Shown: positions 1 through 64,000 of the stretch, in pieces | Position numbering within the stretch: position 1 is the stretch's first letter | Layout: each line of letters starts with the position of its first letter | Source: Bacteroidales bacterium | Lineage (GTDB): Bacteria; Bacteroidota; Bacteroidia; Bacteroidales; P3 | DNA: 64,000 bases | Direction of reading: 5' to 3' | NCBI GenBank assembly: GCA_017962545.1 | Contig: JAGCVD010000036.1 | Span: 33,148 to 97,147 of the forward strand | The notes under the pieces: generated by a model | Told to the model about the DNA's origin: nothing | The model's database searches: none | What the model saw: the letters and a program-made list of their open reading frames with translations, nothing else | Program-made: the position numbers and the translations under genes

Positions 1-420
1 CCGCCACAGGGCAAGAACTTGTCTACACCTGCTGGTTCGACCAAGACTACAGCACCCACCAGACCTACAACCTCGCCAACGGGATCAACCTCATCGATGT
101 CACCACCCTCAGCGAGGGGTATCATATCCTGCACCTGCGCCTCGGCAGAGGTTCAAGTTCCTCCGCCCGTAGTTTCCTTTTCTACAAACCCATTGAGGAG
201 GACACGACCGTCTCAGGGCAGGAACTCGTCTACACCTGCTGGTTCGACCAGAACTACAGCACCCACCAGACCTACAACCTCGCCAACGGGATCAACCTCA
301 TCGATGTCACCACCCTCAGCGAGGGGTATCATATCCTGCACCTGCGCCTCGGCACAGGTGCAAGTTCCTCCGCACGTAGTTACCTTTTCTACAAGCCCAT
401 GCAGCAGGACACAACGGCGA
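1..420 (+). repeat. 207-bp (69-codon) in-frame tandem repeat: two near-identical copies plus a degenerate third
   Basis: nt 9-215 align with 216-422 at a fixed offset of 207 with few mismatches. The peptide is QELVYTCWFDQ(D/N)YSTHQTYNLANGINLIDVTTLSEGYHILHLRLG.G.SSSARS.LFYKP. The window starts inside a copy. Confidence 0.9.
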
Positions 421-3400
421 TAGACGCTTCGCAGTCAACGCTGGTCTACTGGTTTGATGGGGAGACAACCCCTCACAAGATTTCACCGGCGTTAGGTTCC
501 CATATCATAGTGCCACCCGCTATTGAGTGTGGGGAACAAGGCTATATCCATACTGCGCTGAAGGTGGGTGGACGGTATGTCACTTCCGTCAGGAGCCATC
601 GTTTTGTAATGATGGACTCTGTATGTTGCATTGCCCCGTTGTATGTGACCGTTGACAGCATCACCGAAACGGGTGCACGTATCCATTGGGCATACAACCG
701 CGAGGAGAATTTCTCCATTGCCATTGATACCATCCCATTCTCTCCCGATAGCACTACGCCAACTCTGTCCCTGACAGATACCGTCTACCGCTTCTCCGAC
801 CTGCATTCCGCCAAGGACTACTACTATGCTGTGAAAACCGACTGCGACACGCATTCGAATCCTTGGGTGACGGGTACATGGACAACGATCTGCCGGACTC
901 TGACGCAGACGGTGGTGGCAACTTGCGACAATTATACATGGCGCGGACAGGATTATACCCAAAGCGGTGCGTACCGTGACACGGTGGTGAGCGTGAATGG
1001 CTATGACGAGACATGCGACAGCATCTATGAGTTGCAGCTGACATTGCACTACAGCGACAGCGCGGTGGTGGACGTGACGGCTTGCCGCAATTACACATGG
1101 CACGACAGCACCTATACCGTCAGCACCGACACAGCGCGTTTCGAGACAACCACACGGCACGGCTGCGACAGCCTCGTGATCCTGCACCTGACGGTGAATA
1201 ACAACACCTATCCCGACAGCACGGTGTACGACACTGTATGTGGTCACTACGCATGGCATGGGCGGACATACAGTTCCACAGGTGTATACACCTACCCACA
1301 CGAATATGCCGGCTCCCCCTGTCCAAGCATCGACACGTTGCGGCTGACGGTGTACCCAAAGTACGACATCCATCAGTATGCAGCCATTTTCGAGGGTGAC
1401 AGCACATGGTTTGACGGCAACTGGTATACATTGGCGGGGGTGTATCGGGACAGCCTTGTTAGTGTAAACGGCTGCGACAGCATCAGAACTCTGCATGTGA
1501 GCATCAAACCTGTGGGGGTGCAGATTGAACAGTCCTCAGTGTGCCAGGGTGTGGCATACGCGGGCAACCATTTCCAAGTGCCGGAGAGCGTCACGGCCGT
1601 CTCCACGGGAGTGCTGATGATGCGCGATACATTGCGTAGCCGTGGATTCGACTCTATCATTTTTGGCTTGGATCTGGATGTGATGTTGGCACATCTGAAT
1701 CCTGTTAGGAATATGACACCGATACAAGGAGATACTATCCGGACTGGATCGATTGTGCTGCGATGGAATGCTGTTCGCGCTGCGACAGGATACGGGGTGT
1801 ATGTATGGAAAATCGGGGAGTCGATGCCTACAACACCGACATATACTACGCCATACACATTTCAACCCATTACCACCTACGATAATTACACTACATATAA
1901 TTGGAAAGTGGAATCGTTCAATCCATGCGATACGATAGATGGCACGGTGCAACAATATTCCATTTATAAACGACCTAAACTGATTGCTTGGAATGATACA
2001 ATCTTTTTTGGTGAAGTTGGGTTCAATCAATCAACAACCCGTAGCATAAGATTCGATGGTTCCAATCTGGTGGATTCCATTTATCTATCGCTGTATGGTG
2101 CTGACTCTGCCATGTTTGGCATCACATCTAATCGGTTGAACAGATTGGGTGGTAGTATAGATGTGACATTTACACCTACTATGGCTCAGCGCACGTATAA
2201 TGCCTATCTTGTGGCTGAAAGTGGAGGTTTGCAAGATACAGTATCTCTTAGTGGATTGTTGGCAGGATTTTATGTTTTTACCATTCAGCCGATAGATAGT
2301 ATACAATCACCATCCACGCCAGTCAATATCGTTGGCACGCTGACAGATGTGACTGGAACCCCATTGGAGAATGAATTGGTGGATGTGTATGTTACTATAA
2401 TGGGACGCACAATAATTGTCACTGATAACACAGATGCACAGGGGCACTTTGGTATGACCTACGTTCCCCTTACTTCTGAGTGTGGGTATTACGAAGTGGG
2501 AGCTGCTTTGCATGGAGACACGGAACGAGAGACACTCGAATCGTTCAATATCCCTGGTATAAGTATCGTTACTGTACGCCCTGTGTGGGTGGTAACACAA
2601 GGCGATACTTTAATGGGCAACATTGAGATACGGAATCGCTGCAATATGACGTTGCATAATATTACGGCATTAGGCAGTATTCTGCCAGCTGGTTTAATTA
2701 TCTCGTTCGATACTATAACACTTGCTCCATTTTCCAGTGCATATATGACTTTTTATTTGGTAGGTGATAGCGTCTCCCCGAACAACCAGTATGAGACGCT
2801 TCGTATCGCCACTAAGTGTGATGAAGGAAGACTTGCTAATTTGAATGCATATTACTACTGTCAAAGGCCTAGTGCTGACCTGCAAATAGCATTCGACAGT
2901 CTGGAATGTGCCATTGTGCCAGGTCAGCAGAAAGTGGTGGATGTAGCATTATACAACAATACTGACAACATTTTTCACAATGTGCAATTACAGATACCCT
3001 CAGGGCTCATCGGCGTGAGTTTACTGAAAACCGATAGTATATACAGCATTGCCCCGCATGACTCACTTTTCATACCATTGTTGATATACTTTCCTGACGG
3101 GACACCGCTTGCTCCCATCACTGGAGATTTTGTTGTGAGTGCCACGGGGATAGGTCCACAGTTGATACCTTTCGTACTAAACATGGTTTCTGATGCTGTG
3201 GGAAGTCTGCGTGTCATTGTTTCTAATGAATACACTTATTACAATAATGGTCCGCATGTTAGTGATGCTACAGTGTCTGTCGTTGGCTACTATAGTCTTG
3301 ACACTATTGCGTGGGGGGTGACGGGAAATAATGGACAGGTGCTGTTTGACTCGTTACCGGAAGGGTATTACATGCTACATGTCAGTGCACCAGAAAATAA

Positions 3401-6400
3401 TGATTTTTCGAAAATAATACAAGTCAAGGGTGGGTTGGTCAATCTGCAAAATGTTGATCTTGATTTCCAGGCGGTGACATATAGTTTTGAGGTGTACCAA
3501 AAAGATCTTGACGACCATTGGGGTGTAAGGCTAAAAACTGATTACAAGACCAATGTGCCCAAACCTGCAATCGTGCTAAATATACCGAAACTCAACATAA
3601 ACAATGATGGTAGTTTTAGTAGTTTTGACATAACGGCAACCAATTATGGATTGGTAGATTGCTACGATGTCTCGCTGATAATACCTACATCAGAGACGTA
3701 TGAGTTTGTACCATTAGTAGATGTTATTGATACAATAAAGGCTCTGAGCAGCGTGATGATTCCCTGTATGGTACGCAATAAGTTTATATACGATACCATC
3801 CAGTCAATTATAAGTTCAAGCCATTATGTGGCAGATACTACTTATTATATCCACACTTATACACAGATTTTTGAAGATTATTACGATACAATGATATATG
3901 TGCCCGTAACGGACACAATCAACGACACGATCACCCATGGTGTTGATGTTTGGGACACTTTTTTGGTTAGTTTGCCCCAATATGGTACGGACACTGTTGT
4001 GGATTCGGTGATAAAAAACATTATTTTAATAGATAGTCGGACATACGATACTCTAATAATAATTGGTGAGGAATCTTATCTTGAATACGGAAGTTGCGAA
4101 ACCTTGCCATTCCGATTGTTGGCACATTATAAATGTGACAATAATACCCAAAAGGAGGTCTTCTCGCATTTTGTCATAGAACCGATAGACTGTTCCACAA
4201 CAAAAGAAGAAGCCACAGAAAAAGCACGGAGAATAGGGGAATGTAGGAATTGTGGAGGTTGTATCGACTGTTATCACCCGAATCCAGATCCTCGGGTAGG
4301 CCCTGACCCGAGTCCGGTGCAGGATACAGGATTTATTTATCGGCCTGATATTAAATTGCCCAAGTTAATACTACCTGAGCTACCCCCAATCTTCACTCTT
4401 CCATGGGAATGTGAACCATGTTGGTATGCTGCATTAAGAAATGGACTTGAATGTGGGGGAAATATTCTGTTAACTATTGCTACAAATGGTATTTATACTC
4501 CATATTATAGAGCAGAAACCATAAAACAGGCATCATCAGGATTGAGTCATAGACCTGACGTATGGAGAATAGGTACAAGTGGACTTCATGAAGTCGCAAG
4601 TAATGATGCAATAGCGTACAGGGTTCAGCACACTGCATGGAAACGGGCTGTGCGTAGTAAGAATCCTGCCGATGTAACCAAAGCGGTAATAAGAGAAGGG
4701 TATAATTATACTAGGACATCTGTGAGGTATATGGATGAAGCTCTGTATTACAAGAAAATGAGTGATGCTGTTGACGCTTTCGGATATACAACAAGTTCCC
4801 TCGGTATAAGTAGGAATCTCTACGAAAAAGAGTATTTAGAGGCATCGAAAAATTTGATTTATATGGGGGTTGGGATGAAATTTCCTTGGATAGGGACTGC
4901 CATAGGGTGTCTCGAAAACGTAAAAGATGCTTGGAATATTTGTTTTGGTTCCTCATCTGTCTATGAGATACCATGGATGCGTTCCAGGGTTACCTCCGAT
5001 ACTATACTATATCCTACAAATATTCAGTATGTATTAGAATATTATGACACCATACATGCAATATGTAATAGGATATTGAACGATACTCTTGTTGTTTATT
5101 CTTCCCACCCAGAAATCGTCACTGATATAGTTTCTTATTTGGTCTCGGTTGATAGCGCCATTCTGGATAGTGTCTCTCGATGCTATGATACAACCATAAC
5201 TGTGATAGACACTTCTATTCTGAGAAGATATGTGGAACGATGGAATAGAACAATAAGCTACTATAAAAATGGTTGGATATCTCCTGAGTTTGTTCCTGAA
5301 GGTTTCTCTACTGACTATTTCTTTCTCGATACCAATACAACACAAAAATTAGTTGAATTAGAACTATATGCCATGGATCAAGATTATTGGTCAATCGATG
5401 AAATGATGGTTGCTACTATAGATTCTTTAATTTCATACCCCAATAAACGTTCCGTCTGTGCCGGTGTGTCTCTCCAGTTCTCGCAAGAGGTGGCCATGAC
5501 ACGCGAAGCTTTTGAGGGGATTCTCACTATCAAGAACCCGCACGACACCGCCGCACTCCGCAATCTGTCTTTGGCATTCACCGTGACCGACACGGCAGGA
5601 CACGACTGCTCCGACAAGTTCGACATCAGCATTCTCCGGCAGGAGGGCGTGGGTGCCGATAGCAGCATCGCACCAGGCAGTACTGGTACTGTCACCGTGC
5701 GCTTTGTGCCGCTCATGTCGGCAGCGCCGACAGACTCGGTGCCATATCTCTTCGGCGGCACTGTCGACTACACCAACCCCTATACCCACTTGGATGTCTC
5801 CGACGACCTGCGCCCCGTAAGGCTTACCGTTAGCCCCTCGCCCCATCTGCGCCTCGACTATTTCATGCCTCACGACATCATTGCCGATGACCCGATGACA
5901 GCACCTATGATAGAGTCCGCCGTTCCCGCCACCGTCGGTCTCCGTGTCCTCAACGATGGCATGGGCATCGCCAGAAATGTCCGTCTCTCGGCACTCTCCC
6001 TACAGATTACTGAGAACCGGCAAGGGTTGGCTGTCAACTTTTCCATGCTCAACACCATGCGCAATGGTGCCGGATTCTCCTTACCCCTTGGCGACATCTC
6101 ACTGGGTGCTATCAACCCGCAGAACACCCAAACGCTGGAGTATTCCTTTGTCAGTTCCCTGTTGGGAACACTGACCGTCCGCGACATTGAGGTTATCCAC
6201 AACAGCTCGGTCGACGACCACGACATGAACCTCGTGGATGCCTACGCCCACAAGCTTGTCCACCCCGTCATGGAGTACAAGGCAGGCTCTGACAGCATCC
6301 ATGAGTTCCTTACTGACGACGTTGCCAACGGTCTTGACCGTCCCGACAGCCTCTTCTTCTCTACCGGTCGCGCAGTCCCTGTCCTGATGGCAGACAGCAC

Positions 6401-8987
6401 CATTTTCAACCACTATGTGGAAGCGTTGGACACCATGGTGCAGGTGACCCTCTATCCCGATACCATCGGCTGGAACTACGGCACTACTGCAGATCCGGGC
6501 CGTGGCAAGTACGAGATTGTCTCCTGCGTCCGCGATGATAATGTCCGCATTCCCTTGGATAATGTCTGGCTCACTTTTGTTGACTTGCCTGATGAATTGG
6601 ATCCTGTGTATGTCAACAAACTGCACCTGCTTGACACCCTCCCGGAAATGCGGCCTACGGTCTATAATGTCACGTTCCGCCGCCTACCGGGTCTGCTGAT
6701 GGTGGACAGCATCACACACCTCCCGTTGGTGGACACCTACATTCCTGTCGACTCCTTCGTGGTGCATTTCAATAAGGGCGTCCTCGACACCACTTTCACC
6801 TATGCCGATCTCTCCCTCAAGTGCAATAACGGAGGGGAGATGATGGACAGCACGGTCACCGTCACGCGCTTGGATGACACCACCTTCAGTGTCGACATTT
6901 CCCGCAAGACCTATGGATTCGGCCTCTATATCCTAAAGGTGATGGCTGACGGCATCCGCGACTTGAGCGGCCACTATGGTATCGGCGGAATGGAGGCGCA
7001 CTGGGTGCGTACCACCTGCGACCCCTATTACGACAGCATCTCCCTCAGTGTCTGCGACAGCCTCCTGTGGCAGGATACCCTTCTGACTGCTTCGGGCATC
7101 TATTACGACACCTTGCCAGGAATGTATGGCTGTGACACCATTTTGGTGTTGAACCTCACTGTAAACTACAGCAACACGGCAATCGAGACCATCACCACCT
7201 GCGACAGCCTCACATGGCACGGCGCCACCTACGCCACCAGCACTAATACACCCACCTTCACCTCCCTGAATTCCGCAGGTTGCGACTCTGTGACCACCCT
7301 CCACCTCACCGTCAACTACAGCAACACGGCTATCGAGACCCTCACCACCTGCGACAGCCTCACCTGGCACGGCCAATCCTACACAACCACTACCTCCACA
7401 CCCACCTTCACCTCCCTGAATGCCGCGGGCTGCGACTCTGTGACCACCCTCCACCTCACCATCAACTACAGCAACGCGGCGATCGAGACCCTTACCACCT
7501 GCGACAGCCTCACCTGGCACGGCCAATCATACACATCCAGCACCTCCACGCCCACCTTCACCTCCCTTAACGCCGCAGGTTGCGACAGCGTCACCACCCT
7601 CCACCTCACCGTCAACTACAGCAATACAGGAACCGAAACCCTCACCACCTGCGACAGCCTCACCTGGCACGGCCAGTCCTACACCGCCAGCATCTCCACA
7701 CCCACCTTCACCTCCCTGAACGCCGCAGGATGTGACTCTGTGACCACCCTCCACCTCACCGTAAACTACAGCAACACAAGCATTGAGACCGTGACGGCGT
7801 GTAACAGCTATGTGTGGCACGGGACGGAGTACACCGCCAGTACCAATACGCCAACTTACACTACTACCAATGCTGTAGGTTGCGACAGCGTGGTAACACT
7901 GCACCTTACCATTATCGAGTGCTCGACAACGGCCATCACGGCCTGCGACAGCTACACATGGCATGGCGTCACATACACCTCGGGCGGGACATACATGGAC
8001 GGCACCGACACGCTGGTATTGACTCTCAACTACAGCACTTCCGCCACGGAGACGGTCACAACGTGCGACTCGTACACTTGGCACGGGACAACATTCACGA
8101 CAACGGGAACTGTGACCGATACGCTGACCAACGCTGCGGGTTGCGACAGCATGACGACCCTCAACCTCACCGTCAACTACAGCAACACAGGGACGGAGAC
8201 CGTGACAGCGTGCAACAGCTTCATCTGGCACGGGACGGAGTACACCGCTTCGACGGATACCGCCACCTACACAACTACCAATGCGGCGGGATGCGACTCG
8301 GTCACAACGCTGCTCCTTACCATCATTGAGTGCTCTACTACGACCATCACGGCTTGCGACAGTTACACGTGGCACGACAGCACTTACACGGTGAGTGGTC
8401 TCTACACAGACGGCGTCGACACGCTCGACCTCACCATCCACTACAGCACGACAGGCACAGAGACCCTCGCCGCCTGCGATAGCATCAATTGGCATGGCAA
8501 TACCTACACTGCCAGCACATCCACGCCGACATTCGACACGCTCAACGTATGGGAGTGCGACAGCACGGTTACGCTGAACCTCACCATCCACTACAGCGTG
8601 CATGACACGCTGACGGAGACGGCTGTCGACAGCTTCCTGTGGGATGGCAGGACACTGACGGAGAGCGGGAGTTATTCCTACGAGGGTTTGACAGTCGAGG
8701 GGTGCGACAGCATCGTGGTGCTGAACCTTATCGTCACGCACGACTCGACTTTCATCGACTTGCCCGACGGACGCGACATCCGCGTCTATCCCAATCCCAC
8801 CTCGGGATGGCTGACAATCGAAGCCGAGAATGTCATGGAAGTCAGGGTATTCGACAACCAAGGCAAACTGGTCAAAGTCTTCCGAAAGACGAATCCCATC
8901 GACTTGACAGAACTGCCCACTGGCCAATACCTGCTGCACATCTTCCTGCACGACGGCAGCGGCGTGAAGAAGGTCATCAAACGGTAA
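3..8987 (+). CDS. giant secreted multidomain surface protein (T9SS cargo), 5' end outside the window
   Basis: I hand-translated frame 3 from nt 3 to 398 and found no stops; the ORF track starts only at the first ATG (399). The C-terminus (IRVYPNPTSGWLTIEAE...GQYLLHIFLHDGSGVKKVIKR) fits the T9SS type-A sorting domain pattern. It has carboxypeptidase-regulatory-like stretches (e.g. VSDATVSVVGYY...GQVLFDSLPEGYYMLHV) and about 16 CxSxxWHG...GCDS modules near the start and the end. Confidence 0.85.
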   Translation, partial: ATGQELVYTCWFDQDYSTHQTYNLANGINLIDVTTLSEGYHILHLRLGRGSSSSARSFLFYKPIEEDTTVSGQELVYTCWFDQNYSTHQTYNLANGINLIDVTTLSEGYHILHLRLGTGASSSARSYLFYKPMQQDTTAIDASQSTLVYWFDGETTPHKISPALGSHIIVPPAIECGEQGYIHTALKVGGRYVTSVRSHRFVMMDSVCCIAPLYVTVDSITETGARIHWAYNREENFSIAIDTIPFSPDSTTPTLSLTDTVYRFSDLHSAKDYYYAVKTDCDTHSNPWVTGTWTTICRTLTQTVVATCDNYTWRGQDYTQSGAYRDTVVSVNGYDETCDSIYELQLTLHYSDSAVVDVTACRNYTWHDSTYTVSTDTARFETTTRHGCDSLVILHLTVNNNTYPDSTVYDTVCGHYAWHGRTYSSTGVYTYPHEYAGSPCPSIDTLRLTVYPKYDIHQYAAIFEGDSTWFDGNWYTLAGVYRDSLVSVNGCDSIRTLHVSIKPVGVQIEQSSVCQGVAYAGNHFQVPESVTAVSTGVLMMRDTLRSRGFDSIIFGLDLDVMLAHLNPVRNMTPIQGDTIRTGSIVLRWNAVRAATGYGVYVWKIGESMPTTPTYTTPYTFQPITTYDNYTTYNWKVESFNPCDTIDGTVQQYSIYKRPKLIAWNDTIFFGEVGFNQSTTRSIRFDGSNLVDSIYLSLYGADSAMFGITSNRLNRLGGSIDVTFTPTMAQRTYNAYLVAESGGLQDTVSLSGLLAGFYVFTIQPIDSIQSPSTPVNIVGTLTDVTGTPLENELVDVYVTIMGRTIIVTDNTDAQGHFGMTYVPLTSECGYYEVGAALHGDTERETLESFNIPGISIVTVRPVWVVTQGDTLMGNIEIRNRCNMTLHNITALGSILPAGLIISFDTITLAPFSSAYMTFYLVGDSVSPNNQYETLRIATKCDEGRLANLNAYYYCQRPSADLQIAFDSLECAIVPGQQKVVDVALYNNTDNIFHNVQLQIPSGLIGVSLLKTDSIYSIAPHDSLFIPLLIYFPDGTPLAPITGDFVVSATGIGPQLIPFVLNMVSDAVGSLRVIVSNEYTYYNNGPHVSDATVSVVGYYSLDTIAWGVTGNNGQVLFDSLPEGYYMLHVSAPENNDFSKIIQVKGGLVNLQNVDLDFQAVTYSFEVYQKDLDDHWGVRLKTDYKTNVPKPAIVLNIPKLNINNDGSFSSFDITATNYGLVDCYDVSLIIPTSETYEFVPLVDVIDTIKALSSVMIPCMVRNKFIYDTIQSIISSSHYVADTTYYIHTYTQIFEDYYDTMIYVPVTDTINDTITHGVDVWDTFLVSLPQYGTDTVVDSVIKNIILIDSRTYDTLIIIGEESYLEYGSCETLPFRLLAHYKCDNNTQKEVFSHFVIEPIDCSTTKEEATEKARRIGECRNCGGCIDCYHPNPDPRVGPDPSPVQDTGFIYRPDIKLPKLILPELPPIFTLPWECEPCWYAALRNGLECGGNILLTIATNGIYTPYYRAETIKQASSGLSHRPDVWRIGTSGLHEVASNDAIAYRVQHTAWKRAVRSKNPADVTKAVIREGYNYTRTSVRYMDEALYYKKMSDAVDAFGYTTSSLGISRNLYEKEYLEASKNLIYMGVGMKFPWIGTAIGCLENVKDAWNICFGSSSVYEIPWMRSRVTSDTILYPTNIQYVLEYYDTIHAICNRILNDTLVVYSSHPEIVTDIVSYLVSVDSAILDSVSRCYDTTITVIDTSILRRYVERWNRTISYYKNGWISPEFVPEGFSTDYFFLDTNTTQKLVELELYAMDQDYWSIDEMMVATIDSLISYPNKRSVCAGVSLQFSQEVAMTREAFEGILTIKNPHDTAALRNLSLAFTVTDTAGHDCSDKFDISILRQEGVGADSSIAPGSTGTVTVRFVPLMSAAPTDSVPYLFGGTVDYTNPYTHLDVSDDLRPVRLTVSPSPHLRLDYFMPHDIIADDPMTAPMIESAVPATVGLRVLNDGMGIARNVRLSALSLQITENRQGLAVNFSMLNTMRNGAGFSLPLGDISLGAINPQNTQTLEYSFVSSLLGTLTVRDIEVIHNSSVDDHDMNLVDAYAHKLVHPVMEYKAGSDSIHEFLTDDVANGLDRPDSLFFSTGRAVPVLMADSTIFNHYVEALDTMVQVTLYPDTIGWNYGTTADPGRGKYEIVSCVRDDNVRIPLDNVWLTFVDLPDELDPVYVNKLHLLDTLPEMRPTVYNVTFRRLPGLLMVDSITHLPLVDTYIPVDSFVVHFNKGVLDTTFTYADLSLKCNNGGEMMDSTVTVTRLDDTTFSVDISRKTYGFGLYILKVMADGIRDLSGHYGIGGMEAHWVRTTCDPYYDSISLSVCDSLLWQDTLLTASGIYYDTLPGMYGCDTILVLNLTVNYSNTAIETITTCDSLTWHGATYATSTNTPTFTSLNSAGCDSVTTLHLTVNYSNTAIETLTTCDSLTWHGQSYTTTTSTPTFTSLNAAGCDSVTTLHLTINYSNAAIETLTTCDSLTWHGQSYTSSTSTPTFTSLNAAGCDSVTTLHLTVNYSNTGTETLTTCDSLTWHGQSYTASISTPTFTSLNAAGCDSVTTLHLTVNYSNTSIETVTACNSYVWHGTEYTASTNTPTYTTTNAVGCDSVVTLHLTIIECSTTAITACDSYTWHGVTYTSGGTYMDGTDTLVLTLNYSTSATETVTTCDSYTWHGTTFTTTGTVTDTLTNAAGCDSMTTLNLTVNYSNTGTETVTACNSFIWHGTEYTASTDTATYTTTNAAGCDSVTTLLLTIIECSTTTITACDSYTWHDSTYTVSGLYTDGVDTLDLTIHYSTTGTETLAACDSINWHGNTYTASTSTPTFDTLNVWECDSTVTLNLTIHYSVHDTLTETAVDSFLWDGRTLTESGSYSYEGLTVEGCDSIVVLNLIVTHDSTFIDLPDGRDIRVYPNPTSGWLTIEAENVMEVRVFDNQGKLVKVFRKTNPIDLTELPTGQYLLHIFLHDGSGVKKVIKR
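7150..7760 (+). repeat. four near-identical 150-bp (50-codon) tandem coding repeats, the core of a degenerate array spanning about 7020-8740
   Basis: gcgacagcctcac(a/c)tggcac recurs at 7201, 7351, 7501 and 7651 (period 150). The peptide unit is T(I/L)TTCDSLTWHG.(T/S)Y...T(N/S)TPTFTSLN(S/A)AGCDSVTTLHLT(V/I)NYSN. Confidence 0.95.
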
Positions 8988-9012
8988 GCCTGTTGTCAGC
9001 GCTTACATACCA

Positions 9013-9046
9013 TAGAGGGGTCCCGCCGTCCGGCGGGACCCCTCTA
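9013..9046. terminator. perfect 15-bp GC-rich hairpin between convergent genes (candidate bidirectional terminator)
   Basis: tagaggggtcccgcc-gtcc-ggcgggacccctcta. It lies 26 nt after the giant gene's stop. There is only a weak T tract. Confidence 0.55.
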
Positions 9047-9208
9047 TTACAGTTATTAATCCTAAAAACCAAAGAGTTGGCACGTATGACAAAGTATAGC
9101 TTTCCTTTGATTTCCAAGTGCAAAGATACTGCCTTTCCGCGACATGAAGAGTCACTAATGGTAGTGATTTGCGAGGGGATTAGGTAGGGAAAGCCTCTGC
9201 GTCAGACT

Positions 9209-9781
9209 CTATGGTAGGAGGTTATGGAGTGTGGCATAGACCGTTAGGCCGGCAACAGACTTGATGCCTGTCTTGCGGGTGATGTTCTTGCGGTGGGTGT
9301 TGACGGTATGGATGGAGATGAAGAGTCGGTCAGCTATCTCTTTGCTGCTGCATCCCTGGGCGACAAGTATCAGCACCTCCCTCTCTCGATCGGAAAGTTC
9401 GTAATTCTCTTCCTCGGAGGAAGCCTCTGGCGTAGCCGCGAGACTGTCGCGGAGTATCTGTGAGACATGGTTCTGCGGTTCACGGATATCGAGGAGGGCT
9501 GTGAAAGACTGGAGGATACCCGGGTCGATATACTGGTAGACCAATCCGACAATCGACATGGAAGGACGTGCCTGCCGGAGGTCGGCAAGCAGCATGTTGG
9601 CAGGCACAGGGAGCAACGTGGGGTTGATGAGGAGGATGTCGGGTTGAAGGACCGGCAGACGCAGGACGAGGTCGTTGGCGTTGCGCAATGGGGCGAGGAG
9701 GTTGAACTCGCCATCAAGAATGGAGAAGAGTCCTTCGCGGATGATGTCGGAAGGCTCTACAATGAGCAAGTTGCCACTCAC
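9209..9781 (-). CDS. LuxR/GerE-family transcription regulator with a degenerate (pseudo-)receiver domain
   Basis: The C-terminus (LSDREREVLILVAQGCSSKEIADRLFISIHTVNTHRKNI) is a GerE-type HTH. The N-terminus has a receiver-like layout but reads LLIVEPSD where the acidic pair is expected and PDILLINP where the phospho-acceptor Asp is expected. Confidence 0.8.
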   Translation of the reverse strand: MSGNLLIVEPSDIIREGLFSILDGEFNLLAPLRNANDLVLRLPVLQPDILLINPTLLPVPANMLLADLRQARPSMSIVGLVYQYIDPGILQSFTALLDIREPQNHVSQILRDSLAATPEASSEEENYELSDREREVLILVAQGCSSKEIADRLFISIHTVNTHRKNITRKTGIKSVAGLTVYATLHNLLP

Positions 9782-10512
9782 CGCGACCTCCTTTCGTCCA
9801 CCATGCCTGCCGACTGGACTGATTGACCCGAAGCCTGGGCCGACAACTGGGTGACATAAGGCATCAGGACCTTTTCCTCGAGGAGGGCATGTTTCTCAAG
9901 GTCGGAAGAGAGCTGGAGAATGCTAAAGACCAGTTCGCTCAGTTCCTCGACCATCGGATTGCCCGGCAGGTATTTATAGAGTATCTGAGGGAGGTCGGAA
10001 AGCGACTCGACAAGGTCGGAATGGGAGTCGAGGAAGGTGGCGGCAATCTGTGCGGCTGACCCCTTCCCTTTCTGGAGCTGCTGGATGCAGGGGAAGACCT
10101 CGCGTTCCTCGTAGTCGAAATGGTCGGTGACCTCCTTGCGGTAGTCATCGATAAACTTGTGCAGCACTGCGGCATACTGCTGTCCGGCTCGGTCGCCGAT
10201 GCTGGTGAGGTGACGGACTATATGAGGCAGCCGCTCGTTGAGGTAGTAGCGGTGGGAGGCCTCCAGATAGGGGATAAGGCCACTGAGGTCGACATTCTCA
10301 TGCAGGGAGACAGGATAGTCGCTGAAAGTGTAGAGATTGCATACCAAAAGGAAGAATCCGACATCCTGTCCATATTGAGCGCAAAGTTCTTGGACGCTCT
10401 TTTCGCCAAAACCCAACGGGATGCCAAAACGGGGCACGACAAGGATGAGGGTATGGTTGGCCGCTATCATGTCGGCCATCTTGGTGCGAGGGGTGAAAAA
10501 GCCTGTTTTCAT
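9778..10512 (-). CDS. hemerythrin-like di-iron protein with a ScdA/RIC-like architecture
   Basis: I trimmed the start to ATG 10512 (MKTGFFTP...), 4 nt after the upstream stop. The tracked 381-aa ORF extends through the neighbouring gene in another frame. HHE-like motifs are present: DHFDYEEREVFP and LEKHALLEEKVLMPY. The N-terminus resembles ScdA_N. An ATGA overlap links it to the luxR-like gene. Confidence 0.6.
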   Translation of the reverse strand: MKTGFFTPRTKMADMIAANHTLILVVPRFGIPLGFGEKSVQELCAQYGQDVGFFLLVCNLYTFSDYPVSLHENVDLSGLIPYLEASHRYYLNERLPHIVRHLTSIGDRAGQQYAAVLHKFIDDYRKEVTDHFDYEEREVFPCIQQLQKGKGSAAQIAATFLDSHSDLVESLSDLPQILYKYLPGNPMVEELSELVFSILQLSSDLEKHALLEEKVLMPYVTQLSAQASGQSVQSAGMVDERRSR

Positions 10513-10516
10513 TTCC

Positions 10517-11977
10517 TTAGATTTTCGTATGAACATTGCGGCCTTCGACGTAAATGGCACCGACGGGACGTGCAGGACAATAGTATTCGCAGGCACCGCA
10601 GCCGATGCAGGCCGCCTCGTTGACAGAGACGACGGGATGTTCATTGCCAGGCATGACCTGGATGGCTCCCGTGGGGCAATGGCGCGAACAGGCGTTGCAG
10701 CTGACTCCCTGCGACAGCAGGCAGTTGTCGGGAAGGGTGACGGCATGCCCGATGGAGATAGCGCTCTTGTCCTCGGGGTCGATGGGTTTGATGGCCCCAG
10801 TGGGACAGACCTGGCTGCAGCGGGTGCAGTCGGGCGGACAGAAGCCATGCTCGAAGCCCAGTTCGGGCTGCATGAGGGTGGTGAGGTCTGTGGAGGGCCG
10901 CAGGATGCGGTGGGGGCACTCACTGACGCAGAGCTGGCAGGCGGTGCAGTGCGATGAGAAATGGTCCAATCCCTGTGCGCCGAAGGGTTTCAGAGGCACC
11001 CTACGCTCGGGCTGCTGTCTGCGCTGAAGGGTGGCAAGACCGCCATCGACTCTCTTTTCCTGCGCCTGAAGAGCCATGCCGGCACCCACAGCAGCCGTGG
11101 TGGCGAGGAATTTTCTCCGTGAGGGGTCAGTGCCGTCGGTCTTGTCGGTGGAACCGGCAGAAGAGGCTCTACCCATCTTTATCGCACCCTCCTTACAATT
11201 GGAGAGGCAGTCCATGCAAGCCACACAACGGGAAGTATCCACCGTGTGGTGCTCAAAGTCGATGCATTGTGCCTTGCAGTTGCGTTCGCACTTGCGACAG
11301 CCGACACACTTGTCGGTGTCGATGACAGGACGGAAGATGGCAAAGCGGGAGACGAGGCCGAGGAAAGAGCCCACCGGGCAGATGGTGTTGCACCAGAGAC
11401 GGCCCCAACGGAAAGAGAGGACACCCATCACCGCAAAGGTGACGATGGCCACGACAAGGGTCACGCCGCTCTTCACCCACACGTCGACGCTGTAGAAAGC
11501 ATAGCTGTCGGCACGCTCGGCCAACCAGGCCAACAGGTTATTGATGCCACGATAGGCTGGCTGGAATATCTCGGTGGCGACACGGCCGTAGGCACTGTAG
11601 GGTGCGATGAGGGCGGCGATGCTGCCCAGACCGAAGACCATCAGCAGCACGAAGACTCCCAACACCACATAGCGCAGGATATTGTGCGCCTTGTGGTAGT
11701 GGAAACGGTTCTTTTTAACCTTGCCTCCGAGCCACGAGAAACAATCCTGCATGACGCCCAAAGGGCAGATGACAGAACAGTAGACACGTCCGAAGAGGAG
11801 CGTGACAACCAACAGGAGGACCACGACTCCAACATTGAGGGCGAGGACGGCGGGCAGGAACTGCACTTTGGCCATCCAGCCGAGGTAGAGATGAAGTGCT
11901 CCCGTGAAGTCGAGGAACAACAAGGTGATGCCCACAAAGAATAGGGAGGCGAGGACGATGCGGATTTTGCGTAACAT
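10517..11977 (-). CDS. membrane-bound polyferredoxin (NapH/MauN-like 4Fe-4S protein)
   Basis: The N-terminal half has TM segments with CSVICPLG and CNTICPVG. The C-terminal half has several CxxCxxCxxxCP motifs (CVGCRKCERNC, CVACMDCLSNC, CTACQLCVSECP, CTRCSQVCP, CNACSRHCP, CIGCGACEYYCP). Confidence 0.8.
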   Translation of the reverse strand: MLRKIRIVLASLFFVGITLLFLDFTGALHLYLGWMAKVQFLPAVLALNVGVVVLLLVVTLLFGRVYCSVICPLGVMQDCFSWLGGKVKKNRFHYHKAHNILRYVVLGVFVLLMVFGLGSIAALIAPYSAYGRVATEIFQPAYRGINNLLAWLAERADSYAFYSVDVWVKSGVTLVVAIVTFAVMGVLSFRWGRLWCNTICPVGSFLGLVSRFAIFRPVIDTDKCVGCRKCERNCKAQCIDFEHHTVDTSRCVACMDCLSNCKEGAIKMGRASSAGSTDKTDGTDPSRRKFLATTAAVGAGMALQAQEKRVDGGLATLQRRQQPERRVPLKPFGAQGLDHFSSHCTACQLCVSECPHRILRPSTDLTTLMQPELGFEHGFCPPDCTRCSQVCPTGAIKPIDPEDKSAISIGHAVTLPDNCLLSQGVSCNACSRHCPTGAIQVMPGNEHPVVSVNEAACIGCGACEYYCPARPVGAIYVEGRNVHTKI

Positions 11978-12014
11978 GGCGGGTTATTCTTTAATCATCA
12001 TTATACATTGGACT

Positions 12015-14513
12015 TTACTCTTGGAAATAGACCCTCTTGACACGTGGCGAGACGGAGGTGAGAATCTCGTAGGTGATGGTGTCTGCAGCCTCGGATATCT
12101 GCTTCAAGAGGGATACATCGCCGAAGATGGTGACCTCGTCACCCTCGCAACAGGGGACACCCGTGACATCGAGGAAGCACATGTCCATGCAGATGCTACC
12201 GATGATAGGTACCTGACGGCCAGAGACAAGAACCCGGCCGTTGCCGTTGCCGAGATGACGGTTGAGACCATCGGCATAGCCGATGGAGATGATGGCGATG
12301 CGCGAGTCTTTCTGAGCCACCCAACGGCGGTTGTAGCCCACCGAGTCGCCCGCAGGGATGTCCTTGAGCTGCGAGATGCGTGTCTTGAGCTGACTGACGG
12401 GTTGCAGATGGGCCTGCACCTCCTCTTCGGGCGAAATACCGTAAAGGCCGATGCCAAGGCGCACCATATCCATCTGGGCATCGGGGAAACGGGTGATGCC
12501 CGAGGAGTTGAGGATGTGGCAGAGGATGTCATCGCGCCCGAGGGCTTTCTTGATTCGGGAACTCCAGGTGCGGAACCTGTCAATCTGGAGATGTGTGAAG
12601 TCATCCATCTCGGGGTCCTCGCTGCAAGCCAGATGCGAGAAGAAGGAACGGATGCGGAGAGCGGGTTCGGGCTTCCCCAGACGCTGGATGAGGGCATCGA
12701 TATCCTTCTCGCCAAAGCCTAATCGGTGCATACCCGTGTCCAGTTCGATGTGGACGGGCACCTGCTCACCCTCGGGACAGAGGAGTCGGGCGGTGTCGGC
12801 GAAGGCTTCGAGGATGCGGAAGCTATAGATGTCCGGCTCGAGGTGGTAGCGGATGATATCGTCGAAGCTCTCCTCCTCGGGGTTCATGACCATAATGGGG
12901 AGGGTGATGCCGTTGCGGCGAAGGTCGACACCCTCGTCGCTGTAGGCCACCGTGAGGTAGTCGACATGATTGAACTGCAGGGCGCTGGCTATCTCCACCT
13001 TGCCCGCGCCGTAGGAGGCCGCCTTGACCATTGCCATGAGCTTGGTGGTAGGCCGGATACGCGAGCGGTAGTAGTTGAGGTTAGAGATGAGGTTGCCGAG
13101 GTTCACCTCCATGATGGTCTGGTGGCTTTTGCGCTGGAGCATCTTGGCGATGTCCTCGAAATGGAAACTGCGCGCTCCCTTGAGTAGGATGGTCTGATTG
13201 GTGAACTGGTCGAAGTCGAACTGGCGGAGGAATTCTTCGGTGCTGGGATAGAAGGCCACGCCTTCGGGCTCAAAGAGCTGACGGTTGCGGCAGAGGGCCT
13301 CTCCAACGCCAATGAACTGGGATATCTTGTATTGGCGTACAAGGGCAGCAGCCTGCGAATAGAGTTCCGACTCGTGGAGACCTGACTGGAGGATGTCGCT
13401 CATGATAAGCACCTTGTTGCAGTGCTGCTGCTCATGCTGGACAAAGTCGAGGGCGATGGTGAGGGAATTGAGGTCGAGGCTGTAGCTATCGTTGACCAGC
13501 AGGCAGCTGTTCACGGCTTCGTTCATCTCCAGTCGCATGGCCACGGGAGTGAGACGGAGGCAACGGAGGGATATCTCATTGCCGTCGAGACCCAGGTAGA
13601 AGAGCAGAGTGATGCAGTGCATGGCATTCTCGGCCGAGGCACGGTCGACAAAGGGGATGGCTATATTGTATTGCTGGCCGTCGTGTTCGACGGTGAGGGT
13701 GGTGCTGTGCTCGTGGAGGGTCGACTCAACCAGACGCACGGCATTGTCGGCGGAACGGCCCCATGTGTAACGCGTCAGCTGGCGGAAACTCTCTTGCTCG
13801 GAGATGGCGGAGTGTATCTCCTTGTGGTCTGTGCAATAAATAAGCACCTGGCAGTGGGTGAAGAGCTGGAGTTTCTCGGCGATTTTCTGGTAGCGGGTAA
13901 GGAAGTTCTCGTCGTGCGAAGGTCCTATGTTGGTGAAGATGCCGATGGTGGGATTGATGACCTCGCGCAGGTGCTCCATCATGCCGGGCTCGGAAATGCC
14001 AGCCTCGAAAACGGCCAGCTCATCCTCCGCACTCATACCCCACACCGAGAGGGGAACACCTATCTGCGAGTTGTAACTGCGGGGACTGGAGACCATCTTG
14101 CGCGTGTCGCCGAGGAGCTGAACAATCCAGTCCTTGACGATGGTCTTGCCGTTGCTGCCCGTGATTCCCACCACGGGAATATGGTACTGAGCGCGGTGCC
14201 AGGCTGCCAGCTGTTGCATGGCACGCACCACGTCTTTCACATACCAGAAGTTGGCACCCGTGCAGCGACGGAACTGAGTTTGGAACTCCTCGGCAGCATC
14301 GGCGGGGACAACGAAGTTGCGCACCCCGCGGCGATAGAGGTCTACAACATAGCGGCAGCCTGTGTTGCGCTTGGTGGGGATGGCGAAAAAGAGGCTCTGA
14401 GACACGTCGCCTGCACGGCGGCTGTCGGTGAGGAGCTGGTCGATGTCGGACTCAGGGAGTTCGACACGGGCCTCTACGGCCTTAAGGATGGGGGTTATCT
14501 GTTCGGCTTTCAA
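12015..14513 (-). CDS. murF-alr: bifunctional UDP-MurNAc-pentapeptide synthetase (MurF) / alanine racemase (Alr)
   Basis: The N-terminal half has the Mur ligase P-loop VVGITGSNGKT. The C-terminal half has the alanine racemase PLP-lysine region AMVKAASYGAG and ends GYADG...ICMD. This fusion is typical of Bacteroidota. Confidence 0.85.
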   Translation of the reverse strand: MKAEQITPILKAVEARVELPESDIDQLLTDSRRAGDVSQSLFFAIPTKRNTGCRYVVDLYRRGVRNFVVPADAAEEFQTQFRRCTGANFWYVKDVVRAMQQLAAWHRAQYHIPVVGITGSNGKTIVKDWIVQLLGDTRKMVSSPRSYNSQIGVPLSVWGMSAEDELAVFEAGISEPGMMEHLREVINPTIGIFTNIGPSHDENFLTRYQKIAEKLQLFTHCQVLIYCTDHKEIHSAISEQESFRQLTRYTWGRSADNAVRLVESTLHEHSTTLTVEHDGQQYNIAIPFVDRASAENAMHCITLLFYLGLDGNEISLRCLRLTPVAMRLEMNEAVNSCLLVNDSYSLDLNSLTIALDFVQHEQQHCNKVLIMSDILQSGLHESELYSQAAALVRQYKISQFIGVGEALCRNRQLFEPEGVAFYPSTEEFLRQFDFDQFTNQTILLKGARSFHFEDIAKMLQRKSHQTIMEVNLGNLISNLNYYRSRIRPTTKLMAMVKAASYGAGKVEIASALQFNHVDYLTVAYSDEGVDLRRNGITLPIMVMNPEEESFDDIIRYHLEPDIYSFRILEAFADTARLLCPEGEQVPVHIELDTGMHRLGFGEKDIDALIQRLGKPEPALRIRSFFSHLACSEDPEMDDFTHLQIDRFRTWSSRIKKALGRDDILCHILNSSGITRFPDAQMDMVRLGIGLYGISPEEEVQAHLQPVSQLKTRISQLKDIPAGDSVGYNRRWVAQKDSRIAIISIGYADGLNRHLGNGNGRVLVSGRQVPIIGSICMDMCFLDVTGVPCCEGDEVTIFGDVSLLKQISEAADTITYEILTSVSPRVKRVYFQE

Positions 14514-15784
14514 TGGGTGATGATTTTATATCCTATCTGGCAGTGGAGGCAGTCGTGCGAGGCACAATGCTCATTATAGAGCTGCAGGAGGGCCTGGCTC
14601 TGGTCGGCATTGAGGGCTTTGACACCGGCGGCCTGCCACTGGCGGATGATGCGGTTCTTTTCGGGCGGGAGCTGCTGGAGGATACTCACGGCCTGGTCTT
14701 TGTATTGCTGTTGTCCGTTCTGGTTGCCATACTCGAAAAGGAGTGGCACCCAGGCGTTGATGATGAGGGTGTTGACAAAACTCTCGCCCAGCCGCTTGGT
14801 TGTCCCCGACGAAGGCTGGTCGAAACGGTAGTGTGTGTTCCAATAGGAAGAAGCAGACACGTCGAAGAATTTCTGCAGTTCCACGGCGTCGGTGGTTTCC
14901 AAAAGATGGCTGAAGAGGTTGCGCGACTGACACACCATCTGTGCGAACTGGCTGATGCGGATGGTGGGGAAGCCGTTGGGGCGCAGACGGTAGAACTTCC
15001 AAAGGAAGCCTTTCATAGGCTCCAGACACGCCCCTTGGCGCAAGGCTTCATAGTCTCTCTGCAGTTGACGGGGGTATTCGTCATCGAAGTAACCTTCCAG
15101 CATGCCGGCTTGGCCCATGAGGAGGGCCTCGATGCGCTGGGGATTGTCACGCCAGCGCGAGAGGAGGTTGAGGTCGGTGTTCTTGGCCAGGAGTTCGAAG
15201 GGGAGCGCGTTGACCTTGCCTCCGAAATAATGCGCCATAATCCAGTAGCAGGTCTGTTCCCAGCCGCCCCTGGCATCGTGCAGCATCTGGCGGACGGTGG
15301 CGCATTTACGCTCCAACCGCTCCAGAGTGAGCCGTTCCAGACAGCTGTCGATGTAGAAAGAGGGCACCTCCGGCAGATGGTCCATGCAGGGTATGGGCAT
15401 CTCGGCGGGCGGATGCTGCAGGGCGTCGTAGTTGTCCCAGAGGGCGTCGGCGATGTTGCGGCGCAGCTCCAGGGTGGGTAGCTGGCGACAGTCATGCAAA
15501 GTGACAGGGGTGTCGCACTGATAGACCACATGGAGCACCACATTGTCATAGGCGCGGTCGTTGGTATGGCGGTGCAGGTTCCAGTCGGACGACTTGACAT
15601 GCACCTCCAGGTTGCCCGCCCAGAGGGTGTCGCCTATACGCACACGCGCGTCAAAAAAATCGGGACCGGCATCATGGTTCAGTACCCCGGGGCGCGCCAC
15701 AACCACAGGAAGCCCGTCGGTAGTGACGAGCTCACCTTGCAGCAATTGGTGCTGCCATACGTATTGCAGAAACGCCTCTGTCAT
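14510..15784 (-). CDS. DUF2851 family protein
   Basis: The N-terminus (FLQYVWQHQLL...GVLNHDAGPDFFDARVRIGDTLWAGNLEVHVKSSDW) matches my memory of DUF2851. An ATGA overlap links it to murF-alr. Confidence 0.7.
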   Translation of the reverse strand: MTEAFLQYVWQHQLLQGELVTTDGLPVVVARPGVLNHDAGPDFFDARVRIGDTLWAGNLEVHVKSSDWNLHRHTNDRAYDNVVLHVVYQCDTPVTLHDCRQLPTLELRRNIADALWDNYDALQHPPAEMPIPCMDHLPEVPSFYIDSCLERLTLERLERKCATVRQMLHDARGGWEQTCYWIMAHYFGGKVNALPFELLAKNTDLNLLSRWRDNPQRIEALLMGQAGMLEGYFDDEYPRQLQRDYEALRQGACLEPMKGFLWKFYRLRPNGFPTIRISQFAQMVCQSRNLFSHLLETTDAVELQKFFDVSASSYWNTHYRFDQPSSGTTKRLGESFVNTLIINAWVPLLFEYGNQNGQQQYKDQAVSILQQLPPEKNRIIRQWQAAGVKALNADQSQALLQLYNEHCASHDCLHCQIGYKIITH

Positions 15785-15794
15785 GCTCTATATG

Positions 15795-16961
15795 TTAATT
15801 GAATAGGTCTTTCATCTTGTCGAAGAATCCTCTCTCCTGCTTTGATGGCGACGGCTTGAAATTGGGCGAGTTGTCCAGTTTCAAGAGGGTCTCCCGCTCC
15901 TCGCGCGAGAGGGCCTTCGGCACCCACACGTTGATGCTCACCAACATGTCGCCGCGGCCATAGCCGTTCACATCGGGAAGTCCCTTGCCTTTCAGGCGCA
16001 GCACCTTGCCAGAAGGGGTTCCTGCATCTATCTTCACCTTGGCACGTCCCGAAAGGGTGGGTATCTCCAGCGTGGTTCCCATTGCAGCTTGCGGGAAGGT
16101 GATGAAGGCGTTGTAATAGATGTTGCTGTCCTGCCGTTCGAAGAGGTCATGAGGCATCTCCTCGATGAGGATAATCAGGTCGCCAGGCACGCCACCGTGC
16201 GGGGCGGCATTGCCTTTGCCCGACATGGACAGCTGCATCCCGTCGGCCACGCCTGCAGGGATATTGATGGTGATAATTTCTTCGGAGCGGACGATGCCTT
16301 CGCCGTTGCAGTCGTGGCATTTGTCCTTGATGATGCGCCCTTCACCGCCGCAGTGCGGACAGACGCTCTGGGTCTGCATCTGACCCAGGATGGTGCGGCG
16401 CACCTCGGTGACTACGCCTGCGCCATGGCAGTGCGGGCAAGTTTCGTAGTTGTTGTTGCGTGCCCCTGTGCCGCTGCAGGTCTTGCAGGGCACATATTTG
16501 GCCACTTTAATCTTTTTCTCGCAGCCTTTGTCTATTTCTTCGAGGGTAAGCTTCACCTTGATTCGCAGGTTTGTGCCTCGCGCGGCGGCACGATGTCCGC
16601 GCTGCTGTCCGCCACCGAATCCCGAGAATCCCGAGAAATGGCCGCCGCCACCGAAGAAGTCGCCAAAGATGCTCCCGAACTGCGAGAAGATGTCGTCCAT
16701 GCTCATTCCTCCGCCCTGGAAACCGCCGGCGCCGCCATCCATTCCGGCAAAGCCAAACTGGTCGTAACGGGCCTTCTTGTCGGGGTTGCTCAGCACGTCG
16801 TAGGCCTCGGCAGCCTCCTTGAACTTCTCCTCAGCCTCTTTGTCACCAGGGTTGCGATCAGGGTGGTACTGCAGGGCCAACTTGCGGTAGGCCTTCTTCA
16901 ACTCTTCTGGCGTGGCATTTTTGCTCACGCCCAACACTTCATAGTAGTCTCTCTTAGCCAT
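15795..16961 (-). CDS. dnaJ: molecular chaperone DnaJ
   Basis: J domain with HPD (YHPDRNPGD), a G/F-rich linker, and four CxxCxGxG zinc motifs ([32 protein letters not shown]). Confidence 0.97.
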
Positions 16962-16970
16962 AATCTATAC

Positions 16971-16995
16971 TATTACCAATAACCTATAACCTTTA
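16971..16995. repeat. heptamer-periodic spacer (tattacc aataacc tataacc ttta) at the grpE stop / dnaJ leader
   Basis: Read directly. On the coding (minus) strand it reads TAAAGGTTATAGGTTATTGGTAATA. The same motif occurs at 33399-33430. Confidence 0.8.
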
Positions 16996-17643
16996 CACCG
17001 CCACGACTACCTTGGCGTAGCGCAGCACTTTATCGTTCAGGTAGTATCCCTTTTCCACCACGTCGACCACCTTACCTTTCATGCTCTCGTCGGCGGCCGG
17101 GAACTGGGTGACAGCCTCGTGTAGGTTCTCGTCGAACTTCTCGCCCTTGGCCTCAATGGACTTGAGCCCTTTCTGGCCGAGGATGTTCATCAGCTTGTTG
17201 TAGATGAGTTGCACGCCCTCTTTGGCGCTTTCCTCGTCGCTCATGGCCTGCAGGGCGCGCTCCATGTCGTCGACCACGGGCAGGATGGCCTTGATGGTGT
17301 CCTTGCTGCCGTTGATGATAAGCTCGGCCTTCTCGCTGTTGGTGCGTTTGCGGTAGTTCTCATACTCCGAATAGAGACGCACGTACTTGTCGTTGGTCTC
17401 GGCCAGTTTCTCGCCCAATTCTTGCAGTTTTTCGGTCTGTTCGTCATGTTTGGAAGCATGTTTGTCATGCTTGTCGCGATGTTTCTTGCCGTCCTTCTTC
17501 TGTTCCGATTCCTCGACAGGGGTTTCGTCTGTAGTCCCAGTAGTCTGGTTTTCAGTGTCCACTTGCTCTTCTTCGAGTTCTTTCTTATCTTTGCTCATAG
17601 TATTGTCGTTTTTTATTCTACTATCCATCAAACCTTTTGCCAA
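16993..17643 (-). CDS. grpE: nucleotide exchange factor GrpE (start uncertain; alternative Met at 17598)
   Basis: Acidic N-terminus, then a GrpE core (YVRLYSEYENYRKRT...ILPVVDDMERA...VVEKGYYLNDKVLRYAKVVV). It lies immediately upstream of dnaJ. Confidence 0.93.
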   Translation of the reverse strand: MAKGLMDSRIKNDNTMSKDKKELEEEQVDTENQTTGTTDETPVEESEQKKDGKKHRDKHDKHASKHDEQTEKLQELGEKLAETNDKYVRLYSEYENYRKRTNSEKAELIINGSKDTIKAILPVVDDMERALQAMSDEESAKEGVQLIYNKLMNILGQKGLKSIEAKGEKFDENLHEAVTQFPAADESMKGKVVDVVEKGYYLNDKVLRYAKVVVAV

Positions 17644-17780
17644 AAGGGTGTTTCTGTCATTTTGTCACAGTCGACTGTATGTTCCCCATCTGATGAAGAG
17701 GCACTCCCGACAGTTCTGTTTTCCGTTTCACTCTCTATTAATTACAATGTCCCCGCTCTATATGGAAGACACGAAAGCCG

Positions 17781-19316
17781 TCACCAGACGAAGACATCCA
17801 TTGGAGACTTGGGACGGCGGGAATCCAGCCAGCGGAAGTCCTGCAGAACACGTTTCTCGGGGTCGAGTTTGCCGAGAGGGTAGGCGTTCATGTCGGGACT
17901 GCCGGAAGTCACGACCCTCTCGGGCGAGCGGTCTTTGAAGTAGATGCGCATGTCTGATCCTCTCCCCACGTTCACACCCACTATGCTCACACGTCCCGAG
18001 TCTTCGTCGGTGATATAATAGACCATCTCGGCATTGCCCAGGATGTCGGCATAATAGGGTTCTCCCTCAACAAAATGGACCTCTGTGTTGCGGCCTTTTA
18101 TCTGATTGAACTTGTCGGGGTCCAACTGCTCGGCACTGATGCTGTTGTTGCGCATATAGGCGATGGTGGGGCCGTTGGGACCATGGTACATCTCGATGGT
18201 GTCAGCCGTGCATTGATAGTCGCCATACCATAGCACTGGGTCACCATAGAGCTGCAGCAGCGAGTCCTGCACAGAGTAGTAGACCGAGTCGCACATGGCC
18301 TGACCATCTGTGCGGAAAGCTTTCACATGGTAGAAGGCGTTGAGAGCTGTGAATTCTTTGTTCTCGTTGTTGATGACGCGTATCGAGTCGGCATGGAGGT
18401 AGAGGGTGTCCTGCGGTGCGTCGGGGTTGTTCTCATCCTTGCCCACGAACTTCACCAATGCGCTGTCTGTGACGTAGGAAGTCTGCCGTTCGCGGTCGGT
18501 CTCGCCGTAGCGCCCCGAGCAGATGATTTTATTCACAGTGTCCTCCAGAACCACGCGACCGATGGCACGGCCGAACTCGGTGTCCTCGTAGTAGTGCAGT
18601 GTGTCGCAGCTCAGTATTTTCTCCATATTCTGGACGCGCGACGCCTTGGTGGAGTAGGCATAGCGGGTCTCAGTGTTGTAACTCCCGTTCTCGCTATAGA
18701 GGATAGAGGAGTCGGAATAGATGTACGTCGGGCTGCTAAATTCGGCCAGGTGGTCTTCCGTGCAATAGGTCAACGTGTCTGTCTCCAGGCGCATGTTCGA
18801 GTCCTGCAGCACCACCTGCACGTATATGTAGAATGTCTTGATGTCCGAATTGTAGTGCCCCACACGGCTCACTAGGCTCTTGTCCTCGTTGACGGTATGA
18901 CCCCAATTGTTGTAGGTGGCTGTTGAGGTGTTGCGGTCGTAGGAGAGGTGGTTGGTTGTCAGGGTGGTCTTGCCGTCTATCAGGCGAACGGTATCGGCCC
19001 AGATATCCACCACACGACTGATGCCGTCGTAGTAGAGCCTGTCGCCGTATATGGTTGTTGTGTCAGTGATTTCAATCTTGATGTGACCGTAGGCGGTGAA
19101 GTCGTTCTGCTCGGTGTTCAGCAAGGCCGAGTCGGCATACAATACCATGCCCTCATGCTCGGCGCGCACGCGTTTGTATAGGATCCACACGTCGTTGTTC
19201 TCCGGATCGCGTGTACCCATGCCAGCCGAGTAGGTGATAATTTTCTGCGCCGACGCTGTCCCCCACCCTACCAGGCAGGCCACCACACACAATATTCGCA
19301 CAAATGTCTTTTGCAT
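17781..19316 (-). CDS. OstA-like (LptA/LptD N-terminal-type) repeat protein, secreted
   Basis: Signal peptide (CLVGWGTASAQ). Repeated beta-jellyroll-like segments (ADSALLNTEQNDFTAYGHIKI..., LYLHADSIRV..., AFYHVKAFRTDGQAMCDSVYY) are typical of OstA_N-type domains. The assignment is from memory. Confidence 0.55.
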   Translation of the reverse strand: MQKTFVRILCVVACLVGWGTASAQKIITYSAGMGTRDPENNDVWILYKRVRAEHEGMVLYADSALLNTEQNDFTAYGHIKIEITDTTTIYGDRLYYDGISRVVDIWADTVRLIDGKTTLTTNHLSYDRNTSTATYNNWGHTVNEDKSLVSRVGHYNSDIKTFYIYVQVVLQDSNMRLETDTLTYCTEDHLAEFSSPTYIYSDSSILYSENGSYNTETRYAYSTKASRVQNMEKILSCDTLHYYEDTEFGRAIGRVVLEDTVNKIICSGRYGETDRERQTSYVTDSALVKFVGKDENNPDAPQDTLYLHADSIRVINNENKEFTALNAFYHVKAFRTDGQAMCDSVYYSVQDSLLQLYGDPVLWYGDYQCTADTIEMYHGPNGPTIAYMRNNSISAEQLDPDKFNQIKGRNTEVHFVEGEPYYADILGNAEMVYYITDEDSGRVSIVGVNVGRGSDMRIYFKDRSPERVVTSGSPDMNAYPLGKLDPEKRVLQDFRWLDSRRPKSPMDVFVW

Positions 19317-19397
19317 GTAACGAGAACGTGTTTTCTCAAATATTATTGTACCCTCCGGTTAATTTACCATTTTTTGTTTCTGGCTCTCGGATACGAT

Positions 19398-19426
19398 AAA
19401 GAGGCTCCCGATATGGAAGCCTCTTT
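19398..19426 (-). terminator. imperfect hairpin downstream of the gldJ-like gene
   Basis: aaagaggctccc-gatat-ggaagcctcttt with one internal mismatch. On the minus strand it is followed by TTTATCG. Confidence 0.35.
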
Positions 19427-19447
19427 TCTCTAAGTTCTCTTTGAAAA

Positions 19448-21010
19448 TCAATTGGCGCCGGTGCGGGAACCCATGCGGTCCATTGCGCAGCGGAAGCCAA
19501 TCCAGGAGGTGCTGCGGTCCTGATCGTAGTAGCGGCGGGTGCCACTCTGCATCCAGTAGGCGCGGTCTTTCCAAGAACCACCCTTGACAACGCGGACGCG
19601 GTTGTTAATCATCGAGGTGACATTGTTCTGTTCAGCCGAGTCGCTACGGTGGTACATATTGTTGGTGTACTCCTCTTGGCTGCGGGCGACGGTCTCGTCG
19701 GTGCCACCTTCCTCGTCATCGGAATCGGTACGCCAGCCACTGATGGTGGTGGGGGTGTGCGAGTCGTAGTCGTAGATGCTGGAGTTCCAGTCGCCATCCA
19801 AGTAGTTGATATTGTCGGCCTGGCGGTAGTTGCGGCGGTTCATGTCGTCGGGGACGTTGGTGTAGACAAGGTTGCCGGTCTCCTCATTGCGCATAACCTC
19901 TTCACCATCTTCCGAGAGGGCAACATACTGGTAGACATTACCACGGTAGGGGTTCAGGTCCTCACCACCGATGGGGCTGACATCTTTACGATAGACATCG
20001 GCGCACCACTCGCTGACATTGCCAGCCATGTGGTACAGGCCATAGTCGTTGGGGAAGTACCATCTGACGGGGGCAGTGTACTCCCAACCATCGTTGAGGT
20101 TGCCGGCCACGCCCATGGCGTCGCCACGCGAACGCTTGAAGTTGGCGAGGAACTGTCCGTAGTATTTCTTGTTGGCGGAACGGACGCTCTGACCGGCCCA
20201 TGGATAGGTCTTGTGCTCCACGACGCGCTCGTCGTAGGTGTTGCCGATCATGCCGAGGGCTGCGAACTCCCACTCGGCCTCGGTCGGGAGGCGGTAGTTG
20301 GGCAGGAGGATACCATCGGAACGGCGCACATTGCGGCTCTCGCCACCAGCCATGGGGTTAAGGTCGGGGATACCCTTTCCGTCGCCATTGTAGAGGCCTG
20401 CCAGATAGACATCGGTCTGGAAGGCTTCAGCGCCTGTCAGCTCGCTCTGGGCGAGGTCGATGATACCGGCGTCGACGAGGATTTTCTCATTGACTCGGTC
20501 GGTGCGCCATTTGCAGAACTGCGAAGCCTGCTCCCAGGATACGCCAACGACGGGGTAGTCGTTGAACATGGCGCACTGGAAGTAGTTCTCGACAAAGTTC
20601 TCACGCCAGGAGAGACGCTCGCGCCAGCAGTTGGTGTCGGGGTAGATTTGTTTGACCATCTCGGGGTACTCCTCGCCATAGGCGCGATTCATCCAATAGA
20701 CGAACTCGCGGTAGGCCAGGTTGGAGACCTCGGTCTCGTCCATATAGAAGGAGGAGACGGTGACGGTGTGAACGACATTGTTCCACTGGAAACGGGGGTC
20801 GTCGGCTACGCGGCCCATCTGGAAGGCACCGCCTTCGATGAACACCAGGCCGGGGCCGGTGATTTGCTCCGAGTAGGAGGAACGGTCAAAACCGCCCCAT
20901 TCGGAGTCGTTCAGATTCCAACCGGTAGTGGGCGAGGCTTCCTTGCTGCCGCAAGCTGCGAAGACGAGCACGGAGGCCATCATCAGGAACGAGAATTTGA
21001 TAATCTTCAT
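19448..21010 (-). CDS. gldJ: GldJ/GldK-family T9SS-associated lipoprotein (FGE-sulfatase-like fold), probably GldJ
   Basis: Lipobox (VFAACGSK). SUMF1/FGE-like motifs are present (FIEGGAFQMG, YRLPTEAEWEFAA, GNVSEWC, VKGGSWKDRAYW). There is no adjacent gldLMN, which favours GldJ over GldK. Confidence 0.7.
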   Translation of the reverse strand: MKIIKFSFLMMASVLVFAACGSKEASPTTGWNLNDSEWGGFDRSSYSEQITGPGLVFIEGGAFQMGRVADDPRFQWNNVVHTVTVSSFYMDETEVSNLAYREFVYWMNRAYGEEYPEMVKQIYPDTNCWRERLSWRENFVENYFQCAMFNDYPVVGVSWEQASQFCKWRTDRVNEKILVDAGIIDLAQSELTGAEAFQTDVYLAGLYNGDGKGIPDLNPMAGGESRNVRRSDGILLPNYRLPTEAEWEFAALGMIGNTYDERVVEHKTYPWAGQSVRSANKKYYGQFLANFKRSRGDAMGVAGNLNDGWEYTAPVRWYFPNDYGLYHMAGNVSEWCADVYRKDVSPIGGEDLNPYRGNVYQYVALSEDGEEVMRNEETGNLVYTNVPDDMNRRNYRQADNINYLDGDWNSSIYDYDSHTPTTISGWRTDSDDEEGGTDETVARSQEEYTNNMYHRSDSAEQNNVTSMINNRVRVVKGGSWKDRAYWMQSGTRRYYDQDRSTSWIGFRCAMDRMGSRTGAN

Positions 21011-21101
21011 AGTGGATTGCGTTTTTATCTGTCTTACTTATTGTTTTCTTTCTTGGGTTTATACGTATCTAATAGGAAAAAGTTTCGCTGTTTAAGAATT
21101 T

Positions 21102-22106
21102 TTAGAACGACGGGCAGCGGATGGCTTTCACCTTACGTTTGGCTTCGGGTACGGGCAAGAGGATGCCGAGGGTCACCTCATGGGCGCCGGCGGTGCTGTT
21201 GGCCAGCTCGCTGACGGTCACGTCGTAGCTGTAGCCCACCTTGAAGTAGTCCTGCTGCACGCCGACCATGAAGATGAAGGCATCGGAATTCTCAATGCCG
21301 TTACGGTACCACATACCGACAAGGAAGGGCATCCAGTCGAGGTAGAGTCCATAGTTGAAATAGTGGAACTTGCCCTGGTATTGGTAGATGATGTTGGGCG
21401 AGATGACAGGGGTGCCGAGACCGAGGGAGGATGTGCGGCGTTTCTCTTCGGAAAGATTGATGAGACCACCTGCATGGACGGAGAGTTTCATGGGGATGCG
21501 GTCCTCACTGTAGAAGCCCTGGCTAGGCTGGTTGAGGTGATGAGCGGCGAAACCGCCGTACCATGCTGGACCATAGACCATCAAGCCTGCAGCGAAGTCG
21601 GGGAAAAGGGTGCTGGTCTTGTCAGGAGGAGTGGCCTGGGTGAGGTCGACAAAACCGTGTTCACGATCCACCTGGTCGGGCCAACGCATGTGGTTGGGGT
21701 CCCAGTCGAGTTTGATGTTGGTCATCGTGGCCTGGAGGGCTAAATTGATATGTATATCTTTATATACACGGAAACGGAAGGAGTACATGGCGCCCAGCGA
21801 AGTGGTGCTGAGCATGCCGTGGTCGCCTTGCCTGTCGGACATCACGATGGCGCCGATACCACCATGCAGGTCGTTGATATACTGGTCGTAAGATGCGCTC
21901 ACCGTGGTAAAGGCGCTGACCAAGCCGGGCCACTGGGCACGATAGGTCAGGGAGATGCGCGGAGCCACCTTCGAGCCTGCGAAGGCCGGGTTGAGGTAAA
22001 GCGGGTTGGCGTAGAACTGGGAAAAACCTACGTCTTGGGCACTCGCGCCGTGCACTCCGACGAGTGCCAGCAGCAGGAGCAGGACTATCTTATTACGTTG
22101 TGTCAT
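21102..22106 (-). CDS. PorP/SprF-family type IX secretion membrane protein
   Basis: Signal peptide, then the family hallmark FSQFYANPLYLNPAFAG. About 330 aa with beta-barrel-like composition. Confidence 0.85.
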   Translation of the reverse strand: MTQRNKIVLLLLLALVGVHGASAQDVGFSQFYANPLYLNPAFAGSKVAPRISLTYRAQWPGLVSAFTTVSASYDQYINDLHGGIGAIVMSDRQGDHGMLSTTSLGAMYSFRFRVYKDIHINLALQATMTNIKLDWDPNHMRWPDQVDREHGFVDLTQATPPDKTSTLFPDFAAGLMVYGPAWYGGFAAHHLNQPSQGFYSEDRIPMKLSVHAGGLINLSEEKRRTSSLGLGTPVISPNIIYQYQGKFHYFNYGLYLDWMPFLVGMWYRNGIENSDAFIFMVGVQQDYFKVGYSYDVTVSELANSTAGAHEVTLGILLPVPEAKRKVKAIRCPSF

Positions 22107-22515
22107 CTGATGTTTTTTTACGTATATAGGGCCTATAATTCAATCGGCAATATTACGCTTTTTTTGTCAAATACCAACGTTTCTCTGAAAAATATTTTGT
22201 TTTGCACTGGTTTACAGGTGGTTTATTTTTCAACAAGGTGCATTTTCGCTGTTATATTTTCCTCTTTCCGGAGGCCGATTTTGTAAATTTCGCCCCTTTC
22301 TGCAAAGGTTTTAAGCATGTTTTCGCCACCTCGACGAGGCCTTTGCTGGGGAGTGTCACAGATGGCCAAATTATGCTGCCACGATCCTCCCGTCTTCTTC
22401 TCATCATTCAATGGGAGGACCAGGGGAGCATCAGGGAAAGAACGAGGGAAAAAGAGTCAGGTTTTCAAAGCCCGCAGAAAATCCTTTCCGGAACTTTCCT
22501 GGACATGCGCAGAAA

Positions 22516-22523
22516 TATTTTTG
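22516..22523 (+). promoter_or_regulatory. candidate Bacteroidota -7 box (TATTTTTG = TAnnTTTG) upstream of porU
   Basis: Motif match 42 nt upstream of ATG 22565. There is no clear -33 TTTG. Confidence 0.3.
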
Positions 22524-22564
22524 GACACGCGCAATAAATAGGGCAAAACTTAGTTAATGTTCGT

Positions 22565-25500
22565 ATGAGAAGAATCATACCTTTACGGAACATCAAGGCG
22601 GCATGGCTGCTGGTTTTCATCATAGCGACAGCCCCGCAGGCTGATGCCCAGACCTTTACAGACCACTCGCGGCTGGCCGCAGGCAGTTGGTACCGTATCC
22701 CCATAAGCCAGACGGGGGTCTATCGCCTGACGGTCTCCGAGGTGCCGGCCCTGAACGGAGCCAACATCTCGCGCATCGCCCTCTACGGCGCCCCAGGAGG
22801 ACAGCTCTCCACCCAGCTGAACGACGGACAGCCAGATGACCTGGTGCCTGCCGCCATCGAGGTAGTCGACGCCAACGGCAACGGCACATTCGACAACAAC
22901 GACTACCTGCTCTTCTATGCCGAGGGACCCAGCGTGTGGAGATATTCGGACGGCAACCAACGCTTTGAATACAGACACAACACATACGCCACAAACAACT
23001 ACTACTACCTGAACGCCGACTTCAGCGCCCCGGCAGCCGATGCCGGATTCCTGCGGGTGAAAACCAGCAGCGCCACCTCGTCGAACCAGGGAGAGCTGAC
23101 CTCCTTCACAGGCGTGGCGGTGATGCACGACGACAAGATAAACCCCAACGAAGGCGGAGAGGGATGGATGGCCGACAAGTTCACCAACAGCATGCGCGAA
23201 CGCACATACGAGCTCGTCCTGCCCGGCATCCAGACAGGAGCCACCATCATGGCCCGCTACGGCCTAGCCTCCAGCTCCTCGCAGAGGACCGGATTCGAGA
23301 TGAAATACAACTCGGACGCCCGCCAGCACCAGCTCCCGCAGGGCGACGCCTACAACACCTTTATCGAGACATTCACCCCCCGCACCAACAGCACCATAGC
23401 CCTCACCTGCACCTTCCGCCCGGCGGAGAGCAACGCGGTGGGTTACATCGACTTCATCGAGCTCAACGCCCTGGCCCCCCTTGCCTACCCCGGCGGACAG
23501 TGGACCGTGCGCAACACCCAGCGCCTCGGCCCAGGCAACCGCTGCCGCTTTGCCGCCAGCGGGTCGGGTGCCGACCTGAAGGTGTGGGACGTGTCCGCCC
23601 CCGCTCAGCCCGAGGCCTTGACTGTGCAGAACAACGGAAACGGGTTCACCTTCACCGCTCCCACCGAGGTGCCGGGCACATACATCGCCTTCAAGCCCTC
23701 GGACGCGCGCACACCAACAGGCATCGTTCTGATTGAGAACCAAGACCTGCACGGCGCCGAGGCGCCCGACCTGGTGATTGTGACCCATGCCGACTTCTCC
23801 GACCAAGCAGAACGGCTGGCCGACCTGCACCGCCTGCACGACGGCATGACCGTGCTGGTGGCCACGCAGGAGGAGGTCTTCAACGAGTTCTCGTCGGGAC
23901 GCAAGGACCCCGTGTCCATCCGTCAGTTGGCACGCTGCATGCAGGCCAAAGGGGAGAGCAACGGTCATAGTATAAAGTATTTGCTCCTGTTCGGCAAAGG
24001 CACCTACGACAACCGGAACCTGCTGGGGAGCGACGCTCGCACGGTGGTCACCTACCAGACCCCGCCGACAACCGACTTCGCTGGCAGCGCCTACCCTTCG
24101 GACGACATCTACGGTCTGCTGACATCCGCGTCGACACTCGACATCAGCATCGGCCGACTTCCCGCCAAGAACAGCGCCGAAGCGCGCCATCTGGTGGACA
24201 AAATCGAGGGCTACATGGAAAACAAGGACTTGGAACGTAGCGACATCCGCGGCGACTGGCGCAACTATGTATGCCTCCTCTCGGACGATGCCGACCCTTC
24301 CAGTCCAGGCGACACGAATTTTGCCTCTTCCAGCGAGAAGACAGCCCGGCTGATCAAAGACCTTCACCCGCAATATAACATCGACCGCATCTATGCCGAC
24401 GCCTACATCCAGCAGTCGGGCGTTGACGGCAGCTACTACCCCGACGTGAACAACGCCCTGCGGCAGAGAATCAACTACGGATGCCTGCTGCTGAACTACA
24501 TAGGCCACGGTTCGGACCAGTACATCGGCACCGAACGCTACATGCTCCTCTCCGACATCGACCGCTACACCAACACCGACCGACTGACCTTCTTCGTCAC
24601 CAGCACCTGCTCCTATGGCCGGTACGACAAGGTCGACGGTGTCTCGGGCGGCGAGTATTTCCTCCTGGCCGACGCCGCGGGCATCGGCGTGGTGGCCGCC
24701 GCACGCCCCATCTCGCACATCCAGCGTTTCAACACCGACGTGTGCCTCTTCGCCCTCGACCCCGCCAACACCATCGGCGACGCCCTCCGACTGGCCAAGA
24801 ACAACACCCCTGTGTCGCGCTGCATAGCCCTGCTGGGCGACCCTGCCCTACGCCTTTCTATCCCTGAGAACGAAGTGGTTGTCACCAAAATAAACGAACG
24901 CACGGTAGATTCGGCACGGGCCGACTCGGCCGAGGTGCTCTCGCGCGTCACCGTGGAGGGCGAGGTGCGCAACACAGAAGGCGACCTGCTGACGGACTTC
25001 GACGGCGAGGTGTTCCCCATCGTCTTCGACCGCGAGGTCACCTGCCACACCTTGGCCAACGACAACGACAGCACCGAGGTGGAATTCAAGCAACAGAAAA
25101 ACATCCTCTACAAAGGCCGCACCGCCGTCACCGGTGGACGCTTCAGCTACTCGTTCATCGTGCCGCGCGACGTGTCGTTCCGCTACGACTATGCCAAGCT
25201 GTCGCACTACGCCCACAGCGACATTGCCCAGGCCTCGGGCGAGTATAGCAACATCCTGTTCGGCGGACTGGACGAGACGGTGGTCATCGACGAGGTGCAT
25301 CCGCACGTGAGCATCTACCTGAACGACAGCACCTTCCGCAACGGCGGTCTTACCAACGAGACCCCAACCCTGCACGCGTACCTGACCGACTCGGTGGGTA
25401 TCAACGCCGCCGGCAGCGGCCTCGGACACGACATCACGGCAATCATCGACGGAAACTCATACAACATGGTGACGCTGAACGACTTCTTCGAGCCCTCCAT

Positions 25501-25945
25501 TGAGGACAGCCGCAACGGGACCGTCAGCTACACCCTCGGCAAACTCGACGAAGGCCGCCACACCCTGACGCTGAAATGCTGGAACATTTTCAACTTCTCG
25601 GGTAGTGCGACCATCGAGTTCTGCGTGGTCAACGACAGGACCCCCCGCATGGCCAACGTCTGCGCCGCCCCCAACCCCGCCTCGGGACACACCACCCTAC
25701 GCGTGGAGCACAACATAGGCGGCACCATGAAGGACTGCCGGATAGACATTTATAACGCGATGGGAGCCCTGGTGCGCACCTTCACCCCCACCCCCGCCGA
25801 GGGGTCGAGCGTGGTGGCTGTCGACTGGGATTTCACTTCGGACGCCGGCGCTGGACTGAGCAACGGGCTCTATATCATGCGTGTCACCGCCACCACGGCC
25901 GATGACGAGCAAATTGTAGAGACAGCCAAAATCATCCATAGATGA
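22565..25945 (+). CDS. porU: type IX secretion system sortase PorU (C25-like peptidase)
   Basis: 1126 aa with a signal peptide. The N-terminus (GSWYRIPISQTGVYRLT) and the gingipain-like core (...LNYIGHGS..., TSTCSYGRYD, LLGDPALRL) fit the family. It has its own CTD-like tail and lies adjacent to porV. Confidence 0.85.
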   Translation: MRRIIPLRNIKAAWLLVFIIATAPQADAQTFTDHSRLAAGSWYRIPISQTGVYRLTVSEVPALNGANISRIALYGAPGGQLSTQLNDGQPDDLVPAAIEVVDANGNGTFDNNDYLLFYAEGPSVWRYSDGNQRFEYRHNTYATNNYYYLNADFSAPAADAGFLRVKTSSATSSNQGELTSFTGVAVMHDDKINPNEGGEGWMADKFTNSMRERTYELVLPGIQTGATIMARYGLASSSSQRTGFEMKYNSDARQHQLPQGDAYNTFIETFTPRTNSTIALTCTFRPAESNAVGYIDFIELNALAPLAYPGGQWTVRNTQRLGPGNRCRFAASGSGADLKVWDVSAPAQPEALTVQNNGNGFTFTAPTEVPGTYIAFKPSDARTPTGIVLIENQDLHGAEAPDLVIVTHADFSDQAERLADLHRLHDGMTVLVATQEEVFNEFSSGRKDPVSIRQLARCMQAKGESNGHSIKYLLLFGKGTYDNRNLLGSDARTVVTYQTPPTTDFAGSAYPSDDIYGLLTSASTLDISIGRLPAKNSAEARHLVDKIEGYMENKDLERSDIRGDWRNYVCLLSDDADPSSPGDTNFASSSEKTARLIKDLHPQYNIDRIYADAYIQQSGVDGSYYPDVNNALRQRINYGCLLLNYIGHGSDQYIGTERYMLLSDIDRYTNTDRLTFFVTSTCSYGRYDKVDGVSGGEYFLLADAAGIGVVAAARPISHIQRFNTDVCLFALDPANTIGDALRLAKNNTPVSRCIALLGDPALRLSIPENEVVVTKINERTVDSARADSAEVLSRVTVEGEVRNTEGDLLTDFDGEVFPIVFDREVTCHTLANDNDSTEVEFKQQKNILYKGRTAVTGGRFSYSFIVPRDVSFRYDYAKLSHYAHSDIAQASGEYSNILFGGLDETVVIDEVHPHVSIYLNDSTFRNGGLTNETPTLHAYLTDSVGINAAGSGLGHDITAIIDGNSYNMVTLNDFFEPSIEDSRNGTVSYTLGKLDEGRHTLTLKCWNIFNFSGSATIEFCVVNDRTPRMANVCAAPNPASGHTTLRVEHNIGGTMKDCRIDIYNAMGALVRTFTPTPAEGSSVVAVDWDFTSDAGAGLSNGLYIMRVTATTADDEQIVETAKIIHR

Positions 25946-26053
25946 ACTGGCACGACACGGCACCTAAAGAACTCCGCGACAAAAAAAATATCCACGCCAT
26001 ACAATAAAAACATATAAACGACGTTTTCCCGTATATTTCGTAAACCCACATAG

Positions 26054-27247
26054 ATGAAAAGCAAAAAGATTCTCCTCTCAGCCCTGTTGACGCTGGGACT
26101 CGCCGGAACGGCTGTGGCACAGAACACCGTTGTCAATGGACAGACTAAGAACTATATCGCCACAGGTATGCCCATCCTACTGATTGCCCCCGACGCCATC
26201 TCGGCTGGCATGGGTGACGCAGGCGTAGCCTCCACCCCCGACATCTACTCGGCCCATTGGAACAACGCCAAATTCGCCTTCATCGAGGGCGACTTCGGCT
26301 TCAGCACCACCTACACCCCCTGGCTCCGTAACCTCGGCGTGGGCGACATGAACCTGCTCTACCTCGGCGGATACAAGCGTATCAACAACATGAGCGCCGT
26401 GGCAGCATCGCTCACCTATTTCTCGCTGGGCGAAATACAGACCACCGACATCGAAGGCAACAGCACCGGCATTATGAACCCCAACGAGTTTGCCGTCGAT
26501 GCCAGCTATGCACTGAAAATCAACGAGGAGCTCTCTCTCGGTGCCTCCGCCCGCTTCATCCGTTCCGACCTCACCAACGGCCAGATTATCAGCGACGGTA
26601 GCGGCTCGCACGTGACCACCAAGCCCGCCTGGAGCCTCGCCGCCGACCTCGGCCTGTATTGGGAGAAGGAGTTAGCCGCCAATCAGGAAGTGGCCCTGGG
26701 AGCCTTCTTCAGCAACCTCGGTGCCAAGCTCTCCTACTCCGACGACGACACCAAGAAGGACTTCCTGCCCTCCAACCTGCGCTTCGGCGGTCGCTACAGC
26801 TACGAGATCGACCAGTCGAACCAAGTCAACGTCCTCCTCGACTTCAACAAACTGCTCGTCCCCACTCCCCCAAAGACAGAGGGCGACAGCACCTACAGCA
26901 AGTATTACCGCAACATGACCGAGTATCGCAATACCGGCGTGATGAAAGGGGCTCTGCAGTCGTTCTACGATGCCCCCGGCGGCTTTGCCGAGGAACTGCA
27001 CGAGATGCAGCTGTCGGTGGGTGCCGAATACTGGTACAAGCACACCTTGGCCGCCCGCGTGGGATACTACTACGAGCACGAGACCAAAGGCGGTCGCCAA
27101 TACGCCACCGTAGGCGTGGGCCTGAGATACAATATCTACGCCTTCGACTTTGCCTACCTTATCCCCACAACTTCCTTCAGCAGCAACCCGCTGGCCAACA
27201 CCGTCCGAATCTCCCTCACCATCAACTTCGGCAAGAAAAAGAGCTGA
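26054..27247 (+). CDS. porV: type IX secretion outer-membrane protein PorV (LptO)
   Basis: Signal peptide, then the hallmark MPILLIAPDAISAGMGDAGVAS. 397 aa beta-barrel, immediately downstream of porU as in Porphyromonas gingivalis. Confidence 0.88.
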   Translation: MKSKKILLSALLTLGLAGTAVAQNTVVNGQTKNYIATGMPILLIAPDAISAGMGDAGVASTPDIYSAHWNNAKFAFIEGDFGFSTTYTPWLRNLGVGDMNLLYLGGYKRINNMSAVAASLTYFSLGEIQTTDIEGNSTGIMNPNEFAVDASYALKINEELSLGASARFIRSDLTNGQIISDGSGSHVTTKPAWSLAADLGLYWEKELAANQEVALGAFFSNLGAKLSYSDDDTKKDFLPSNLRFGGRYSYEIDQSNQVNVLLDFNKLLVPTPPKTEGDSTYSKYYRNMTEYRNTGVMKGALQSFYDAPGGFAEELHEMQLSVGAEYWYKHTLAARVGYYYEHETKGGRQYATVGVGLRYNIYAFDFAYLIPTTSFSSNPLANTVRISLTINFGKKKS

Positions 27248-27250
27248 GCC

Positions 27251-27760
27251 ATGCGCATCGGGACAGGATATGATGTGCACAAGCTGGTGGAAGGCCGCAA
27301 ACTGGTGCTGGGAGGCATAGAGGTGGAACACACCTTCGGCCTCCTCGGCCATTCCGATGCAGACGTCCTACTCCACGCCATCTGCGACGCCATGCTCGGC
27401 GCCGCCGCACTGGGCGATATCGGCCAGCATTTCCCCGACCGAGACCCGCAATACAAGGACATCGACAGCCGCGTGCTCTTGCGCCATTGCAACGACTTGA
27501 TACGCAAAGAGGGATACACTATCCTGAACATCGACAGCACTATCGTGGCACAACGTCCCAAATTAGCAGCCTATATTCCCAAGATGCGTGAGAGCATCGC
27601 CCACGAACTGGGGGTCGACGTGAGACAAATCTCGGTGAAAGCCACCACCACGGAACATCTGGGCTTCGAGGGCCGCGAAGAAGGAATCAGCGCCCAGGCT
27701 GTAGCACTTCTGGACGACAGGACACCCCTGACGGACAACCCCGACAATTGCATAGACTAA
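27251..27760 (+). CDS. ispF: 2-C-methyl-D-erythritol 2,4-cyclodiphosphate synthase
   Basis: [12 protein letters not shown]...[30 protein letters not shown] is the canonical IspF signature. Confidence 0.95.
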
Positions 27761-27790
27761 CCATTCTACACCTACAACACCCGCAACACC

Positions 27791-28081
27791 ATGCAAGAGA
27801 GCAGACCATACACCTCACCCCAAAGCGACGACGAAGCCGTTGTGCTTGACGACTCGGGATGCACTCTTGTGCTGCACAACGACGACGTACACACATTCGA
27901 CTACGTCATCAAGGCCCTGTCCGACATCTGCCGCATATCGGCGGCGCAGGCCGAGCAATGCGCCATCCTGGTGCACTGCCATGGCAAATGCAATGTCAAG
28001 CATGGCAGCTACGAGACCCTCCTGCCCATGCACACCGCCCTCCTCGACAAACAGCTAACCTCTGAAATCGTACAGATATGA
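27791..28081 (+). CDS. clpS: ATP-dependent Clp protease adaptor ClpS
   Basis: 96 aa with the ClpS core VLHNDDVHTFDYVIKAL...AEQCAILVHCHGKCNVKHGSYE. Confidence 0.85.
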   Translation: MQESRPYTSPQSDDEAVVLDDSGCTLVLHNDDVHTFDYVIKALSDICRISAAQAEQCAILVHCHGKCNVKHGSYETLLPMHTALLDKQLTSEIVQI

Positions 28082-28575
28082 ACCTCACACTCCTCATCAT
28101 CACTCTGGTCATCGGCATGGCCCTTCTCATCCTCGAGATTGTCGCACTCCCCGGTGGCATAGCCGGCATCTTCGGCGGCCTGCTCCTCGCCTTCGGCGTA
28201 TGGCAGAGTTATGTCCTCCTCGGCCTCAACTGGGGCACCGTGATTCTTGGATGCGTCGTCTTTTTCGGCGTTGCCATGCTCGTCTTTCTCATGAAGGGCA
28301 AGACATGGAAGAAGTTCAGCCTCAACGAAGAGTCCGACAGCGCCGTCAACCAGGAACCCGCCACCGTGCAGGTGGGCGCCACTGGCAAGACCATTGCCCG
28401 CCTCGCCCCCACAGGCAAGGCCCTCATCGACGGCGAACTCGTCGAGGTGCATGCCATCAACAAGTTCATCGACCCCGACCGACCCATCGAGGTGGTCGCC
28501 ATCGAAGGCTACCGCATCGATGTCGTCGAGACCGAAGACAACCGTTTCGACCAACCCACGGTAGAAAACAAATAG
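28078..28575 (+). CDS. NfeD-family membrane protein
   Basis: Three N-terminal TM helices plus a C-terminal OB-like segment (GKALIDGELVEVHAINKFIDPDRPIEVVAIEGYRIDV). It precedes floA, which is the classic pairing. An ATGA overlap links it to clpS. Confidence 0.8.
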   Translation: MNLTLLIITLVIGMALLILEIVALPGGIAGIFGGLLLAFGVWQSYVLLGLNWGTVILGCVVFFGVAMLVFLMKGKTWKKFSLNEESDSAVNQEPATVQVGATGKTIARLAPTGKALIDGELVEVHAINKFIDPDRPIEVVAIEGYRIDVVETEDNRFDQPTVENK

Positions 28576-28617
28576 TCACCCCCAACCTCAGATATTCACC
28601 ATTAAAACTTCAGCAAT

Positions 28618-29619
28618 ATGACAATTACCGGTATCGTTATCCTGTGCGTGATTATCTTTATCGCACTGATTCTGTTTCTCTATCTGGTGCCCGTCGGACT
28701 CTGGTTCCAGGCACTCGTGTCGGGTGTGCACACCTCGCTCATCCAGCTCATGTTCATGCGCTTCCGCAAAGTGCCGCCCAGCGTGATTGTCAACAACATG
28801 ATCAACGCCACCAAGGCAGGCCTGAAGCTCACGCAGAACGAGCTCGAAGCCCACTATCTGGCCGGCGGCAACGTCAGCAGCGTGGTGCAGGCCCTCATCT
28901 CGGCCAACAAGGCCAACATGAACCTCGACTTCCGCACCGCCACCGCCATCGACCTGGCAGGCCGCGACGTGCTGAAGGCCGTGCAGACCTCTGTCAACCC
29001 CAAGGTCATCGACACGCCCCCCGTGGCTGCCGTGGCCAAGGACGGCATCCAGCTGATTGCCAAGGCCCGCGTCACCGTCCGCACCAACATCAAGCAGCTC
29101 GTCGGCGGCGCCGGAGAGGAGACCATCCTGGCCCGTGTCGGCGAGGGTATCGTCACCTCCATCGGCTCGGCCGACAGCCACAAACGCGTGCTCGAGAACC
29201 CCGACAGCATCTCCAAGCTCGTCCTCACCAAGGGTCTCGACAGCGGCACTGCCTTCGAGATTCTCTCCATCGACATCGCCGACATCGACGTGGGTAAGAA
29301 CATCGGCGCCCAGTTGCAGATGGACCAGGCCAACGCCGACAAGAACATCGCCCAGGCCAAGGCCGAGGAGCGTCGCGCCATGGCTGTGGCCAGCGAACAG
29401 GAGATGAAAGCCAAGGCCCAAGAGGCCCGCGCCAAAGTCATCGAGGCCGAAGCCGAGGTACCCAAGGCCATGGCTGAGGCATTCCGCTCAGGCAATCTCG
29501 GCATCATGGACTATTACCGCATGAAGAACATCCAGGCCGACACCGACATGCGCGAGAGCATCTCCAAGCCCGCCGCAACCCCCAAGCCCACCACTCCCAA
29601 ACCCTCAGAGGAGAAGTAG
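28618..29619 (+). CDS. floA: flotillin-like protein FloA (UPF0365/YqfA family)
   Basis: N-terminal TM segment, then SPFH-like and Ala/Glu/Lys-rich coiled regions ([51 protein letters not shown]...[18 protein letters not shown]). Confidence 0.85.
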
Positions 29620-29637
29620 GGAGCTGCAAGTTTCCAA

Positions 29638-29669
29638 AAAAGGGTGCCTTGGGGGCACCCTTTTCTTTT
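29638..29669 (+). terminator. rho-independent terminator after floA
   Basis: aaaa-gggtgcc-ttggg-ggcaccc-ttttctttt: a stem flanked by an A tract and a T run. Confidence 0.8.
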
Positions 29670-29685
29670 GTGTCCCGAAGAAAGA

Positions 29686-29717
29686 TTTGTCCAATTGGAA
29701 TAAATGTATTATCTTTG
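29686..29717 (+). promoter_or_regulatory. candidate Bacteroidota promoter (-33 TTTG, 20-nt spacer, -7 TATCTTTG) for the toxin-antitoxin pair
   Basis: TTTG at 29686-29689 and TATCTTTG at 29710-29717, about 30 nt upstream of ATG 29748. Confidence 0.5.
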
Positions 29718-29747
29718 CATTCAGAAGTATTCAAACGTATTACACCC

Positions 29748-30005
29748 ATGGGGACCACAATCGAAAGAAAACCAACCTCTTTCCGTCTGAGGAAGGATTT
29801 GCTGGAAGGACTGAAACGCAATGCGGCACGCGAAAACCGGACGCTCAACAACTATGTTGAGAGCCTTCTGCTTGACATTTTTTATCACGAGCCCAACGAC
29901 GTGACCAAGGCCGCCATAGAAGAGGCCATGAACAGGACTCATTATCCTGAAGGGGAAGTTTACAGCAGTGCAGAAGAACTCCTTAACGCTCTTGATGCAG
30001 AATGA
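29748..30005 (+). CDS. ribbon-helix-helix type II antitoxin (partner of the YafQ-family toxin)
   Basis: I moved the start to ATG 29748, because the tracked start at 29649 lies inside the floA terminator. TSFRLRKDLLEGLKRNAARENRTLNNYVESLL is RHH-like. An ATGA overlap links it to the toxin gene. Confidence 0.7.
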   Translation: MGTTIERKPTSFRLRKDLLEGLKRNAARENRTLNNYVESLLLDIFYHEPNDVTKAAIEEAMNRTHYPEGEVYSSAEELLNALDAE

Positions 30006-30277
30006 AAAGACTTTTCCCTTCGAGCCAATACAAGAAAGACTACAAGCGCTATCGGCATAACACACGGAAGAAAGCCGCATTAAAGGTCATCCTTGACCTA
30101 CTGGCGAACGAAAAGCCCATACCTCCCGAATACTATCCCCACACGCTTACAGGCAACTACAAAGGCTGTCTTGAATGCCATATCGAGGGGGATTTCCTTC
30201 TTATCTGGATTGACGAAAAACAGGACATCATCGAGTTGGTGCGTTTAGGCTCCCACTCTGAATTGTTCGGGAAATAA
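30002..30277 (+). CDS. type II toxin, YafQ/RelE-family mRNA interferase
   Basis: 91 aa. YKKDYKRY...LLANEKPIPPEYYPHTLTGNYKGCLECHIEGDFLLIWIDEKQDIIELVRLGSHSELF closely follows the YafQ family pattern. Confidence 0.85.
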   Translation: MKRLFPSSQYKKDYKRYRHNTRKKAALKVILDLLANEKPIPPEYYPHTLTGNYKGCLECHIEGDFLLIWIDEKQDIIELVRLGSHSELFGK

Positions 30278-30283
30278 GTATTC

Positions 30284-31150
30284 ATGAGCAATAGACTGAT
30301 GACATGCGCGAAGGTGGCGCTCGGACTCGGAGTGCTAATGTGGGCCAGCATCTTCGTAGTGATACCCCTTCGGGACACAGCCGGGTGGATGGCGACGGCA
30401 TACCGCTATGCATACGTCCTGATGTGCGGAGCGGCACTGATGGTTGTCATCGGGCTGCTTCTTATGCAGATTGCCAAATACAACGAGGATAGTTACGACT
30501 TCCCCGAAAAGCCCGATCCCCAACGGGTGGCAGAGTTGCTGACGTGGATTGCGCCACAGGCGCGCCGTTGTATCTCATTCAGCGAGAGGCCAGGCCAACC
30601 CCTCACCGTGGGATTCAGCAAAGCCTATGGATACCCCGACTTGCCGATTGGGCGGAAGCGTCCTTTGGACGACAATGGCGAGCCGTTGGAACTCATCGTC
30701 CAACTGCGCTGCAGCGACCTGGCTCCCTTTGACCCCGAGAACCGATATCCTCATGCGGGAATGCTCTACTTCTTCGACGGGCTGGTACTCTATTGTGGAC
30801 AAGAGGAGGTGCTGCAACCCTCCTGCCCCGAGTTGGAATGGAACGGGAATCCGATAGTTTTTGGCGAGAATCAGGACTTCCCCGATTTCTCCATTGCCTG
30901 CGGGCAATTCCCGGACATCAAATGGGCCGACTACTTCGAAGCGTGTCGACAAGCCGGGTGGCGGGTCTGCGACGGCATTATTGGTGGCTATTGCCATTCC
31001 GAGCGGGAACCCGCCAGCGGTTTGGAGCATTGTGAAGCGCTGCTGACCGGCTTCTTTGACTGTCCCTGCCGCGATGGCGAAGGCATAACCTACCTCATCG
31101 ACCCTCAAGACCTGTCCAACCGCAGTTTCAGCAACGCCCTCTGCGTGTAG
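30284..31150 (+). CDS. membrane-anchored DUF1963 (YwqG-like) domain protein
   Basis: Two N-terminal TM helices, then GYPDLP...GEPLELIVQLRCSDLAPFDPENRYPHAGMLYFF, the characteristic DUF1963 core. Confidence 0.6.
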   Translation: MSNRLMTCAKVALGLGVLMWASIFVVIPLRDTAGWMATAYRYAYVLMCGAALMVVIGLLLMQIAKYNEDSYDFPEKPDPQRVAELLTWIAPQARRCISFSERPGQPLTVGFSKAYGYPDLPIGRKRPLDDNGEPLELIVQLRCSDLAPFDPENRYPHAGMLYFFDGLVLYCGQEEVLQPSCPELEWNGNPIVFGENQDFPDFSIACGQFPDIKWADYFEACRQAGWRVCDGIIGGYCHSEREPASGLEHCEALLTGFFDCPCRDGEGITYLIDPQDLSNRSFSNALCV

Positions 31151-31160
31151 ACAGAGGGAA

Positions 31161-31979
31161 TCAGTACTGTTCCTTCTCGTTGGGGAAGGTGACGTTCTTC
31201 ACGTCGTCGATGTATTGGCGGATGGCGTTGCTGATGTCGGCACCGAAGGAGCCATAGAGGCGGAGATAGCGGGGGGTGAACTGCTGGGTGATGCCGAGCA
31301 TGTCCTGCAGCACAAGCACCTGTCCGTCGGTCTCAGAGCCTGCGCCTATGCCGATGGTGGGAATATTTAACTCGCGGGTCACCTGTCCGGCCAGCTTGGC
31401 GGGAATCTTCTCCAGCACGACGCTGAAACATCCAGCATCTTCCAGCACATGGGCGTTGTGAATCAGTTGCTGAGCCTCGTCATCGTTTGTGGCACGGACA
31501 GCGTATGTACCGAACTTGTTGATGCTCTGGGGTGTCAGTCCGAGGTGCCCCATGACAGGGATTCCTGCCGTGAGGATACGGCAGATGGATTCGAGGACCT
31601 CCTCGCCACCTTCCAGTTTGACGGCGTCGGCCCCCGTCTCTTTCATGATGCGGATGGCGGAGGCCAGAGCCTGCTTCGAGTTGCCCTGGTAGGTGCCGAA
31701 GGGCATGTCGACCACCACGAGGGCGCGCTTGATGGCGCGCTTGACGGAGGAGGCATATACAATCATCTCGTCGAGCGAGATGGGGAGGGTGGTGTCGTAT
31801 CCCTCCATCACATTGGCGGCGGAATCGCCCACGAGCACCACATCTATCTTGGTGGCGTCGAGGAGCTTGGCCATAGAATAGTCGTAGGCGGTGAGCATGG
31901 CGATTTTCTCGCCCTGCTGTTTCATACGCTGGAGGACATGGGTGGTGACTTTGGTTACATCAGTCTGGAGATAAGCCAT
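31161..31979 (-). CDS. panB: 3-methyl-2-oxobutanoate hydroxymethyltransferase
   Basis: [14 protein letters not shown]...[20 protein letters not shown]...[11 protein letters not shown]...KLEGG: PanB signatures. Confidence 0.95.
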
Positions 31980-31984
31980 AATTT

Positions 31985-32070
31985 GAATGTTTGAGTGTGT
32001 GAATGTGTGAGTGTGTTAGTTGGGCGGCAGCCACTTACACATTTACTTATTATCACATTTACACATTATC
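31985..32070. repeat. GT-arm/AC-arm hairpin repeat, copy X
   Basis: gtgaatgtgtgagtg (31999-32013) pairs with cacttacacatttac (32032-32046). The same arms occur at 44578-44617. Confidence 0.75.
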
Positions 32071-32076
32071 TGTTTC

Positions 32077-33372
32077 TTATAGTTCTTCATCGCCATCGGT
32101 TGGGGGGGTATCGGCGGGGGTGTCGAGATTCTCGTCGGCCTCCTCGACGATGCGGAGCATGGCACGGAAGGGTTTCTTGAATTCATAATCGCCGTTGCGG
32201 CCCACACGGAAAGGCTTGTAGAAAGCCTCTTCGCCGTACTCCATGATGGTCACAGCGCCCTGTTCGGTGGGGGTGTCGGCAGGATATAGATAGGAGCGCA
32301 CCTCTTCGGGCTGTATGCGTTTGGCGATGAAGATGGTGTCGAACTGCGTGGGGTTGATTCCCGCCTGGATCATCAGCACTGGACCGCCCTTGATTTTCTT
32401 GGTGGGGAGTGATTTATACTCAACCCCTTTGTCGGAGTACTTCTTGGCGTAGATGCGCAACTTCGACTCCACCTGCTCGTCAGTAACGGGGAAACGCACG
32501 AAAATGGAGTCGGGCATCTGCTGCGAGCACTCGCCGGGCTGGCGCGTGAAGGAGGAATGCAGCACCACGTATCCCACAGGCAGGATAATCTGGCGACGGT
32601 GGGGTACAAGGAAGTATTTCTCGACCAAAGCCTTGTAGTCCAAGTGCTCTTCGATGGTGATGGTGACGGGCGGAGGGCACTCGTCGCGGGTGCCGCGGAC
32701 AGAATAGATGCTGCCCTTGGGTAGGATTATCTGGGTGTAGTAGGAACGGATGTTGCTGTCCTGCGCGGGAATGAAGCATCCCTCGGAGAAACCTATGCAC
32801 TCTGCCGGGTCGTGGTGGAAAGTGACGAGCACCTTGTCCTTCAGCGGCACGGTCTTGTTCAGGAACATGCGGCTCTCGGGGAGCATACTGCAATCGTACA
32901 CCTGCTTGTCGACAGGCACCTCGTAGCGCAGCAGCTCGACGGTGTCGCCCTTGCAGGAGCAGTGCACGGGGTTGTAGGCATAACGGATGGGGAAACGGGT
33001 GTCGCGGTCGACATTCTCCTCGTCGCCACGCATGGAGAGATACCTGTAGACCGACTGCACCCTCGCGGCCATGAGTCCCGAGTCGGCCCTGTCGGCATAG
33101 CCCTCAATGGTGATGGCGTAGAAGCGCGGATTGTTGCGGTCGAAGCCAACGCTATAGGCCGAGTCGAGGCGGTCGAGGTCACGCACGCGGTAGTTGCTGT
33201 CGCCCGCGTCGAAGTCCAGCAGCAGGCAGAAGACCTCGGGGTTAATCCAAGCCTGCTCCAGTTGTTTGGGCTTCAAGGGCTTCTCGGACGGGATATACAA
33301 ACCCGTCTGCCCCCAGGCTGTTGGAAGTATGAGGTAAGAAGTAAGAACTAAGAAGGATAGAATCTTTTTCAT
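32077..33372 (-). CDS. secreted hypothetical protein with a degenerate OmpA-C-like stretch and an acidic tail
   Basis: Signal peptide (LILPTAWGQ). ITIEGYADRADSGLMAARVQSVYRYL resembles the OmpA_C motif. The C-terminus is DTPADTPPTDGDEEL. I recognise no family. Confidence 0.6.
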   Translation of the reverse strand: MKKILSFLVLTSYLILPTAWGQTGLYIPSEKPLKPKQLEQAWINPEVFCLLLDFDAGDSNYRVRDLDRLDSAYSVGFDRNNPRFYAITIEGYADRADSGLMAARVQSVYRYLSMRGDEENVDRDTRFPIRYAYNPVHCSCKGDTVELLRYEVPVDKQVYDCSMLPESRMFLNKTVPLKDKVLVTFHHDPAECIGFSEGCFIPAQDSNIRSYYTQIILPKGSIYSVRGTRDECPPPVTITIEEHLDYKALVEKYFLVPHRRQIILPVGYVVLHSSFTRQPGECSQQMPDSIFVRFPVTDEQVESKLRIYAKKYSDKGVEYKSLPTKKIKGGPVLMIQAGINPTQFDTIFIAKRIQPEEVRSYLYPADTPTEQGAVTIMEYGEEAFYKPFRVGRNGDYEFKKPFRAMLRIVEEADENLDTPADTPPTDGDEEL

Positions 33373-33398
33373 ATTTTCAGCAGGGCGCGTCAGCCTTC

Positions 33399-33427
33399 TA
33401 TAACCTATAACCTTTAACCAATAACCT

Positions 33428-33430
<3 letters not shown>
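33399..33430. repeat. heptamer-periodic spacer (tataacc tataacc tttaacc aataacc ttta) at the moxR stop
   Basis: Read directly. On the minus strand it reads TAAAGGTTATTGGTTAAAGGTTATAGGTTATA. Confidence 0.8.
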
Positions 33431-34378
<948 letters not shown>

Positions 34379-34386
34379 TTTTCTTA

Positions 34387-34420
34387 ATTGAGAATTGAAA
34401 ATTGAGAATTGAGAATTGGG
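34387..34420. repeat. heptamer tandem repeat (attgaga attgaaa attgaga attgaga attggg) in the moxR leader
   Basis: Read directly; period 7, about 4.9 copies. Confidence 0.85.
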
Positions 34421-34452
34421 AGGAGTGGCGCCGCGGTCTTACTTCTTAGTTC

Positions 34453-35820
34453 TTACTTTCCTGCGAACCAGTTGACGCGGAAGCTGGAGCAATCCTTGTA
34501 TTCGTCGGAGATATGGATATAGGTGGTCTTCACCATGCGGTTGCACCATTCCACAATCTTGGCAGTCTTGGCGGTCTGCAGGGCGGCAGCAAAGATGCGG
34601 TCGTAGTCATCCTCCAGGTTGGCGCGGTGAGCGGGGATTTTCTTCACCATACGCAGGATGCAGTAGGCGCTCTTGTTCTCGTCGGTGGTGATGGCCGTGG
34701 CGTTGGACACCTCGCCCTCGTCCATGGCCGAGATGCCGATGCCGGGATAGAGCTGTGCCAACTCCTCCTTGGTGAAGCGATTGTTGCCTGAGTGGGGGTT
34801 GGAGACGATGCCTCCCTGCTTGCGGCTGATGCCGTCGGAGTACTTCTCGGCCGCGGCTTCGAAAGTGATGCTTCCCTTGCGTATCTCGGTGGCGAGGCTG
34901 TCGAGGGTCATGCGGGCACGCAGCAGGTCTTCGGACGACGTCTTGGGCTGCAGAAGGATATGGCGGACGTTGATGGTGTTGCCCCTACGCTCGATGAGCT
35001 GGAGAATGTGGAAACCGTACTGGGTCTCGACGATGGGCGACACCTCGCCGGGCTTCAAGGCGAAGGCGGCGGCCTCAAACTCGCTCACCATCTTGCCACG
35101 CCCGAAGAAACCCAGTTCGCCGCCTTTGGCTGCCGACCCGGGGTCTTGTGAGTAGAGTTTGGCCAGCATGCTGAAGCGCTCGCCTTTGAGGACGCGCTCG
35201 CGCAACTCGGACAGCTCCGTGCGCACGCGGTCGCGTTCCTCTTCCGTGATGGAGGGCTGGATGGTGATTTCCGCCACCTCGTACTGGGCGTCGATGTCAG
35301 GCAGACTGTCCTGCGGGAAGGTGGCAAAATACTCGGCCACCTCGGCGGGGGTCACCTTCACGTTCTCAGTCAGTTCCGCCTCGACGCGCGAGCTGAGGAT
35401 GCGGTCGTGCAGGATATCGAAGTACTGGTCGTGCAGTTCGTCGTAGGAGTAGCCGACGGCCTCGCGCAGGCGGTCTTTCCCGCCCACTTGGTCGACAACG
35501 GCGTCGAGATAGTATTTCACCTGGTCTTCCACCTGCTCGTCAGTCACCTCCACACTGTCGACCATACCTTTGTGCACCAGCAGTTTGCTGATGAGCATAC
35601 TCTCCAGCAGGCTGCAACGCTCGGCATGGGCGTTCTCCATGCCTTGACGCAGACGTATCTGGCGGTAGGCCTGTTCGATATCGGAATTCTTGATGATGGT
35701 CTGTCCGACGACGGCCACGATACCGTCAACCACCTGTTTACGCTCCTGGGCCTGCGCCAGGGAGGCGCACACCATGGTGGAGAGCAGGATGAACAATAGT
35801 TTCTTCATTGCTTGTATCAA
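34453..35820 (-). CDS. SurA-like periplasmic chaperone / parvulin peptidyl-prolyl isomerase
   Basis: Signal peptide, a SurA_N-like region, and a parvulin domain (GGELGFFGRGKMVSEFEAAAFALKPGEVSPIVETQYGFHILQLIERRG). Confidence 0.85.
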   Translation of the reverse strand: MIQAMKKLLFILLSTMVCASLAQAQERKQVVDGIVAVVGQTIIKNSDIEQAYRQIRLRQGMENAHAERCSLLESMLISKLLVHKGMVDSVEVTDEQVEDQVKYYLDAVVDQVGGKDRLREAVGYSYDELHDQYFDILHDRILSSRVEAELTENVKVTPAEVAEYFATFPQDSLPDIDAQYEVAEITIQPSITEEERDRVRTELSELRERVLKGERFSMLAKLYSQDPGSAAKGGELGFFGRGKMVSEFEAAAFALKPGEVSPIVETQYGFHILQLIERRGNTINVRHILLQPKTSSEDLLRARMTLDSLATEIRKGSITFEAAAEKYSDGISRKQGGIVSNPHSGNNRFTKEELAQLYPGIGISAMDEGEVSNATAITTDENKSAYCILRMVKKIPAHRANLEDDYDRIFAAALQTAKTAKIVEWCNRMVKTTYIHISDEYKDCSSFRVNWFAGK

Positions 35821-37925
35821 TAGGTGATTTCGTCAATAACTTCCTGATGGACCTTGACATTGTACTTCTCTCGCAACTGACTGCACACCTTCTGGTCCAG
35901 ATAGTTCTGATAGTCGTTCAGATAGTAGCCGCGGGCTTCGTGGAGAGCCTTGGGTTCGGGCTCATGCACTTTCTCCACCAACACCAGGTCGTAGCCCTTG
36001 CGATGGGGACGGCCATAGATTCCCGTGTGCCACTCGCCGTCGCGCAGAATGTCCTGGCTGCCACGTTCCACAAGGTCGAAACGCACAATCACAGGGTTGT
36101 CGGCCTTGCACTTCTTGGTGCGCACTTTCTTCATCAGGGCGTCACGCAACGCCTCGCCGCCGGGAGCGTCGGACATCTTCTTCTGCAGAATGGAGATAGC
36201 CTTCTCGGGAGCCAGGCAGGCGCTGTCGAAGATGCTGAAGGTGTAGACCCTTGCGCGCTCGTTCCAGAAGTAGGGCGCCTGGGCCGAGTCGTTGATGTCG
36301 TGCTTGGGCATGGCCTCGGCATAGAAGGCGGCGAACCCTGCGGTGTCCTTGATGGCGCGGCTCCAGACGAACTTGTCGTTGTAAGTGAAAATCATCAGCC
36401 CGTGGCGATATTCGGCCATCAGGTCGCGGAACTCGGGGTTGTCCTGCTCCAGACGGTTGTCGGCATACTTGATGAGCTCATACTCCATGAAGTCCTTGTA
36501 GCGTTCGGCCACGAAGATGTCGAGGTCGCTGATGGGCCATACCTTCTTATGCTTGGAGAGGTAACGGGCGAAGTCGCGCGAATTGTAGTTCGTCTCGCCG
36601 ATGCGGAAGAGGGGGCGCATGTCGGTGATCTGGTTCGAGTCGTAGTTGAACTTGGCCGAGAAGATGGTGTCCGTCACCACGGCGCGGATGGCGGCGAGGC
36701 TGGCGGCATAGGGGGCGTTTTTCTTCTTCGAGGTCTTCACCTTGGTGTAATCCTCAAAGCCGTAGATTCTCTTGCACTGCTCGGCGAAGATGCGCTGCGG
36801 GCGTTTGCTGCGCTCGCCGACGGTCATGCGCGACTTGAGGTAGGGCACCATGCTCTCGAACGGGGGGCATTCCTCTTTGCTGATGAGCTTGATGATGTGC
36901 CATCCGTAGCGGGTCTTGAAGGGCTTCGAGAAGTCGCCCACCTGCATGCCGGAGGCGATAGTGGACACATACTCGGGAGGCAGCTGATTGCAGGGCATCT
37001 CGCCCAGTTCAATGCCCTGGGCTCCTGAACCGCGGTCCGAGCTATAGTTCTTGGCCACAGTGGCGAAGGGGTCGCCCTCGGCCAATTGGCGGTATGCCCC
37101 GTTGATCATCTTCTCGGGGTTGATGGCCTTGTTCGACACCCAGATGTGGGCGACATTGGCCTTGCCGTAGTAGTGGTTGCGCTCGAAGAGTTTGATGACG
37201 TGGTAGCCATATTTGGTCCTGACGGGCTGGCTCACCTCGCCGGGTTTCATGGCGTAGACAGCCGACTCGAAGGGATAGATCATGTCGAACACCGTGAAAC
37301 AGCCCAGGTCGCCCTCGATGGGGTTGTCCTCTTCGGCGCGCTTCCTCACGAGGGGGTCCTTGCTGTTCATGCGCTGGGTGCGCATCTCTTCCTGAGCCAA
37401 GGTATAGAAATCCTCGCCGTTGCGGGCGCGGAGCGACAGTTCCATGGCGTGGTTGTAGGCCGCCTCGGTGTCCTGGGCCGATGCCGCCTCACCGCACGGC
37501 ACCAGGATGTGCGCGGCGTGCAGGGCATACTGGCTGCGTTCATAGGCCTCCTGCAGAAGTTCCTTCAGGGTCGTCGAGTCAATCAGATAACTCGTCGCCA
37601 ACTCATCGCGGTAGGTTTTCAGCTCCTTGCGGAGGGCCGGCAGGGTGTCGTAGCCCAGGGCATAGGCGTCGGCCAGTTTGGCACGGAAATTGACATACAA
37701 CTGGGCATATTCCTCCAGAGCCTTGCGTTTCTCGTAGGTGCAGGCCGTGGGGGCTGCCGACGGGTCCTTACCGATGGACTGAAGGAAATCCTTCATGAAC
37801 TGCGACTTGTAGATGGGCTTCCCGCCCACCTCGAAGATAACGGGGTCGTTGGCGGTCTGTGCCACTGCCGTCGACAGCGCGGCGGCAAGAAGCATAAAGG
37901 TCAAAACTTTCTTCATCTTTTTCAA
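35817..37925 (-). CDS. large parvulin-type peptidyl-prolyl isomerase (two rotamase domains)
   Basis: Signal peptide and two PpiC domains (...KPGEVSQPVRTKYGYHVIKLFER and ...GDFSKPFKTRYGWHIIKLISK). An ATGA overlap links it to the downstream gene. Confidence 0.85.
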   Translation of the reverse strand: MKKMKKVLTFMLLAAALSTAVAQTANDPVIFEVGGKPIYKSQFMKDFLQSIGKDPSAAPTACTYEKRKALEEYAQLYVNFRAKLADAYALGYDTLPALRKELKTYRDELATSYLIDSTTLKELLQEAYERSQYALHAAHILVPCGEAASAQDTEAAYNHAMELSLRARNGEDFYTLAQEEMRTQRMNSKDPLVRKRAEEDNPIEGDLGCFTVFDMIYPFESAVYAMKPGEVSQPVRTKYGYHVIKLFERNHYYGKANVAHIWVSNKAINPEKMINGAYRQLAEGDPFATVAKNYSSDRGSGAQGIELGEMPCNQLPPEYVSTIASGMQVGDFSKPFKTRYGWHIIKLISKEECPPFESMVPYLKSRMTVGERSKRPQRIFAEQCKRIYGFEDYTKVKTSKKKNAPYAASLAAIRAVVTDTIFSAKFNYDSNQITDMRPLFRIGETNYNSRDFARYLSKHKKVWPISDLDIFVAERYKDFMEYELIKYADNRLEQDNPEFRDLMAEYRHGLMIFTYNDKFVWSRAIKDTAGFAAFYAEAMPKHDINDSAQAPYFWNERARVYTFSIFDSACLAPEKAISILQKKMSDAPGGEALRDALMKKVRTKKCKADNPVIVRFDLVERGSQDILRDGEWHTGIYGRPHRKGYDLVLVEKVHEPEPKALHEARGYYLNDYQNYLDQKVCSQLREKYNVKVHQEVIDEITY

Positions 37926-37951
37926 TTCCTAATTTCTAATTCCTGATTACC
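37924..37951. repeat. heptamer-periodic spacer (aattcct aatttct aattcct gattacc) between the guaB stop and the PPIase start
   Basis: Read directly; period 7, 4 copies. Confidence 0.75.
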
Positions 37952-39419
37952 TTGAATAGTTCGGGGCCTCGCGGGTGATGGCGATGTCGTGGGGATGGCT
38001 CTCGGTGCGGCCTGCGTCGGTGATGCGGATGAACTTGGCCTTCTGCAGCGCCTCGATATCCTTCGAGCCCGTGTAGCCCATGCCGGCCTTGAGTCCGCCG
38101 ACCATCTGGTAGAGGATCTCGCTGAGGGTGCCTTTGTAGGGCACGCGGCCCACAACGCCTTCGGGGACGAGCTTCTTGGCGTCGGTCTCCTTCTCCTGGA
38201 AGTAGCGGTCCTTGCTGCCCGCCTGCATGGCTTCAAGCGAACCCATACCCCTGTACGACTTGAACTTGCGGCCTTCGTAGATGATGGTCTCGCCCGGGGC
38301 CTCGTCGGTGCCGGCCACCAGAGAGCCGACCATGACGGTGCTGGCGCCTGCCGCCAGGGCCTTGACGATGTCGCCGCTGTAGCGGATACCGCCGTCGGCG
38401 ATGATGGGGACGTCGTAACCCTTTTGTTTCAAAGCGCCTACACACTCACAGACAGCCGTCAGCTGCGGCACTCCGATACCTGCCACGATGCGGGTCGAGC
38501 AGATGCTGCCGGGTCCGATACCCACCTTGATGGCGTCAGCACCAGCCTCGGCCAGCATGATGGCGGCCTCGCCGGTGGCGATATTGCCCACCACCACGTC
38601 GATGTCGGGATATTTGGCCTTCACCGACTTGAGAGCCTTGACCACATTGGCGCTGTGGCCATGGGCGGTGTCGATGACGAGGGCGTCGGCGCCGGCTGCC
38701 ACGAGGGCGTCGACACGCTGCATCATGTCGGGCGTGATGCCCACTCCGGCGGCCACGCAGAGGCGGCCGTTGCTGTCCTTGCAGGCCAGGGGGCGCTCCT
38801 TGGTCTTCATGATGTCGCGGTAGGTGATGAGGCCCATGAACTGGCCTTTCTCGTTGACCACGGGCAGTTTCTCGATTTTGTGCTGCTGCAGGATGTCGGT
38901 GGCCTCGGCGAAGGTGGTGCCCACATGGGTGGTGATGAGCTTGGTAATCATGATTTCCGACAGCGGACGCTCCATGTTGCGCTCGAAGCGCAGATCGCGG
39001 TTGGTGACCATGCCGATGAGCATCCTGTTCTCGTCGACGATGGGGATACCGCCGATGCCGTATTCATTCATCAGGCGCAGGGCGTCTTTCACGAGGGCGT
39101 CCTTGGTGAGTGTCACGGGGTCGACAATCATGCCGTTCTCGGCACGCTTCACCTTACGCACTTCGTTGGCCTGGCGCTCGATGCTCATGTTCTTGTGCAA
39201 TACGCCGATACCACCTTCCTGGGCCATGCCGATGGCCATGGCTGCCTCGGTGACGGTGTCCATGGCGGCCGACACCAGCGGCATGTTCAACTTGATGTGG
39301 CGCGAGAAGCGGGAGGCCACGGTAACCTGGCTGGGGATAATCTCAGAATAGGAAGGGACGAGCAGCACGTCGTCGTAAGTAAGGCCTTCGCCAATGAATT
39401 TTGTGGTATCTGTGTACAT
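37947..39419 (-). CDS. guaB: IMP dehydrogenase
   Basis: I trimmed the start to ATG 39419 ([27 protein letters not shown]), the normal IMPDH N-terminus. It has a CBS pair and the catalytic loop [11 protein letters not shown]. Confidence 0.95.
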
Positions 39420-39452
39420 AGCTTTGAGTGTTTTTTGTCTTGAAAAATTGTG

Positions 39453-39460
39453 CAAAGATA
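39453..39460 (-). promoter_or_regulatory. candidate -7 box (TATCTTTG on the minus strand) for guaB
   Basis: The plus strand reads caaagata, 34 nt upstream of the guaB start. Confidence 0.45.
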
Positions 39461-39673
39461 CGAAGAATTTCCGACATAATATATAAAATCCTGCCCACAC
39501 GTGAAAAATTAAGGTTTCAACAGCTGGCCAGAACCTGCGCAAACACCATGTTCTATGACACTTGCGCCCCTTCCGGCAATCACGCCGGAGGAGCCCCTTC
39601 CCTCACCCGCCGCCCGTCGTTTCCGCCCCTTGGAGCCTCCGTTTCCCGTCCTCGCGGCCTCCTCCAGCGCGCC

Positions 39674-39856
39674 GGTCCCGCGCCGTCCTTTCGCCGCTCC
39701 TTCGCCACGGCCTCGGAGCAGCCTGTGTTGTTCGCCGATTTATGTCCGTTTGTTCTTCGATTGTTCTTCGTTTTGAAAACGAAGAACAATCGAAGAAGAA
39801 TCGAAGAACAAACGAAGAACAACACAGGGCGCGGCGAAGGAGCGGCAAGACCGGGA
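39674..39856. repeat. large imperfect palindrome (about 180 bp) with a perfect 22-bp central stem
   Basis: ttcttcgattgttcttcgtttt (39753-39774) is the exact reverse complement of aaaacgaagaacaatcgaagaa (39776-39797). Outer matching blocks include ggcgaaggagcggc and gaacaacacagg. Confidence 0.85.
39780..39823 (+). repeat. four tandem 11-bp repeats (cgaagaaNaaN) in the right arm of the palindrome
   Basis: cgaagaacaat cgaagaagaat cgaagaacaaa cgaagaacaac. The left arm has only two copies. Confidence 0.9.
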
Positions 39857-39934
39857 CAAAGGCCTGGTGACGGCCCGCCGGAGAAAAAGCGCGACTTTTT
39901 CGCGGCGTTTTCCTACCATATTAAAAAAAAGTCG

Positions 39935-39942
39935 TATCTTTG
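39935..39942 (+). promoter_or_regulatory. candidate -7 box (TATCTTTG) for the tlpA-like gene, preceded by an A8 tract
   Basis: Motif 29 nt upstream of ATG 39971. The A8 run is at 39923-39930. Confidence 0.45.
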
Positions 39943-39970
39943 CACCTCGGAAATAAAACATCAAAACAAC

Positions 39971-41095
39971 ATGAGAAAGAATATCCTCCTGTTACTCACC
40001 ACAGTAGCGATGTCGGTTTTATTTGCCGGCTGCGCCAACAAAAAAGCCTACACCATCAACGGGCAAATCAGCGCGCCCGAATTCGACGGACTGACTGTCT
40101 ACCTCACAGCCCTCGAAAACGAAGAGTTCATTGACTCGGCCGTGGTCGCCGACGGCCGGTTCACCTTCAAAGGCGAGACCGAAACGCCCCGCATGGCCGT
40201 CCTCACGGCCAGCGACCCCGAGAAGGGCATCGGATGCCAGAGCATCTTCGTGCTCGAACACGGCAAGATAGCCATCGACCTCATCACCGACTCGCTCAGC
40301 GGCACCCCCCTCAACGACCAACTGTACAACACCATCACCGTCAACGACGAGATGGCGCAATACCGCCAAGAGATGGAGGAATACTACCGCCAGTACGTCA
40401 ACGCACAGACCCCCGAGGGCCGCAAAGCCGCCGAGGGCAAATACGACCAGGCCGAAAACAAGGCCAAAGCCCTCACGGTGGAGCTGTCACGCCAGATGTA
40501 CACCAATAACCAGGACAACGTGCTGGGCGCATACGCCTTGCACATGATGGTGGAGAACGACGGCATCACCTTCGACAGCCTCGACGCCCTCCTCGCCAAA
40601 GCAGCCCCGGCCATTGCCGAATACGCTCCCCTGCGCGAGGCCCGCACCCGCCTCTTCCACCTCGACAATACCTCGGTCGGCAAGAAATACTCTGACCTCC
40701 AGGGCATCAACTTCGCCACAGGCAAGAAGACCAACCTCAGCAACATGATCAGCGGCAAGCAGATTACCCTGCTTGACTTCTGGGCCTCGTGGTGCGGCCC
40801 CTGCCGCCGCGAGATCAGCGAGAACCTCGTGCCTCTCTACGCCAAGTATAAAGACAAGGGTCTCAACATCATCGGCATCGACGTGAACGACGACATCAAG
40901 AAGCACAAGGCCGCCGTGGACGACCTGGGCATCACCTACCCCCAGTTCATCGACACCACCAGCAATGCCGTCAGTACCTATGCCGTGCAGGGCATCCCGC
41001 AGATTATGCTCCTCGACAAGGACGGCACCATCCTGGCCCGCGACCTGCGCGGCACAGCCATCGAGGAAGCCATCGTCGAAGCCCTCAAGAAATAA
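39971..41095 (+). CDS. TlpA-like thiol:disulfide oxidoreductase lipoprotein (AhpC/TSA-thioredoxin fold)
   Basis: I trimmed the start to ATG 39971 (MRKNILLLLTTVAMSVLFAGC lipobox); the tracked N-terminal extension is low-complexity intergenic sequence. Active site WASWCGPC. Confidence 0.88.
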   Translation: MRKNILLLLTTVAMSVLFAGCANKKAYTINGQISAPEFDGLTVYLTALENEEFIDSAVVADGRFTFKGETETPRMAVLTASDPEKGIGCQSIFVLEHGKIAIDLITDSLSGTPLNDQLYNTITVNDEMAQYRQEMEEYYRQYVNAQTPEGRKAAEGKYDQAENKAKALTVELSRQMYTNNQDNVLGAYALHMMVENDGITFDSLDALLAKAAPAIAEYAPLREARTRLFHLDNTSVGKKYSDLQGINFATGKKTNLSNMISGKQITLLDFWASWCGPCRREISENLVPLYAKYKDKGLNIIGIDVNDDIKKHKAAVDDLGITYPQFIDTTSNAVSTYAVQGIPQIMLLDKDGTILARDLRGTAIEEAIVEALKK

Positions 41096-41125
41096 CCAAT
41101 ACAACGATTAACAGACACCTCAGAT

Positions 41126-42553
41126 ATGAAAAGAACATTCGCCGCAGCCTTTTTGGCATTCAGCCTCTTCATGCTGCCCTCCGCCACTCAGGCACAGAAA
41201 AAGAACGCCCCCGCCCCCACCGGCGGCATCACCCCCGAGATGATGCAGACCATCAAGCAGTCCTACGGCACGTCGGCCTCCGACAAGGCCCTGCGCAACA
41301 TCATGGTGAACAACAGCCCCGCCAAGATGTCCATGAACTATGAGAACGCCGCCAAACTGAACACCCACTTCTCGCACCGCGTCGAGAGCAGAGCCGTCAC
41401 CGACCAGAAGTCCAGCGGCCGCTGCTGGATGTTCACAGGCATGAACGTGCTCCGCAACAAGGCCATCCGCCAGCACCACCTGCCCGCCGACTTCCAGTTC
41501 TCGCAGGCCTACACCTTCTTCTACGACCAGTTGGAGAAGAGCAACCTCTTCCTTCAGGCCATCATCGACACCTACAAGCTCCCCATGGAGAGCCAAGAGG
41601 TGGAATGGCTGTTCAAGAACCCCCTGAGCGACGGCGGCCAGTTCACCGGCATCGCCAACCTGGTGGAGAAATACGGCCTCGTGCCCGCCGACGTGATGCC
41701 CGAGACCTTCAACACCAACAACACCTCCTCCATCAGCGGTCTCATCAAGCTCAAGCTGCGCGAGGACGGCCTCGAGCTGCGCCAGATGGCCGCCCAGAAG
41801 GGCATGACTCCCGCCAAACTCAACACCCGCAAGACCGAGATGCTCGCCACCATCTACCGCATGCTGGCACTCACCATGGGCGAGCCTCCCGCCGAGTTCA
41901 CCTGGAACCAGACCAACGCCAAGGGCGAGATTGTCTCGACCGACACCTACACCCCCATGTCGTTCTACGAGAAATTCGCCAAGGTCGACTTCTCGAAGTA
42001 CTACATGATTATGAACGACCCCACCAGGGAGTACCACAAGGTGTATGAAATCCAGTACGACCGCCATGTGTACGACGGCCAGAACTGGCGCTACCTCAAC
42101 CTGCCCATGGAGGAAATCGCCCCCATGTGCATCGCCTCCATCAAGGACAGCACCATGATGTACTTCTCGTGCGACGTGGCCAAGTTCCTCGACCGCGACA
42201 AGGGCCTGATGGACATGAACAACTACGACTACGCCTCGCTCATGGGTACCGAATTCGGCATGAACAAAGAGCAGCGCGTGCGCACCTTCGCCAGCGGCAG
42301 CAGCCACGCCATGACCCTCTGCGCCGTCGACCTCGACAAGGACGGCAAACCCCTCAAATGGATGGTGGAGAACAGCTGGGGCAGCAGCTACGGCTGGCAG
42401 GGCTTCCTCATCATGACCAACGACTGGTTCAACGAGTACATGTTCCGCGTGGTGCTGGAAGAGAAATACATCCCCGCCGACATCCGCGCCATGCTCGACC
42501 AGAAACCCGTCATGCTCCCCGCATGGGACCCCATGTTTGCACCCGAAGAATAG
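41126..42553 (+). CDS. pepC: aminopeptidase C-like C1B cysteine peptidase with a signal peptide
   Basis: DQKSSGRCWMFTGMNVLR catalytic-Cys signature, ...SHAMTLCAVD..., WMVENSWG. The N-terminus (FSLFMLPSATQAQ) looks like a signal peptide. Confidence 0.88.
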   Translation: MKRTFAAAFLAFSLFMLPSATQAQKKNAPAPTGGITPEMMQTIKQSYGTSASDKALRNIMVNNSPAKMSMNYENAAKLNTHFSHRVESRAVTDQKSSGRCWMFTGMNVLRNKAIRQHHLPADFQFSQAYTFFYDQLEKSNLFLQAIIDTYKLPMESQEVEWLFKNPLSDGGQFTGIANLVEKYGLVPADVMPETFNTNNTSSISGLIKLKLREDGLELRQMAAQKGMTPAKLNTRKTEMLATIYRMLALTMGEPPAEFTWNQTNAKGEIVSTDTYTPMSFYEKFAKVDFSKYYMIMNDPTREYHKVYEIQYDRHVYDGQNWRYLNLPMEEIAPMCIASIKDSTMMYFSCDVAKFLDRDKGLMDMNNYDYASLMGTEFGMNKEQRVRTFASGSSHAMTLCAVDLDKDGKPLKWMVENSWGSSYGWQGFLIMTNDWFNEYMFRVVLEEKYIPADIRAMLDQKPVMLPAWDPMFAPEE

Positions 42554-42585
42554 AATAAACAACAGAAATCAAAACATTTAACACC

Positions 42586-43287
42586 ATGAAGAAGATAACA
42601 CTCATTGCATTGTTCATCGGCCTCGGTCTCGCCGCCGCGGCACAGGAATTCACCGTCTATGGCGAGGGCATCATGCCCACGGGCCGCTACGGCAAAAGCG
42701 CCATTGCCACCCAAGCAGGCGGCTATCACCCCATCAGCGCCATCACCGACACCAACAATGCCCTTGGCGGCGCCACCTACGGCTGGGGCGCCGGATTCCA
42801 GATGGCATTCCCCATGGCCAACAAATACTGCGACCTCCTTGTCGATGCAGGCTTCCGCATGAACTGGGTGGACTCCAAAATCCAGACCTACTTCAACGAC
42901 TACGCCCGCAACAATCACACAGAAGGCCTCACCAGCGCCCCCCACTACTACAACATCCCCATGATGGTGGGCCCGCGTTTCAACATCGACCCCATCGAGA
43001 ACCTGGGATTCTACCTCAACCTGATGGTGGGTCTTAACATCCGCATCATCTCCGACGCCATTTACGACATCAACTACTTCTACGACTACTACAGCGCCTG
43101 CACCCTCGGCCTGCGCGCCGCAGCGGGTATCGTCCTCTTCGAGCACCTGCGCCTCGAGGCCAACTGGAGCTGGCTGGGCAACGACCCCGTGGAGGCCAGC
43201 GTGTACGACGGCACCTTCCACGCCCGCGGCATCCTCGGCAACATGGAGACCATGCACTTCGGCGTCCGTCTCGGCTGGACCTTCTAA
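42586..43287 (+). CDS. small outer-membrane beta-barrel protein
   Basis: Signal peptide, alternating hydrophobic pattern, aromatic-rich, C-terminal ...RLGWTF (terminal Phe). Confidence 0.65.
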   Translation: MKKITLIALFIGLGLAAAAQEFTVYGEGIMPTGRYGKSAIATQAGGYHPISAITDTNNALGGATYGWGAGFQMAFPMANKYCDLLVDAGFRMNWVDSKIQTYFNDYARNNHTEGLTSAPHYYNIPMMVGPRFNIDPIENLGFYLNLMVGLNIRIISDAIYDINYFYDYYSACTLGLRAAAGIVLFEHLRLEANWSWLGNDPVEASVYDGTFHARGILGNMETMHFGVRLGWTF

Positions 43288-43338
43288 CCCCGAACGTGGA
43301 GAATAAAAGTTAGACAATAATACAAACACAACTATCCA

Positions 43339-44565
43339 ATGAAAAAGATTTTCGCCATCCTCGGCGCATTTGCCATCTGCGCCACCGCTATGGCCCAGGA
43401 GCCTAAGCAAGAAGAACAGAAAGAAGACGAGGGCTACAAGTTCACCGTCGTGAAGGAACTGCCCGTGACCTCCGTCAAGAACCAGCACCGCGCCGGCACC
43501 TGCTGGTGCTACAGCGGCCTGGCCTACATCGAGGCCGAACTGCTCCGCATGAACAAGGGCGAGTACGACTTCAGCGAGATGTACATCGTCGAGAACACCT
43601 ACAACGACCGCGCCATGGCCGCCATCCGCACCAGCGGCGACGTGAGCTTCAGCCAGGGCGGCTCGTTCTACGATGTGATCTACGGCATGAAGACCTTCGG
43701 CCTCGTGCCCGAAGAGGAGATGCGCCCCGGCGTCATGTACGGCGACACCCTCTCCGACCACAGCGAGCTCAGCGCCGTGACCAACGCCATGGTCAAGGCC
43801 ATCGCCAAAGGAGAACTGAAGAAACTCCAGACCAGCCCCGACGGCCAGCTGCTTTGCATGAAGGCCATCCGCGCCGCCCACGCCATCTACCTCGGCGAGA
43901 TGCCCGAGAAGTTCAACTACAAAGGCCGCGAGTTCACCCCGAAGAGCTTCTATGAGAGCCTCGGCCTCAACCCCGACGACTATGTGAGCATCACCTCCTA
44001 CACCCACCATCCCTTCTACGAGAAGTTCGTCCTCGAAATCCAGGACAACTGGCGCTGGGCCCAGGTCTACAACCTGCCCCTCGACGAGATGATGCAGGTG
44101 ATGGACAACGCCATCGCCAACGGCTATCCCATCGCCTGGGGCAGCGACGTCAGCGAGCAGGGATTCCGCATGGGCACCCGCAAGGGTTTCTGCGTGCTCC
44201 CCGCCACCGAGGTGAGCGCCTCCATGGGTAGCGACATGGCCCACTGGACCGGCATGAAAGCCAAGGACATCCAGGACGAGGCCGGCAAGCACCCCACCCC
44301 CCAGCGCTGGGTCACCCAGGAAGAACGCCAGATGGCCTACGACAACCGCGAGACCACCGACGACCACGGCATGCTGATCTACGGCACCGCCAAGGACCAG
44401 ATGGGCAACGAGTATTTCATGGTGAAGAACAGCTGGGGCGACTATGGCGAGTATCACGGCATGTTCTATGCCTCCAAAGCCTTCGTCCGCTACAAGACCA
44501 TGAACTTCATCGTCCACAAGGACGCCCTCCCCAAGGACATCAAGAAGAAACTTGGTATCAAGTAA
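43339..44565 (+). CDS. C1-family (PepC-like) cysteine peptidase with a signal peptide
   Basis: NQHRAGTCWCYSGLAYIE catalytic Cys, ...DHGMLIYG..., FMVKNSWG. Signal peptide AICATAMAQE. Confidence 0.85.
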   Translation: MKKIFAILGAFAICATAMAQEPKQEEQKEDEGYKFTVVKELPVTSVKNQHRAGTCWCYSGLAYIEAELLRMNKGEYDFSEMYIVENTYNDRAMAAIRTSGDVSFSQGGSFYDVIYGMKTFGLVPEEEMRPGVMYGDTLSDHSELSAVTNAMVKAIAKGELKKLQTSPDGQLLCMKAIRAAHAIYLGEMPEKFNYKGREFTPKSFYESLGLNPDDYVSITSYTHHPFYEKFVLEIQDNWRWAQVYNLPLDEMMQVMDNAIANGYPIAWGSDVSEQGFRMGTRKGFCVLPATEVSASMGSDMAHWTGMKAKDIQDEAGKHPTPQRWVTQEERQMAYDNRETTDDHGMLIYGTAKDQMGNEYFMVKNSWGDYGEYHGMFYASKAFVRYKTMNFIVHKDALPKDIKKKLGIK

Positions 44566-44569
44566 TTGT

Positions 44570-44625
44570 TTGAATGTGTGAATGTGTGAGTGGCTACCGC
44601 CTCACTTGCACATTTACACACTTAC
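44570..44625 (+). repeat. GT-arm/AC-arm hairpin repeat, copy Y (possible terminator of the peptidase gene)
   Basis: gtgaatgtgtgagtg (44578-44592) pairs with cacttgcacatttac (44603-44617). All three non-Watson-Crick positions are G-U on the plus-strand RNA. There is no T run. Confidence 0.7.
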
Positions 44626-44627
44626 AC

Positions 44628-44667
44628 ATTAACACATTAACCCATTAACACATTAACCCATTACACC
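44628..44667 (+). repeat. 16-bp tandem repeat (attaacacattaaccc x2.5) abutting the start codon
   Basis: 44628-44643 equals 44644-44659 exactly. The partial third copy ends at the ATG at 44668. Confidence 0.9.
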
Positions 44668-45171
44668 ATGAAAAGAAACATTCTTATTGTTGCCGCTTTT
44701 ATCGGTAGTCTTTTCCTCGCCTCGTGCGGTGAGAACAAAGACGCAAAATTCATGAAACAGGCCGACGACATGTTCGCCCAGGCAGAACAAGACCTCCAAG
44801 GCATTGACAACATCGACGACTTCTTCACCTTCTACGGTGAACTCCAGGAGAAGAAGGACGGCATACTCATGGAAATGATGGAAGCCTATGTCCAAACCGA
44901 CTCTACAGTCGAGGCTGTCCCCGAAGATGTCCGCCTCCACATCTACAACCGCGCCACCGAGTACAACAAGGTGGAGGCCGTCAAGTACGCCGAGCTGTTC
45001 GACCCATTCCTCGCCAACCTGGAGAACGCCCTCGAGGCCAACGACAAGGAAGCCGCCAAGAACGCTCTGGACGCCATGATGCCATACGCCATGTACGACA
45101 ATGTCGTCCCTGAACTTCAGGAACGTGCACAAGTCGCTGTCGTCAAAGCGGAAGCAATGGGTCTGCTTTAA
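44668..45171 (+). CDS. hypothetical helical lipoprotein
   Basis: Lipobox FLASCGEN. 167 aa, Glu/Ala/Lys-rich. A strong terminator follows. Confidence 0.6.
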   Translation: MKRNILIVAAFIGSLFLASCGENKDAKFMKQADDMFAQAEQDLQGIDNIDDFFTFYGELQEKKDGILMEMMEAYVQTDSTVEAVPEDVRLHIYNRATEYNKVEAVKYAELFDPFLANLENALEANDKEAAKNALDAMMPYAMYDNVVPELQERAQVAVVKAEAMGLL

Positions 45172-45194
45172 GAAGCGGCAATACCACACTCTAC

Positions 45195-45226
45195 AATCCC
45201 CCGTCGGCAATGACGGGGGATTTTTT
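45195..45226 (+). terminator. rho-independent terminator
   Basis: aatcccccgtc-ggcaat-gacgggggatt followed by tttt. Confidence 0.85.
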
Positions 45227-45312
45227 CATGCCCACGGGCAATAAATGAGCAACGGCCGCGTTTGTCTCCCCGTATATGAGACAACGAGTCTCCCTGCACA
45301 ATATAATCATTA

Positions 45313-45846
45313 ATGAGACGTTATGACAACATGAAAAACAGAATCAAAACCACATTGGCTCTCGCAATGGCGGGACTGCTCTTTGCGGGATGCCGCACAC
45401 AGGACACGGAACCCCGCGTGGAAGGGAACTACGTCTACGAGCACGCCTTCAACTATGATATGGAGGGCAACCATTGCGATGTGCACGAGACCGGCACCAT
45501 GGACTTCTATGCCGACAGCAGTGCCCTCGATTCTGCCCGGCAGGTCTACACCGTCACCTTCGCCGATGGCGACACCGCCACCATCGTCTTCAACTACATC
45601 AGCCCCAGCCGCTGGCACCTCGACGGCAAGGACTTCCACTTTGCCGGCATCAACGACCGCTTCCGCATGGAGGTGGTTCAAGGCGAGAAGGGGCTCGACT
45701 TCGCACAGAAGATTATCGACACCTACAGCGGGAGCATCGACCACGAAACCACCTTCCATCTCGACACCCTGACCGCCGACCGCCTGCAATGGAGCCTCAC
45801 CTACCGTGACGGACACAGCGACACCTGGGAGTTCTTTAGACAATGA
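45313..45846 (+). CDS. hypothetical lipoprotein (the start may be Met-7 at 45331)
   Basis: MKNRIKTTLALAMAGLLFAGC lipobox. I recognise no family. Confidence 0.55.
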   Translation: MRRYDNMKNRIKTTLALAMAGLLFAGCRTQDTEPRVEGNYVYEHAFNYDMEGNHCDVHETGTMDFYADSSALDSARQVYTVTFADGDTATIVFNYISPSRWHLDGKDFHFAGINDRFRMEVVQGEKGLDFAQKIIDTYSGSIDHETTFHLDTLTADRLQWSLTYRDGHSDTWEFFRQ

Positions 45847-46322
45847 GACGGCTAAAAGAAATAATAGGCTATCTGCTTGGCGGGATATTATTTGTGGGGC
45901 TGATGCCCACGGTGATGTGGCTGGCATCGGGCCTGCCGCCGATAGTGCATATCGGCGCTTTGAGAGCCTCCATCACAGGACTGCTGGTAATCGGGGGGCT
46001 GACATTGAGTGTCTGGACCATTGTATACATGAAGCGGCACGGCAAGGGCAATCCGATGGATGCCTTTGGCCACGAAGTGGCACCACGTACACAGAACCTG
46101 ATGACCGACGGCCCCTACCGTCTGAACCGCAACCCCATGCTCAGCGGCACGCTGCTCTACCTCGCAGGCATCTGTGTATGGCTGTGGACCTGGCAGGCGG
46201 CACTCGTCTGGGTGGCCTTCCTTGCCATCATGATGGTACAGGTTGTCAGCGAGGAGCGCCGCCTCCTTCGCGACTTTGGCGAGGAATACAAAACCTACTG
46301 CCACCGCACCCGCCGCTTCTGA
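45843..46322 (+). CDS. isoprenylcysteine carboxyl / phospholipid methyltransferase-family membrane protein
   Basis: TM-rich. L(M)TDGPYRLNRNPMLSGTLLYLAG...EERRLLRDFGEEYKTYCHRTRRF matches the ICMT/PEMT family tail. An ATGA overlap links it to the upstream gene. Confidence 0.75.
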   Translation: MRRLKEIIGYLLGGILFVGLMPTVMWLASGLPPIVHIGALRASITGLLVIGGLTLSVWTIVYMKRHGKGNPMDAFGHEVAPRTQNLMTDGPYRLNRNPMLSGTLLYLAGICVWLWTWQAALVWVAFLAIMMVQVVSEERRLLRDFGEEYKTYCHRTRRF

Positions 46323-46342
46323 CACCCCTGTCCACTGCCCGC

Positions 46343-46561
46343 ATGGAAAAAGCATATTCCCACTCAGAACGCATGACTGAAACGGAGCTCTACAAGGAAC
46401 TCGGGACGTTGACAAAAAGCAAGATGTTCCGTGTTCTCGGCAAACGGAGGCCGGAATTCGTCAAGCCTTACCTGCAACAGCTAAACACTATCGCCGAGAC
46501 CGACAGCAACCGCGTGGTCAGAATCCACTGTCAAGGAGCAATCAAAGCCACACTACAATAA
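46343..46561 (+). CDS. small hypothetical protein (72 aa)
   Basis: This is the in-frame ATG within tracked ORF 45806..46561; the upstream part overlaps the methyltransferase gene in another frame. I recognise no homology. Confidence 0.3.
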   Translation: MEKAYSHSERMTETELYKELGTLTKSKMFRVLGKRRPEFVKPYLQQLNTIAETDSNRVVRIHCQGAIKATLQ

Positions 46562-46602
46562 AAAACGACAATAGACGTTTCTAGAGAAAGACCATCCCTC
46601 AC

Positions 46603-47757
46603 ATGAAGAATATTATTATTGTCACGCTCCTCGCCACGCTATTTGCCTGCTGCGGGAAAAACGACGGCAAGGCCCCCGACACTTCCGAGCCTCCCACCGC
46701 TGAACCCATTGAGTATTACGAGCAATGCATCTTCCGCCCAGGCGACTATGGCAGCACCAACTGGCGCATCCCCGCCATCCTGTGTCTCAAGGACGGCTCG
46801 CTGCTCATCGCCTGCGACAAACGCAAATACAACGAGAGCGACCTGCCCGAGGATATCGATATCGTCGTGCGCCGCAGCACCGACCGCGGGCGCACCTGGA
46901 CCGAGCCGCTCACCATTGCCGAGGGACAGGGCCACAAGAAGGGTTTTGGCGATGCCGCCCTGGTGGAATGCGCCAACGGCGACGTGGTGTGCGTCTTTGT
47001 GGGTGGCAACGGGTTGTTCGCCTCGTCCGAGGCCGACCCCATACGCAGTTACGTGTGCCGCAGCACCGACGGTGGCCAGACATGGTCCACACCCGAGGAC
47101 ATCACAGCCCAACTCTGGGGCAGCCAGGCCGTGAACGCCACCTGCCGCAACTACAGGGCCTCTTTCTTCGGGTCGGGCAACGGACTCCGCCTCACCGGTG
47201 GAGACCACGCCGGACGTATCATGTTCGCCGCCGCCATGTGCCGCAAGCCCTCGTCCAACTATACGTTGGACAACTTCGTGGTCTACAGCGACGACAACGG
47301 ACACTCCTGGCAGGTCTCGGACTGCGCCTACACAGGCGGCGACGAGGCCAAACTCATGGAACTGACTGATGGCCGCGTGCTTATCAGCGTGCGCCAGAAC
47401 GGGGCACGGGGATTCAACCACTCCTCCGACGGCGGCAAGACCTGGGGCACCCAGGGTCGCTGGGACTGCATGACCACCAACGCCTGCAACGGCGACATGC
47501 TGCGTGTGGGCGATGTTCTGCTGCACAGCATTCCCAACTCCATGCAGCGCGAGAACGTCAGCATCTTCGTGAGTCGCGACGAAGGCGAGACATGGCAGGA
47601 TCCCGTCCTGCTCTTCGAGGGTCCGTCTGTGTACTCCTCCCTCACCCTGCTCAAGGACGGGAGCGTGGGAGTCTTTATTGAAGAAAACCCCAACGGGGCC
47701 TGCGAACTCTGGTTCCAAAACTGGCCCTTGGAGCAATTGGGAATTGAGAATAGATAA
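46603..47757 (+). CDS. exo-alpha-sialidase (GH33) lipoprotein
   Basis: Lipobox LFACCG, RIP motif (NWRIPAI), and five Asp boxes (STDRGRTW, STDGGQTW, SDDNGHSW, SSDGGKTW, SRDEGETW). Confidence 0.92.
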   Translation: MKNIIIVTLLATLFACCGKNDGKAPDTSEPPTAEPIEYYEQCIFRPGDYGSTNWRIPAILCLKDGSLLIACDKRKYNESDLPEDIDIVVRRSTDRGRTWTEPLTIAEGQGHKKGFGDAALVECANGDVVCVFVGGNGLFASSEADPIRSYVCRSTDGGQTWSTPEDITAQLWGSQAVNATCRNYRASFFGSGNGLRLTGGDHAGRIMFAAAMCRKPSSNYTLDNFVVYSDDNGHSWQVSDCAYTGGDEAKLMELTDGRVLISVRQNGARGFNHSSDGGKTWGTQGRWDCMTTNACNGDMLRVGDVLLHSIPNSMQRENVSIFVSRDEGETWQDPVLLFEGPSVYSSLTLLKDGSVGVFIEENPNGACELWFQNWPLEQLGIENR

Positions 47758-47769
47758 TAGAGAAGTGAA
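47735..47769 (+). repeat. heptamer-periodic stretch (aattggg aattgag aatagat aatagag aagtgaa) spanning the sialidase stop and the pdxK start
   Basis: Read directly; period 7, 5 units. Confidence 0.7.
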
Positions 47770-48751
47770 ACAGATACTGCTTATCAACGACGTTGTGGGC
47801 CACAGCCATGTGGGCATGGTGGCCATGCTGCCCATCCTCACCTATCAAGGGCACTCCGTTTATAACCTGCCCACAGCACTCGTCTCCAACACTCTCGACT
47901 ACGGCAACTTCAACGTCATGGAGACAACAGAATACATGCGCGGCACACTGCCCGTGTGGCAGAAACTGGGATTCCGTTTCGACGCCGTCTGCACCGGGCT
48001 CATGTTCAGCGAGGAACAGGCCCGCCTTGTGGCGGACTACTGCACCCGCCTGCACGGCGAGGGGACGACGGTGTTTGTCGACCCCATCATGGGCGACGGA
48101 GGCCGCCTCTACAACGGCATCACCCAACGGCAGGTGGAGCTCATGCGCGAGATGGTGGGCGTGGCCGACCTCACCTTCCCCAACTACACCGAGGCTTGTT
48201 ATCTTGCCGGCATCCCCTTCAAACCCGAAGGCATGACATGGCCTGAGGCATGCGGACTGCTCGACAGTATCGTCGGCCTCGGCGCCCGCTCGGTGGTGGT
48301 CACCAGTGCCCGCGTCGACGGAAAGACCTGCGTGATAGGGGTTATGACACACTCCTCAGTCAGCAAAGCTGACAGCTGGCTCCACAAGGTCGCCGACCAC
48401 AGTTCCCCTAACTTAGGGGAGCAGCCGAAGATACAACCGGCTTCCGCCCACTCCTCCCCTAAGTTAGGAAGAGAAATGCCAGTGGCATTTCGGGCAGAGC
48501 ATTGTGCGCAACAACGGGCCGGAGGAGTGTGTAACTATTTCCTCCTCCCCTACCACGAACTCCCCCTCGCCTTCCATGGCACGGGCGACATCTTCTCGGC
48601 CGTTCTCATCGGCCACCTGATGAACGGTGAATCCCTCAAGGCGAGCACCCAGACGGCCATGACCGTCGTCAGCCGTCTCATCGACCGCAACCGCGACCAG
48701 CAAGACAAATGCCTCGGCATACCGATAGAACAATGTCTGGACCTACTATAG
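47765..48751 (+). CDS. pdxK: pyridoxal/pyridoxamine kinase carrying a 62-codon in-frame repeat-element insertion
   Basis: I propose a GTG start at 47765 (VKQILLINDVVGHSHVG...), because the tracked ATG at 47678 overlaps the sialidase gene. PfkB-type motifs are present (FDAVCTGLM, VFVDPIMGD, HGTGDIFSAV). nt 48347-48532 are a foreign repeat element. Confidence 0.8.
   Translation: MKQILLINDVVGHSHVGMVAMLPILTYQGHSVYNLPTALVSNTLDYGNFNVMETTEYMRGTLPVWQKLGFRFDAVCTGLMFSEEQARLVADYCTRLHGEGTTVFVDPIMGDGGRLYNGITQRQVELMREMVGVADLTFPNYTEACYLAGIPFKPEGMTWPEACGLLDSIVGLGARSVVVTSARVDGKTCVIGVMTHSSVSKADSWLHKVADHSSPNLGEQPKIQPASAHSSPKLGREMPVAFRAEHCAQQRAGGVCNYFLLPYHELPLAFHGTGDIFSAVLIGHLMNGESLKASTQTAMTVVSRLIDRNRDQQDKCLGIPIEQCLDLL
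48347..48532 (+). mobile_element. MITE-like palindromic element, copy A (186 bp, no transposase)
   Basis: 11-bp terminal inverted repeats, ACACACTCCTC ... GAGGAGTGTGT. The first ~122 nt match the reverse complement of 59268-59389. It contains CCCCTAACTTAGGGG and CCCCTAAGTTAGG. Confidence 0.75.
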
Positions 48752-48752
48752 C

Positions 48753-48785
48753 AGAAGAGGGTGCCTTCATCGGGCGCCCTCTTCT
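48753..48785. terminator. hairpin between convergent pdxK and DUF2461 genes
   Basis: agaagagggtgcc-ttcatcg-ggcgccctcttct (one wobble). Confidence 0.6.
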
Positions 48786-48786
48786 A

Positions 48787-49494
48787 CTATAGAGTATCTT
48801 TCACCTCCTCCATGGCTCGCTGTATAAAACGGTTGAGCGGGAGGCTGGCACGCCAGATCTCGACGACACGGTCAGAAAAGTCGGGGGCGGTGACGGCATC
48901 CTCAGGGAGGGTGTGGGTGGTGCAATAGTCTTTGTATTTCAACAGGTCGGCATGTTCCCAATCGGCGGGATAGCCTTTAGGAACGCGCGAGAGTTTCTTG
49001 ATGGTGAAGAACTCCTTGCCGAAATACCGCTTATAAGAGGAGTTCGACATGATGGCAAGGAATTCGTCGGGACAATAGAATATCTCCTGCCGGATGGCCG
49101 CCAACGACGCCGGAGCAGGCATGAAGATGCCACCGCCGAGGTTGCAGGTGCCCGTCAGGCCGTAGGCCTCCTCCGACCCCACCTGCAGGTAGTAGCCCGG
49201 CACGCCGCTGTTTTTCTTTCCCCACGAGGAGAGGAAGCAGGCGATGTGCGTCTTGTAGGGCGTCTTGTCGTTCGAGAAGCGCGTGTCGCGGTAGATGCGG
49301 TACATGCAACCCTTGGCGGTGAGCCCCTCCAATGTCGGGTCGAGGGCCGACATCTTGTCCAGCAGCTCCTGCGTGAAGGCCTCGAACTGATTCCTGATGG
49401 CCTCCCAGCGGGGCTTGTTGTCCATGAACCATGGACGGTTGTTGTTCTGTGCCAGCTCCCGGAAGAACGGCAGGGTGTCGGGATGTATTGTCAT
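48787..49494 (-). CDS. DUF2461 (TIGR02453) family protein
   Basis: FFRELAQNNNRPWFMDNKPRWE...YRIYRDTRFSNDKTPYKTH... is the characteristic family pattern. Confidence 0.8.
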   Translation of the reverse strand: MTIHPDTLPFFRELAQNNNRPWFMDNKPRWEAIRNQFEAFTQELLDKMSALDPTLEGLTAKGCMYRIYRDTRFSNDKTPYKTHIACFLSSWGKKNSGVPGYYLQVGSEEAYGLTGTCNLGGGIFMPAPASLAAIRQEIFYCPDEFLAIMSNSSYKRYFGKEFFTIKKLSRVPKGYPADWEHADLLKYKDYCTTHTLPEDAVTAPDFSDRVVEIWRASLPLNRFIQRAMEEVKDTL

Positions 49495-49496
49495 AG

Positions 49497-49528
49497 AAAG
49501 TTGCGAGGGCTCTCGCCCTCACAACTTT
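49497..49528 (-). terminator. hairpin after the 948-aa cargo gene
   Basis: aaagttgcgagggc-tctc-gccctcacaacttt. The single mismatch becomes G-U on the minus-strand RNA. Confidence 0.55.
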
Positions 49529-49540
49529 AGTGTGGTCTTA

Positions 49541-52387
49541 TTAGCGCACCACGATGCGGCGGGCGGGCAGGCTCGCAACCTTGACGAGGTAGACACCCGT
49601 CTGCGGCAGACGGATGTACTGCTCGTCGCTGGCGACGGCGACATGGCCCACCAGGCGGCCGGCGACGTCGTAGACGTTGACGGTCATCTGGGCAGCGCCA
49701 CGCACCACCACACCATTCTCGCGGGCGGCGATGGTCACGCCGGCAGCCTCGGCGGCGTCGATGCCGTTGGAACGTGCGAAGAGGGCGGCGATGACGATGT
49801 TGCTGTCGACGGTGACGGTGTAGGTTTCACTGGACTCAAGCAGGTCGGCGGTCATCTGCGTGACCGAGAAGGTATACCAACCTTGGAAGACGTAGCCTTC
49901 ATCGGGCGTGGCGGTGAGGGTAGCCTCGCTGCCGGCAGCATAACGGCCAGCACCCCTGACGGTGCCACCCACATTCATCTCATAGTCCGTGTTGACCACA
50001 TAGACGGTCACCGTGTAGTTGATGTCGTTGTTGGTGGTGAACAGGCAGCTCTCCGACCAGTCGGTCTCCTCGCCGTCGCAGAGGCCCTGCACCTGGAACT
50101 CATAGGTCGTGTTGGTGTCGAGGCCTTCGAGGTCGAAGCTGTTGGTGTTGACGTTGACGTAGGTCCATTCACCGGCGGGAGCCGCCTCGCGAGAGCAGTT
50201 GAAGTCGTCAATGAGGAGGTAGTTGGCATCGTAGTCCACATGGTGGATGGCGATATAGCCGTAGCCGCTGTAGCGGCCCAGGTTGATGGACACTTTGTTC
50301 CACTCTCCGTTGTCGGGAGCGGGAGCCATGGCCTGGAGGGTCACGGTGAAGCTGGCGGTGTCGTTGTTCGTGGTGGAGAGGAGCACCTCGTAGCTGTCGG
50401 GCCAGCTTGAGTTGGTGCGCACCCAGAAGGTCAGGGAGTCACCCAGGGGCACCTGCGGGGTCACCAGCCAGTTGTCGGCCTCGAGGGCAGAGCTATTCCA
50501 GCTCCATGCACTGGCGCAATAGTCGCCGCTGTGGGCCGGAAAATCGAGTTCATCCGAGGCGGGATTATAGGTATACCAGCCTTCGCTGTGGCCGTCGACG
50601 GTGTCGCCCGCCGTGTAGATGGTCCACTGGCTGAGGCCGTTCTCGAAGTCGTCGTTGATGCCCTCGTAGGTCGCGGCGGTGCGATAGCGCACAACGTAGG
50701 CGGAGTCGAAGCCGCGCCAGTTGAGGGTGGCCGCGTTGCCGGCGACATCCGTGGCAGCCAGGAGTGTGGGCACGGGGCAGGCAACGTCGGTGGTGAAGAA
50801 GGTCGCGGTCCAGGCACTCATGCCGTCAACGGCACCGCAGTTGCCCTTCACGCGCACATAATAGCCCGTCACCGGGGTGAGGTCTTCAAGTGGGTAAGGG
50901 CTTGTGGCGTTGTTCATGTGAATCCACATCAGGTCGGCGTTGTCGACAAAGGCACGGATCATGAAGGAGGCATCTTCAGCACTCTCATAGAAATCGCCCA
51001 AATCGGCCCATTCGTTATCGTACATAATCCATCTGCCGTTCTCGCCGCCGTCGTTGCCACTCAAAGCCATGAAATAGGTGCCGGTGGCCGTGAGGGTAAT
51101 CCAGAGGTTCTGGGTTTGGTTAATCTGGATGGGGTTGATATAGACCTCGCGCATGCCGTTGGTGCCTTCGGTGGCCACGGTGACGGTGCCGATGAGGGTG
51201 CCGGGGGCATCGTCGCCGCCGCTGTAGATGTTCACCGTGACGGTGTTGTCGGCATAGTAGTTGTTGGATGTCTCATAGAAGGCAATCTTCGTGAGGAAGT
51301 TGCCCGTGAGCATCGAGGAGGGGTACATCACGCCCCAAGTCCATGTTTGGTCAGTTTCAGAACCCACCCTTTCAGATACCGTGTCGTTGTCATACTGCAG
51401 CCAGGTGGCAGTGGCGCTGGGGGTGTAGGCGGCATATTCGAGGTCGTAGCTGTTGCTGGTGCCGTTCCACATCACGTCGGCGGTGAAGCCCGAGATGTTG
51501 TCGACAGCGAGATCCGTGGGGGCTGGGCAGGCCACGTCGGTGGTGACGCTGACAAGGGCCATGCGCGAGGCGTCGGTGGCTGAGCAGTTGACCTCCACGC
51601 CGAAGGTGTAGCGAGTCTCGGGGGTGAGGCCGGTGACGGTGTAGGTGGCGGCGGTGATGCCGGTGGCGACAATCGAGGTGTCGGTCATGTTATACACCGA
51701 GTAGTTGGCGCCCGTGTTGATGGTGTCGACCCAAGTGAGGGTCACCTCGTGGTTGGTGACGTTGCTGGCGGTGAGGTTTCTCACGGGGAAGCAGGGGGAC
51801 GAGCCGGCGGGGTAGTAGTCGAAGGTCACCCTGGGGAGGAAGTCGCGCTGGGTGGCAGAGACGGAGGACAGGTCGCTGTAGCTGTAGCCCTGCACGCTCG
51901 CACCGGTGGAATCGACGCCCGTCCAGGTGGAGGTGACGTAGGTGCCTTCGACAGTATTTTCCACAGCCACGAGGAGGTTGCCGCCATTGTAGGAGTAGGG
52001 GCTGTCGAAGGTGACGACCATGGTGTTGTTGCTGATGCTCAGGCTGCCGGAATAGACTTGCGTCATGCCCGAGACGGTGGCGAAGTCGCTGATAGTGCTG
52101 CCAGGCACCTCGGAGAGGTAGACATTGAAGTGCGCATCGCCCCAGTCGACGGAGCTCTGCGCGGCGTAGAATGTCATCCCGGTGAGGGTGCCGCCACCCA
52201 TGGTGGTGAGGATGTCCGACGGATAGACGAAATGCGCCTTCAGGTAGGCATCGCAATAGAAGCCGTAGACAGGTACATAGCCATTGGAGGCCGAGCCGTT
52301 GCACACAGTCAGTGTCGACTGTGCCTGCATCGACCACGGCATCATCAGTGCCGCGAGCAGCAGGAGTTTTTGTAAAGTTCTTTTCAT
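49541..52387 (-). CDS. T9SS cargo surface protein (948 aa): N-terminal beta module, FN3-like domains, cleaved-adhesin-like domain, InlB-B-repeat-like domain, CTD
   Basis: Signal peptide (MMPWSMQAQ). FN3-like CFPVRNLTASNVTNHEVTLTW...YTVTGLTPETRYTF. DFENGLSQWTIY...DNWLVTPQV resembles the gingipain/HagA cleaved-adhesin domain. The C-terminus ...RLPQTGVYLVKVASLPARRIVVR is a T9SS CTD. Confidence 0.85.
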   Translation of the reverse strand: MKRTLQKLLLLAALMMPWSMQAQSTLTVCNGSASNGYVPVYGFYCDAYLKAHFVYPSDILTTMGGGTLTGMTFYAAQSSVDWGDAHFNVYLSEVPGSTISDFATVSGMTQVYSGSLSISNNTMVVTFDSPYSYNGGNLLVAVENTVEGTYVTSTWTGVDSTGASVQGYSYSDLSSVSATQRDFLPRVTFDYYPAGSSPCFPVRNLTASNVTNHEVTLTWVDTINTGANYSVYNMTDTSIVATGITAATYTVTGLTPETRYTFGVEVNCSATDASRMALVSVTTDVACPAPTDLAVDNISGFTADVMWNGTSNSYDLEYAAYTPSATATWLQYDNDTVSERVGSETDQTWTWGVMYPSSMLTGNFLTKIAFYETSNNYYADNTVTVNIYSGGDDAPGTLIGTVTVATEGTNGMREVYINPIQINQTQNLWITLTATGTYFMALSGNDGGENGRWIMYDNEWADLGDFYESAEDASFMIRAFVDNADLMWIHMNNATSPYPLEDLTPVTGYYVRVKGNCGAVDGMSAWTATFFTTDVACPVPTLLAATDVAGNAATLNWRGFDSAYVVRYRTAATYEGINDDFENGLSQWTIYTAGDTVDGHSEGWYTYNPASDELDFPAHSGDYCASAWSWNSSALEADNWLVTPQVPLGDSLTFWVRTNSSWPDSYEVLLSTTNNDTASFTVTLQAMAPAPDNGEWNKVSINLGRYSGYGYIAIHHVDYDANYLLIDDFNCSREAAPAGEWTYVNVNTNSFDLEGLDTNTTYEFQVQGLCDGEETDWSESCLFTTNNDINYTVTVYVVNTDYEMNVGGTVRGAGRYAAGSEATLTATPDEGYVFQGWYTFSVTQMTADLLESSETYTVTVDSNIVIAALFARSNGIDAAEAAGVTIAARENGVVVRGAAQMTVNVYDVAGRLVGHVAVASDEQYIRLPQTGVYLVKVASLPARRIVVR

Positions 52388-52450
52388 GTTTGTTTGTTGT
52401 TTGTTGATGGATATTGTTTGTTGTTATTGTCGCAATAGCCTATACTCCAA

Positions 52451-52475
52451 CCTTTGCCACCTACCGTGGCAAAGG
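52451..52475 (-). other. 5'-leader stem-loop (10-bp stem) of the 948-aa cargo gene
   Basis: cctttgccac-ctacc-gtggcaaagg, 11 nt downstream of the -7 box. A positional homologue lies at 59153-59179. Confidence 0.55.
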
Positions 52476-52486
52476 CTTTCCGTTTG

Positions 52487-52494
52487 CAAATATA
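52487..52494 (-). promoter_or_regulatory. candidate -7 box (TATATTTG on the minus strand)
   Basis: The plus strand reads caaatata, about 100 nt upstream of ATG 52387. It is conserved at the paralogous position 59191-59198. Confidence 0.55.
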
Positions 52495-52514
52495 CGACTT
52501 TTTCCCATAATAAC

Positions 52515-52550
52515 ACAAGGGGCCCGCGAAATTTTTCGCGGGCCCCTTGT
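52515..52550 (-). terminator. GC-rich hairpin terminator after the 2172-aa cargo gene
   Basis: acaaggggcccgcgaaa-tt-tttcgcgggccccttgt, 22 nt after the stop codon. Confidence 0.7.
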
Positions 52551-52571
52551 TGGGAGTGTTAGGTCTGGACC

Positions 52572-55500
52572 TTACTGTCTGACCACGACGCGGCGGGCGG
52601 GCAGGTCGGCGACCTTGACGAGGTAGACGCCCGTCTGCGGCAGACGGATGAACTGCTCGTCGCTGGCGGCAGACACATGGCCCACCATGCGGCCGACGAC
52701 GTCGAAGACGTAGACCTCAGCCTCGGCGGCGCCACGCACCACCACACCGTTCTCACGGGCAATGATGGTCACGTTGGAGGCGTCGACAGCGTCGATGCCG
52801 ACATTGGCGCGGAAGGCGGCGGTGAGGGCCATGGTGGTCTGTTCGAGGGTGATGGTGAAGTACTCGAGGCGGCTGAGGGTGTCGCCCTGAGCATTGACCC
52901 AACCGAGGAAGGTGCTGTTGTTGACGGCGACGGCTGTCAGCGTGACCTCATCGCCCAGGGTGCCACGATAGACGTTGAAGGGCATCTGCTGGCCGTTGAA
53001 GAGCACCTGGCCCAGCGTGCTGTCGACCTGGACGGTCAGCAGGGCACTGTTGGCGCCGATGCGCTCGAACATGGCCACCACGACGACATTCTCTTCGAGG
53101 GTGAAGGTGTAGACACTGTCGGCGGTAATCAGCTCGCCACCGAAGCCCATGGCGGAACGGGTGTACCATCCGTCGAACAGGTAGCCGCTGTCAGGCGTGG
53201 CGGTGAGGGTCACCTCGGTGCCGGCCAGGTAGGAGCCTGCACCCGTGACGGTGCCACCCACATTCAGCAGGCCTTCGGTGTTGGCCACCACGATAGCCAC
53301 ACTGTAGTAGTTACCAATGGTGAGCACAAGGACTTCGGTGCTGTCGCAACCCGCAACGGTCTGGGTATGGAAGTAGTAGGTACCCGACTCGGTGTAGACC
53401 GAGTCATGCCAGGTGTAGCTCTCGAGGGCGATGACGGAGTCGACAATCTCGACGCTGTGGTTGACCGTGAGGGTGATGGTGACGATGCTGTCGCAACCAG
53501 CAATGGTCTGCAGCGAGTCGATGATGACGGTCGAGGTGGTGTACCACACGTCGTTCCACTGGAGGCTGTCGCAGTCTGCCTGGCCATCGTTGTACGTGGT
53601 GCTGTAGTTGATGGTCAGGTGCAGGGTCGTCACGCTGTCGCAACCAGCGGCGTTGGTGGTGGTGTCAGTCGGTGTGTTGGTGCTGGCGGTGTAGGCGGTG
53701 CCATGCCAGGTGTAGCTGTCGCAGGCCGTCACGGTCTCAGTGCCCGTGGTGCTGTAGTTGAGGGTGAGGTTCAGCGTGTCGGTGCCGTGGTAGTAGGTGC
53801 CGCCCACGGTGTAGGTGGTGCCAAACCAGGTGTAGCTGTCGCAAGCGGTGATGTCCGTCGTCGAGCACTGGATGATGGTCAGGTGCAGCGTCGTCACGCT
53901 GTCGCAACCGGCGGCATTGGTGCTGGTGTAGGTCGGCGTGTTGGTGCTGGCGTTGTAGGTCGTGCCGTGCCACACATAGCTGTTGCAGGCCGTCACAGTC
54001 TCGATGCCCGTGTTGCTGTTGTTGATGGTCAGGTGCAGGGTCGTCACGCTGTCGCAGCCGACGGCATTGGTGGTGGTCCTGGTGGGATTGGCAGAGCTGA
54101 TGTAGTTGGTGCCGTACCATGCGAAGCTGTCGCAGGCGATGGCGAAGGTGTCGCCCGTGGTGCTGTAGTTGATGGTCAGGTGCAGGGTCGTCACGCTGTC
54201 GCAACCGACGGCGTTCATGCTGGTGTCGGTCGGCGTGCTGGTGCTGGCGGTGTAGGCGGTGCCGTGCCAGGTGTAGCTGTTGCAGGCCGTCACGGTCTCG
54301 ATGCCCGTGTTGCTGTGGTTGATGGTCAGCACCAGGGTGTCGGTGCCGTCGGTGTAGGTGCCACCCACCGTGTAGGTGTTGCCATGCCAAGTGTAGCTGT
54401 CGCAAGCGGTAATCTCAGTCGTCGAGCACTCGATGATGGTCAGGTGCAGGGTTGTCACGCTGTCGCAGCCGGCGGCATTGGTGGTGGTGAAGGTCGGCGT
54501 GTTGGTGCTGGCGGTGTAGTTGGTGCCATGCCACACATAGCTGTTGCAGGCCGTCACCGTCTCGATGGCCGTGTTGCTGTAGTTGATGGTCAGGTGCAGG
54601 GTCGTCACGCTGTCGCAGCCAACAATGTTGGTGCTGGTGTAGGTCGGCGTGTTGGTCGAGGCAGTGTAGTTGGTGCCGTGCCAGGTGTAGCTGTCGCAGG
54701 CCGTCACCGTCTCGGTGGCCGTGTTGCTGTTGTTGATGGTCAGGTGCAGGGTCGTCACGCTGTCGCAACCAGCGATGTTGGTGCTGGTGTAGGTCGGCGT
54801 GTTGGTCGAGGCGGTGTAGTTGGTGCCGTGCCAGGTGTAGCTGTCGCAGGCGGTCACAGTCTCGATGCCCGTGTTGCTGTAGTTGACCGTCAGGACGAGG
54901 GTATAGATAGAGTCGGCATTGGGGGCATAGACAGTGTCGGCGACCGTGGTGCTGGCAATGTAGTTGGTGCCGCGCCAGATGTAGCTGTTGCAAGCCGTCA
55001 CAGTGTCGTTGGCAAAGGCCTGGAGATTGACGCTGTCGGTGGTGAACCGCAGCGAGGTGCTCCAAGCGGTGACGCCGCCGTCGCAAATCGAGTTCACACC
55101 CTGCACTTCCCATGCATAGGTGGTGAGGCTGTCGAGGCCGGTGAGCTGGTAGGGGTTGGTGACGTTGTTCACCACCGTGGTGTCGGAGGCGGGAATTAGC
55201 AGCGGGGTGGTGGAGACAAACACGCCGAAGACTTCTGCGGCCCAGCCCGGGTCTTGGCCTCTCGCCACGAAGGTGAGGGTGCCGCCCAAAGCCACATTCG
55301 GGATAATCATCCAGTTGTCGGGATACAGAACATCGTTGTTGTAGCTTGCGGAAGTGGCGCAATAGCTGCCGTTGCCCACATCGTGGCCGTTGCCATCCTG
55401 GCTGGTACTCTGAATATACCAATTCTGTCCGTCGCCGTCTTGGTCGGCGATGACCCAGTTGGCGGGCATCACGCCCGACTCGAAGTCCTCGTTGACGATG

Positions 55501-58500
55501 GTATCGCCATTGGCGTTGGTCAGCACGATGTCGTCGATGTTCAGGCGGAACATGTCGGTGACGTGGTAGTGGCGGAAGGCCACATTGCCCGTGCCGGTGA
55601 AGCCGCTCAGGCTGACGGTGTATTGGGTCAATGTATCATGAGCCGTGGAGTCTCCTCCTATTTGCGTGAAGTTGGCCGTATCGAAATTACTAATCCGAGC
55701 CGGCTGCCAGTAGCGCACATTGTAGCTCTCCTGATAGCCAATCCAGTCGAGGGTGGCGCGGTTGGAGAGGACGTAGGGGTTTGTCAGGCTGTTGGGAGCA
55801 GCGCAGGGCGAAGGTGTGGTGAAGCTGGTCATAGTCCAGGCACTCTCGCCGTCGACGGCACCGCAGTCGCCTTTCACTCTGGTGATATAGCCCGTCTCGG
55901 GAGTCAGACCCGTGAGAGAGGCGGGGGAGGTGGCATTGAGGACGGTGGTCCAGGTGAGGGAATCGAGGTTGAGGGGGGTAATCTCGCCGCGAATCATCCA
56001 GCCATTGCCTGCGAGGCTTGAGGCGGCATCGCCGAGGTGCATCCAAACACCGCCATTATAGATCCACTGGTTGTTGGGTTCGGAGGAAGAGCAAGCAGAC
56101 ATGACGTAGGTGCCGTAGGCGTCAATAACAATCCACAGGTCTTGCGTGATATCAACCATCGCAGGATTGGTGAACGTAATCTCATGGAAGCCATCCGAAC
56201 CTGTGGGGGTGACAGTCTGCGAATTAAGCAGCATGATCGGCTCTGTAGCACTGCCGCTGTAGATGCTAATGGTGTAGTCCGAAGTACTGTACGATGCAGT
56301 TTCAAAGAAAGAGACCTTCGTCAACCTACCGGGAGTCAGCATCGTGGAAGGATACCTCACGCCCCACCTCCAGTTCTGCGAGGAGGAGTTACCGATGCCG
56401 TTGGTATAGGTACTGTCGTCATAGCTCAGCCAGATGGGATTAGCTACGCTGCCAGTGGAATCGGCGGGGAGGGGTGCATATTGCAGGGTGTAGCTGTTGG
56501 CAAAGTCGTTCCAGCTGGCCCTGGCGTGGGTGGGATAGATGCTGTCCATCGTCAGGTCGGTGGGAGCGGGGCAAGCGATGAGGGTGGTGGCGCTGACGGT
56601 GAGCAGGCGGGAAGCGTCGGTGGCCGAGCAGTTGGCGGCCACGCCGAAGGTGTAGGGGGTCTCGGGGGTGAGGCCGGTGACGGTGTAGGTGGTGCCGGTG
56701 ATGCCGGTGGCGACGACCGAGGTGTCGCTCATGTCATAGACCGTGTAGGTGGCGCCCGTATTGATGGTGTCAATCCAGGTGAGGGTCACTTCGTGGTTGG
56801 TGACATCGCTGACGGTCAGGGTTGTGGGCATGGGGCAGGCCACGAGGGTGGTGGCGCTGACGGTGCGCAGGCGGGAGGCATCGGTGGCCGAGCAGTTGGC
56901 GGCCACGCCGAAGGTGTAGCTGGTCTCGGGGGTGAGGCCGGTGACGGTGTAGGTGGTGCCGGTGATGCCTGTGGCGACGACCGAGGTGTCGCTCATGTCA
57001 TAGACCGTGTAGGTGGCTCCCGTGTTGAGGGTATCGGTCCATGTGAGGGTCACGCCACGGCTGGTGACGTTGCTGGCGGTGAGGCCTCTCACGGGAAGGC
57101 AGGTGACAGTGGTGGGGATGAATTCGATAGTCATCTTGGGGAGGAAGTCGCGCTGGGTAGGAGTGATGGCATCCAGGCTGCTGTAGCTGTAGTTCTGCAC
57201 ACTCGCACCAGGGGCACTGATGCCATACCAGGTAGAGGTGACGTAGGAGCCCTCGACAGTATTTTCCACAGCCACGAGGAGGTTGCCTCCCATGTAGATA
57301 TACTCCTCAGTGAAGGGAACAACCATCATGTTGTCGCTGATGCCCAGGCTGCCGGAGTAGACCAGCGTCATGTCCGTCACATCGGCAAAGTCACTGATGG
57401 TCGAATCGGTCGTCTCGGCAAGGTAGACATTGAAGTTCGCGTTGCCCCAGTTGACGGAGGATTGCGTGGCATAGAATGTCAGCTGAGTGAGGGCGGCGGT
57501 ACCCATGCTGGCGAGGTCAGTCGACGGGCAGATGTAATGCGCCTTCAGATAGGCGTCGGCATAGAAGCCGTAGACAGGCACATAGCCATTGGTGGCCGTG
57601 CCGTCGTTGATGGTGATGCTGTAGGCGTTGGAGGGGGTAAAGTCGCATACGGCGCTCCAGTCACTCGTGTCGCCGGCTCCGCAGATGGCCCTGACACGGG
57701 CATAGTGGGTAGCCTCAGCGGTGAGGCCGGTGAGGTTGAGGATGGTGGAGTCGGTCACAATGACGGAGGCGGCTGTCGAGAAGTCGGAAGCGGTGTCGTA
57801 TTCAACCTCCCAGGCGGTCTGGGTGCTGTCGGCAGTCCAGTTCAGCGTGGCGATGGTGCCGTTGCCGGGGGTGACGGTGGCTGCCAAGCCAGTGGGTCTG
57901 GTACAGACAGGTCCGGCGCCGGGGATGATTCCCAAACGGATGAGATTGCGGTATTGACGTTGGCCCTTGCTGCCGCTAAAAGAGTTCACATTTGTCAGGT
58001 CGGGAACGTAGCTGTCGCTGTAATAGTCAAGGGCGAGGTAGGTAGAGCAGCTGGAGGTGCGGAACTTGTAGGCGCTGCCCGGGTAGCCGTTGGTGGGGTC
58101 GTAGCAGCACACCAGCAGGTTGCTGATGCCGTCATATTGGAAGGGGGTGTCGAGATTGATGGTGATCCAACCTGCACTGTCAGCCCTAAGGGTGTCGGAC
58201 CAGACAAGGTCGCTGGCCGAGATGGGCTCCATATCGGTGTTGGAGGCGAAGACTGTCTTGCTCACGTTCTTCATATACATCTGAACGCCAGGCGACGCGA
58301 ATGCGGCCGTGTGGGCGTAGTTGAACGAGATGGAGGTGATGGTTCCTGCCCCGCCAATCTCTTCGGGGGTGAAGAGCTGCTGCGTCAGGGAATAGTTAAA
58401 GTACGTGTTGATGGGCAGGTAGTAGTAGTTGGCGGTGTTGGCGGTGTCGCCGATGGTCACAGTGGTGGCAGTGCCGCCGCCGGGCTGGATGAGCAGCTGG

Positions 58501-59090
58501 ACGTTGGGTCTGATATTTTGGGTATACTTGTTACCGGTGTACGATGCCAAGTCGTAGGGGTTCGGATCTGCGCTGTCGCTGTGTGCTGAGAAAAGGCTGT
58601 TCGGCGCAGAGGTACAGCTGAAATAGCGGGTAGAATAGCCCGAAGTCTTCTCATGCATGGCAATCATAAGGTTGCTGGTGCCGTCATACTGGAAGGGGGT
58701 GTCGAGGACGAGGGTCACCCAGCCGGTGTAGTTCATCGGGATGGTCCATGTGCCCGAAAACACAATGTCTGAGGAGTCGACGGTTTCGAAGTCCGTATTG
58801 CCAGCGAAAGACCCGCGGGTCACGTTCTTCATGAACACGTCATAATCATTGGTCTGCGTGGCCGAGGAAGATTGACCGAGGTAGAAACTCACTTCAGTGA
58901 TGGTTCCGGCAGTACCGATCAGGCTGTCGGGATAAATCATCTCCACGAAGGAGTATCCCCAAAGGGAATTGAACGGGCCATAGTAGGAAGTACTAGTCCC
59001 GTCTCCGATGGTCACAGTGTCCTGTGCCCGCGTCGCCCAGGGCACCAGCAGTGCCGCGAGCAGAAGCAGAATTTGTAGGTGTTTTTTCAT
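52572..59090 (-). CDS. giant T9SS cargo surface protein (2172 aa)
   Basis: Signal peptide (LLVPWATRAQ). It has three copies of a ~180-aa N-terminal beta module, three FN3-like domains, and a cleaved-adhesin-like domain (NEDFESGVMPANWVIADQDGDGQNWY). It also has about 12 CDSYTWHG modules, InlB-B-repeat-like segments, and a CTD (...RLPQTGVYLVKVADLPARRVVVRQ). Confidence 0.9.
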   Translation of the reverse strand: MKKHLQILLLLAALLVPWATRAQDTVTIGDGTSTSYYGPFNSLWGYSFVEMIYPDSLIGTAGTITEVSFYLGQSSSATQTNDYDVFMKNVTRGSFAGNTDFETVDSSDIVFSGTWTIPMNYTGWVTLVLDTPFQYDGTSNLMIAMHEKTSGYSTRYFSCTSAPNSLFSAHSDSADPNPYDLASYTGNKYTQNIRPNVQLLIQPGGGTATTVTIGDTANTANYYYLPINTYFNYSLTQQLFTPEEIGGAGTITSISFNYAHTAAFASPGVQMYMKNVSKTVFASNTDMEPISASDLVWSDTLRADSAGWITINLDTPFQYDGISNLLVCCYDPTNGYPGSAYKFRTSSCSTYLALDYYSDSYVPDLTNVNSFSGSKGQRQYRNLIRLGIIPGAGPVCTRPTGLAATVTPGNGTIATLNWTADSTQTAWEVEYDTASDFSTAASVIVTDSTILNLTGLTAEATHYARVRAICGAGDTSDWSAVCDFTPSNAYSITINDGTATNGYVPVYGFYADAYLKAHYICPSTDLASMGTAALTQLTFYATQSSVNWGNANFNVYLAETTDSTISDFADVTDMTLVYSGSLGISDNMMVVPFTEEYIYMGGNLLVAVENTVEGSYVTSTWYGISAPGASVQNYSYSSLDAITPTQRDFLPKMTIEFIPTTVTCLPVRGLTASNVTSRGVTLTWTDTLNTGATYTVYDMSDTSVVATGITGTTYTVTGLTPETSYTFGVAANCSATDASRLRTVSATTLVACPMPTTLTVSDVTNHEVTLTWIDTINTGATYTVYDMSDTSVVATGITGTTYTVTGLTPETPYTFGVAANCSATDASRLLTVSATTLIACPAPTDLTMDSIYPTHARASWNDFANSYTLQYAPLPADSTGSVANPIWLSYDDSTYTNGIGNSSSQNWRWGVRYPSTMLTPGRLTKVSFFETASYSTSDYTISIYSGSATEPIMLLNSQTVTPTGSDGFHEITFTNPAMVDITQDLWIVIDAYGTYVMSACSSSEPNNQWIYNGGVWMHLGDAASSLAGNGWMIRGEITPLNLDSLTWTTVLNATSPASLTGLTPETGYITRVKGDCGAVDGESAWTMTSFTTPSPCAAPNSLTNPYVLSNRATLDWIGYQESYNVRYWQPARISNFDTANFTQIGGDSTAHDTLTQYTVSLSGFTGTGNVAFRHYHVTDMFRLNIDDIVLTNANGDTIVNEDFESGVMPANWVIADQDGDGQNWYIQSTSQDGNGHDVGNGSYCATSASYNNDVLYPDNWMIIPNVALGGTLTFVARGQDPGWAAEVFGVFVSTTPLLIPASDTTVVNNVTNPYQLTGLDSLTTYAWEVQGVNSICDGGVTAWSTSLRFTTDSVNLQAFANDTVTACNSYIWRGTNYIASTTVADTVYAPNADSIYTLVLTVNYSNTGIETVTACDSYTWHGTNYTASTNTPTYTSTNIAGCDSVTTLHLTINNSNTATETVTACDSYTWHGTNYTASTNTPTYTSTNIVGCDSVTTLHLTINYSNTAIETVTACNSYVWHGTNYTASTNTPTFTTTNAAGCDSVTTLHLTIIECSTTEITACDSYTWHGNTYTVGGTYTDGTDTLVLTINHSNTGIETVTACNSYTWHGTAYTASTSTPTDTSMNAVGCDSVTTLHLTINYSTTGDTFAIACDSFAWYGTNYISSANPTRTTTNAVGCDSVTTLHLTINNSNTGIETVTACNSYVWHGTTYNASTNTPTYTSTNAAGCDSVTTLHLTIIQCSTTDITACDSYTWFGTTYTVGGTYYHGTDTLNLTLNYSTTGTETVTACDSYTWHGTAYTASTNTPTDTTTNAAGCDSVTTLHLTINYSTTYNDGQADCDSLQWNDVWYTTSTVIIDSLQTIAGCDSIVTITLTVNHSVEIVDSVIALESYTWHDSVYTESGTYYFHTQTVAGCDSTEVLVLTIGNYYSVAIVVANTEGLLNVGGTVTGAGSYLAGTEVTLTATPDSGYLFDGWYTRSAMGFGGELITADSVYTFTLEENVVVVAMFERIGANSALLTVQVDSTLGQVLFNGQQMPFNVYRGTLGDEVTLTAVAVNNSTFLGWVNAQGDTLSRLEYFTITLEQTTMALTAAFRANVGIDAVDASNVTIIARENGVVVRGAAEAEVYVFDVVGRMVGHVSAASDEQFIRLPQTGVYLVKVADLPARRVVVRQ

Positions 59091-59152
59091 TGTTTTGTTG
59101 TTTGATTAATAAGTATTGTTAGTTGTTGTTTCTCGCAAATATCTATACCATC

Positions 59153-59179
59153 GTGTTTTCCATCCATTGTGGAAAACAC
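59153..59179 (-). other. 5'-leader stem-loop (10-bp stem) of the 2172-aa cargo gene
   Basis: gtgttttcca-tccattg-tggaaaacac, again 11 nt from the -7 box. Confidence 0.55.
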
Positions 59180-59190
59180 CTATCCGACTG

Positions 59191-59198
59191 CAAATATA
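59191..59198 (-). promoter_or_regulatory. candidate -7 box (TATATTTG on the minus strand)
   Basis: The plus strand reads caaatata, about 100 nt upstream of ATG 59090. Confidence 0.55.
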
Positions 59199-59239
59199 CA
59201 ACTTTTTTTCAAATAACACAAGGGGCCCGCGTTTTTTTT

Positions 59240-59389
59240 ACACACTCCTCCGCCCTTCGGGCACCTCCCCTAACTTAGGGGAGGAGTGGCTGCCGCAGTC
59301 GGTATCTCCGGCTGCTCCCCTAAGTTAGGGGAACTGTGGTCGGCGACCTTGTGGAGCCAGCTGTCAGCTCGGCTGACTGAGGAGTGTGT
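59240..59389 (-). mobile_element. MITE-like palindromic element, copy B (150 bp), in the terminator region between paralogs
   Basis: It has the same terminal inverted repeats (ACACACTCCTC / GAGGAGTGTGT) and the same CCCCTAA(C/G)TTAGGGG pair as copy A, in the opposite orientation. It is absent from the paralogous intergenic region 52495-52571. Confidence 0.75.
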
Positions 59390-59400
59390 CCCTTAACAAC

Positions 59401-59437
59401 ACAAGGGGCCCGCGAAAAAAAATCGCGGGCCCCTTGT
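59401..59437 (-). terminator. GC-rich hairpin terminator after the third cargo gene
   Basis: acaaggggcccgcga-aaaaaaa-tcgcgggccccttgt, with the same stem as at 52515-52550. Confidence 0.7.
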
Positions 59438-59458
59438 TGGGAGTGTTAGGTCTGGACC

Positions 59459-62400
59459 TTACTGTCTGACCACGACGCGGCGGGCAGGCAGGTCGGCGAC
59501 CTTGACGAGGTAGACGCCCGTCTGCGGCAGACGGATGAACTCTTCGTCAGAGGCAGCAGACACATGGCCCACCAGGCGGCCGACGACGTCGAAGACGTAG
59601 ACTTCGGCCTGGGCGGCGCCGCGGACAACGACACCGTTCTCACGGGCGAAGATGGTCACGTTGGAGGCGTCGACATTGTCGATACCCTCGTGGCGCACGA
59701 AGGCGGCCGTGAGCGTGGTGGTGGTCTGGTCGAGGAGGTAGTCGTAGACAGCGTCTCTGCTGATGGTGTCACCCATGGTGTTCACCCAGCCGAGGAACTC
59801 ACAGTTGTCATCCTGGCCGATGGCCTCGAGGGTCACGGTCTCGCCCAAAGTGCCACGGAAGATGTTGAAGGGTGCGCGCTCTCCATTGAAGAGGACATAA
59901 CCCATCGTGCTGTCGACCTGGACGGTCAGCAGGGCACTGTTGGCGCCGATGCGCTCGAACATGGCCACAAGGACAACGTTGCTGTCGATGGTGATGGTGT
60001 AGACACTGTCGGAGGTAATCAGGTCGCCGCCGAAGCCGAGGCCGGAACGGGTGTACCAGCCGTCGAACAGGTAGCCGCTGTCGGGCGTGGCGGTGAGGGT
60101 CACCTCGGTGCCGGCCAGGTAGGAGCCTGCGCCGGTGACGGTGCCACCCACATTCAACTGGCCTTCGGTGTTGGCCACGACGATGGCGACACTGTAGTAG
60201 ACATCCTGTGTGGTATCCACGTCGAGGATGAGGATCTCAGTGAGGTTACAGCCTTCCTGGGTCACACCATAGTAGTAGTAGGTACCGCTCTGGGTGTAGA
60301 TGCTGTCGTGCCATGCATACTGGCCGCGGGCCGAGACTGTGAATGTGTCGGTGACGCTGTAGTTGATGGTCAGCAGGAGCAGACAGATGCTGTCGGTACC
60401 CGCGCCGGAGGTCAGCGTGTCGCGGTCGACAATCGAGGCGTAGTAGGTGCGGCCGTGCCATGTGGCGCTGTCGCAAGTCACAATCGTGTCAATTGTAGAG
60501 GCGGAGTAGTTGAGAGTCAAGACGAGGGTCTCGATACTGTCGCAGCCGTTGAAGGCAGTCAGGGTGTCGTGAGCCACAGTGCTGCGCTCATAGACGGTGC
60601 CATGCCAAGTGTAGCTGTCGATGGCGAGGACGCTGTCGATAGTCTCAACGCTGTAGTTCACCGTCAGGTTGAGGACAACCGTGCTGTCGCAGCCGTTGAC
60701 AGCGGCGAAGACGGCGGTGTCAACCGTCGAGACGGTGTAGGTCACACCATTCCACTCGTAGCTGTCGCAAATGGTGACGGTCTCGGTGGTCGTGACGCTC
60801 TGGTTGATGATGAGGGTGACGGCGACGATGCTGTCGCAGCCCTCGGTGGTCTCCATGGTGTCGACGACGATAGCCGAGGTGGTGTACCAGTTGTCGTTCC
60901 ACAGGATGCTGTCGCAACCCGTGATGACATCAGTACCGGTGGCACCGTGGTTGATGGTGAGAGTCAGCGTGCAGATGCTGTCGCAACCGGCGACAGTCAG
61001 CAGCGAGTCGACAGCCGTGGTGTTGGCAGTGTAGGTGTTGCCGTGCCAGGTGTAGCTCTCGCATGCGGTGACGGTGTCATTCACATACTGGCTGTAGTTG
61101 ATGGTGAGGAGCAGCATGTAGATGCTGTCGGCACCTGCGGCGCTGTGGACTGTGTCGGTGACCACTGTGCTGGCGGTGTAGGTGGTACCATGCCATGTGT
61201 AGCTATCGCAAGCCTCCACAGTGTCGAACTCGATATCAGCGCTGTAGGTGATGGTGAGGTCGAGGATGCAGATGCTGTCGCAACCGGCTGCATTGGTCAG
61301 GGTGTCGTAGGCCACGGTGCTGGCGAGGTAGGTGTTACCGTGCCATGTGTAGCTGTCGACAGTCGTGATAGTGTCGGTATGCGAGGTGCTGTAGTTCACA
61401 GTGAGGGCAATGGTCACAACACTGTCGCAACCGGCGGTGGTCGTCAGGTTGGCGACAATCGTGGTCGAGGCGGTGTAGACCGAGTCGTTCCACAGGTAGC
61501 TGTCGCAAGCCGTCTCGGTGACAGACGCGGTAACGCTGCTGCCGATTGTCAGGTTGAGGGTCACGACGCTGTCGCAGCCGGCGGCGTTGGTCAGCGTGGC
61601 TGTGTAGATGCCGCTCTGGGTGTAGGTGTTGCCCTGCCAGATCAGGCTGTCGCAAGCGGTGATGCTCTCACTGCCGGTGTTGCTGTTGTTGATCGTGAGG
61701 TTGAGGGTGGCAATACTATCGCAACCGGCGGCGTTGGTCAAGGTGTCGACTGCCGTGGTCGAGGCGGTGTAGACATTGCCATGCCAAGTGTAGCTGTCGC
61801 AAGCGGTGACGTTCTCACTGCCGGTGTTGCTGTAGTTGACGGTGAGGTTGAGGGTCACGACGCTGTCGCATCCGTTGGCAGCAGTCAGCGTGGCGGTGAA
61901 GATACCGCTCTGCGTGTAGGTGTTGCCGTTCCAGACGAGGCTGTCGCAGGTGGCGACAGTCGCGCTGCCGGTGGTGCTGTAGTTGACCGTCAGGTTGAGG
62001 ACGAAGACCGTGTCGTTGCTGGAGGTGCTGTCGACGATCACACCAGAGGTGGTGTAGGCAGTGCCGTGCCATGTGTAGCTGTCGCAAGCCGTAACCGTGG
62101 TGGTGTCGTAGACAATCACCTGCGGCACCTCGGTGGCCACGCGCAGTTCGACGCTGTCGATCCAGGCGTAGTAGGCGTAGTTGCCATAGTAGTGGATGGC
62201 CAGCTGGACGGTGTTGATGGGCAGGGTGGCCTCGAGGTAGGCAATGTCGTTCTGGCCCGTAGTCATGTAGGCCGTGGGAGTCCAGACGAAGTCGTTGCTG
62301 TTGGCCATGCGGAAGCCGAACCAGAGGCTGTCGCTGGCGCCGTAGGTGGCGTAGCGGACGCGGACATGCAGCGAGTCGCCCTCGGCCGGGGTGTTGAAGA

Positions 62401-64000
62401 CCGGCGAGTAGGCATACTGGTTGTAGTCGGTGGCGGTGGCATACGAGCTGAAGCGCATGGCGGTGTGGCCGTCGAAGGTCACGTAGGTGATGGCGTTGGC
62501 CGTCGAGGGGGCGTCGAGCGTCCAGCAGTTGCGTGTGGCGCTGGTGGCCTCGAAGCTCTCGACGAAGGGCAGGTTGGCGTTGTCGCACAGCGTGCGGGCG
62601 CTGACGGTGGCGGGATAGGCCGAAGCCTCCGTGGCCGAGCAGTTGGCCACCACGCCGAAGGTGTAGTCGGTGTTGGCGGTCAGGCCCGTGACGGTGTAGA
62701 CCGTGTCGGTGATACCCGTTGCCACGACAGCAGTGTCGTTGTAGAGAGTGTAGGTGGCGCCGGTGACGGTGTTCCAACTGAGGCTGACGCTGTTGTTGGT
62801 GACGCCGGTGACGGTGAAGCCAGCCACATTCGGGCAGACAGAGGGAGTCACGAGGGTGAGGGTGTAGTCCTCAGCCACGCCCCAGCTGTAGGAGGCGCAG
62901 GGGTTGGCGCCGGCAGCGGCGGCAATGGAGCCGGTGTAGCTGTCGAAGTAGCTGTCAGCACCCAGGATACGCATCCTGTAGCTGCCCAGGGCCTGGTCGG
63001 CGGGGATGTTGAAGGTGCAAGTCAGCGTGGTGGGGTTGGCATTGGTGCTGGTGCCCACATAGACCACCTCGTTGCTCTCGAAGGTCATGCTGTTGTTCCA
63101 GTCGACCCAGATGATGGTGCCGTAGGTGTAGCCGGTAGCGTAGGTGATGTCGACGGTGACGGGGCTGCCGGTGGCGACCATGCCGCTCATGTTGCTGTAG
63201 TTGCGATAGCCGGCTCCCGAGGGACGGGCGGCATCGTTGGTCAGGCTGCCGAAGGCCACGCTGGTGATACCCTGGCCGTCGACGGAGGTCGGGGTGGGCT
63301 GGCAGTAGCCGGTGAAGGCGTCGACCGTGGCGAACATGGGCGTGACGTCGGTGGCCGAGCAGCGGCTCTTCACGCCGAAGGTGTAGTTGGTCTCGGCGGT
63401 GAGGCCGGTGACGGTGTAGAAGGTGTCGGTCACAGTGGCGGCAATCACGCTGGTGTCGCTCATATCATAGATAATGTATGAGGCGGCGCCGTCGACGCTG
63501 TTCCACAGGAGGCTGACGCTGTTGAAGGTGACACCGGTGACGGCGACATCCGTAACAGGCATGCAGGAAGGAATCTCCTCGACGGTCACATCGTCGACAT
63601 ACCAGTACCAGGAGGTGCTGTTGGGCGTGTGGCGCAGGGCCATGCGGGCGCCGGCGGGAACGCCGGTGTAGCGGACGGTCTTCTGGTCGTAGGCGGTGAA
63701 GTCGTTGTAGCTGTAGGTCTCCAGGGCCACGAAGGTGGTGGCGTCGGTGACGTCGGTCACGTAGCCCACCGAGAAGGTGCCGCAGTTGCTGTTGGAGGTG
63801 CTCTCGGGACGGGTCCAGAGACGCATCTGCAGGTCGCTGAGGGTACCGTTAATCTCAGGCAGGACGATGAGGTTGCTCGTCGAGCCACTGAAGCGGAGGT
63901 ACTTGGTGCTGTTGTGGGCGTAGCTGGTGCTGCTCGTCACGTTGGCGTTGCCGCTGCCGACCTTGGTCCAGCAGAGAGGTGCCGCGCCGGCATCCATATC
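59459..64000 (-). CDS. giant T9SS cargo surface protein, N-terminus outside the window (more than 1513 aa)
   Basis: The frame is open to the window end and there is no signal peptide at the tracked Met. It has FN3-like domains (CMPVTDVAVTGVTFNSVSLLW..., CPNVAGFTVTGVTNNSVSLSW...), about 13 CDSYTWHG modules, InlB-B-repeat-like segments, and a CTD nearly identical to that of the neighbouring gene. Confidence 0.9.
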   Translation of the reverse strand, partial: DMDAGAAPLCWTKVGSGNANVTSSTSYAHNSTKYLRFSGSTSNLIVLPEINGTLSDLQMRLWTRPESTSNSNCGTFSVGYVTDVTDATTFVALETYSYNDFTAYDQKTVRYTGVPAGARMALRHTPNSTSWYWYVDDVTVEEIPSCMPVTDVAVTGVTFNSVSLLWNSVDGAASYIIYDMSDTSVIAATVTDTFYTVTGLTAETNYTFGVKSRCSATDVTPMFATVDAFTGYCQPTPTSVDGQGITSVAFGSLTNDAARPSGAGYRNYSNMSGMVATGSPVTVDITYATGYTYGTIIWVDWNNSMTFESNEVVYVGTSTNANPTTLTCTFNIPADQALGSYRMRILGADSYFDSYTGSIAAAAGANPCASYSWGVAEDYTLTLVTPSVCPNVAGFTVTGVTNNSVSLSWNTVTGATYTLYNDTAVVATGITDTVYTVTGLTANTDYTFGVVANCSATEASAYPATVSARTLCDNANLPFVESFEATSATRNCWTLDAPSTANAITYVTFDGHTAMRFSSYATATDYNQYAYSPVFNTPAEGDSLHVRVRYATYGASDSLWFGFRMANSNDFVWTPTAYMTTGQNDIAYLEATLPINTVQLAIHYYGNYAYYAWIDSVELRVATEVPQVIVYDTTTVTACDSYTWHGTAYTTSGVIVDSTSSNDTVFVLNLTVNYSTTGSATVATCDSLVWNGNTYTQSGIFTATLTAANGCDSVVTLNLTVNYSNTGSENVTACDSYTWHGNVYTASTTAVDTLTNAAGCDSIATLNLTINNSNTGSESITACDSLIWQGNTYTQSGIYTATLTNAAGCDSVVTLNLTIGSSVTASVTETACDSYLWNDSVYTASTTIVANLTTTAGCDSVVTIALTVNYSTSHTDTITTVDSYTWHGNTYLASTVAYDTLTNAAGCDSICILDLTITYSADIEFDTVEACDSYTWHGTTYTASTVVTDTVHSAAGADSIYMLLLTINYSQYVNDTVTACESYTWHGNTYTANTTAVDSLLTVAGCDSICTLTLTINHGATGTDVITGCDSILWNDNWYTTSAIVVDTMETTEGCDSIVAVTLIINQSVTTTETVTICDSYEWNGVTYTVSTVDTAVFAAVNGCDSTVVLNLTVNYSVETIDSVLAIDSYTWHGTVYERSTVAHDTLTAFNGCDSIETLVLTLNYSASTIDTIVTCDSATWHGRTYYASIVDRDTLTSGAGTDSICLLLLTINYSVTDTFTVSARGQYAWHDSIYTQSGTYYYYGVTQEGCNLTEILILDVDTTQDVYYSVAIVVANTEGQLNVGGTVTGAGSYLAGTEVTLTATPDSGYLFDGWYTRSGLGFGGDLITSDSVYTITIDSNVVLVAMFERIGANSALLTVQVDSTMGYVLFNGERAPFNIFRGTLGETVTLEAIGQDDNCEFLGWVNTMGDTISRDAVYDYLLDQTTTTLTAAFVRHEGIDNVDASNVTIFARENGVVVRGAAQAEVYVFDVVGRLVGHVSAASDEEFIRLPQTGVYLVKVADLPARRVVVRQ

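Follow-up and report, generated by a model that had tools for sequence, protein, structure and literature searches.

The window, by which we mean the whole stretch of 64,000 nucleotides (64 kb) of DNA analyzed here, opens within a giant gene whose reading frame is unbroken across nt 3-8987, as the first-pass annotation had stated. Its product is an uncharacterised giant T9SS surface cargo of an uncultured rumen Bacteroidales bacterium. The gene is laid out as follows.

Nt 3-8987, plus strand: giant T9SS cargo gene, called from the ORF and its translation, with the 5′ end lost at the window edge.
Nt 3-1673, plus strand: N-terminal flank of host-like composition, GC 0.55, GC3 0.54-0.81 depending on the sub-window.
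Nt 1674-5450, plus strand: low-GC cassette, allele A, residues 558-1816, 1259 codons, delimited by composition and metagenome contigs.
Nt 1674-3782, plus strand: cassette part 1, a string of about seven predicted beta-sandwich (Ig/FN3/CarboxypepD_reg-like) domains.
Nt 3783-5450, plus strand: cassette part 2, family-specific, with conserved cysteines and a predicted helical part.
Nt 5451-7022, plus strand: core of the C-terminal flank, host-like composition, GC3 ~0.72.
Nt 7023-8783, plus strand: about twelve two-Cys repeats of 50 aa, the same module as in the N-terminal flank.
Nt 8784-8987, plus strand: T9SS type A C-terminal sorting domain (PF18962, TIGR04183) and stop codon.

The missing 5′ part of the gene comprises 324 nt upstream, encoding 108 residues that include the signal peptide. 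This N-terminus was supplied by P0002, a near-identical 3052-aa protein on ENA contig L001, where the Sec signal peptide MKRWLLFSILLSGWWGLAMA was read by eye at the start of the gene copy. The N-terminal flank contains 69-aa tandem units, an FN3-like stretch and four 50-aa two-Cys repeats, and closes with a conserved block, ...LRSRGFDSIIFGLD, whose last residue is D557. The block forming cassette part 1 is common in giant proteins, with 1802 matching proteins in the library, most of them aligned over residues ~625-1260. Part 2 carries a W-x-C-x-P-C motif among its conserved cysteines (alignment A2) and is the most divergent region of the family, with 26-39% identity in sub-blocks M3 and M4. 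The core of the C-terminal flank opens with the most conserved motif of the family, SVCAGVSLQFxQEVAMTREAFEG, at 80% mean column identity (alignment A1). A repeat module common to both ends of the gene had been proposed earlier, and residues 297-507 and 2548-2724 of the query indeed match the same repeats of P0007; the window and L001 have copy numbers of the 50-aa two-Cys repeat that are one unit apart. The sorting domain (residues 2928-2994) scored 44.1 bits against PF18962 (cut-off 27) and 46.1 bits against TIGR04183 (cut-off 23). T9SS machinery is also encoded within the window, namely a PorU-like Peptidase_C25 protein at 22565-25945 and a GldJ/PorK-like FGE-sulfatase protein at 19448-21010. 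Downstream of the giant gene, LuxR-type, hemerythrin and polyferredoxin genes lie on the opposite strand.

Besides the sorting domain, Pfam and NCBIfam searches yielded only sub-threshold matches to CarboxypepD_reg and Big_1, and PDB sequence and profile searches gave no match for the protein. An AF2 model of residues 558-1260 was all-beta with a pLDDT of 73. For this model, Foldseek retrieved only generic tandem-Ig matches, at TM 0.15-0.22, including ciliary central-pair proteins, alpha-2-macroglobulin MG domains, titin and the GhpA neck (rank 33). The model of residues 1261-1818 was not usable for a fold search because of its pLDDT of 45. The protein, whose variable part is internal, did not match any of the toxin families, and the cassette was present in none of the RNA runs.

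The first-pass annotation had described an abrupt low-GC segment of ~3.8 kb in one giant ORF, and the sliding-window GC and GC3 profiles confirm the step directly. In 300-nt windows, nt 1801-5400 stand out with a GC of 0.35-0.46, against 0.51-0.59 before them (nt 1-1800) and 0.54-0.61 after them (nt 5401 onwards), and GC3 along the gene runs from 0.54-0.81 to 0.25-0.47 in the middle and back to 0.63-0.84. By segment, GC is 0.409 for nt 1675-5450 (0.41 against 0.55-0.57 in the flanks), 0.549 for nt 3-1674, 0.571 for nt 5451-8987 and 0.583 for the remaining window. Windows of 1 kb outside the segment have a mean GC of 0.581 ± 0.029 with a minimum of 0.495; those inside average 0.415, more than 5 SD below the outside, and no second comparable low-GC stretch occurs in the 64 kb. 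A maximum-likelihood two-change-point fit on third codon positions placed the first change at nt 1626, with support over 1620-1692, and the second at nt 5472, with support over 5433-5514; GC3 is 0.369 inside versus 0.736 outside, and the log-likelihood rises by 205. On the antisense strand, long ORFs are present at 492-1496, 5433-5873, 6099-6626, 6933-7526 and 7527-8951. The antisense-ORF gap noticed earlier at ~2000-5350 was likewise recovered, with only one such ORF of at least 100 aa (5034-5345) between ~nt 2030 and 5384.

Amino-acid composition alone was rejected as the cause of the GC dip, because the largest step is in GC3. Neither is the dip family-wide, since the orthologous segments of L002, L003, L004 and L010-L014 have a GC3 of 0.7-0.9. 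The GC1/2/3 values of the cassette are 0.46/0.40/0.37, GC1 and GC2 thus being lowered too, and its FYMINK content of 28.8% compares with 22-24%, its GARP content of 20% with 24-25%, in high-GC homologues. The GC1/GC2, FYMINK and GARP values agree with those of the low-GC family members L005 and L017, which argues that the AT bias is old. As the bias extends to codon positions 1 and 2 and to the amino acids, the cassette would have spent a long evolutionary period in a low-GC lineage.

The composition step together with the open frame had been taken as the mark of a graft, that is, of foreign domain-coding DNA inserted into a scaffold formerly without these domains. However, the homologues P0004-P0009 are collinear with the window protein over residues 8-2589, in a single HSP at 48-50% identity and with the same middle domains in the same order; thus, no new domains were inserted. 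Their identity to the window protein is 43-56% in the N-terminal part, 26-58% by sub-block in the middle and 59-65% in the C-terminal part. Given this collinearity and a similar identity to the homologues across the three segments, the middle is an ancestral part of the family architecture, swapped like-for-like for a diverged homologous version. Collinear full-length homologues had been named in the first-pass annotation as a refutation of its reading, and for the graft they do refute it. Moreover, a second allele found in rumen metagenomes (allele B, see below) fills the same slot at nearly equal length, and we give an insertion of foreign domains practically no chance of being correct. Of the earlier reading, the in-frame mosaic stands, with a middle of its own composition and recent population history, and the foreign graft falls.

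Searches for a donor of the cassette were without result: the best match was 48% identical among 5.8 billion 90%-clusters and 51% identical in an exhaustive search of 1.84 billion representatives. A junction-spanning 241-aa fragment found a single match at 47%, which is no donor. Scans of GTDB and JGI likewise gave no donor, returning eight uncultured rumen/gut Bacteroidales MAGs at ≤61% over the C-terminal flank and one relative at 64%, respectively. Trees of the middle and of the C-terminal flank built with the available distant relatives showed no topological conflict, and at such distances they are uninformative on the donor. The branch of the window protein measured 0.75 in the middle versus 0.29 in the C-terminal flank, similar to L008 with 0.84 versus 0.33.

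For population data, public rumen metagenome runs (X-numbered) were compared with the window, and cassette contigs were assigned to background genomes by contig continuity and depth, from metagenomes rather than isolates. In X7, X8, X10 and X12, the cassette is 99.6-100% identical to allele A, whereas the flanks, joined to it or alongside, are only 88-97% identical. Contigs of X7 show 12 differences in nt 1460-1674 and then 0-1 up to nt 3059; a further X7 contig of 3016 nt has 0 differences over nt 4271-5542 and ~9% beyond. Cassette pieces of X8, X10 and X12 carry 0-3 differences per 0.7-1 kb, and their C-flank pieces are 87-97% identical. For the genomic background, best matches over window positions 9-29 kb were ~87-89% identical for X7, ~85-87% for X12 and ~98.5% for X8. 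Junctions are spanned in diverged backgrounds by the 3016-nt contig of X7, an 820-nt contig of X10 and a 464-nt contig of X8.

The window stems from metagenome-type data and has conserved family blocks at both junctions, a setting in which an assembler might fuse a gene of a high-GC organism to its homologue from a low-GC organism. Yet runs from two or more studies contain the mosaic, with none of the sampled words missing, and the independently assembled ENA contig L001 has it as well. In X4, which belongs to another study, a single 6897-nt contig covers nt 325-7221 with 0 differences at a uniform depth of 56.5, equal to the depth of 50-59 of the neighbouring genes. An even-depth single contig from another study rules out an assembly chimera, and with the junction-spanning contigs in diverged backgrounds (X7, X10, X8) also against it, the residual probability of such an artefact is negligible.

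A different cassette was observed at the same site. One 6941-nt contig of X13, at a depth of 25, carries both flanks of the gene around an unlike middle: its bases 1-1417 correspond to window 257-1673 at 95.6%, its bases 5171-6939 to window 5451-7219 at 95.9%, and exactly nt 1674-5450 are replaced by 3753 bases unlike the window (1251 codons; allele B). The ends of allele B, LTVIPSQLSAP... and ...DSLLLYPKKK, are compatible with the family alignment. Contigs of X22, X35, X33, X25 and X13 follow the window to nt 1673-1676 and then diverge, and those of X22 and X13 match it again from nt 5451. In X22, X35, X33 and X25, nt 1921-5440 are without cover; in X22, X35 and X13, the flanks are 91-96% identical and the cassette <80%. 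The population breakpoints fall between nt 1673 and 1674 and between nt 5450 and 5451; the borders of 1650 and 5455-5461 drawn earlier come within ~25 nt and 5-10 nt of them. X13 holds alleles A and B together, at depths of ~3-5 and 25. A near-identical cassette beside differing flanks, together with another cassette at the same site, indicates that the cassette moves between lineages by recombination.

Very divergent alleles, possibly all AT-rich, might alternatively have segregated for a long time as an old balanced polymorphism, with no recent foreign import and with the GC step as an ancient, maintained property of the locus. The nearly equal size and exactly shared borders of allele B fit such a history, as do the deep AT bias of allele A (GC1, GC2, amino-acid composition) and the donor search for it without result. 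The 30-33 nt of allele B read at each end are divided: the last 30 nt, at 33% GC, suggest that allele B may be AT-rich, but the first 30 nt, at 53% GC, resemble the high-GC consensus of the family (LTVIPSQLSAP versus LTVLPNNLA). A GC3 of 0.37 that is still unameliorated between flanks of GC3 0.74 argues against long residence, and however old the polymorphism may be, a 99.6-100% identical cassette beside flanks differing by 3-12% requires that it was transferred recently. We consider an old balanced polymorphism without a recent foreign import improbable.

Borders that are both precise and recurrent, and the presence of both alleles in sample X13, could also reflect programmed variation within one genome, i.e., gene conversion from silent copies in the manner of pilE/pilS or vlsE. 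However, a second copy of the cassette is absent from the 64-kb window, and the X4 contig runs unbranched through both junctions. Its cassette depth equals the single-copy background, which speaks against an additional copy between other flanks in the X4 strain; from the window and X4, programmed variation appears very improbable. No significant repeats were found at nt 1674 or 5450 and no att-like repeats in the window. A mobile element or site-specific insertion (IS, integrative element or invertible segment) was rejected, as terminal repeats are absent and the segment is continuous host frame; a DGR-like feature was also rejected, flanking and template repeats not being found.

The gene clearly exemplifies a known kind of event, the mosaic surface-protein gene. 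Very probably, the low-GC stretch is one of several interchangeable forms that a normal section of the gene can take, and recombination exchanges it between strains and related species. The gene encodes a fibre-like surface protein of ~3,050 aa, with a signal peptide, arrays of beta-sandwich and Cys-linked repeats and a T9SS sorting domain, and its central 1259 codons are one of the alleles of a highly divergent in-frame cassette of matched size. Allele A would have had a long history in a low-GC branch of this gene family, and a double crossover with a homologous gene, by what we infer to be homologous or homology-facilitated recombination, would have brought it into the high-GC gene. The left joint lies directly after the conserved ...GFDSIIFGLD block and the right joint just ahead of the conserved SVCAGVSLQF...AMTREAFEG block, both at or near predicted domain edges. 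The same cassette, nearly base-for-base, is now found beside flanks differing by 3-12%, and close strains carry a different cassette at exactly the same site. Diversifying selection on the exposed surface region might be the reason for keeping and exchanging cassettes, with phages, protozoa or binding targets as conceivable selecting agents.

Mosaic penicillin-binding-protein genes of Streptococcus and Neisseria arise by inter-lineage homologous recombination. Mosaic tet(O/W/32) ribosomal-protection genes occur in gut and rumen bacteria (PMC5181394). The giant gene resembles both in having in-frame blocks with sharp borders and differing block and flank histories, and in being a chimera of homologous genes exchanged between habitat-sharing species. 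Unlike them, it encodes an uncharacterised giant T9SS surface protein, with a 3.8-kb block in ~9 kb and a block-flank gap of 37 points of GC3, no donor having been found and no antibiotic-like selective agent being evident. The features by which mosaic genes are recognised, a sharp in-frame block, homologous replacement and differing relatedness of block and flanks, are all present; an identifiable donor lineage is lacking, the best cassette match being 48-51% identical. Gene-specific sweeps and recent recombination tracts are described in gut commensals (PMC10852326, PMC13251907). As in those sweeps, a near-identical stretch is found across otherwise diverged genomes from different hosts and samples; in contrast to them, the tract here lies within a gene, its borders are fixed and an alternative allele co-exists with it, and it is a rumen case documented by contigs rather than phased genomes.

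In polymorphic toxin, CDI and Rhs systems, a variable module, often of lower GC, is swapped at a conserved junction motif. The giant secreted protein with its conserved scaffold and variable module is similar, but here the module is internal, 1259 aa long and mostly predicted beta-sandwich with a Cys/helical region, and no toxin domain, immunity gene or orphan cassette was found. SprB and RemA of Flavobacterium johnsoniae are large T9SS fibre/adhesin proteins. Like these and the Aureispira grappling-hook protein GhpA (PDB 9flp), the window protein combines a T9SS CTD with thousands of residues of tandem beta-sandwich repeats. Compared with GhpA and other solved structures, TM reaches only 0.15-0.22 with no match at the sequence level, and the resemblance is one of build only.

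The locus shows cleanly and at base resolution how a cassette within a gene moves among rumen Bacteroidales lineages that have diverged, with both alleles in public metagenomes. In a widespread giant T9SS family, it singles out residues 558-1816 as the part that would be under diversifying or exchange pressure and hence as the likely interaction surface. Practical impact is modest for a protein that is still uncharacterised; for annotation and binning, the case advises caution, given that a 3.8-kb block 17 points of GC apart in one gene is genuine here rather than a chimeric contig.

Chimeras also occur elsewhere in the family. Up to nt ~6245, L009 is 100% identical to L017; from there on it is 97-100% identical to L010/L002, and GC3 jumps from 0.33 to 0.86 at the joint. 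This joint lies within three codons of the 5′ junction of the window gene and in a microhomology of only 5 nt (ACCGT), which argues against a classical RecA-type exchange. L007 is a similar recombinant, and since its joint lies ~65 codons 3′ of the L009 and window joints, any claim of an exact hotspot has to be tempered. Alleles A and B and, within three codons, the independent chimera L009 use a joint directly after a G(L/V)D motif. It is possible, if doubtful, that the giant T9SS family constitutes a module-exchange system across rumen Bacteroidales, in which head, core-cassette and tail are re-assorted at a few fixed linkers. If true, this would imply that recombination has a hotspot here or a mechanism of its own, and that the exposed cassette is under strong diversifying selection through phage/protozoan pressure or changing attachment targets. 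Besides the shared joint and the microhomology of L009, it is also in favour of such a system that modules of two compositional classes, with a GC3 of ~0.35-0.45 and 0.7-0.9, circulate through genomes of 49-58% GC.

The first open reading frame of the window is a giant gene on the + strand (nt 3-8987, 2994 codons), within which the window begins. Along this ORF, GC in sliding windows goes from 0.51-0.59 down to 0.35-0.46 at approximately nt 1800-5400 and back to 0.54-0.61. The largest step is carried by third positions, with GC3 passing from 0.54-0.81 through 0.25-0.47 to 0.63-0.84. A two-change-point likelihood fit on the GC3 of the ORF put the 5' border at nt 1626 (support interval 1620-1692) and the 3' border at nt 5472 (5433-5514), with a GC3 of 0.369 within and 0.736 outside and a log-likelihood gain of 205. 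In one-kb windows, GC is 0.415 within the segment in comparison to 0.581 ± 0.029 elsewhere in the 64 kb. The low-GC segment inside one open giant ORF, which the first-pass annotation had described by eye, is thus confirmed by both the GC and the GC3 profile as real and well bounded. The antisense-ORF pattern that accompanied this description is likewise present in the ORF listing. Apart from the segment, the lowest-GC 1-kb window lies at 29500-30500 (GC 0.495).

For a population comparison, Logan contigs of public metagenome runs were aligned to the window. In run X13, a single 6941-nt contig (depth 25) spans the same slot with a different filling, termed allele B. Its bases 1-1417 correspond to window 257-1673 at 95.6% identity and its bases 5171-6939 to window 5451-7219 at 95.9%, while the interior of 3753 bases (1251 codons, in frame) takes the place of 3777 in the window and has no match at ≥80%. 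In contigs of runs X22, X35, X33 and X25 the match to the window ends at nt 1673-1676, a 3296-nt contig of X35 running 1857 nt past the joint, and in X22 it restarts at nt 5451. Both flanks are present in these four runs at 91-96%, yet nt 1921-5440 are uncovered. Some background pieces of X22 are 98-99% identical to the window, indicating the presence of a close strain, and others are more divergent. The cassette of the window's strain (allele A, nt 1674-5450) therefore has exact and recurrent breakpoints, the two alleles co-exist, and residues 558-1816 are replaced in frame, like for like. The readable ends of allele B translate as LTVIPSQLSAP... and ...DSLLLYPKKK and both fit the family alignment, so allele B is homologous to allele A though very different. 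Over the 30-33 nt read per end, the GC of allele B is 53% (5') and 33% (3').

Allele A forms an island of identity in further runs. A contig of X7 has 12 differences in nt 1460-1674 and then almost none up to nt 3059, two cassette pieces (nt 3047-3567 and 3836-4272) are free of differences, and a 3016-nt contig (nt 4271-7286) has 0 differences until nt 5542 and ~9% beyond. In X8, X10 and X12 the cassette shows 0-3 differences per 0.7-1 kb, compared with 87-97% identity for pieces of the C flank. The best background identity over window 9-29 kb is ~87-89% in X7, ~85-87% in X12 and ~98.5% in X8. Allele A has been recently shared across diverged flanks. From contig continuity and depth, we infer that the almost unchanged cassette is common to lineages differing at species level. 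In X4, a run from a different study, one 6897-nt contig (nt 325-7221) matches the window with 0 differences at a depth of 56.5, equal to the 50-59 of neighbouring genes, which rules out an assembly chimera. Silent cassette copies elsewhere in the same genome are unlikely, as the cassette depth in X4 is single-copy and the contig unbranched.

The homologous proteins P0004-P0009 (2670-2782 aa) align to the giant protein in one HSP over residues 8-2589 at 48-50% identity. By block, identity is 43-56% in the N flank, 26-58% in the middle, depending on the sub-block, and 59-65% in the C flank. The single HSP and the similar block identities indicate that the middle is an ancestral component of the family architecture. 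Its first 700 residues form about seven beta-sandwich domains in a predicted model (pLDDT 73) with generic tandem-Ig structural matches only, and this block is widespread (1802 library matches). The last 560 residues are family-specific and contain conserved cysteines as well as a part predicted to be helical; no other region diverges as much within the family. Their predicted model (pLDDT 45) was too poor for use. The first-pass annotation had seen here a graft of foreign domains into a scaffold, which does not hold, since collinear full-length homologues already have these middle domains. The event is better described as the replacement of an allelic cassette in a gene family that undergoes recombination.

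Orthologous middle segments in L002, L003, L004 and L010-L014, contigs carrying family relatives, have a GC3 of 0.7-0.9, so the low GC is specific to allele A. GC1 (0.46) and GC2 (0.40) of allele A are low too, and its product is enriched in FYMINK (28.8% vs 22-24%) and depleted in GARP (20% vs 24-25%). These values and the amino-acid bias agree with those of L005 and L017, two family members of low GC, which indicates long residence of the cassette in a low-GC background. The composition of the flanks fits the host genome. Searches returned no donor of the cassette, the closest match reaching 48-51% identity, and segment trees with the available distant relatives were uninformative.

The gene family is mosaic in general, beyond the window's member. 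The 4171-aa protein encoded on L009, a MAG from buffalo rumen, joins an L017-like LRR head to an L010/L002-like body within nt 6230-6260. Over its first 6.5 kb, L009 matches L017 at 98% identity, reaching 100% in the 600 nt that precede ~6245. Downstream of this position its identity to L010/L002 is 97-100%, that to L017 drops to ~68%, and GC3 rises from 0.33 to 0.86. The joint carries the 5-nt microhomology ACCGT, in the L-T-V codons after GVDL, at most 3 codons from the left joint of the window gene (after FGLD). As the parents share no longer identity there, this suggests homology-facilitated illegitimate joining rather than classical homologous exchange. L007 is a similar chimera with its joint ~65 codons further 3', and in L005 and L017 the heads and middles are low in GC3 and the tails higher. 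Both joints of the window gene adjoin conserved blocks of the family, at or near predicted domain edges. Within the window, neither att-like repeats nor a further cassette copy were found.

Allele A probably arrived through a double crossover with a homologue from a low-GC lineage. The route would be either homologous recombination, with the conserved blocks as anchors, or homology-facilitated joining at microhomology, the latter being considered because of the L009 joint. Selection on the exposed part of a surface fibre would keep and spread such cassettes; phage, protozoa or attachment targets are speculative selecting agents. The type of event, a mosaic gene or intragenic recombination tract, is already known; the protein family is new and uncharacterised.

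The giant protein ends in a T9SS type A sorting domain (PF18962, TIGR04183), and outside it no match at threshold was obtained in Pfam, NCBIfam or PDB. An independent ENA contig, L001, encodes a near-identical 3052-aa protein and supplies the missing 108 N-terminal residues with a signal peptide. The window also codes for PorU-like and GldJ/PorK-like proteins, DnaJ, LptD and similar, which identifies it as part of a Bacteroidales chromosome. All runs bearing the sequence are ruminant gut metagenomes, and named relatives are limited to uncultured Bacteroidales MAGs sampled from the guts of buffalo, goat and other sources. The cassette was found in no RNA run.

Directly upstream of the giant gene, in the window's strain and in relatives, lies a gene for a secreted protein of 344-377 aa without Pfam matches:
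L001, 8913-9980, upstream secreted protein
L002, 8825-9958, upstream secreted protein
L003, 8837-9946, upstream secreted protein
L004, 8945-9979, upstream secreted protein

The L001 and L002 proteins are 31% identical, and this gene probably represents a conserved partner of the giant one. In L002-L007 the order is ispG, Smr, Mur ligase and HD, the partner gene, the giant gene, and then ECF sigma, 250-aa and 377-aa proteins, SpoU and SufBD. In the window's strain the pair is instead preceded by a DUF2589 cluster (on L001) and followed by LuxR, hemerythrin and polyferredoxin genes (window 9000-12000); thus, either the gene pair moved or the locus was rearranged. In L002, L003, L004, L010-L014 and L016 the loci have ~49-54% GC and the giant gene is richer (GC 0.57-0.60, GC3 0.73-0.81), a high-GC class that looks atypical for the host in these relatives.

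Relative to window 7530-8990, the L001 gene (17400-19159) has one 50-aa two-Cys repeat fewer near the C-terminus. Identity breaks at residue 2512 (2944 aligned residues in L001 vs 2994 in the window) and the rest of the gene is identical; the difference reflects either copy-number variation or assembly collapse. Many metagenome contigs link the N-terminal Cys repeats (window 1159-1200) to the C-terminal ones (7400-8600), with jumps such as 1184 to 7578 and 1192 to 8627. They may represent deletions between the two repeat arrays; at a depth several-fold over the single-copy level, they most likely derive from other repeat-bearing paralogues or organisms.

What the first reader, a model, noticed from the sequence alone, without database searches (positions are those of the whole stretch)
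7020..8740. Unassigned ~50-aa two-cysteine module (CDSYTWHG...GCDSV.TL.LT.NYS), about 40 copies across three giant cargo proteins
The consensus read from the translations is T.T(A/T)C(D/N)S(Y/L).W(H/Q/N)G..Y..S....(T/D)...N..GCDS(V/I).TL.LT(V/I)NYS. A shorter variant (IIECSTT.ITACDSYTWHG.TYT.(S/G)G.Y.DG.DTL.LT) alternates with it. By my count of the CxSxxW motif there are about 16 copies in gene 3..8987, at both ends (nt about 900-1500 and 7020-8740). There are about 12 in 52572..59090 and about 13 in 59459..64000. The 948-aa paralog has none. Four consecutive copies at 7150-7760 are near-identical at the DNA level (period exactly 150 nt), which implies very recent expansion or ongoing homogenisation. 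I cannot match this module to SprB, PKD, HYR, FN3, Flg_new or any other named repeat.
Basis: partly seen in the sequence, partly recalled or inferred. Interest (0 to 1): 0.7.

Follow-up and report, generated by a model that had tools for sequence, protein, structure and literature searches.

The report
Unnamed disulfide-linked stalk repeat, T9SS proteins
A roughly 50-residue all-beta repeat with no curated family name makes up the stalk-like part of three giant surface proteins in this Bacteroidales genome; it is very common across Bacteroidota, and its two cysteines appear to link neighbouring repeats rather than closing one repeat.

Summary
The module is real. A profile built from the window finds 16 copies in gene 3..8987, 12 in 52572..59090, 13 in 59459..64000 and none in the 948-aa paralog. 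Nothing in Pfam-A, NCBIfam or PDB sequences matches it. Yet a three-unit profile hits 29,537 cluster representatives, nearly all named ones being Bacteroidota proteins with a T9SS C-terminal sorting domain. AlphaFold2 predicts three units as all-beta (pLDDT 96.4). The only significant structural neighbours are the Ig-like repeats of the Aureispira grappling-hook protein GhpA. The "near-identical" copies are 81-87% identical in DNA, so they are not very recent. Copy number does differ from a close relative (12 vs 14, 13 vs 18). Cysteine loss statistics reject an intra-unit disulfide. They support Cys6 of unit i pairing with Cys32 of unit i+1 (OR 76, p=2e-57). The short variant compensates with a Cys at position 45 of the preceding unit (13/14 vs 1/1101). 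In 91% of units the Bacteroidota O-glycosylation sequon sits at a fixed position. Best reading: a disulfide-stapled, probably glycosylated stalk repeat. It is an uncurated new member of a known kind.

The parts
7038..8759 (+). C-terminal array of 12 repeat units in gene A (aa 2346-2919 of the frame starting at nt 3). It includes the four most similar 150-nt copies at 7185-7784.
   Evidence: hmmsearch domains; TRF period 150; pairwise identity
7017..7019 (+). Cap cysteine (RTTCDPY) 12 residues upstream of Cys6 of the first unit. It is the inferred partner of Cys32 of that first unit.
   Evidence: Cys list. First units keep Cys32 when a Cys lies within 30 aa upstream: 62/74 vs 2/8.
7929..8051 (+). 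Short 41-aa unit lacking the Cys32 loop. The preceding unit ends ...TIIECSTT (Cys at nt 7920-7922).
   Evidence: AF2 of this context gives pLDDT 89.5
8340..8462 (+). Second short unit in gene A. The preceding unit ends ...TIIECSTT (Cys at nt 8331-8333).
909..1529 (+). N-terminal array of 4 more divergent units in gene A. It has an upstream cap Cys (TTICRTL), and the last unit lacks Cys6.
8784..8978 (+). T9SS type A C-terminal sorting domain of gene A, directly after the array.
   Evidence: Pfam Por_Secre_tail E=5.3e-12 and TIGR04183 E=5.2e-12
53292..55007 (-). Array of 12 units in gene B (aa 1362-1933), including two short units. The first unit lacks Cys32 and the last lacks Cys6.
   Evidence: block duplication B3-B5 / B7-B9 at 82-91% DNA identity
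60194..62101 (-). Array of 13 units in gene C (aa 634-1269 of the partial frame). It has two junctions where Cys6(i) and Cys32(i+1) are both lost.
52581..52793 (-). DUF6383 C-terminal domain of gene B, a CTD-like tail. It follows two Flg_new_2 domains that lie after the array.
   Evidence: Pfam PF19910 E=1.1e-7 and PF18998 E=7e-17
59468..59680 (-). DUF6383 C-terminal domain of gene C.
   Evidence: Pfam PF19910 E=8.8e-9

Best explanation
The module is a compact (49-51 aa, five-strand) all-beta extracellular repeat. In tandem it forms a rod-like stalk in cargo proteins of the type IX secretion system.

Proposed sequence of events:
- The protein is exported by Sec.
- The array folds in the periplasm.
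- Each unit is covalently stapled to the next by a disulfide between Cys6 of unit i and Cys32 of unit i+1. This gives an interleaved ladder of disulfides. In the short variant, which has lost the Cys32 loop, Cys6 of the preceding unit pairs instead with a new Cys at position 45 of that same unit.
- The nearly invariant Asp33-Ser34-(Val/Ile/Thr/Leu)35 is probably O-glycosylated by the general Bacteroidota system.
- The folded protein crosses the outer membrane through the T9SS and is anchored by its C-terminal domain.
- The array lies next to that domain, so it would hold the N-terminal functional domains away from the cell surface.
- Unit number changes by tandem duplication and deletion, which would tune stalk length.

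Shown: the repeat, its spread, its position next to the CTD, the confident all-beta prediction, the Cys covariation, sequon conservation and copy-number difference.

Inferred: the disulfides themselves, glycosylation, rigidity and the spacer role.
For: - Copy counts and consensus are confirmed.
- AF2 on 3 units gives pLDDT 96.4 and pTM 0.71, all-beta with 5 strands per unit. The short-variant context gives pLDDT 89.5.
- The only Foldseek PDB hits with E<=1e-3 are GhpA grappling-hook fragments: 9flp_A at 5.3e-5 and 9fls_A at 4.3e-4, both prob 1.0. GhpA is again the top hit for the second model.
- GhpA is a T9SS substrate. Its stem is made of 52 Ig-like repeats with disulfides between nearby domains and glycans on every domain (bioRxiv 10.1101/2024.01.29.577165).
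- 88 of the 120 best homologs carry PF18962 or PF13585 CTDs.
- Arrays end a median of 146 aa before the C-terminus, with up to 79 units per protein.
- Cys statistics for Cys6(i)-Cys32(i+1): OR 387, p=5e-9 in 123 proteins; OR 76, p=1.7e-57 in 271 proteins.
- The last unit lacks Cys6 in 44/101 arrays vs 9/1012 internal units, p=1e-41.
- Cap Cys are present upstream of first units and downstream of last units that keep the otherwise unpaired Cys.
- A short unit is preceded by Cys45 in 13/14 cases vs 1/1101, p=3e-28.
- Under this pairing every Cys of the window's four arrays is paired except three at position 36 in C.
- The sequon D(S/T)(A/I/L/V/M/T) (PMC8550257) is present at positions 33-35 in 1183/1300 units.
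- PorU, PorV and a PorP/SprF protein are encoded in the same window.
- The B ortholog in a close relative has 14 units vs 12 here, and the C ortholog has 18 vs 13.
Against: - The Cys-Cys distances were never measured, and the pairing rests on covariation only.
- Instances within one protein are not independent, so the p-values overstate the evidence.
- The host is an anaerobic rumen or gut Bacteroidales. Whether it oxidises periplasmic cysteines was not checked.
- TM-scores to GhpA are low (0.42-0.48), and there is no sequence similarity to it.
- Gene A also has 4 units near its N-terminus, which a pure C-terminal spacer role does not explain.
- Asp-Ser-Val could be conserved for folding alone.
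- Nothing here tests binding, rigidity or length dependence.
- Copy-number differences between short-read MAGs could be assembly artefacts.
Confidence: 0.6

Rival explanations
1. The units are ligand-binding (adhesin or carbohydrate-binding) repeats. Multivalency, not length, would be the selected property. The conserved Tyr9, Trp11 and Tyr16 would form a binding surface for plant or microbial glycans in the rumen.
For: Many homologs come from rumen and gut Bacteroidales MAGs. Three aromatic positions are above 90% conserved. Gene A has units at both ends. Other domains in these proteins are adhesin-like: Cleaved_Adhesin, choice-of-anchor J and GEVED.
Against: In a 50-aa domain these aromatics are most simply the hydrophobic core. 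The variable positions are Thr/Ser-rich, with no conserved polar patch. The arrays sit between other domains and the CTD. No carbohydrate-binding module or lectin family matches, and no such structure appears among the Foldseek hits.
Confidence: 0.15
2. It is a diverged member of an already named repeat family (SprB repeat, PKD, HYR, Big or Ig-like) that HMMER simply fails to connect. It would then be known in all but name.
For: The fold-level match is to GhpA Ig-like repeats, and the GhpA authors liken GhpA to SprB. There is a weak PKD_4 match at E=0.076 in 2 of 41 units. A three-unit profile weakly resembles antibody light chains, with best E=9e-4 and no individually significant stretch.
Against: No unit and no whole protein reaches any Pfam or NCBIfam threshold over the repeats. 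At 50 aa and 5 strands the unit is smaller than PKD, HYR or Ig domains. The Cys pattern and the inter-unit pairing are not features of those families as far as I know (my own knowledge, not tested).
Confidence: 0.15
3. The arrays laterally associate into multi-chain fibres, as GhpA forms heptameric hollow stems. On this view they are not single-chain stalks.
For: The best structural neighbours are parts of the heptameric GhpA stem and neck. A PorP/SprF-family gene, which is the kind of anchor proposed for GhpA, lies in the window at 21102-22106.
Against: There is no sequence homology to GhpA. The PorP gene is not adjacent to genes A, B or C. The monomer prediction is already highly confident. 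Oligomerisation was not tested.
Confidence: 0.1

Closest known systems
Ig-like stem and neck repeats of the Aureispira grappling-hook protein GhpA (PDB 9flp, 9fls, 9flw)
   Same: Both are T9SS substrates with long tandem arrays of small beta domains upstream of a CTD. GhpA fragments are the only Foldseek hits with E<=1e-3. GhpA has disulfides between nearby domains and glycans on every domain. This module shows inferred inter-unit disulfides and a conserved O-glycosylation sequon.
   Different: There is no detectable sequence similarity. From the paper's numbers GhpA repeats are about 70 aa, against 50 aa here. TM-scores are only 0.42-0.48. Heptamer formation is unknown here.
SprB-type repeats of gliding-motility adhesins (Pfam PF13573)
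   Same: Both occur in giant Bacteroidota surface proteins secreted by the T9SS and built largely of short tandem beta repeats. Some homologs of this module carry CHU_C (type B) CTDs, as SprB does.
   Different: No match to PF13573 in any of the 41 units or the three proteins. The motif is different (CDSYTW...GCDSVVTLxLT).
Stalk repeats of other bacterial surface proteins (Rib, RTX-adhesin extender domains, Big/PKD)
   Same: Same apparent logic: many near-identical small beta domains in tandem, variable copy number, and a position between the anchor and the functional head. Rib and RTX extender structures appear among the weak Foldseek hits.
   Different: Those hits are not significant (E>0.02, TM<0.25). 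Those families are typically 80-100 aa, and as far as I know they rely on Ca2+ or isopeptide bonds or have no covalent links, rather than an inter-repeat disulfide ladder (my own knowledge, not tested).

Membership tests
T9SS cargo protein (protein level) | C-terminal sorting domain recognised by the T9SS | tested here: met
   Gene A: Por_Secre_tail/TIGR04183 at E=5e-12. B and C: DUF6383 tail at E=1e-7 and 9e-9. PorU, PorV and PorP/SprF genes lie in the window. 88 of 120 homologs have PF18962 or PF13585.
SprB repeat (PF13573) | Match to the family HMM above the gathering score | tested here: not met
   No hit at E<=1 for whole proteins or E<=10 for the 41 single units.
PKD domain (PF00801 / PF18911) | Match to the family HMM above the gathering score | tested here: not met
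   Best is PKD_4 at E=0.076, in 2 of 41 units.
HYR, fn3, Flg_new / Flg_new_2 | Match to the family HMM over the repeat units | tested here: not met
   HYR has no hit. fn3 and Flg_new_2 hits lie outside the arrays, for example B aa 666-735 and 1944-2011. None occurs in single units.
DUF6968 (PF22302) and other Pfam families listed over the repeats in homologs (bpX5, DUF7316, MAAL_N, PAPS_reduct) | At least one individually significant aligned stretch | tested here: not met
   All have 0 significant stretches; the scores are sums of many weak repeat matches. Gene A scores 24.0 bits against a cut-off of 27.
GhpA-type Ig-like stem repeats | Shared fold with solved GhpA fragments | tested here: inconclusive
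   Foldseek E=5.3e-5 and 4.3e-4 with prob 1.0, but TMq 0.42-0.46 and rmsd 6-9 A over multi-domain alignments. The second model gives E=3.4e-3.
GhpA-type Ig-like stem repeats | Sequence homology to GhpA | tested here: not met
   Searches of PDB sequences with the single-unit profile and the 12-unit array returned no GhpA chain at E<=10. The three-unit profile gave 372 hits, and no GhpA chain was among the 60 listed.
GhpA-type Ig-like stem repeats | Disulfides between neighbouring domains | tested here: inconclusive
   Covariation supports Cys6(i)-Cys32(i+1). No coordinates or chemistry were available.
GhpA-type Ig-like stem repeats | Heptameric hollow fibre | not testable with these tools
   No multimer prediction or imaging was available.
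Substrate of the Bacteroidota general O-glycosylation system | Sequon D(S/T)(A/I/L/V/M/T) in a Sec-exported protein | tested here: met
   1183 of 1300 units carry it at positions 33-35, and 35 of 41 in the window. The motif is as given in PMC8550257. B starts with a signal-peptide-like MKKHLQILLLLAALLVPWATRAQ.
Substrate of the Bacteroidota general O-glycosylation system | Glycan actually attached | not testable with these tools
   Needs glycoproteomics.

The most novel reading that the evidence does not exclude
This uncurated repeat defines a distinct way of building long bacterial surface fibres. It would be a chain of 50-residue beta units topologically interlocked by an overlapping ladder of inter-unit disulfides, each spanning about 1.5 units, and coated by one O-glycan per unit. 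That would give covalently reinforced rods, up to 79 units long, used by tens of thousands of Bacteroidota T9SS proteins, including in strict anaerobes thought to be poor at forming disulfides.
Probability: 0.3. Interest if true: 0.6.

Novelty: new member of a known kind. Interest (0 to 1): 0.42.

Why it matters
The repeat covers a median of 59% of the length of the 271 proteins examined. It occurs in at least 29,537 protein clusters at 50% identity. Yet it has no model in Pfam-A or NCBIfam.

Its absence from those libraries causes false annotations. Summed weak matches give spurious hits, and a JGI homolog of the family is named "PAPS reductase/FAD synthetase". A curated family would clean up the annotation of giant T9SS proteins in gut, rumen, marine and soil Bacteroidota.

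The inferred inter-unit disulfide ladder and the fixed glycosylation sequon give concrete, testable hypotheses. They bear on how these bacteria build long, stable surface stalks and on whether anaerobic Bacteroidales form structural disulfides.

Tried and rejected
- Pfam hits over the repeats (DUF6968 in gene A; bpX5, DUF7316, MAAL_N, PAPS_reduct and Glyco_hydro_79C in homologs). Rejected: every one has 0 significant stretches and is an accumulation of weak repeat matches.
- First homolog search with the single-unit profile. It returned only fragments under 100 aa and was uninformative.
- Profile search of PDB sequences with three units. It gave only weak antibody light-chain matches (best E=9e-4, no significant single stretch). 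I treat these as a shared beta-strand pattern, not homology.
- Mean-field DCA on 3,322 two-unit rows, meant to derive contacts. The top couplings were indel artefacts around positions 24-36 and same-position couplings between adjacent units. Not usable.
- Intra-unit disulfide (Cys6-Cys32 of one unit) and Cys32(i)-Cys6(i+1) pairing. Both rejected by loss statistics and by which Cys is missing at array ends.
- The search for related loci with the alignment failed because no stretch was conserved enough. The single-protein run was biased toward close rumen relatives.
- Literature searches for the motif strings and for T9SS repeat descriptions found nothing on this module.
- I could not read model coordinates, so no Cys-Cys distances were obtained.
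Full report
**1. Observation**

I translated the three large genes and built an HMM from 22 clear copies.
- Gene A (frame from nt 3 to 8987) has 16 units: 4 at nt 909-1529 and 12 at nt 7038-8759.
- Gene B (52572..59090, minus strand) has 12 units, at aa 1362-1933.
- Gene C (59459..64000, minus strand, 5' partial) has 13 units.
- The 948-aa paralog D (49541..52387) has none.

The alignment of all 41 units (A1) gives the consensus xTVTACDSYTWHGxxYTxSTTxTxTxxxxxGCDSxxTLxLTINYS. Ser8, Trp11, Tyr16, Asp34, Leu39, Leu41 and Thr42 are at least 90% conserved. The 40-41 aa short variant lacks the loop with the second Cys and follows a unit ending ...IIECSTT or ...IIQCSTT. It occurs twice in A and twice in B.

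**2. The "near-identical" copies**

TRF reports period 150 with 4.2 copies and 87% matches at 7153-7777. Pairwise, the four copies at 7185-7784 are 81-87% identical in DNA and 82-92% in protein, with 5-13 synonymous codon differences per pair. That is a family of fairly old duplicates, not a very recent event.

Across all 41 units the closest pair is B1/B2 at 94.8%. In gene B the block B3-B4-B5 matches B7-B8-B9 at 82-91%, so a multi-unit block was duplicated.

Copy number does differ between close relatives. On contig CAJOIV010000021.1 (red deer MAG) the N-terminal 632 aa of the B ortholog are 95% identical to the window's B. That ortholog has 14 units, with two extra units after the first and the rest in the same order. 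The C ortholog has 18 units against 13 here, and it is split by a frameshift. Both are short-read MAGs, so assembly error in such repeats cannot be excluded.

**3. Is it a named domain?**

No.
- Whole proteins against Pfam-A and NCBIfam give real hits only outside the arrays. These are Por_Secre_tail, fn3, Cleaved_Adhesin/choice-of-anchor J, GEVED, Flg_new_2 and DUF6383.
- Each of the 41 units scanned alone against Pfam at E<=10 gives nothing better than E=0.014.
- Gene A's DUF6968 score (24 bits, cut-off 27) has no significant stretch. In homologs the Pfam families listed over the repeats (DUF6968, bpX5, DUF7316, MAAL_N, PAPS_reduct) also all have 0 significant stretches. They are sums of weak repeat matches.
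- The newer precomputed Pfam lists of the 120 best homologs share no family over the repeats.
- PDB sequences give no real match, whether queried with the unit profile, the three-unit profile or the 12-unit array.
- Full-text searches for the motif strings found no relevant paper.

**4. Distribution**

The 12-unit array finds more than 5,028 proteins at E<=1e-3 among 8,000 scored candidates. A three-unit profile (A2, 49 diverse triplets) searched against 1.84 billion cluster representatives finds:
- 29,537 proteins at E<=1e-3;
- 21,032 at E<=1e-10;
- 10,769 at E<=1e-30, with proteins up to about 7,000 aa.

Named sources are all Bacteroidota: Bacteroidales, Flavobacteriales (Brumimicrobium, Cryomorpha, Fluviicola, Salinimicrobium), Chitinophagales and Aureispira. 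One genome record is titled Glaciecola, but its protein ends in a T9SS sorting domain, so the record is probably mislabelled.

Of the 120 best homologs, 79 list PF18962 and 9 list PF13585, the two T9SS sorting domains. In 271 proteins the median is 22 units and the maximum 79. The units cover a median of 59% of the protein length. The last unit ends a median of 146 aa before the C-terminus.

The window comes from a Bacteroidales MAG (proteins MBP55282xx). It also encodes PorU, PorV and a PorP/SprF-family protein.

**5. Structure**

AlphaFold2 on three units of gene C with alignment A2 gives mean pLDDT 96.4 and pTM 0.71. The model is all-beta with five strands per unit. The last strand of one unit and the first strand of the next are long and separated by a 3-residue turn.

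Foldseek against the PDB gives only two hits at E<=1e-3, and the top three hits are all cryo-EM fragments of the Aureispira grappling-hook protein GhpA:
- 9flp_A, E=5.3e-5;
- 9fls_A, E=4.3e-4;
- 9flw_A, E=2.4e-3 (all prob 1.0, TMq 0.42-0.48).

Everything else (NCAM, Rib, RTX extender, Hsp40) is weak.

The second model covers a long(IIEC)+short+long stretch of gene A. It gives pLDDT 89.5, and the short unit is well predicted. It again has GhpA as its only notable hit.

GhpA is a T9SS substrate. Its stem is 52 Ig-like repeats with disulfides between nearby domains and likely O-glycans on all domains (10.1101/2024.01.29.577165). The resemblance is at fold level only.

**6. Which cysteines pair?**

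I aligned 1,313 units from 123 proteins to the unit HMM, and later 6,480 units from 271 proteins. I then asked which Cys are lost together.

| Pairing tested | 123 proteins | 271 proteins |
|---|---|---|
| Cys6 and Cys32 of the same unit | OR 0.66 | OR 0.33 |
| Cys32(i) and Cys6(i+1) | OR 0.54 | OR 2.1 |
| Cys6(i) and Cys32(i+1) | OR 387, p=5e-9 | OR 76, p=1.7e-57 |

Array ends agree with the third pairing.
- The last unit lacks Cys6 in 44/101 arrays, against 9/1012 internal units (p=1e-41).
- No last unit lacks only Cys32, and no first unit lacks Cys6.
- First units that keep Cys32 usually have a Cys within 30 aa upstream: 62/74 against 2/8.
- Last units that keep Cys6 usually have a Cys within 45 aa downstream: 37/56 against 10/43.

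The short variant fits too. It has lost Cys32, and the unit before it carries a Cys at position 45 in 13/14 cases, against 1/1101 for ordinary junctions (p=3e-28).

In the window this pairing accounts for every Cys in the arrays:
- Gene A, C-terminal array: 24 Cys including a cap Cys at nt 7017-7019.
- Gene B: 22 Cys.
- Gene A, N-terminal array: all paired, with its own cap Cys.
- Gene C: all paired, including two junctions where both partners are lost. The exceptions are three extra Cys at position 36 (aa 911, 1010, 1206), which remain unexplained.

Each inferred disulfide spans 76 residues, or 1.5 units. Successive disulfides therefore overlap like a ladder.

This is inference from covariation. 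I could not read model coordinates. Repeats within one protein are not independent, so the p-values are generous.

**7. Glycosylation sequon**

The Bacteroidota general O-glycosylation motif is D(S/T)(A/I/L/V/M/T) (PMC8550257). Positions 33-35 of the unit (Asp-Ser-Val/Ile/Thr/Leu) satisfy it in 1183/1300 units, and in 35/41 in the window.

The short variant keeps it as Asp-Thr-Leu. Units that have lost Cys32 keep Asp-Ser. Sequon density in the arrays is 3.3-5.2 per 100 aa, against 1.0-2.4 elsewhere in the same proteins. Whether the site is used is untested.

**8. Interpretation**

The best-supported reading is a stalk repeat of T9SS surface proteins. It would be a compact beta unit, stapled to its neighbour by a disulfide and probably glycosylated. 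It sits between the C-terminal anchor and the functional domains, and its copy number drifts by tandem duplication and deletion.

I put this at about 0.6. The rivals are ligand-binding repeats, a diverged member of a named Ig-like or SprB-type family, and GhpA-like multi-chain fibres. None is excluded.

In kind this is ordinary, since surface proteins are often built from tandem beta repeats. In detail it is an unnamed family of very large size with an unusual inferred disulfide topology. I rate it a new member of a known kind, of moderate interest.

Noticed in passing
window 7-412 (+), gene A N-terminus: Tandem duplication of a 207-nt (69-aa) segment, 2.0 copies at 93% identity (GQELVYTCWFDQ[DN]YSTHQTYNLANGINLIDVTTLSEGYHILHLRLG...). 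It is unrelated to the 50-aa module. Gene A runs off the window start.
   Followed up: no
window 19448-27247: Cluster of T9SS machinery genes: a SUMF1/GldJ-like protein (19448-21010, minus strand), a PorP/SprF-family protein (21102-22106, minus strand), PorU (22565-25945, plus strand) and PorV (26054-27247, plus strand). The cargo genes share the window with the secretion and attachment apparatus.
   Followed up: partly
homologs P0121, P0125, P0128, P0130, P0139, P0168: The unmodelled repeat produces spurious Pfam matches that can pass whole-sequence thresholds with 0 significant stretches. Examples are PAPS_reduct at 46.7 bits, MAAL_N at 46.5 and bpX5 at 42.5. One JGI homolog (P0168) is named 'PAPS reductase/FAD synthetase'.
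   Followed up: partly
L035 (CP034120.1, titled Glaciecola amylolytica THG-3.7) 52-5946: A 1,964-aa protein with this repeat and a Por_Secre_tail T9SS sorting domain, in a record named after a gammaproteobacterium. The record is probably mislabelled or the genome misassigned. The organism's identity was not checked.
   Followed up: partly
gene C, aa 911, 1010, 1206 of the partial frame (about nt 61268-61270, 60971-60973 and 60383-60385, minus strand): Three extra cysteines at unit position 36 (GCDSIC / GTDSIC), a normally hydrophobic strand position. Two of them sit in units at the junctions that have lost the Cys6(i)/Cys32(i+1) pair. No partner is evident.
   Followed up: no
window 56568-57053 (gene B, minus strand): A 264-nt tandem duplication (1.8 copies, 92%) lying within the fn3 region of gene B. 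It shows that other domains of these genes also duplicate in tandem.
   Followed up: no
L057 about nt 3861-3876 (CAJOIV010000021.1): The ortholog of gene C in the related red deer MAG is split into two overlapping reading frames inside the repeat array. This is either a frameshift or an assembly error.
   Followed up: no
gene A aa 510-2345 (about nt 1530-7037): About 1,800 aa between the two arrays have no significant Pfam or NCBIfam match, only weak CarboxypepD_reg and fn3 hints. The functional part of this cargo protein is itself unassigned.
   Followed up: no

Follow-up and report, generated by a model that had tools for sequence, protein, structure and literature searches.

An in-frame palindromic repeat element within a vitamin-B6 kinase gene of a gut Bacteroidota genome

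How can a gene for a vitamin-B6 kinase contain a palindromic repeat element and still read as one uninterrupted ORF? Within the whole stretch of DNA analysed here (64 kb, hereafter the window), ORF 47765-48751 is open across a 186-nt segment with inverted ends, and the original prediction took this segment to be a MITE-like element inserted in frame, leaving open whether the enzyme tolerates the extra loop or the gene is a cryptic pseudogene. The in-frame insertion into a PdxK-family kinase gene is supported by in-frame variants of the segment, by a second copy in the window and by more than 117 stretches that match the core of the repeat, while the variants, the dN/dS values and the position of the loop favour tolerance over a pseudogene. 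With a probability of roughly 0.8, and from sequence and structural modelling, the segment (copy A) is an element of a repeat family that is read through in the kinase, and the enzyme stays functional with a disordered, hydrophilic loop of 62 residues. The gene and the parts of copy A are as follows.

47765-48751, plus strand: host gene, a PdxK/ThiD-family (ribokinase-like) vitamin-B6 kinase, GTG start, 328 aa.
48347-48532, plus strand: copy A, a doublet element in frame, kinase residues 195-256, pLDDT below 50 at 205-252.
48347-48357, plus strand: left terminal inverted repeat (TIR), ACACACTCCTC.
48359-48373, plus strand: left-arm hairpin GTCAGC-aaa-GCTGAC, matching the variable hairpin HP2 of the short unit.
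48378-48404, plus strand: 27-nt module GGCTCCACAAGGTCGCCGACCACAGTT, peptide WLHKVADH.
48405-48419, plus strand: palindrome P1, CCCCTAACTTAGGGG, read as PNLG in the sole stop-free frame.
48422-48447, plus strand: variable spacer between the arms, diverged and with indels, the arms being near-identical.
48448-48532, plus strand: right arm, an 85-nt long variant of the short unit, with palindrome P2 at 48456-48468 and the right TIR at 48522-48532.

The ends and the frame first proposed for copy A were confirmed in the sequence, i.e., 186 nt or 62 stop-free codons in the frame of the host ORF, between perfect TIRs of 11 bp (ACACACTCCTC at 48347-48357, GAGGAGTGTGT at 48522-48532). Its translation, THSSVSKADSWLHKVADHSSPNLGEQPKIQPASAHSSPKLGREMPVAFRAEHCAQQRAGGVC, contains the peptides ADSWLHK, VADHSSPNLGEQPK and IQPASAHSSPK. 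The predicted internal near-palindromes, aaatgcca-g-tggcattt among them, are present as well, and the segment holds the palindromes CCCCTAACTTAGGGG (48405-48419) and CCCCTAAGTTAGG (48456-48468), plus aaatgccagtggcattt. The 27-nt module GGCTCCACAAGGTCGCCGACCACAGTT is missing in the canonical 126-bp element of the family and is found in the second window copy (copy B) and in other copies of a sister genome. In the right arm, a 46-nt stretch (48469-48514), which carries the hairpin AAATGCCA-g-TGGCATTT, stands in place of the canonical 13 nt, a net gain of 33 nt; the whole 85-nt arm is identical in the element of a miaB gene (L128), and a close variant of it forms a stand-alone unit (L042). Allowing up to one mismatch, the 11-mer TIR occurs five times in the window against 1.43 expected, and the four exact occurrences are the four element ends, whilst the palindrome motif was seen seven times against 0.10 expected. 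As DNA, the two window copies fold more strongly than shuffled sequences (z −7.5 and −7.2).

The second copy that had been predicted at 59268-59389 is real and lies in the opposite orientation, with 91.1% identity over 124 columns in a blastn search of copy A against the window (E 4e-45), although its extent proved larger (59240-59389), with the same ends as copy A. Copy B, its surroundings and other sites in the window are listed here.

59240-59389, minus strand: copy B, a 150-bp intergenic doublet with stops in all six frames.
59215-59231, plus strand: 17-nt copy of a hairpin arm, AACACAAGGGGCCCGCG, followed by T8, adjoining copy B on the low-coordinate side.
59398-59438, plus strand: complete host hairpin AACACAAGGGGCCCGCG-a8t-CGCGGGCCCCTTGTT, on the high-coordinate side of copy B.
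52512-52551, plus strand: paralogous empty site, the host hairpin without an element.
34418-34437, no strand assigned: remnant of a unit end, GGGAGGAGTGGCGCCGCGGT, between AT-rich 7-mer arrays.

The first arm of the hairpin at 59398-59438 duplicates 59215-59231, and this 17-nt duplication at copy B is common to the paralogous site and was not seen elsewhere. Where the window has the empty site at 52512-52551, the sister genome Red_deer_4_mag_30 has an element like copy B (L002 14650-14799). Odd AT-rich microsatellite flanks accompany the repeat family.

Beyond the window, a 21-nt core matched more than 117 stretches among genome contigs, almost all from Tidjanibacter/Rikenellaceae MAGs of ruminants, and gave 0 matches in viral contigs; since all units were retrieved through this one exact 21-mer, the sampling is biased. 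The sister genome has 49 core matches on 45 stretches; in syntenic blocks, its identity to the window is 96-99%. The basic unit of ~50 nt consists of CCACTCCTCC-CCTAAGTTAGG-GGAGG, a short hairpin of free sequence and then GGAGGAGTGTGT (consensus CCACTCCTCCCCTAAGTTAGGGGAGGTGGCCCGAAGGGCCGGAGGAGTGTGT), and the sequence CCCCTAAGTTAGGGG marks the units of the family. Two units, inverted around a variable spacer, make up the canonical 126-bp element; its left and right arms align as one and the same unit, and their inverted order accounts for the 11-bp TIRs. Single units (88) were found more often than doublets (~27), which range from 123 to 198 bp. In the variable hairpin, compensatory changes were seen at 5/5 pairs; 95.8% of cells are paired, and covariation is 0.272, compared to 0.116 in shuffles and 0.025-0.057 in slid alignments. 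Judged by its sequence, copy A is thus a member of an abundant, protein-less family of palindromic repeats and has the form of a REPIN/BIME-like doublet. An Rfam scan of the whole window at gathering thresholds matched no family, and we found no published description of this repeat family, whose hosts form an uncultured ruminant-gut lineage of Rikenellaceae.

At least eight other genes of the sister genome read through a doublet, with Pfam domains on both sides, the hosts being MiaB, AroE, a double ABC ATPase, an SBP_bac_5 protein, an MBOAT, an epimerase, a membrane protein and the C-terminus of BrkB. Long ORFs, which Pfam confirms as host genes, contain ~12 of the ~27 doublets (about 40%) and ~7 of the 88 singlets; three of the 12 embedded doublets lie near N-termini and may belong to a leader rather than to the protein. 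The original prediction had suggested counting copies in the genome and their orientation in genes, and next to the 49 core matches of the sister genome we found a single orientation of the doublet in 12/12 genes with an ORF-embedded copy, counting pdxK (binomial p 5e-4), and its reading in the sister genome always follows the sole stop-free frame. In the canonical element, each orientation has one open frame; the peptide in use has a GRAVY of −0.61 and the other, with more Trp and Cys, −0.27. No gene-embedded copy closes the frame of its host, while most intergenic ones have stops in all six frames, and the peptide added to genes reads ..SSPNLGEQP..HSSPKLGEV..GGVC. MiaB relatives show the same pattern of filled, variant and empty alleles as the kinase; the canonical arm occurs at the pdxK and miaB sites of relatives, and the 85-nt arm in the window pdxK and the L128 miaB. 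A word-index homologue search with the canonical 42-aa peptide retrieved no usable host proteins, and an exhaustive phmmer search with the 62-aa window peptide gave just nine matches, because the 50%-identity representatives that were searched mostly lack inserts.

The host protein itself is matched by Pfam Phos_pyr_kin (E 3.9e-13), and its best model is NCBIfam PRK07105 (pyridoxamine kinase), with 184 bits in two stretches when the insert is included and 188 bits in one stretch (1-265) when it is left out. The predicted identity as pdxK held for family and fold and failed at the equivalog cut-off of PRK07105 (231 bits), which an uninterrupted relative (P0004, just 190.6 bits) does not reach either; the name is therefore approximate, and the model scores place the gene at the family level only (PF08543, PRK07105). 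Without the insert, the kinase has 266 aa (~267 had been predicted), and the insert ends 14 residues before HGTGD, close to the ~15 residues predicted before HGTGDIFSAV; HGTGD, with its GTGD anion-hole motif, is kept. The top Foldseek match of the AlphaFold model is 3MBH, aligned over kinase residues 2-186 and 258-302, with a target-normalised TM of 0.80-0.83 for 3MBH/3MBJ and 0.69-0.81 for the remaining pyridoxal kinases (probability 1.00). The core of the model is confident. The insert, flanked by strands 187-194 and 257-262, has a pLDDT below 50 (205-252) and occupies a beta-hairpin turn; homologues are either unextended there or longer by 13 residues (268-aa and 281-aa forms). As the original prediction had considered, the insert is thus modelled as a surface loop, disordered and located at the turn of a naturally length-variable beta-hairpin. 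The identical 328-aa protein is recorded on six contigs, and copy A is therefore not an assembly artefact. We detected no terminator-like sites in 47600-48900 and, regarding the second pdxK/pdxY copy that the original prediction proposed to look for, no second B6 kinase within the 64-kb window.

The same kinase codon is occupied in four further assemblies by length variants, all in frame, and the five variants (186, 126, 159 and 159 nt and a left-deleted form) are all open; the window copy differs from the 126-bp copy by two large indels of 27 and 33 nt, both multiples of three. A homologous segment in unrelated orthologues, which the original prediction had named as evidence against itself, did not turn up: the carriers are close relatives only (76-90% BLASTP identity over the whole protein, 82-96% in aligned columns) and hold recognisably the same DNA element, and distant orthologues have either no insert there or an unrelated 13-aa loop. 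An uninterrupted allele of a related strain, which the original prediction proposed to look for, exists in the sister genome (L002), itself 97-98% identical. Neither the kinase (window vs. L002) nor miaB (L126 vs. L127) yielded a clean filled/empty pair, as junction-proximal codons also differ; at both loci, the polymorphism therefore resembles a replacement of alleles more than a recent insertion or excision. JGI metagenome contigs gave 0 matches to the pdxK::element junction and 0 to an exactly empty pdxK site.

Among the other readings of these alleles, the one that survives best, though we consider it unlikely, is that the loop or its mRNA hairpin gained a function (regulation, interaction or mRNA stability) and was positively selected. 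It would fit the strict orientation bias, the persistence of the insert at one codon in lineages as far apart as dS 0.8, and arms more conserved than the host gene. However, the arms of intergenic copies are equally conserved, which homogenisation accounts for, the peptide is predicted to be disordered, the insert has varied from ~80 to 186 nt at this site, and the closely related sister genome does without it. Less probable still is a cryptic pseudogene, a kinase inactivated by the insertion whose frame would be open by coincidence, the event being recent. The kinase flanks have a dN/dS of 0.05-0.14 in all 15 pairs (dS up to 0.8), including element-bearing alleles at dS 0.5-0.8, the five length variants and both large indels preserve the frame, and the nearly invariant family residues are all retained, which speaks against a dead gene even though an insert of 62 aa is sizeable, stands 14 residues ahead of the GTGD motif and splits the PRK07105 match in two. 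A paralogue elsewhere in the genome may mask relaxed selection on the window kinase.

Loss of the segment on the way to the mature protein (intron-like, by bypass or intein-like), which would leave an enzyme of normal size, is highly improbable: the RNA of copy A is indeed extremely structured (−85 kcal/mol, z −6.4 vs. shuffles), but we reject removal because gene-embedded copies are always open and multiples of three, in contrast to the mostly closed intergenic ones. No Rfam family matched, and the 62-aa insert is presumably far under the size of an intein and lacks intein motifs. Hardly credible, finally, is that the lineage has a native loop of its own that merely resembles the repeat, or that the assembly is chimeric: indels are naturally frequent at the site (268-aa and 281-aa forms), yet the match to intergenic copy B (E 4e-45) and the same DNA at more than 100 further loci refute both, and the identical protein on six contigs and the variants in four more assemblies also speak against them.

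For the preferred reading, an element that is read through in a working kinase, we propose that copy A lies in the sole orientation and frame avoiding the TAA/TAG of the palindromes, so that the ribosome would read through it. Selection would have purged insertions that lay in another frame, pointed the other way or hit buried positions, and fixed copies would alter through 3n indels alone. The uniformity of the arms may stem from gene conversion with other genomic copies: between L005 and L006, the left arms are identical at 47/48 and the right arms at 50/52 positions, while the spacer has 8 mismatches and 12 gap columns and the gene flanks a dS of 0.46. Filled and empty alleles may be swapped between strains by homologous recombination. 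Whether the family as a whole routinely enters essential enzymes in a fixed orientation and frame, its arms later being swapped by gene conversion, is a more doubtful extension that we put forward tentatively. If true, selfish DNA would continuously rewrite surface loops of core proteins across still-recombining strains, its spread would perhaps be neither that of a classical MITE (no target-site duplication or parent IS) nor that of a canonical RAYT/REP system (no GTAG tag, not extragenic), and in-frame colonisation of the 'RPE type' (named after the Rickettsia palindromic elements, RPEs) would be common to bacteria in general and not just an outcome of weak selection in intracellular parasites.

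That the family is mobile we infer solely from its dispersal and copy number. No target-site duplication (direct repeat of ≥2 nt) was seen at the listed doublets or at the pdxK/miaB junctions, and the filled/empty pairs L126/L127 (miaB) and window/L002 (pdxK) were discarded as a source of one, their junction codons being replaced instead. In ~0.9 Mb of loci, IS-sized TIR pairs never enclosed a transposase; those considered as a parent IS merely contained host genes between two separate elements. The term MITE-like thus describes a resemblance, with TIRs present but no target-site duplication and, in these loci, no parent IS detected, and the doublet is REPIN/BIME-like. No linked transposase of the family was detected among the sampled element-adjacent 8-kb stretches. 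Using approximate sequences of IS200 TnpA and E. coli RAYT as tblastn queries, we obtained one weak match, to the single Y1_Tnp gene in these stretches (L104 4368-4820, Pfam E 9.5e-20), whose motifs DHVH and YIMRQKEHH resemble subclass 1.2 (PMC6006769); it was rejected as the mobiliser since its own flanking repeats are unrelated to the family units. GTAG and CGTC tags and their complements are absent from the unit consensus CCACTCCTCCCCTAAGTTAGGGGAGGTGGCCCGAAGGGCCGGAGGAGTGTGT. The absent target duplications, together with the conserved hairpins, weakly suggest a mechanism that recognises hairpins or single strands.

The natural filled, variant and empty alleles, at 97-99.5% flank identity, offer direct tests of what a disordered loop of 40-60 aa costs an enzyme. 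Annotation pipelines may mislabel genes in which such inserts split family matches and lengthen proteins, and the family provides a new marker, and possibly a source of assembly breaks, in ruminant-gut MAGs.

Among known systems, REP/REPIN/BIME sequences mobilised by RAYT (Bertels and Rainey 2011, PMC3116915; PMC3337134) share with the present family short GC-rich hairpin units, either single or paired in inverted order around a spacer, copy numbers in the tens to hundreds per genome, vertical persistence in a lineage, compensatory changes that conserve the hairpin, and no target-site duplication. REP units have a conserved GTAG (or CGTC) tag at the unit end (PMC3733652), which the present unit lacks, and are extragenic by definition, whereas ~40% of our doublets lie inside ORFs; the sole sampled Y1 transposase gene (L104), moreover, is flanked by unrelated repeats. 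Bacterial MITEs with in-frame fusions are also on record (ERIC/Delihas 2007; Coxiella QMITE1/2, PMC5896051; review PMC10969869), and like them the present elements are small (<~500 bp), TIR-bounded, multi-copy, strongly folded, without transposase and at times intragenic, giving translational fusions or new C-termini, with the BrkB case comparable to Coxiella enhC. Unlike MITEs, the present family has no target-site duplication and no detected cognate IS, and internal read-through in core enzymes is far more frequent than reported for them, comparable only to RPEs. In the accounts of RPEs given in PMC10969869 and PMC1779305 (Ogata et al. 2000, 2002), these are palindromic repeats of 100-150 bp, abundant between genes as well as in coding regions, where they keep the frame and extend unrelated housekeeping enzymes by a conserved peptide at fold-compatible positions; some insertions are older than speciation, and those accounts treat the mobilisation mechanism as not established. 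The present family likewise combines intergenic copies with in-frame copies that add a conserved peptide to unrelated housekeeping enzymes where the fold allows it, and some of its insertions also seem older than speciation, but its units form doublets outnumbered by singlets, and its host is a free-living gut anaerobe of the Bacteroidota rather than an obligate intracellular alphaproteobacterium with a reduced genome. In-frame palindromic repeats are usually presented as a peculiarity of Rickettsia, tied to reduced genomes and weak selection; the host genes here are strongly purified (dN/dS ~0.1) and bear signs of inter-strain recombination, and relaxed selection is therefore not required. 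Compared by pattern rather than by sequence, this newly described family is a functional analogue of RPEs and not a member of them, and brings a pattern best known from Rickettsia to gut Bacteroidota.

The element predicted within the kinase gene was found in the sequence exactly as claimed, as an in-frame 186-nt palindromic insertion with inverted-repeat ends, and the second, reverse-complement copy proposed elsewhere in the window was recovered when copy A was searched across the whole window with blastn (91% identity over 124 aligned columns, E 4e-45). The features are:

47765-48751: host ORF, GTG start at 47765, stop at 48749-48751, 328 aa
48347-48532: copy A, 186 nt (62 codons), stop-free in the ORF frame, with ACACACTCCTC at its start and the reverse complement of ACACACTCCTC at its end
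48405-48419: palindrome CCCCTAACTTAGGGG inside copy A
48456-48468: palindrome CCCCTAAGTTAGG inside copy A
within copy A: small hairpin AAATGCCA-g-TGGCATTT
59240-59389: copy B, intergenic, both ends as in copy A, orientation opposite

Both copies fold much more strongly than shuffled controls, and the terminal 11-mer and the palindrome motif are each far more frequent in the window than expected from shuffling. Since an identical 328-aa kinase protein is on record on six contigs, the insertion of copy A is not an assembly accident.

The element belongs to a dispersed family. Its 21-nt core, CCACTCCTCCCCTAAGTTAGG, has more than 117 matching stretches in species-representative genomes and none in viral contigs; among the matches listed, almost all are Tidjanibacter sp. 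or Rikenellaceae MAGs, recovered from deer, goat, sheep, buffalo and cattle, and the uncultured Bacteroidales Red_deer_4_mag_30 (hereafter the Red deer MAG) alone holds 49 core matches on 45 stretches. Among the copies read, single units of 48-52 nt are the commonest form, ordered as CCACTCCTCC, the palindrome CCTAAGTTAGG, GGAGG(TG), a short hairpin whose sequence is free, and GGAGGAGTGTGT. The full element's left arm is the reverse complement of this unit, which makes the 126-bp element a doublet of inverted units around a spacer, with the units' outer ends as its terminal inverted repeats. In the variable hairpin, compensatory changes occur at five of five pairs, 95.8% of cells are paired and covariation reaches 0.272 (0.116 when shuffled, at most 0.057 when slid), while the rest of the unit, fixed by how the copies were retrieved, is uninformative.

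Approximately 27 distinct doublets were present in the fetched loci, 12 of them within long ORFs (pdxK counted once), as against only about 7 of 88 single units. A Pfam check showed these ORFs to be real host genes with domains on either side of the insert or split by it, including MiaB (doublet between the UPF0004 and radical-SAM domains), a two-domain ABC ATPase (between its halves), shikimate dehydrogenase, an SBP_bac_5 binding protein, MBOAT, an NAD-dependent epimerase, and BrkB (the doublet supplying the C-terminus); a further membrane protein has no Pfam match. All of these genes are in the Red deer MAG, and three of the ORF-embedded doublets are near N-termini, where they may lie in leaders. 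The BrkB-family gene (L015 1421-2685) has a doublet at each end, both in the same orientation, one forming the C-terminal 62 residues and the other just upstream of the start.

By direct reading, CCCCTAASTTAGGGG has a sole stop-free frame, CC CCT AAS TTA GGG, and the canonical element has one open frame per orientation. The doublet is oriented identically in all 12 host genes, pdxK included (two-sided binomial, p 5e-4; p 0.004 on the nine clear cases), and is read through as ..SSPNLGEQP..HSSPKLGEV..GGVC. This peptide is hydrophilic (GRAVY -0.61), whereas the peptide of the unused orientation reaches only -0.27 and includes two Trp and three Cys. In most intergenic doublets, stops close every one of the six frames. 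We infer that the orientation bias reflects a selective filter on what proteins tolerate, although a bias acting at insertion itself is a possible explanation of the same uniformity.

The host protein matches Pfam Phos_pyr_kin, and its best NCBIfam model is the pyridoxamine kinase PRK07105. With the insert in place, the match to this model (184 bits) is split in two; without the 62 insert residues it is continuous over 1-265 (188 bits). An uninterrupted relative scores the same (190.6 bits), and all three lie below the equivalog cut-off of 231 bits. We therefore regard the gene as a vitamin-B6 kinase of the PdxK family, with assignment at the family level and the exact substrate putative. The 64-kb window contains no second kinase copy. 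Most of 3665 homologues are 268 aa or 281 aa long, the longer form having an additional 13-residue loop exactly at the insert position, between CV[IV]G and YF.L.Y. Residues 2-186 and 258-302 of the window kinase align with a homologue of solved structure, 3MBH from Bacteroides thetaiotaomicron. An AlphaFold2 model computed from 114 sequences is confident in its core, and the model matches 3MBH and other pyridoxal kinases (target-normalised TM-scores 0.69-0.83). In this model the insert lies between strands 187-194 and 257-262, with pLDDT <50 for residues 205-252; taken with the length variation among homologues, the element is predicted to sit at the turn of a beta-hairpin that varies naturally in length.

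Recognisable versions of the element occur at the same pdxK codon in four other assemblies, every one in frame: the 126-nt "canonical" form in L004, a 159-nt form with a longer spacer in L005 and L006, and in L007 a version that has lost the left arm and has other hairpins in place of the second palindrome. Two indels, of 27 nt and 33 nt, separate the 186-nt window element from the 126-nt form. Across the 789 nt of coding sequence flanking the element, dN/dS (Nei-Gojobori) was 0.05-0.14 in 15 of 15 pairs, with dS up to 0.8, showing that purifying selection has continued on the gene with the element in place. The original prediction had left a choice between a tolerated loop and a cryptic pseudogene; its main interpretation holds, and the pseudogene is unlikely given these ratios and the preserved frame of all versions. 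The kinase is most probably functional, with a predicted disordered loop encoded by the repeat.

In syntenic blocks, the window shares 96-99% identity with scaffold_1890 of the Red deer MAG, whose kinase (loci L002 and L003) lacks the element and has the common 13-aa loop instead (L002 10570-10629, against window 48334-48534), of a type typical of distant Bacteroidales. The L002 allele is the closest to that of the window despite lacking the element (dS 0.096). Because 4 of 13 N-terminal differences fall in the last 18 nt before the loop, the comparison suggests homologous recombination that replaced or imported a short stretch with the loop in it, unlike a clean insertion or excision. MiaB relatives repeat this picture of filled, variant and empty alleles, with lengths of 481, 492 and 505 aa with the element, 479 and 480 aa with degenerate inserts and 430-433 aa without it.

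Evolution in place was evident between L005 and L006, where the pdxK flanks have a dS of 0.46 and the left arms are identical at 47 of 48 positions, the right arms at 50 of 52 (both changes compensatory), and the spacers differ by 8 mismatches and 12 gap columns. In the window element, the 85-nt right arm (48448-48532) is base-for-base identical to that of the miaB element in L128 (8001-9479), whereas the canonical 52-nt right arm occupies the same sites in pdxK of L004 and miaB of the Red deer MAG. Arms are thus swapped while the sites stay fixed, and gene conversion between dispersed copies is the simplest route. The copies read, including those at the pdxK and miaB junctions, have no flanking direct repeats. 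One 17-nt arm of a host hairpin is duplicated and flanks copy B (59215-59231, 59398-59438), with T8 at one flank and A8 at the opposite one. A paralogous hairpin site 6.9 kb away (52512-52551) has no element in the window; in the Red deer MAG, at 97% identity, an element of the same architecture occupies it (L002 14650-14799). Conversion between paralogous 3' regions fits this better than fresh transposition. In the closest filled/empty miaB pair, from two JGI metagenomes (L126 373-1890, L127 2486-3781; 6 differences in 1266 flanking nt), the junction codons differ (QRIGAV[element]QTPAL, ERGAH), and one linker is 222 nt longer while the other carries nothing; the extra segment consists of an approximately 170-nt element, another, incomplete right end and additional codons at the flanks.

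No IS-sized pair of terminal inverted repeats enclosing a transposase was found in the fetched loci. The sole Y1 transposase in the sampled DNA (L104 4368-4820, in the Red deer MAG; IS200-like, Pfam E 9.5e-20) has the motifs DHVH ... YIMRQKEHH, which resemble those of subclass 1.2 in Quentin et al. 2018 (PMC6006769). It was rejected as the mobiliser, being bracketed (3990-4140, 4830-4980) by approximately 150-nt direct repeats rich in GTGCCTCCGGCAC hairpins and unrelated to the element; gene and repeats form a separate REP-like system.

The region has further repeats. In this 57% GC genome, intergenic AT-rich tandem arrays of 7-8 nt (TGAATGTG, CACATTAA, GAAGTAA, AATTGAG and others), often mutually inverted around a short GC-rich centre, lie at:

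31984-32070
33324-33430
34386-34455
37920-37948
44560-44670

The same kind of array brackets many single hairpin units in related genomes (L009-L125). Between two 7-mer arrays, GGGAGGAGTGGCGCCGCGGT (34418-34437; reverse complement ACCGCGGCGCCACTCCTCCC) resembles one short-unit end without the palindrome and may represent a footprint or the remnant of a deletion. Very large paralogous surface-protein genes (7150-8500 on the plus strand, 49500-55100 and 56500-64000 on the minus strand) contain 147-150-nt (49-50-aa) tandem coding repeats and have conserved 3' ends and terminator hairpins in common; the syntenic L002 proteins have fn3, Flg_new_2 and DUF6383 domains. At 1-414, a 207-nt unit occurs twice in tandem (93% identity).

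A limited literature search found nothing relevant on MITEs or REPs in Bacteroidales or Tidjanibacter. The family resembles MITEs in size and terminal inverted repeats but shows no target-site duplication or parent IS in the sampled loci, and it resembles REPINs in architecture (PMC3116915, PMC3337134) but is not confined to extragenic DNA, and the GTAG/CGTC tag that typifies REPs (PMC3733652) is absent from its unit. Rickettsia palindromic elements (RPEs) are 100-150-bp palindromic repeats of intergenic and coding regions, often in frame in unrelated metabolic genes at fold-compatible positions (PMC10969869; PMC1779305). The present family behaves alike, in intergenic DNA and in frame within genes, although in another phylum and lifestyle. 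The pdxK insertion is thus real, and is one visible case of the RPE-like behaviour of this new repeat family, of relevance to bacterial mobile DNA and protein evolution.
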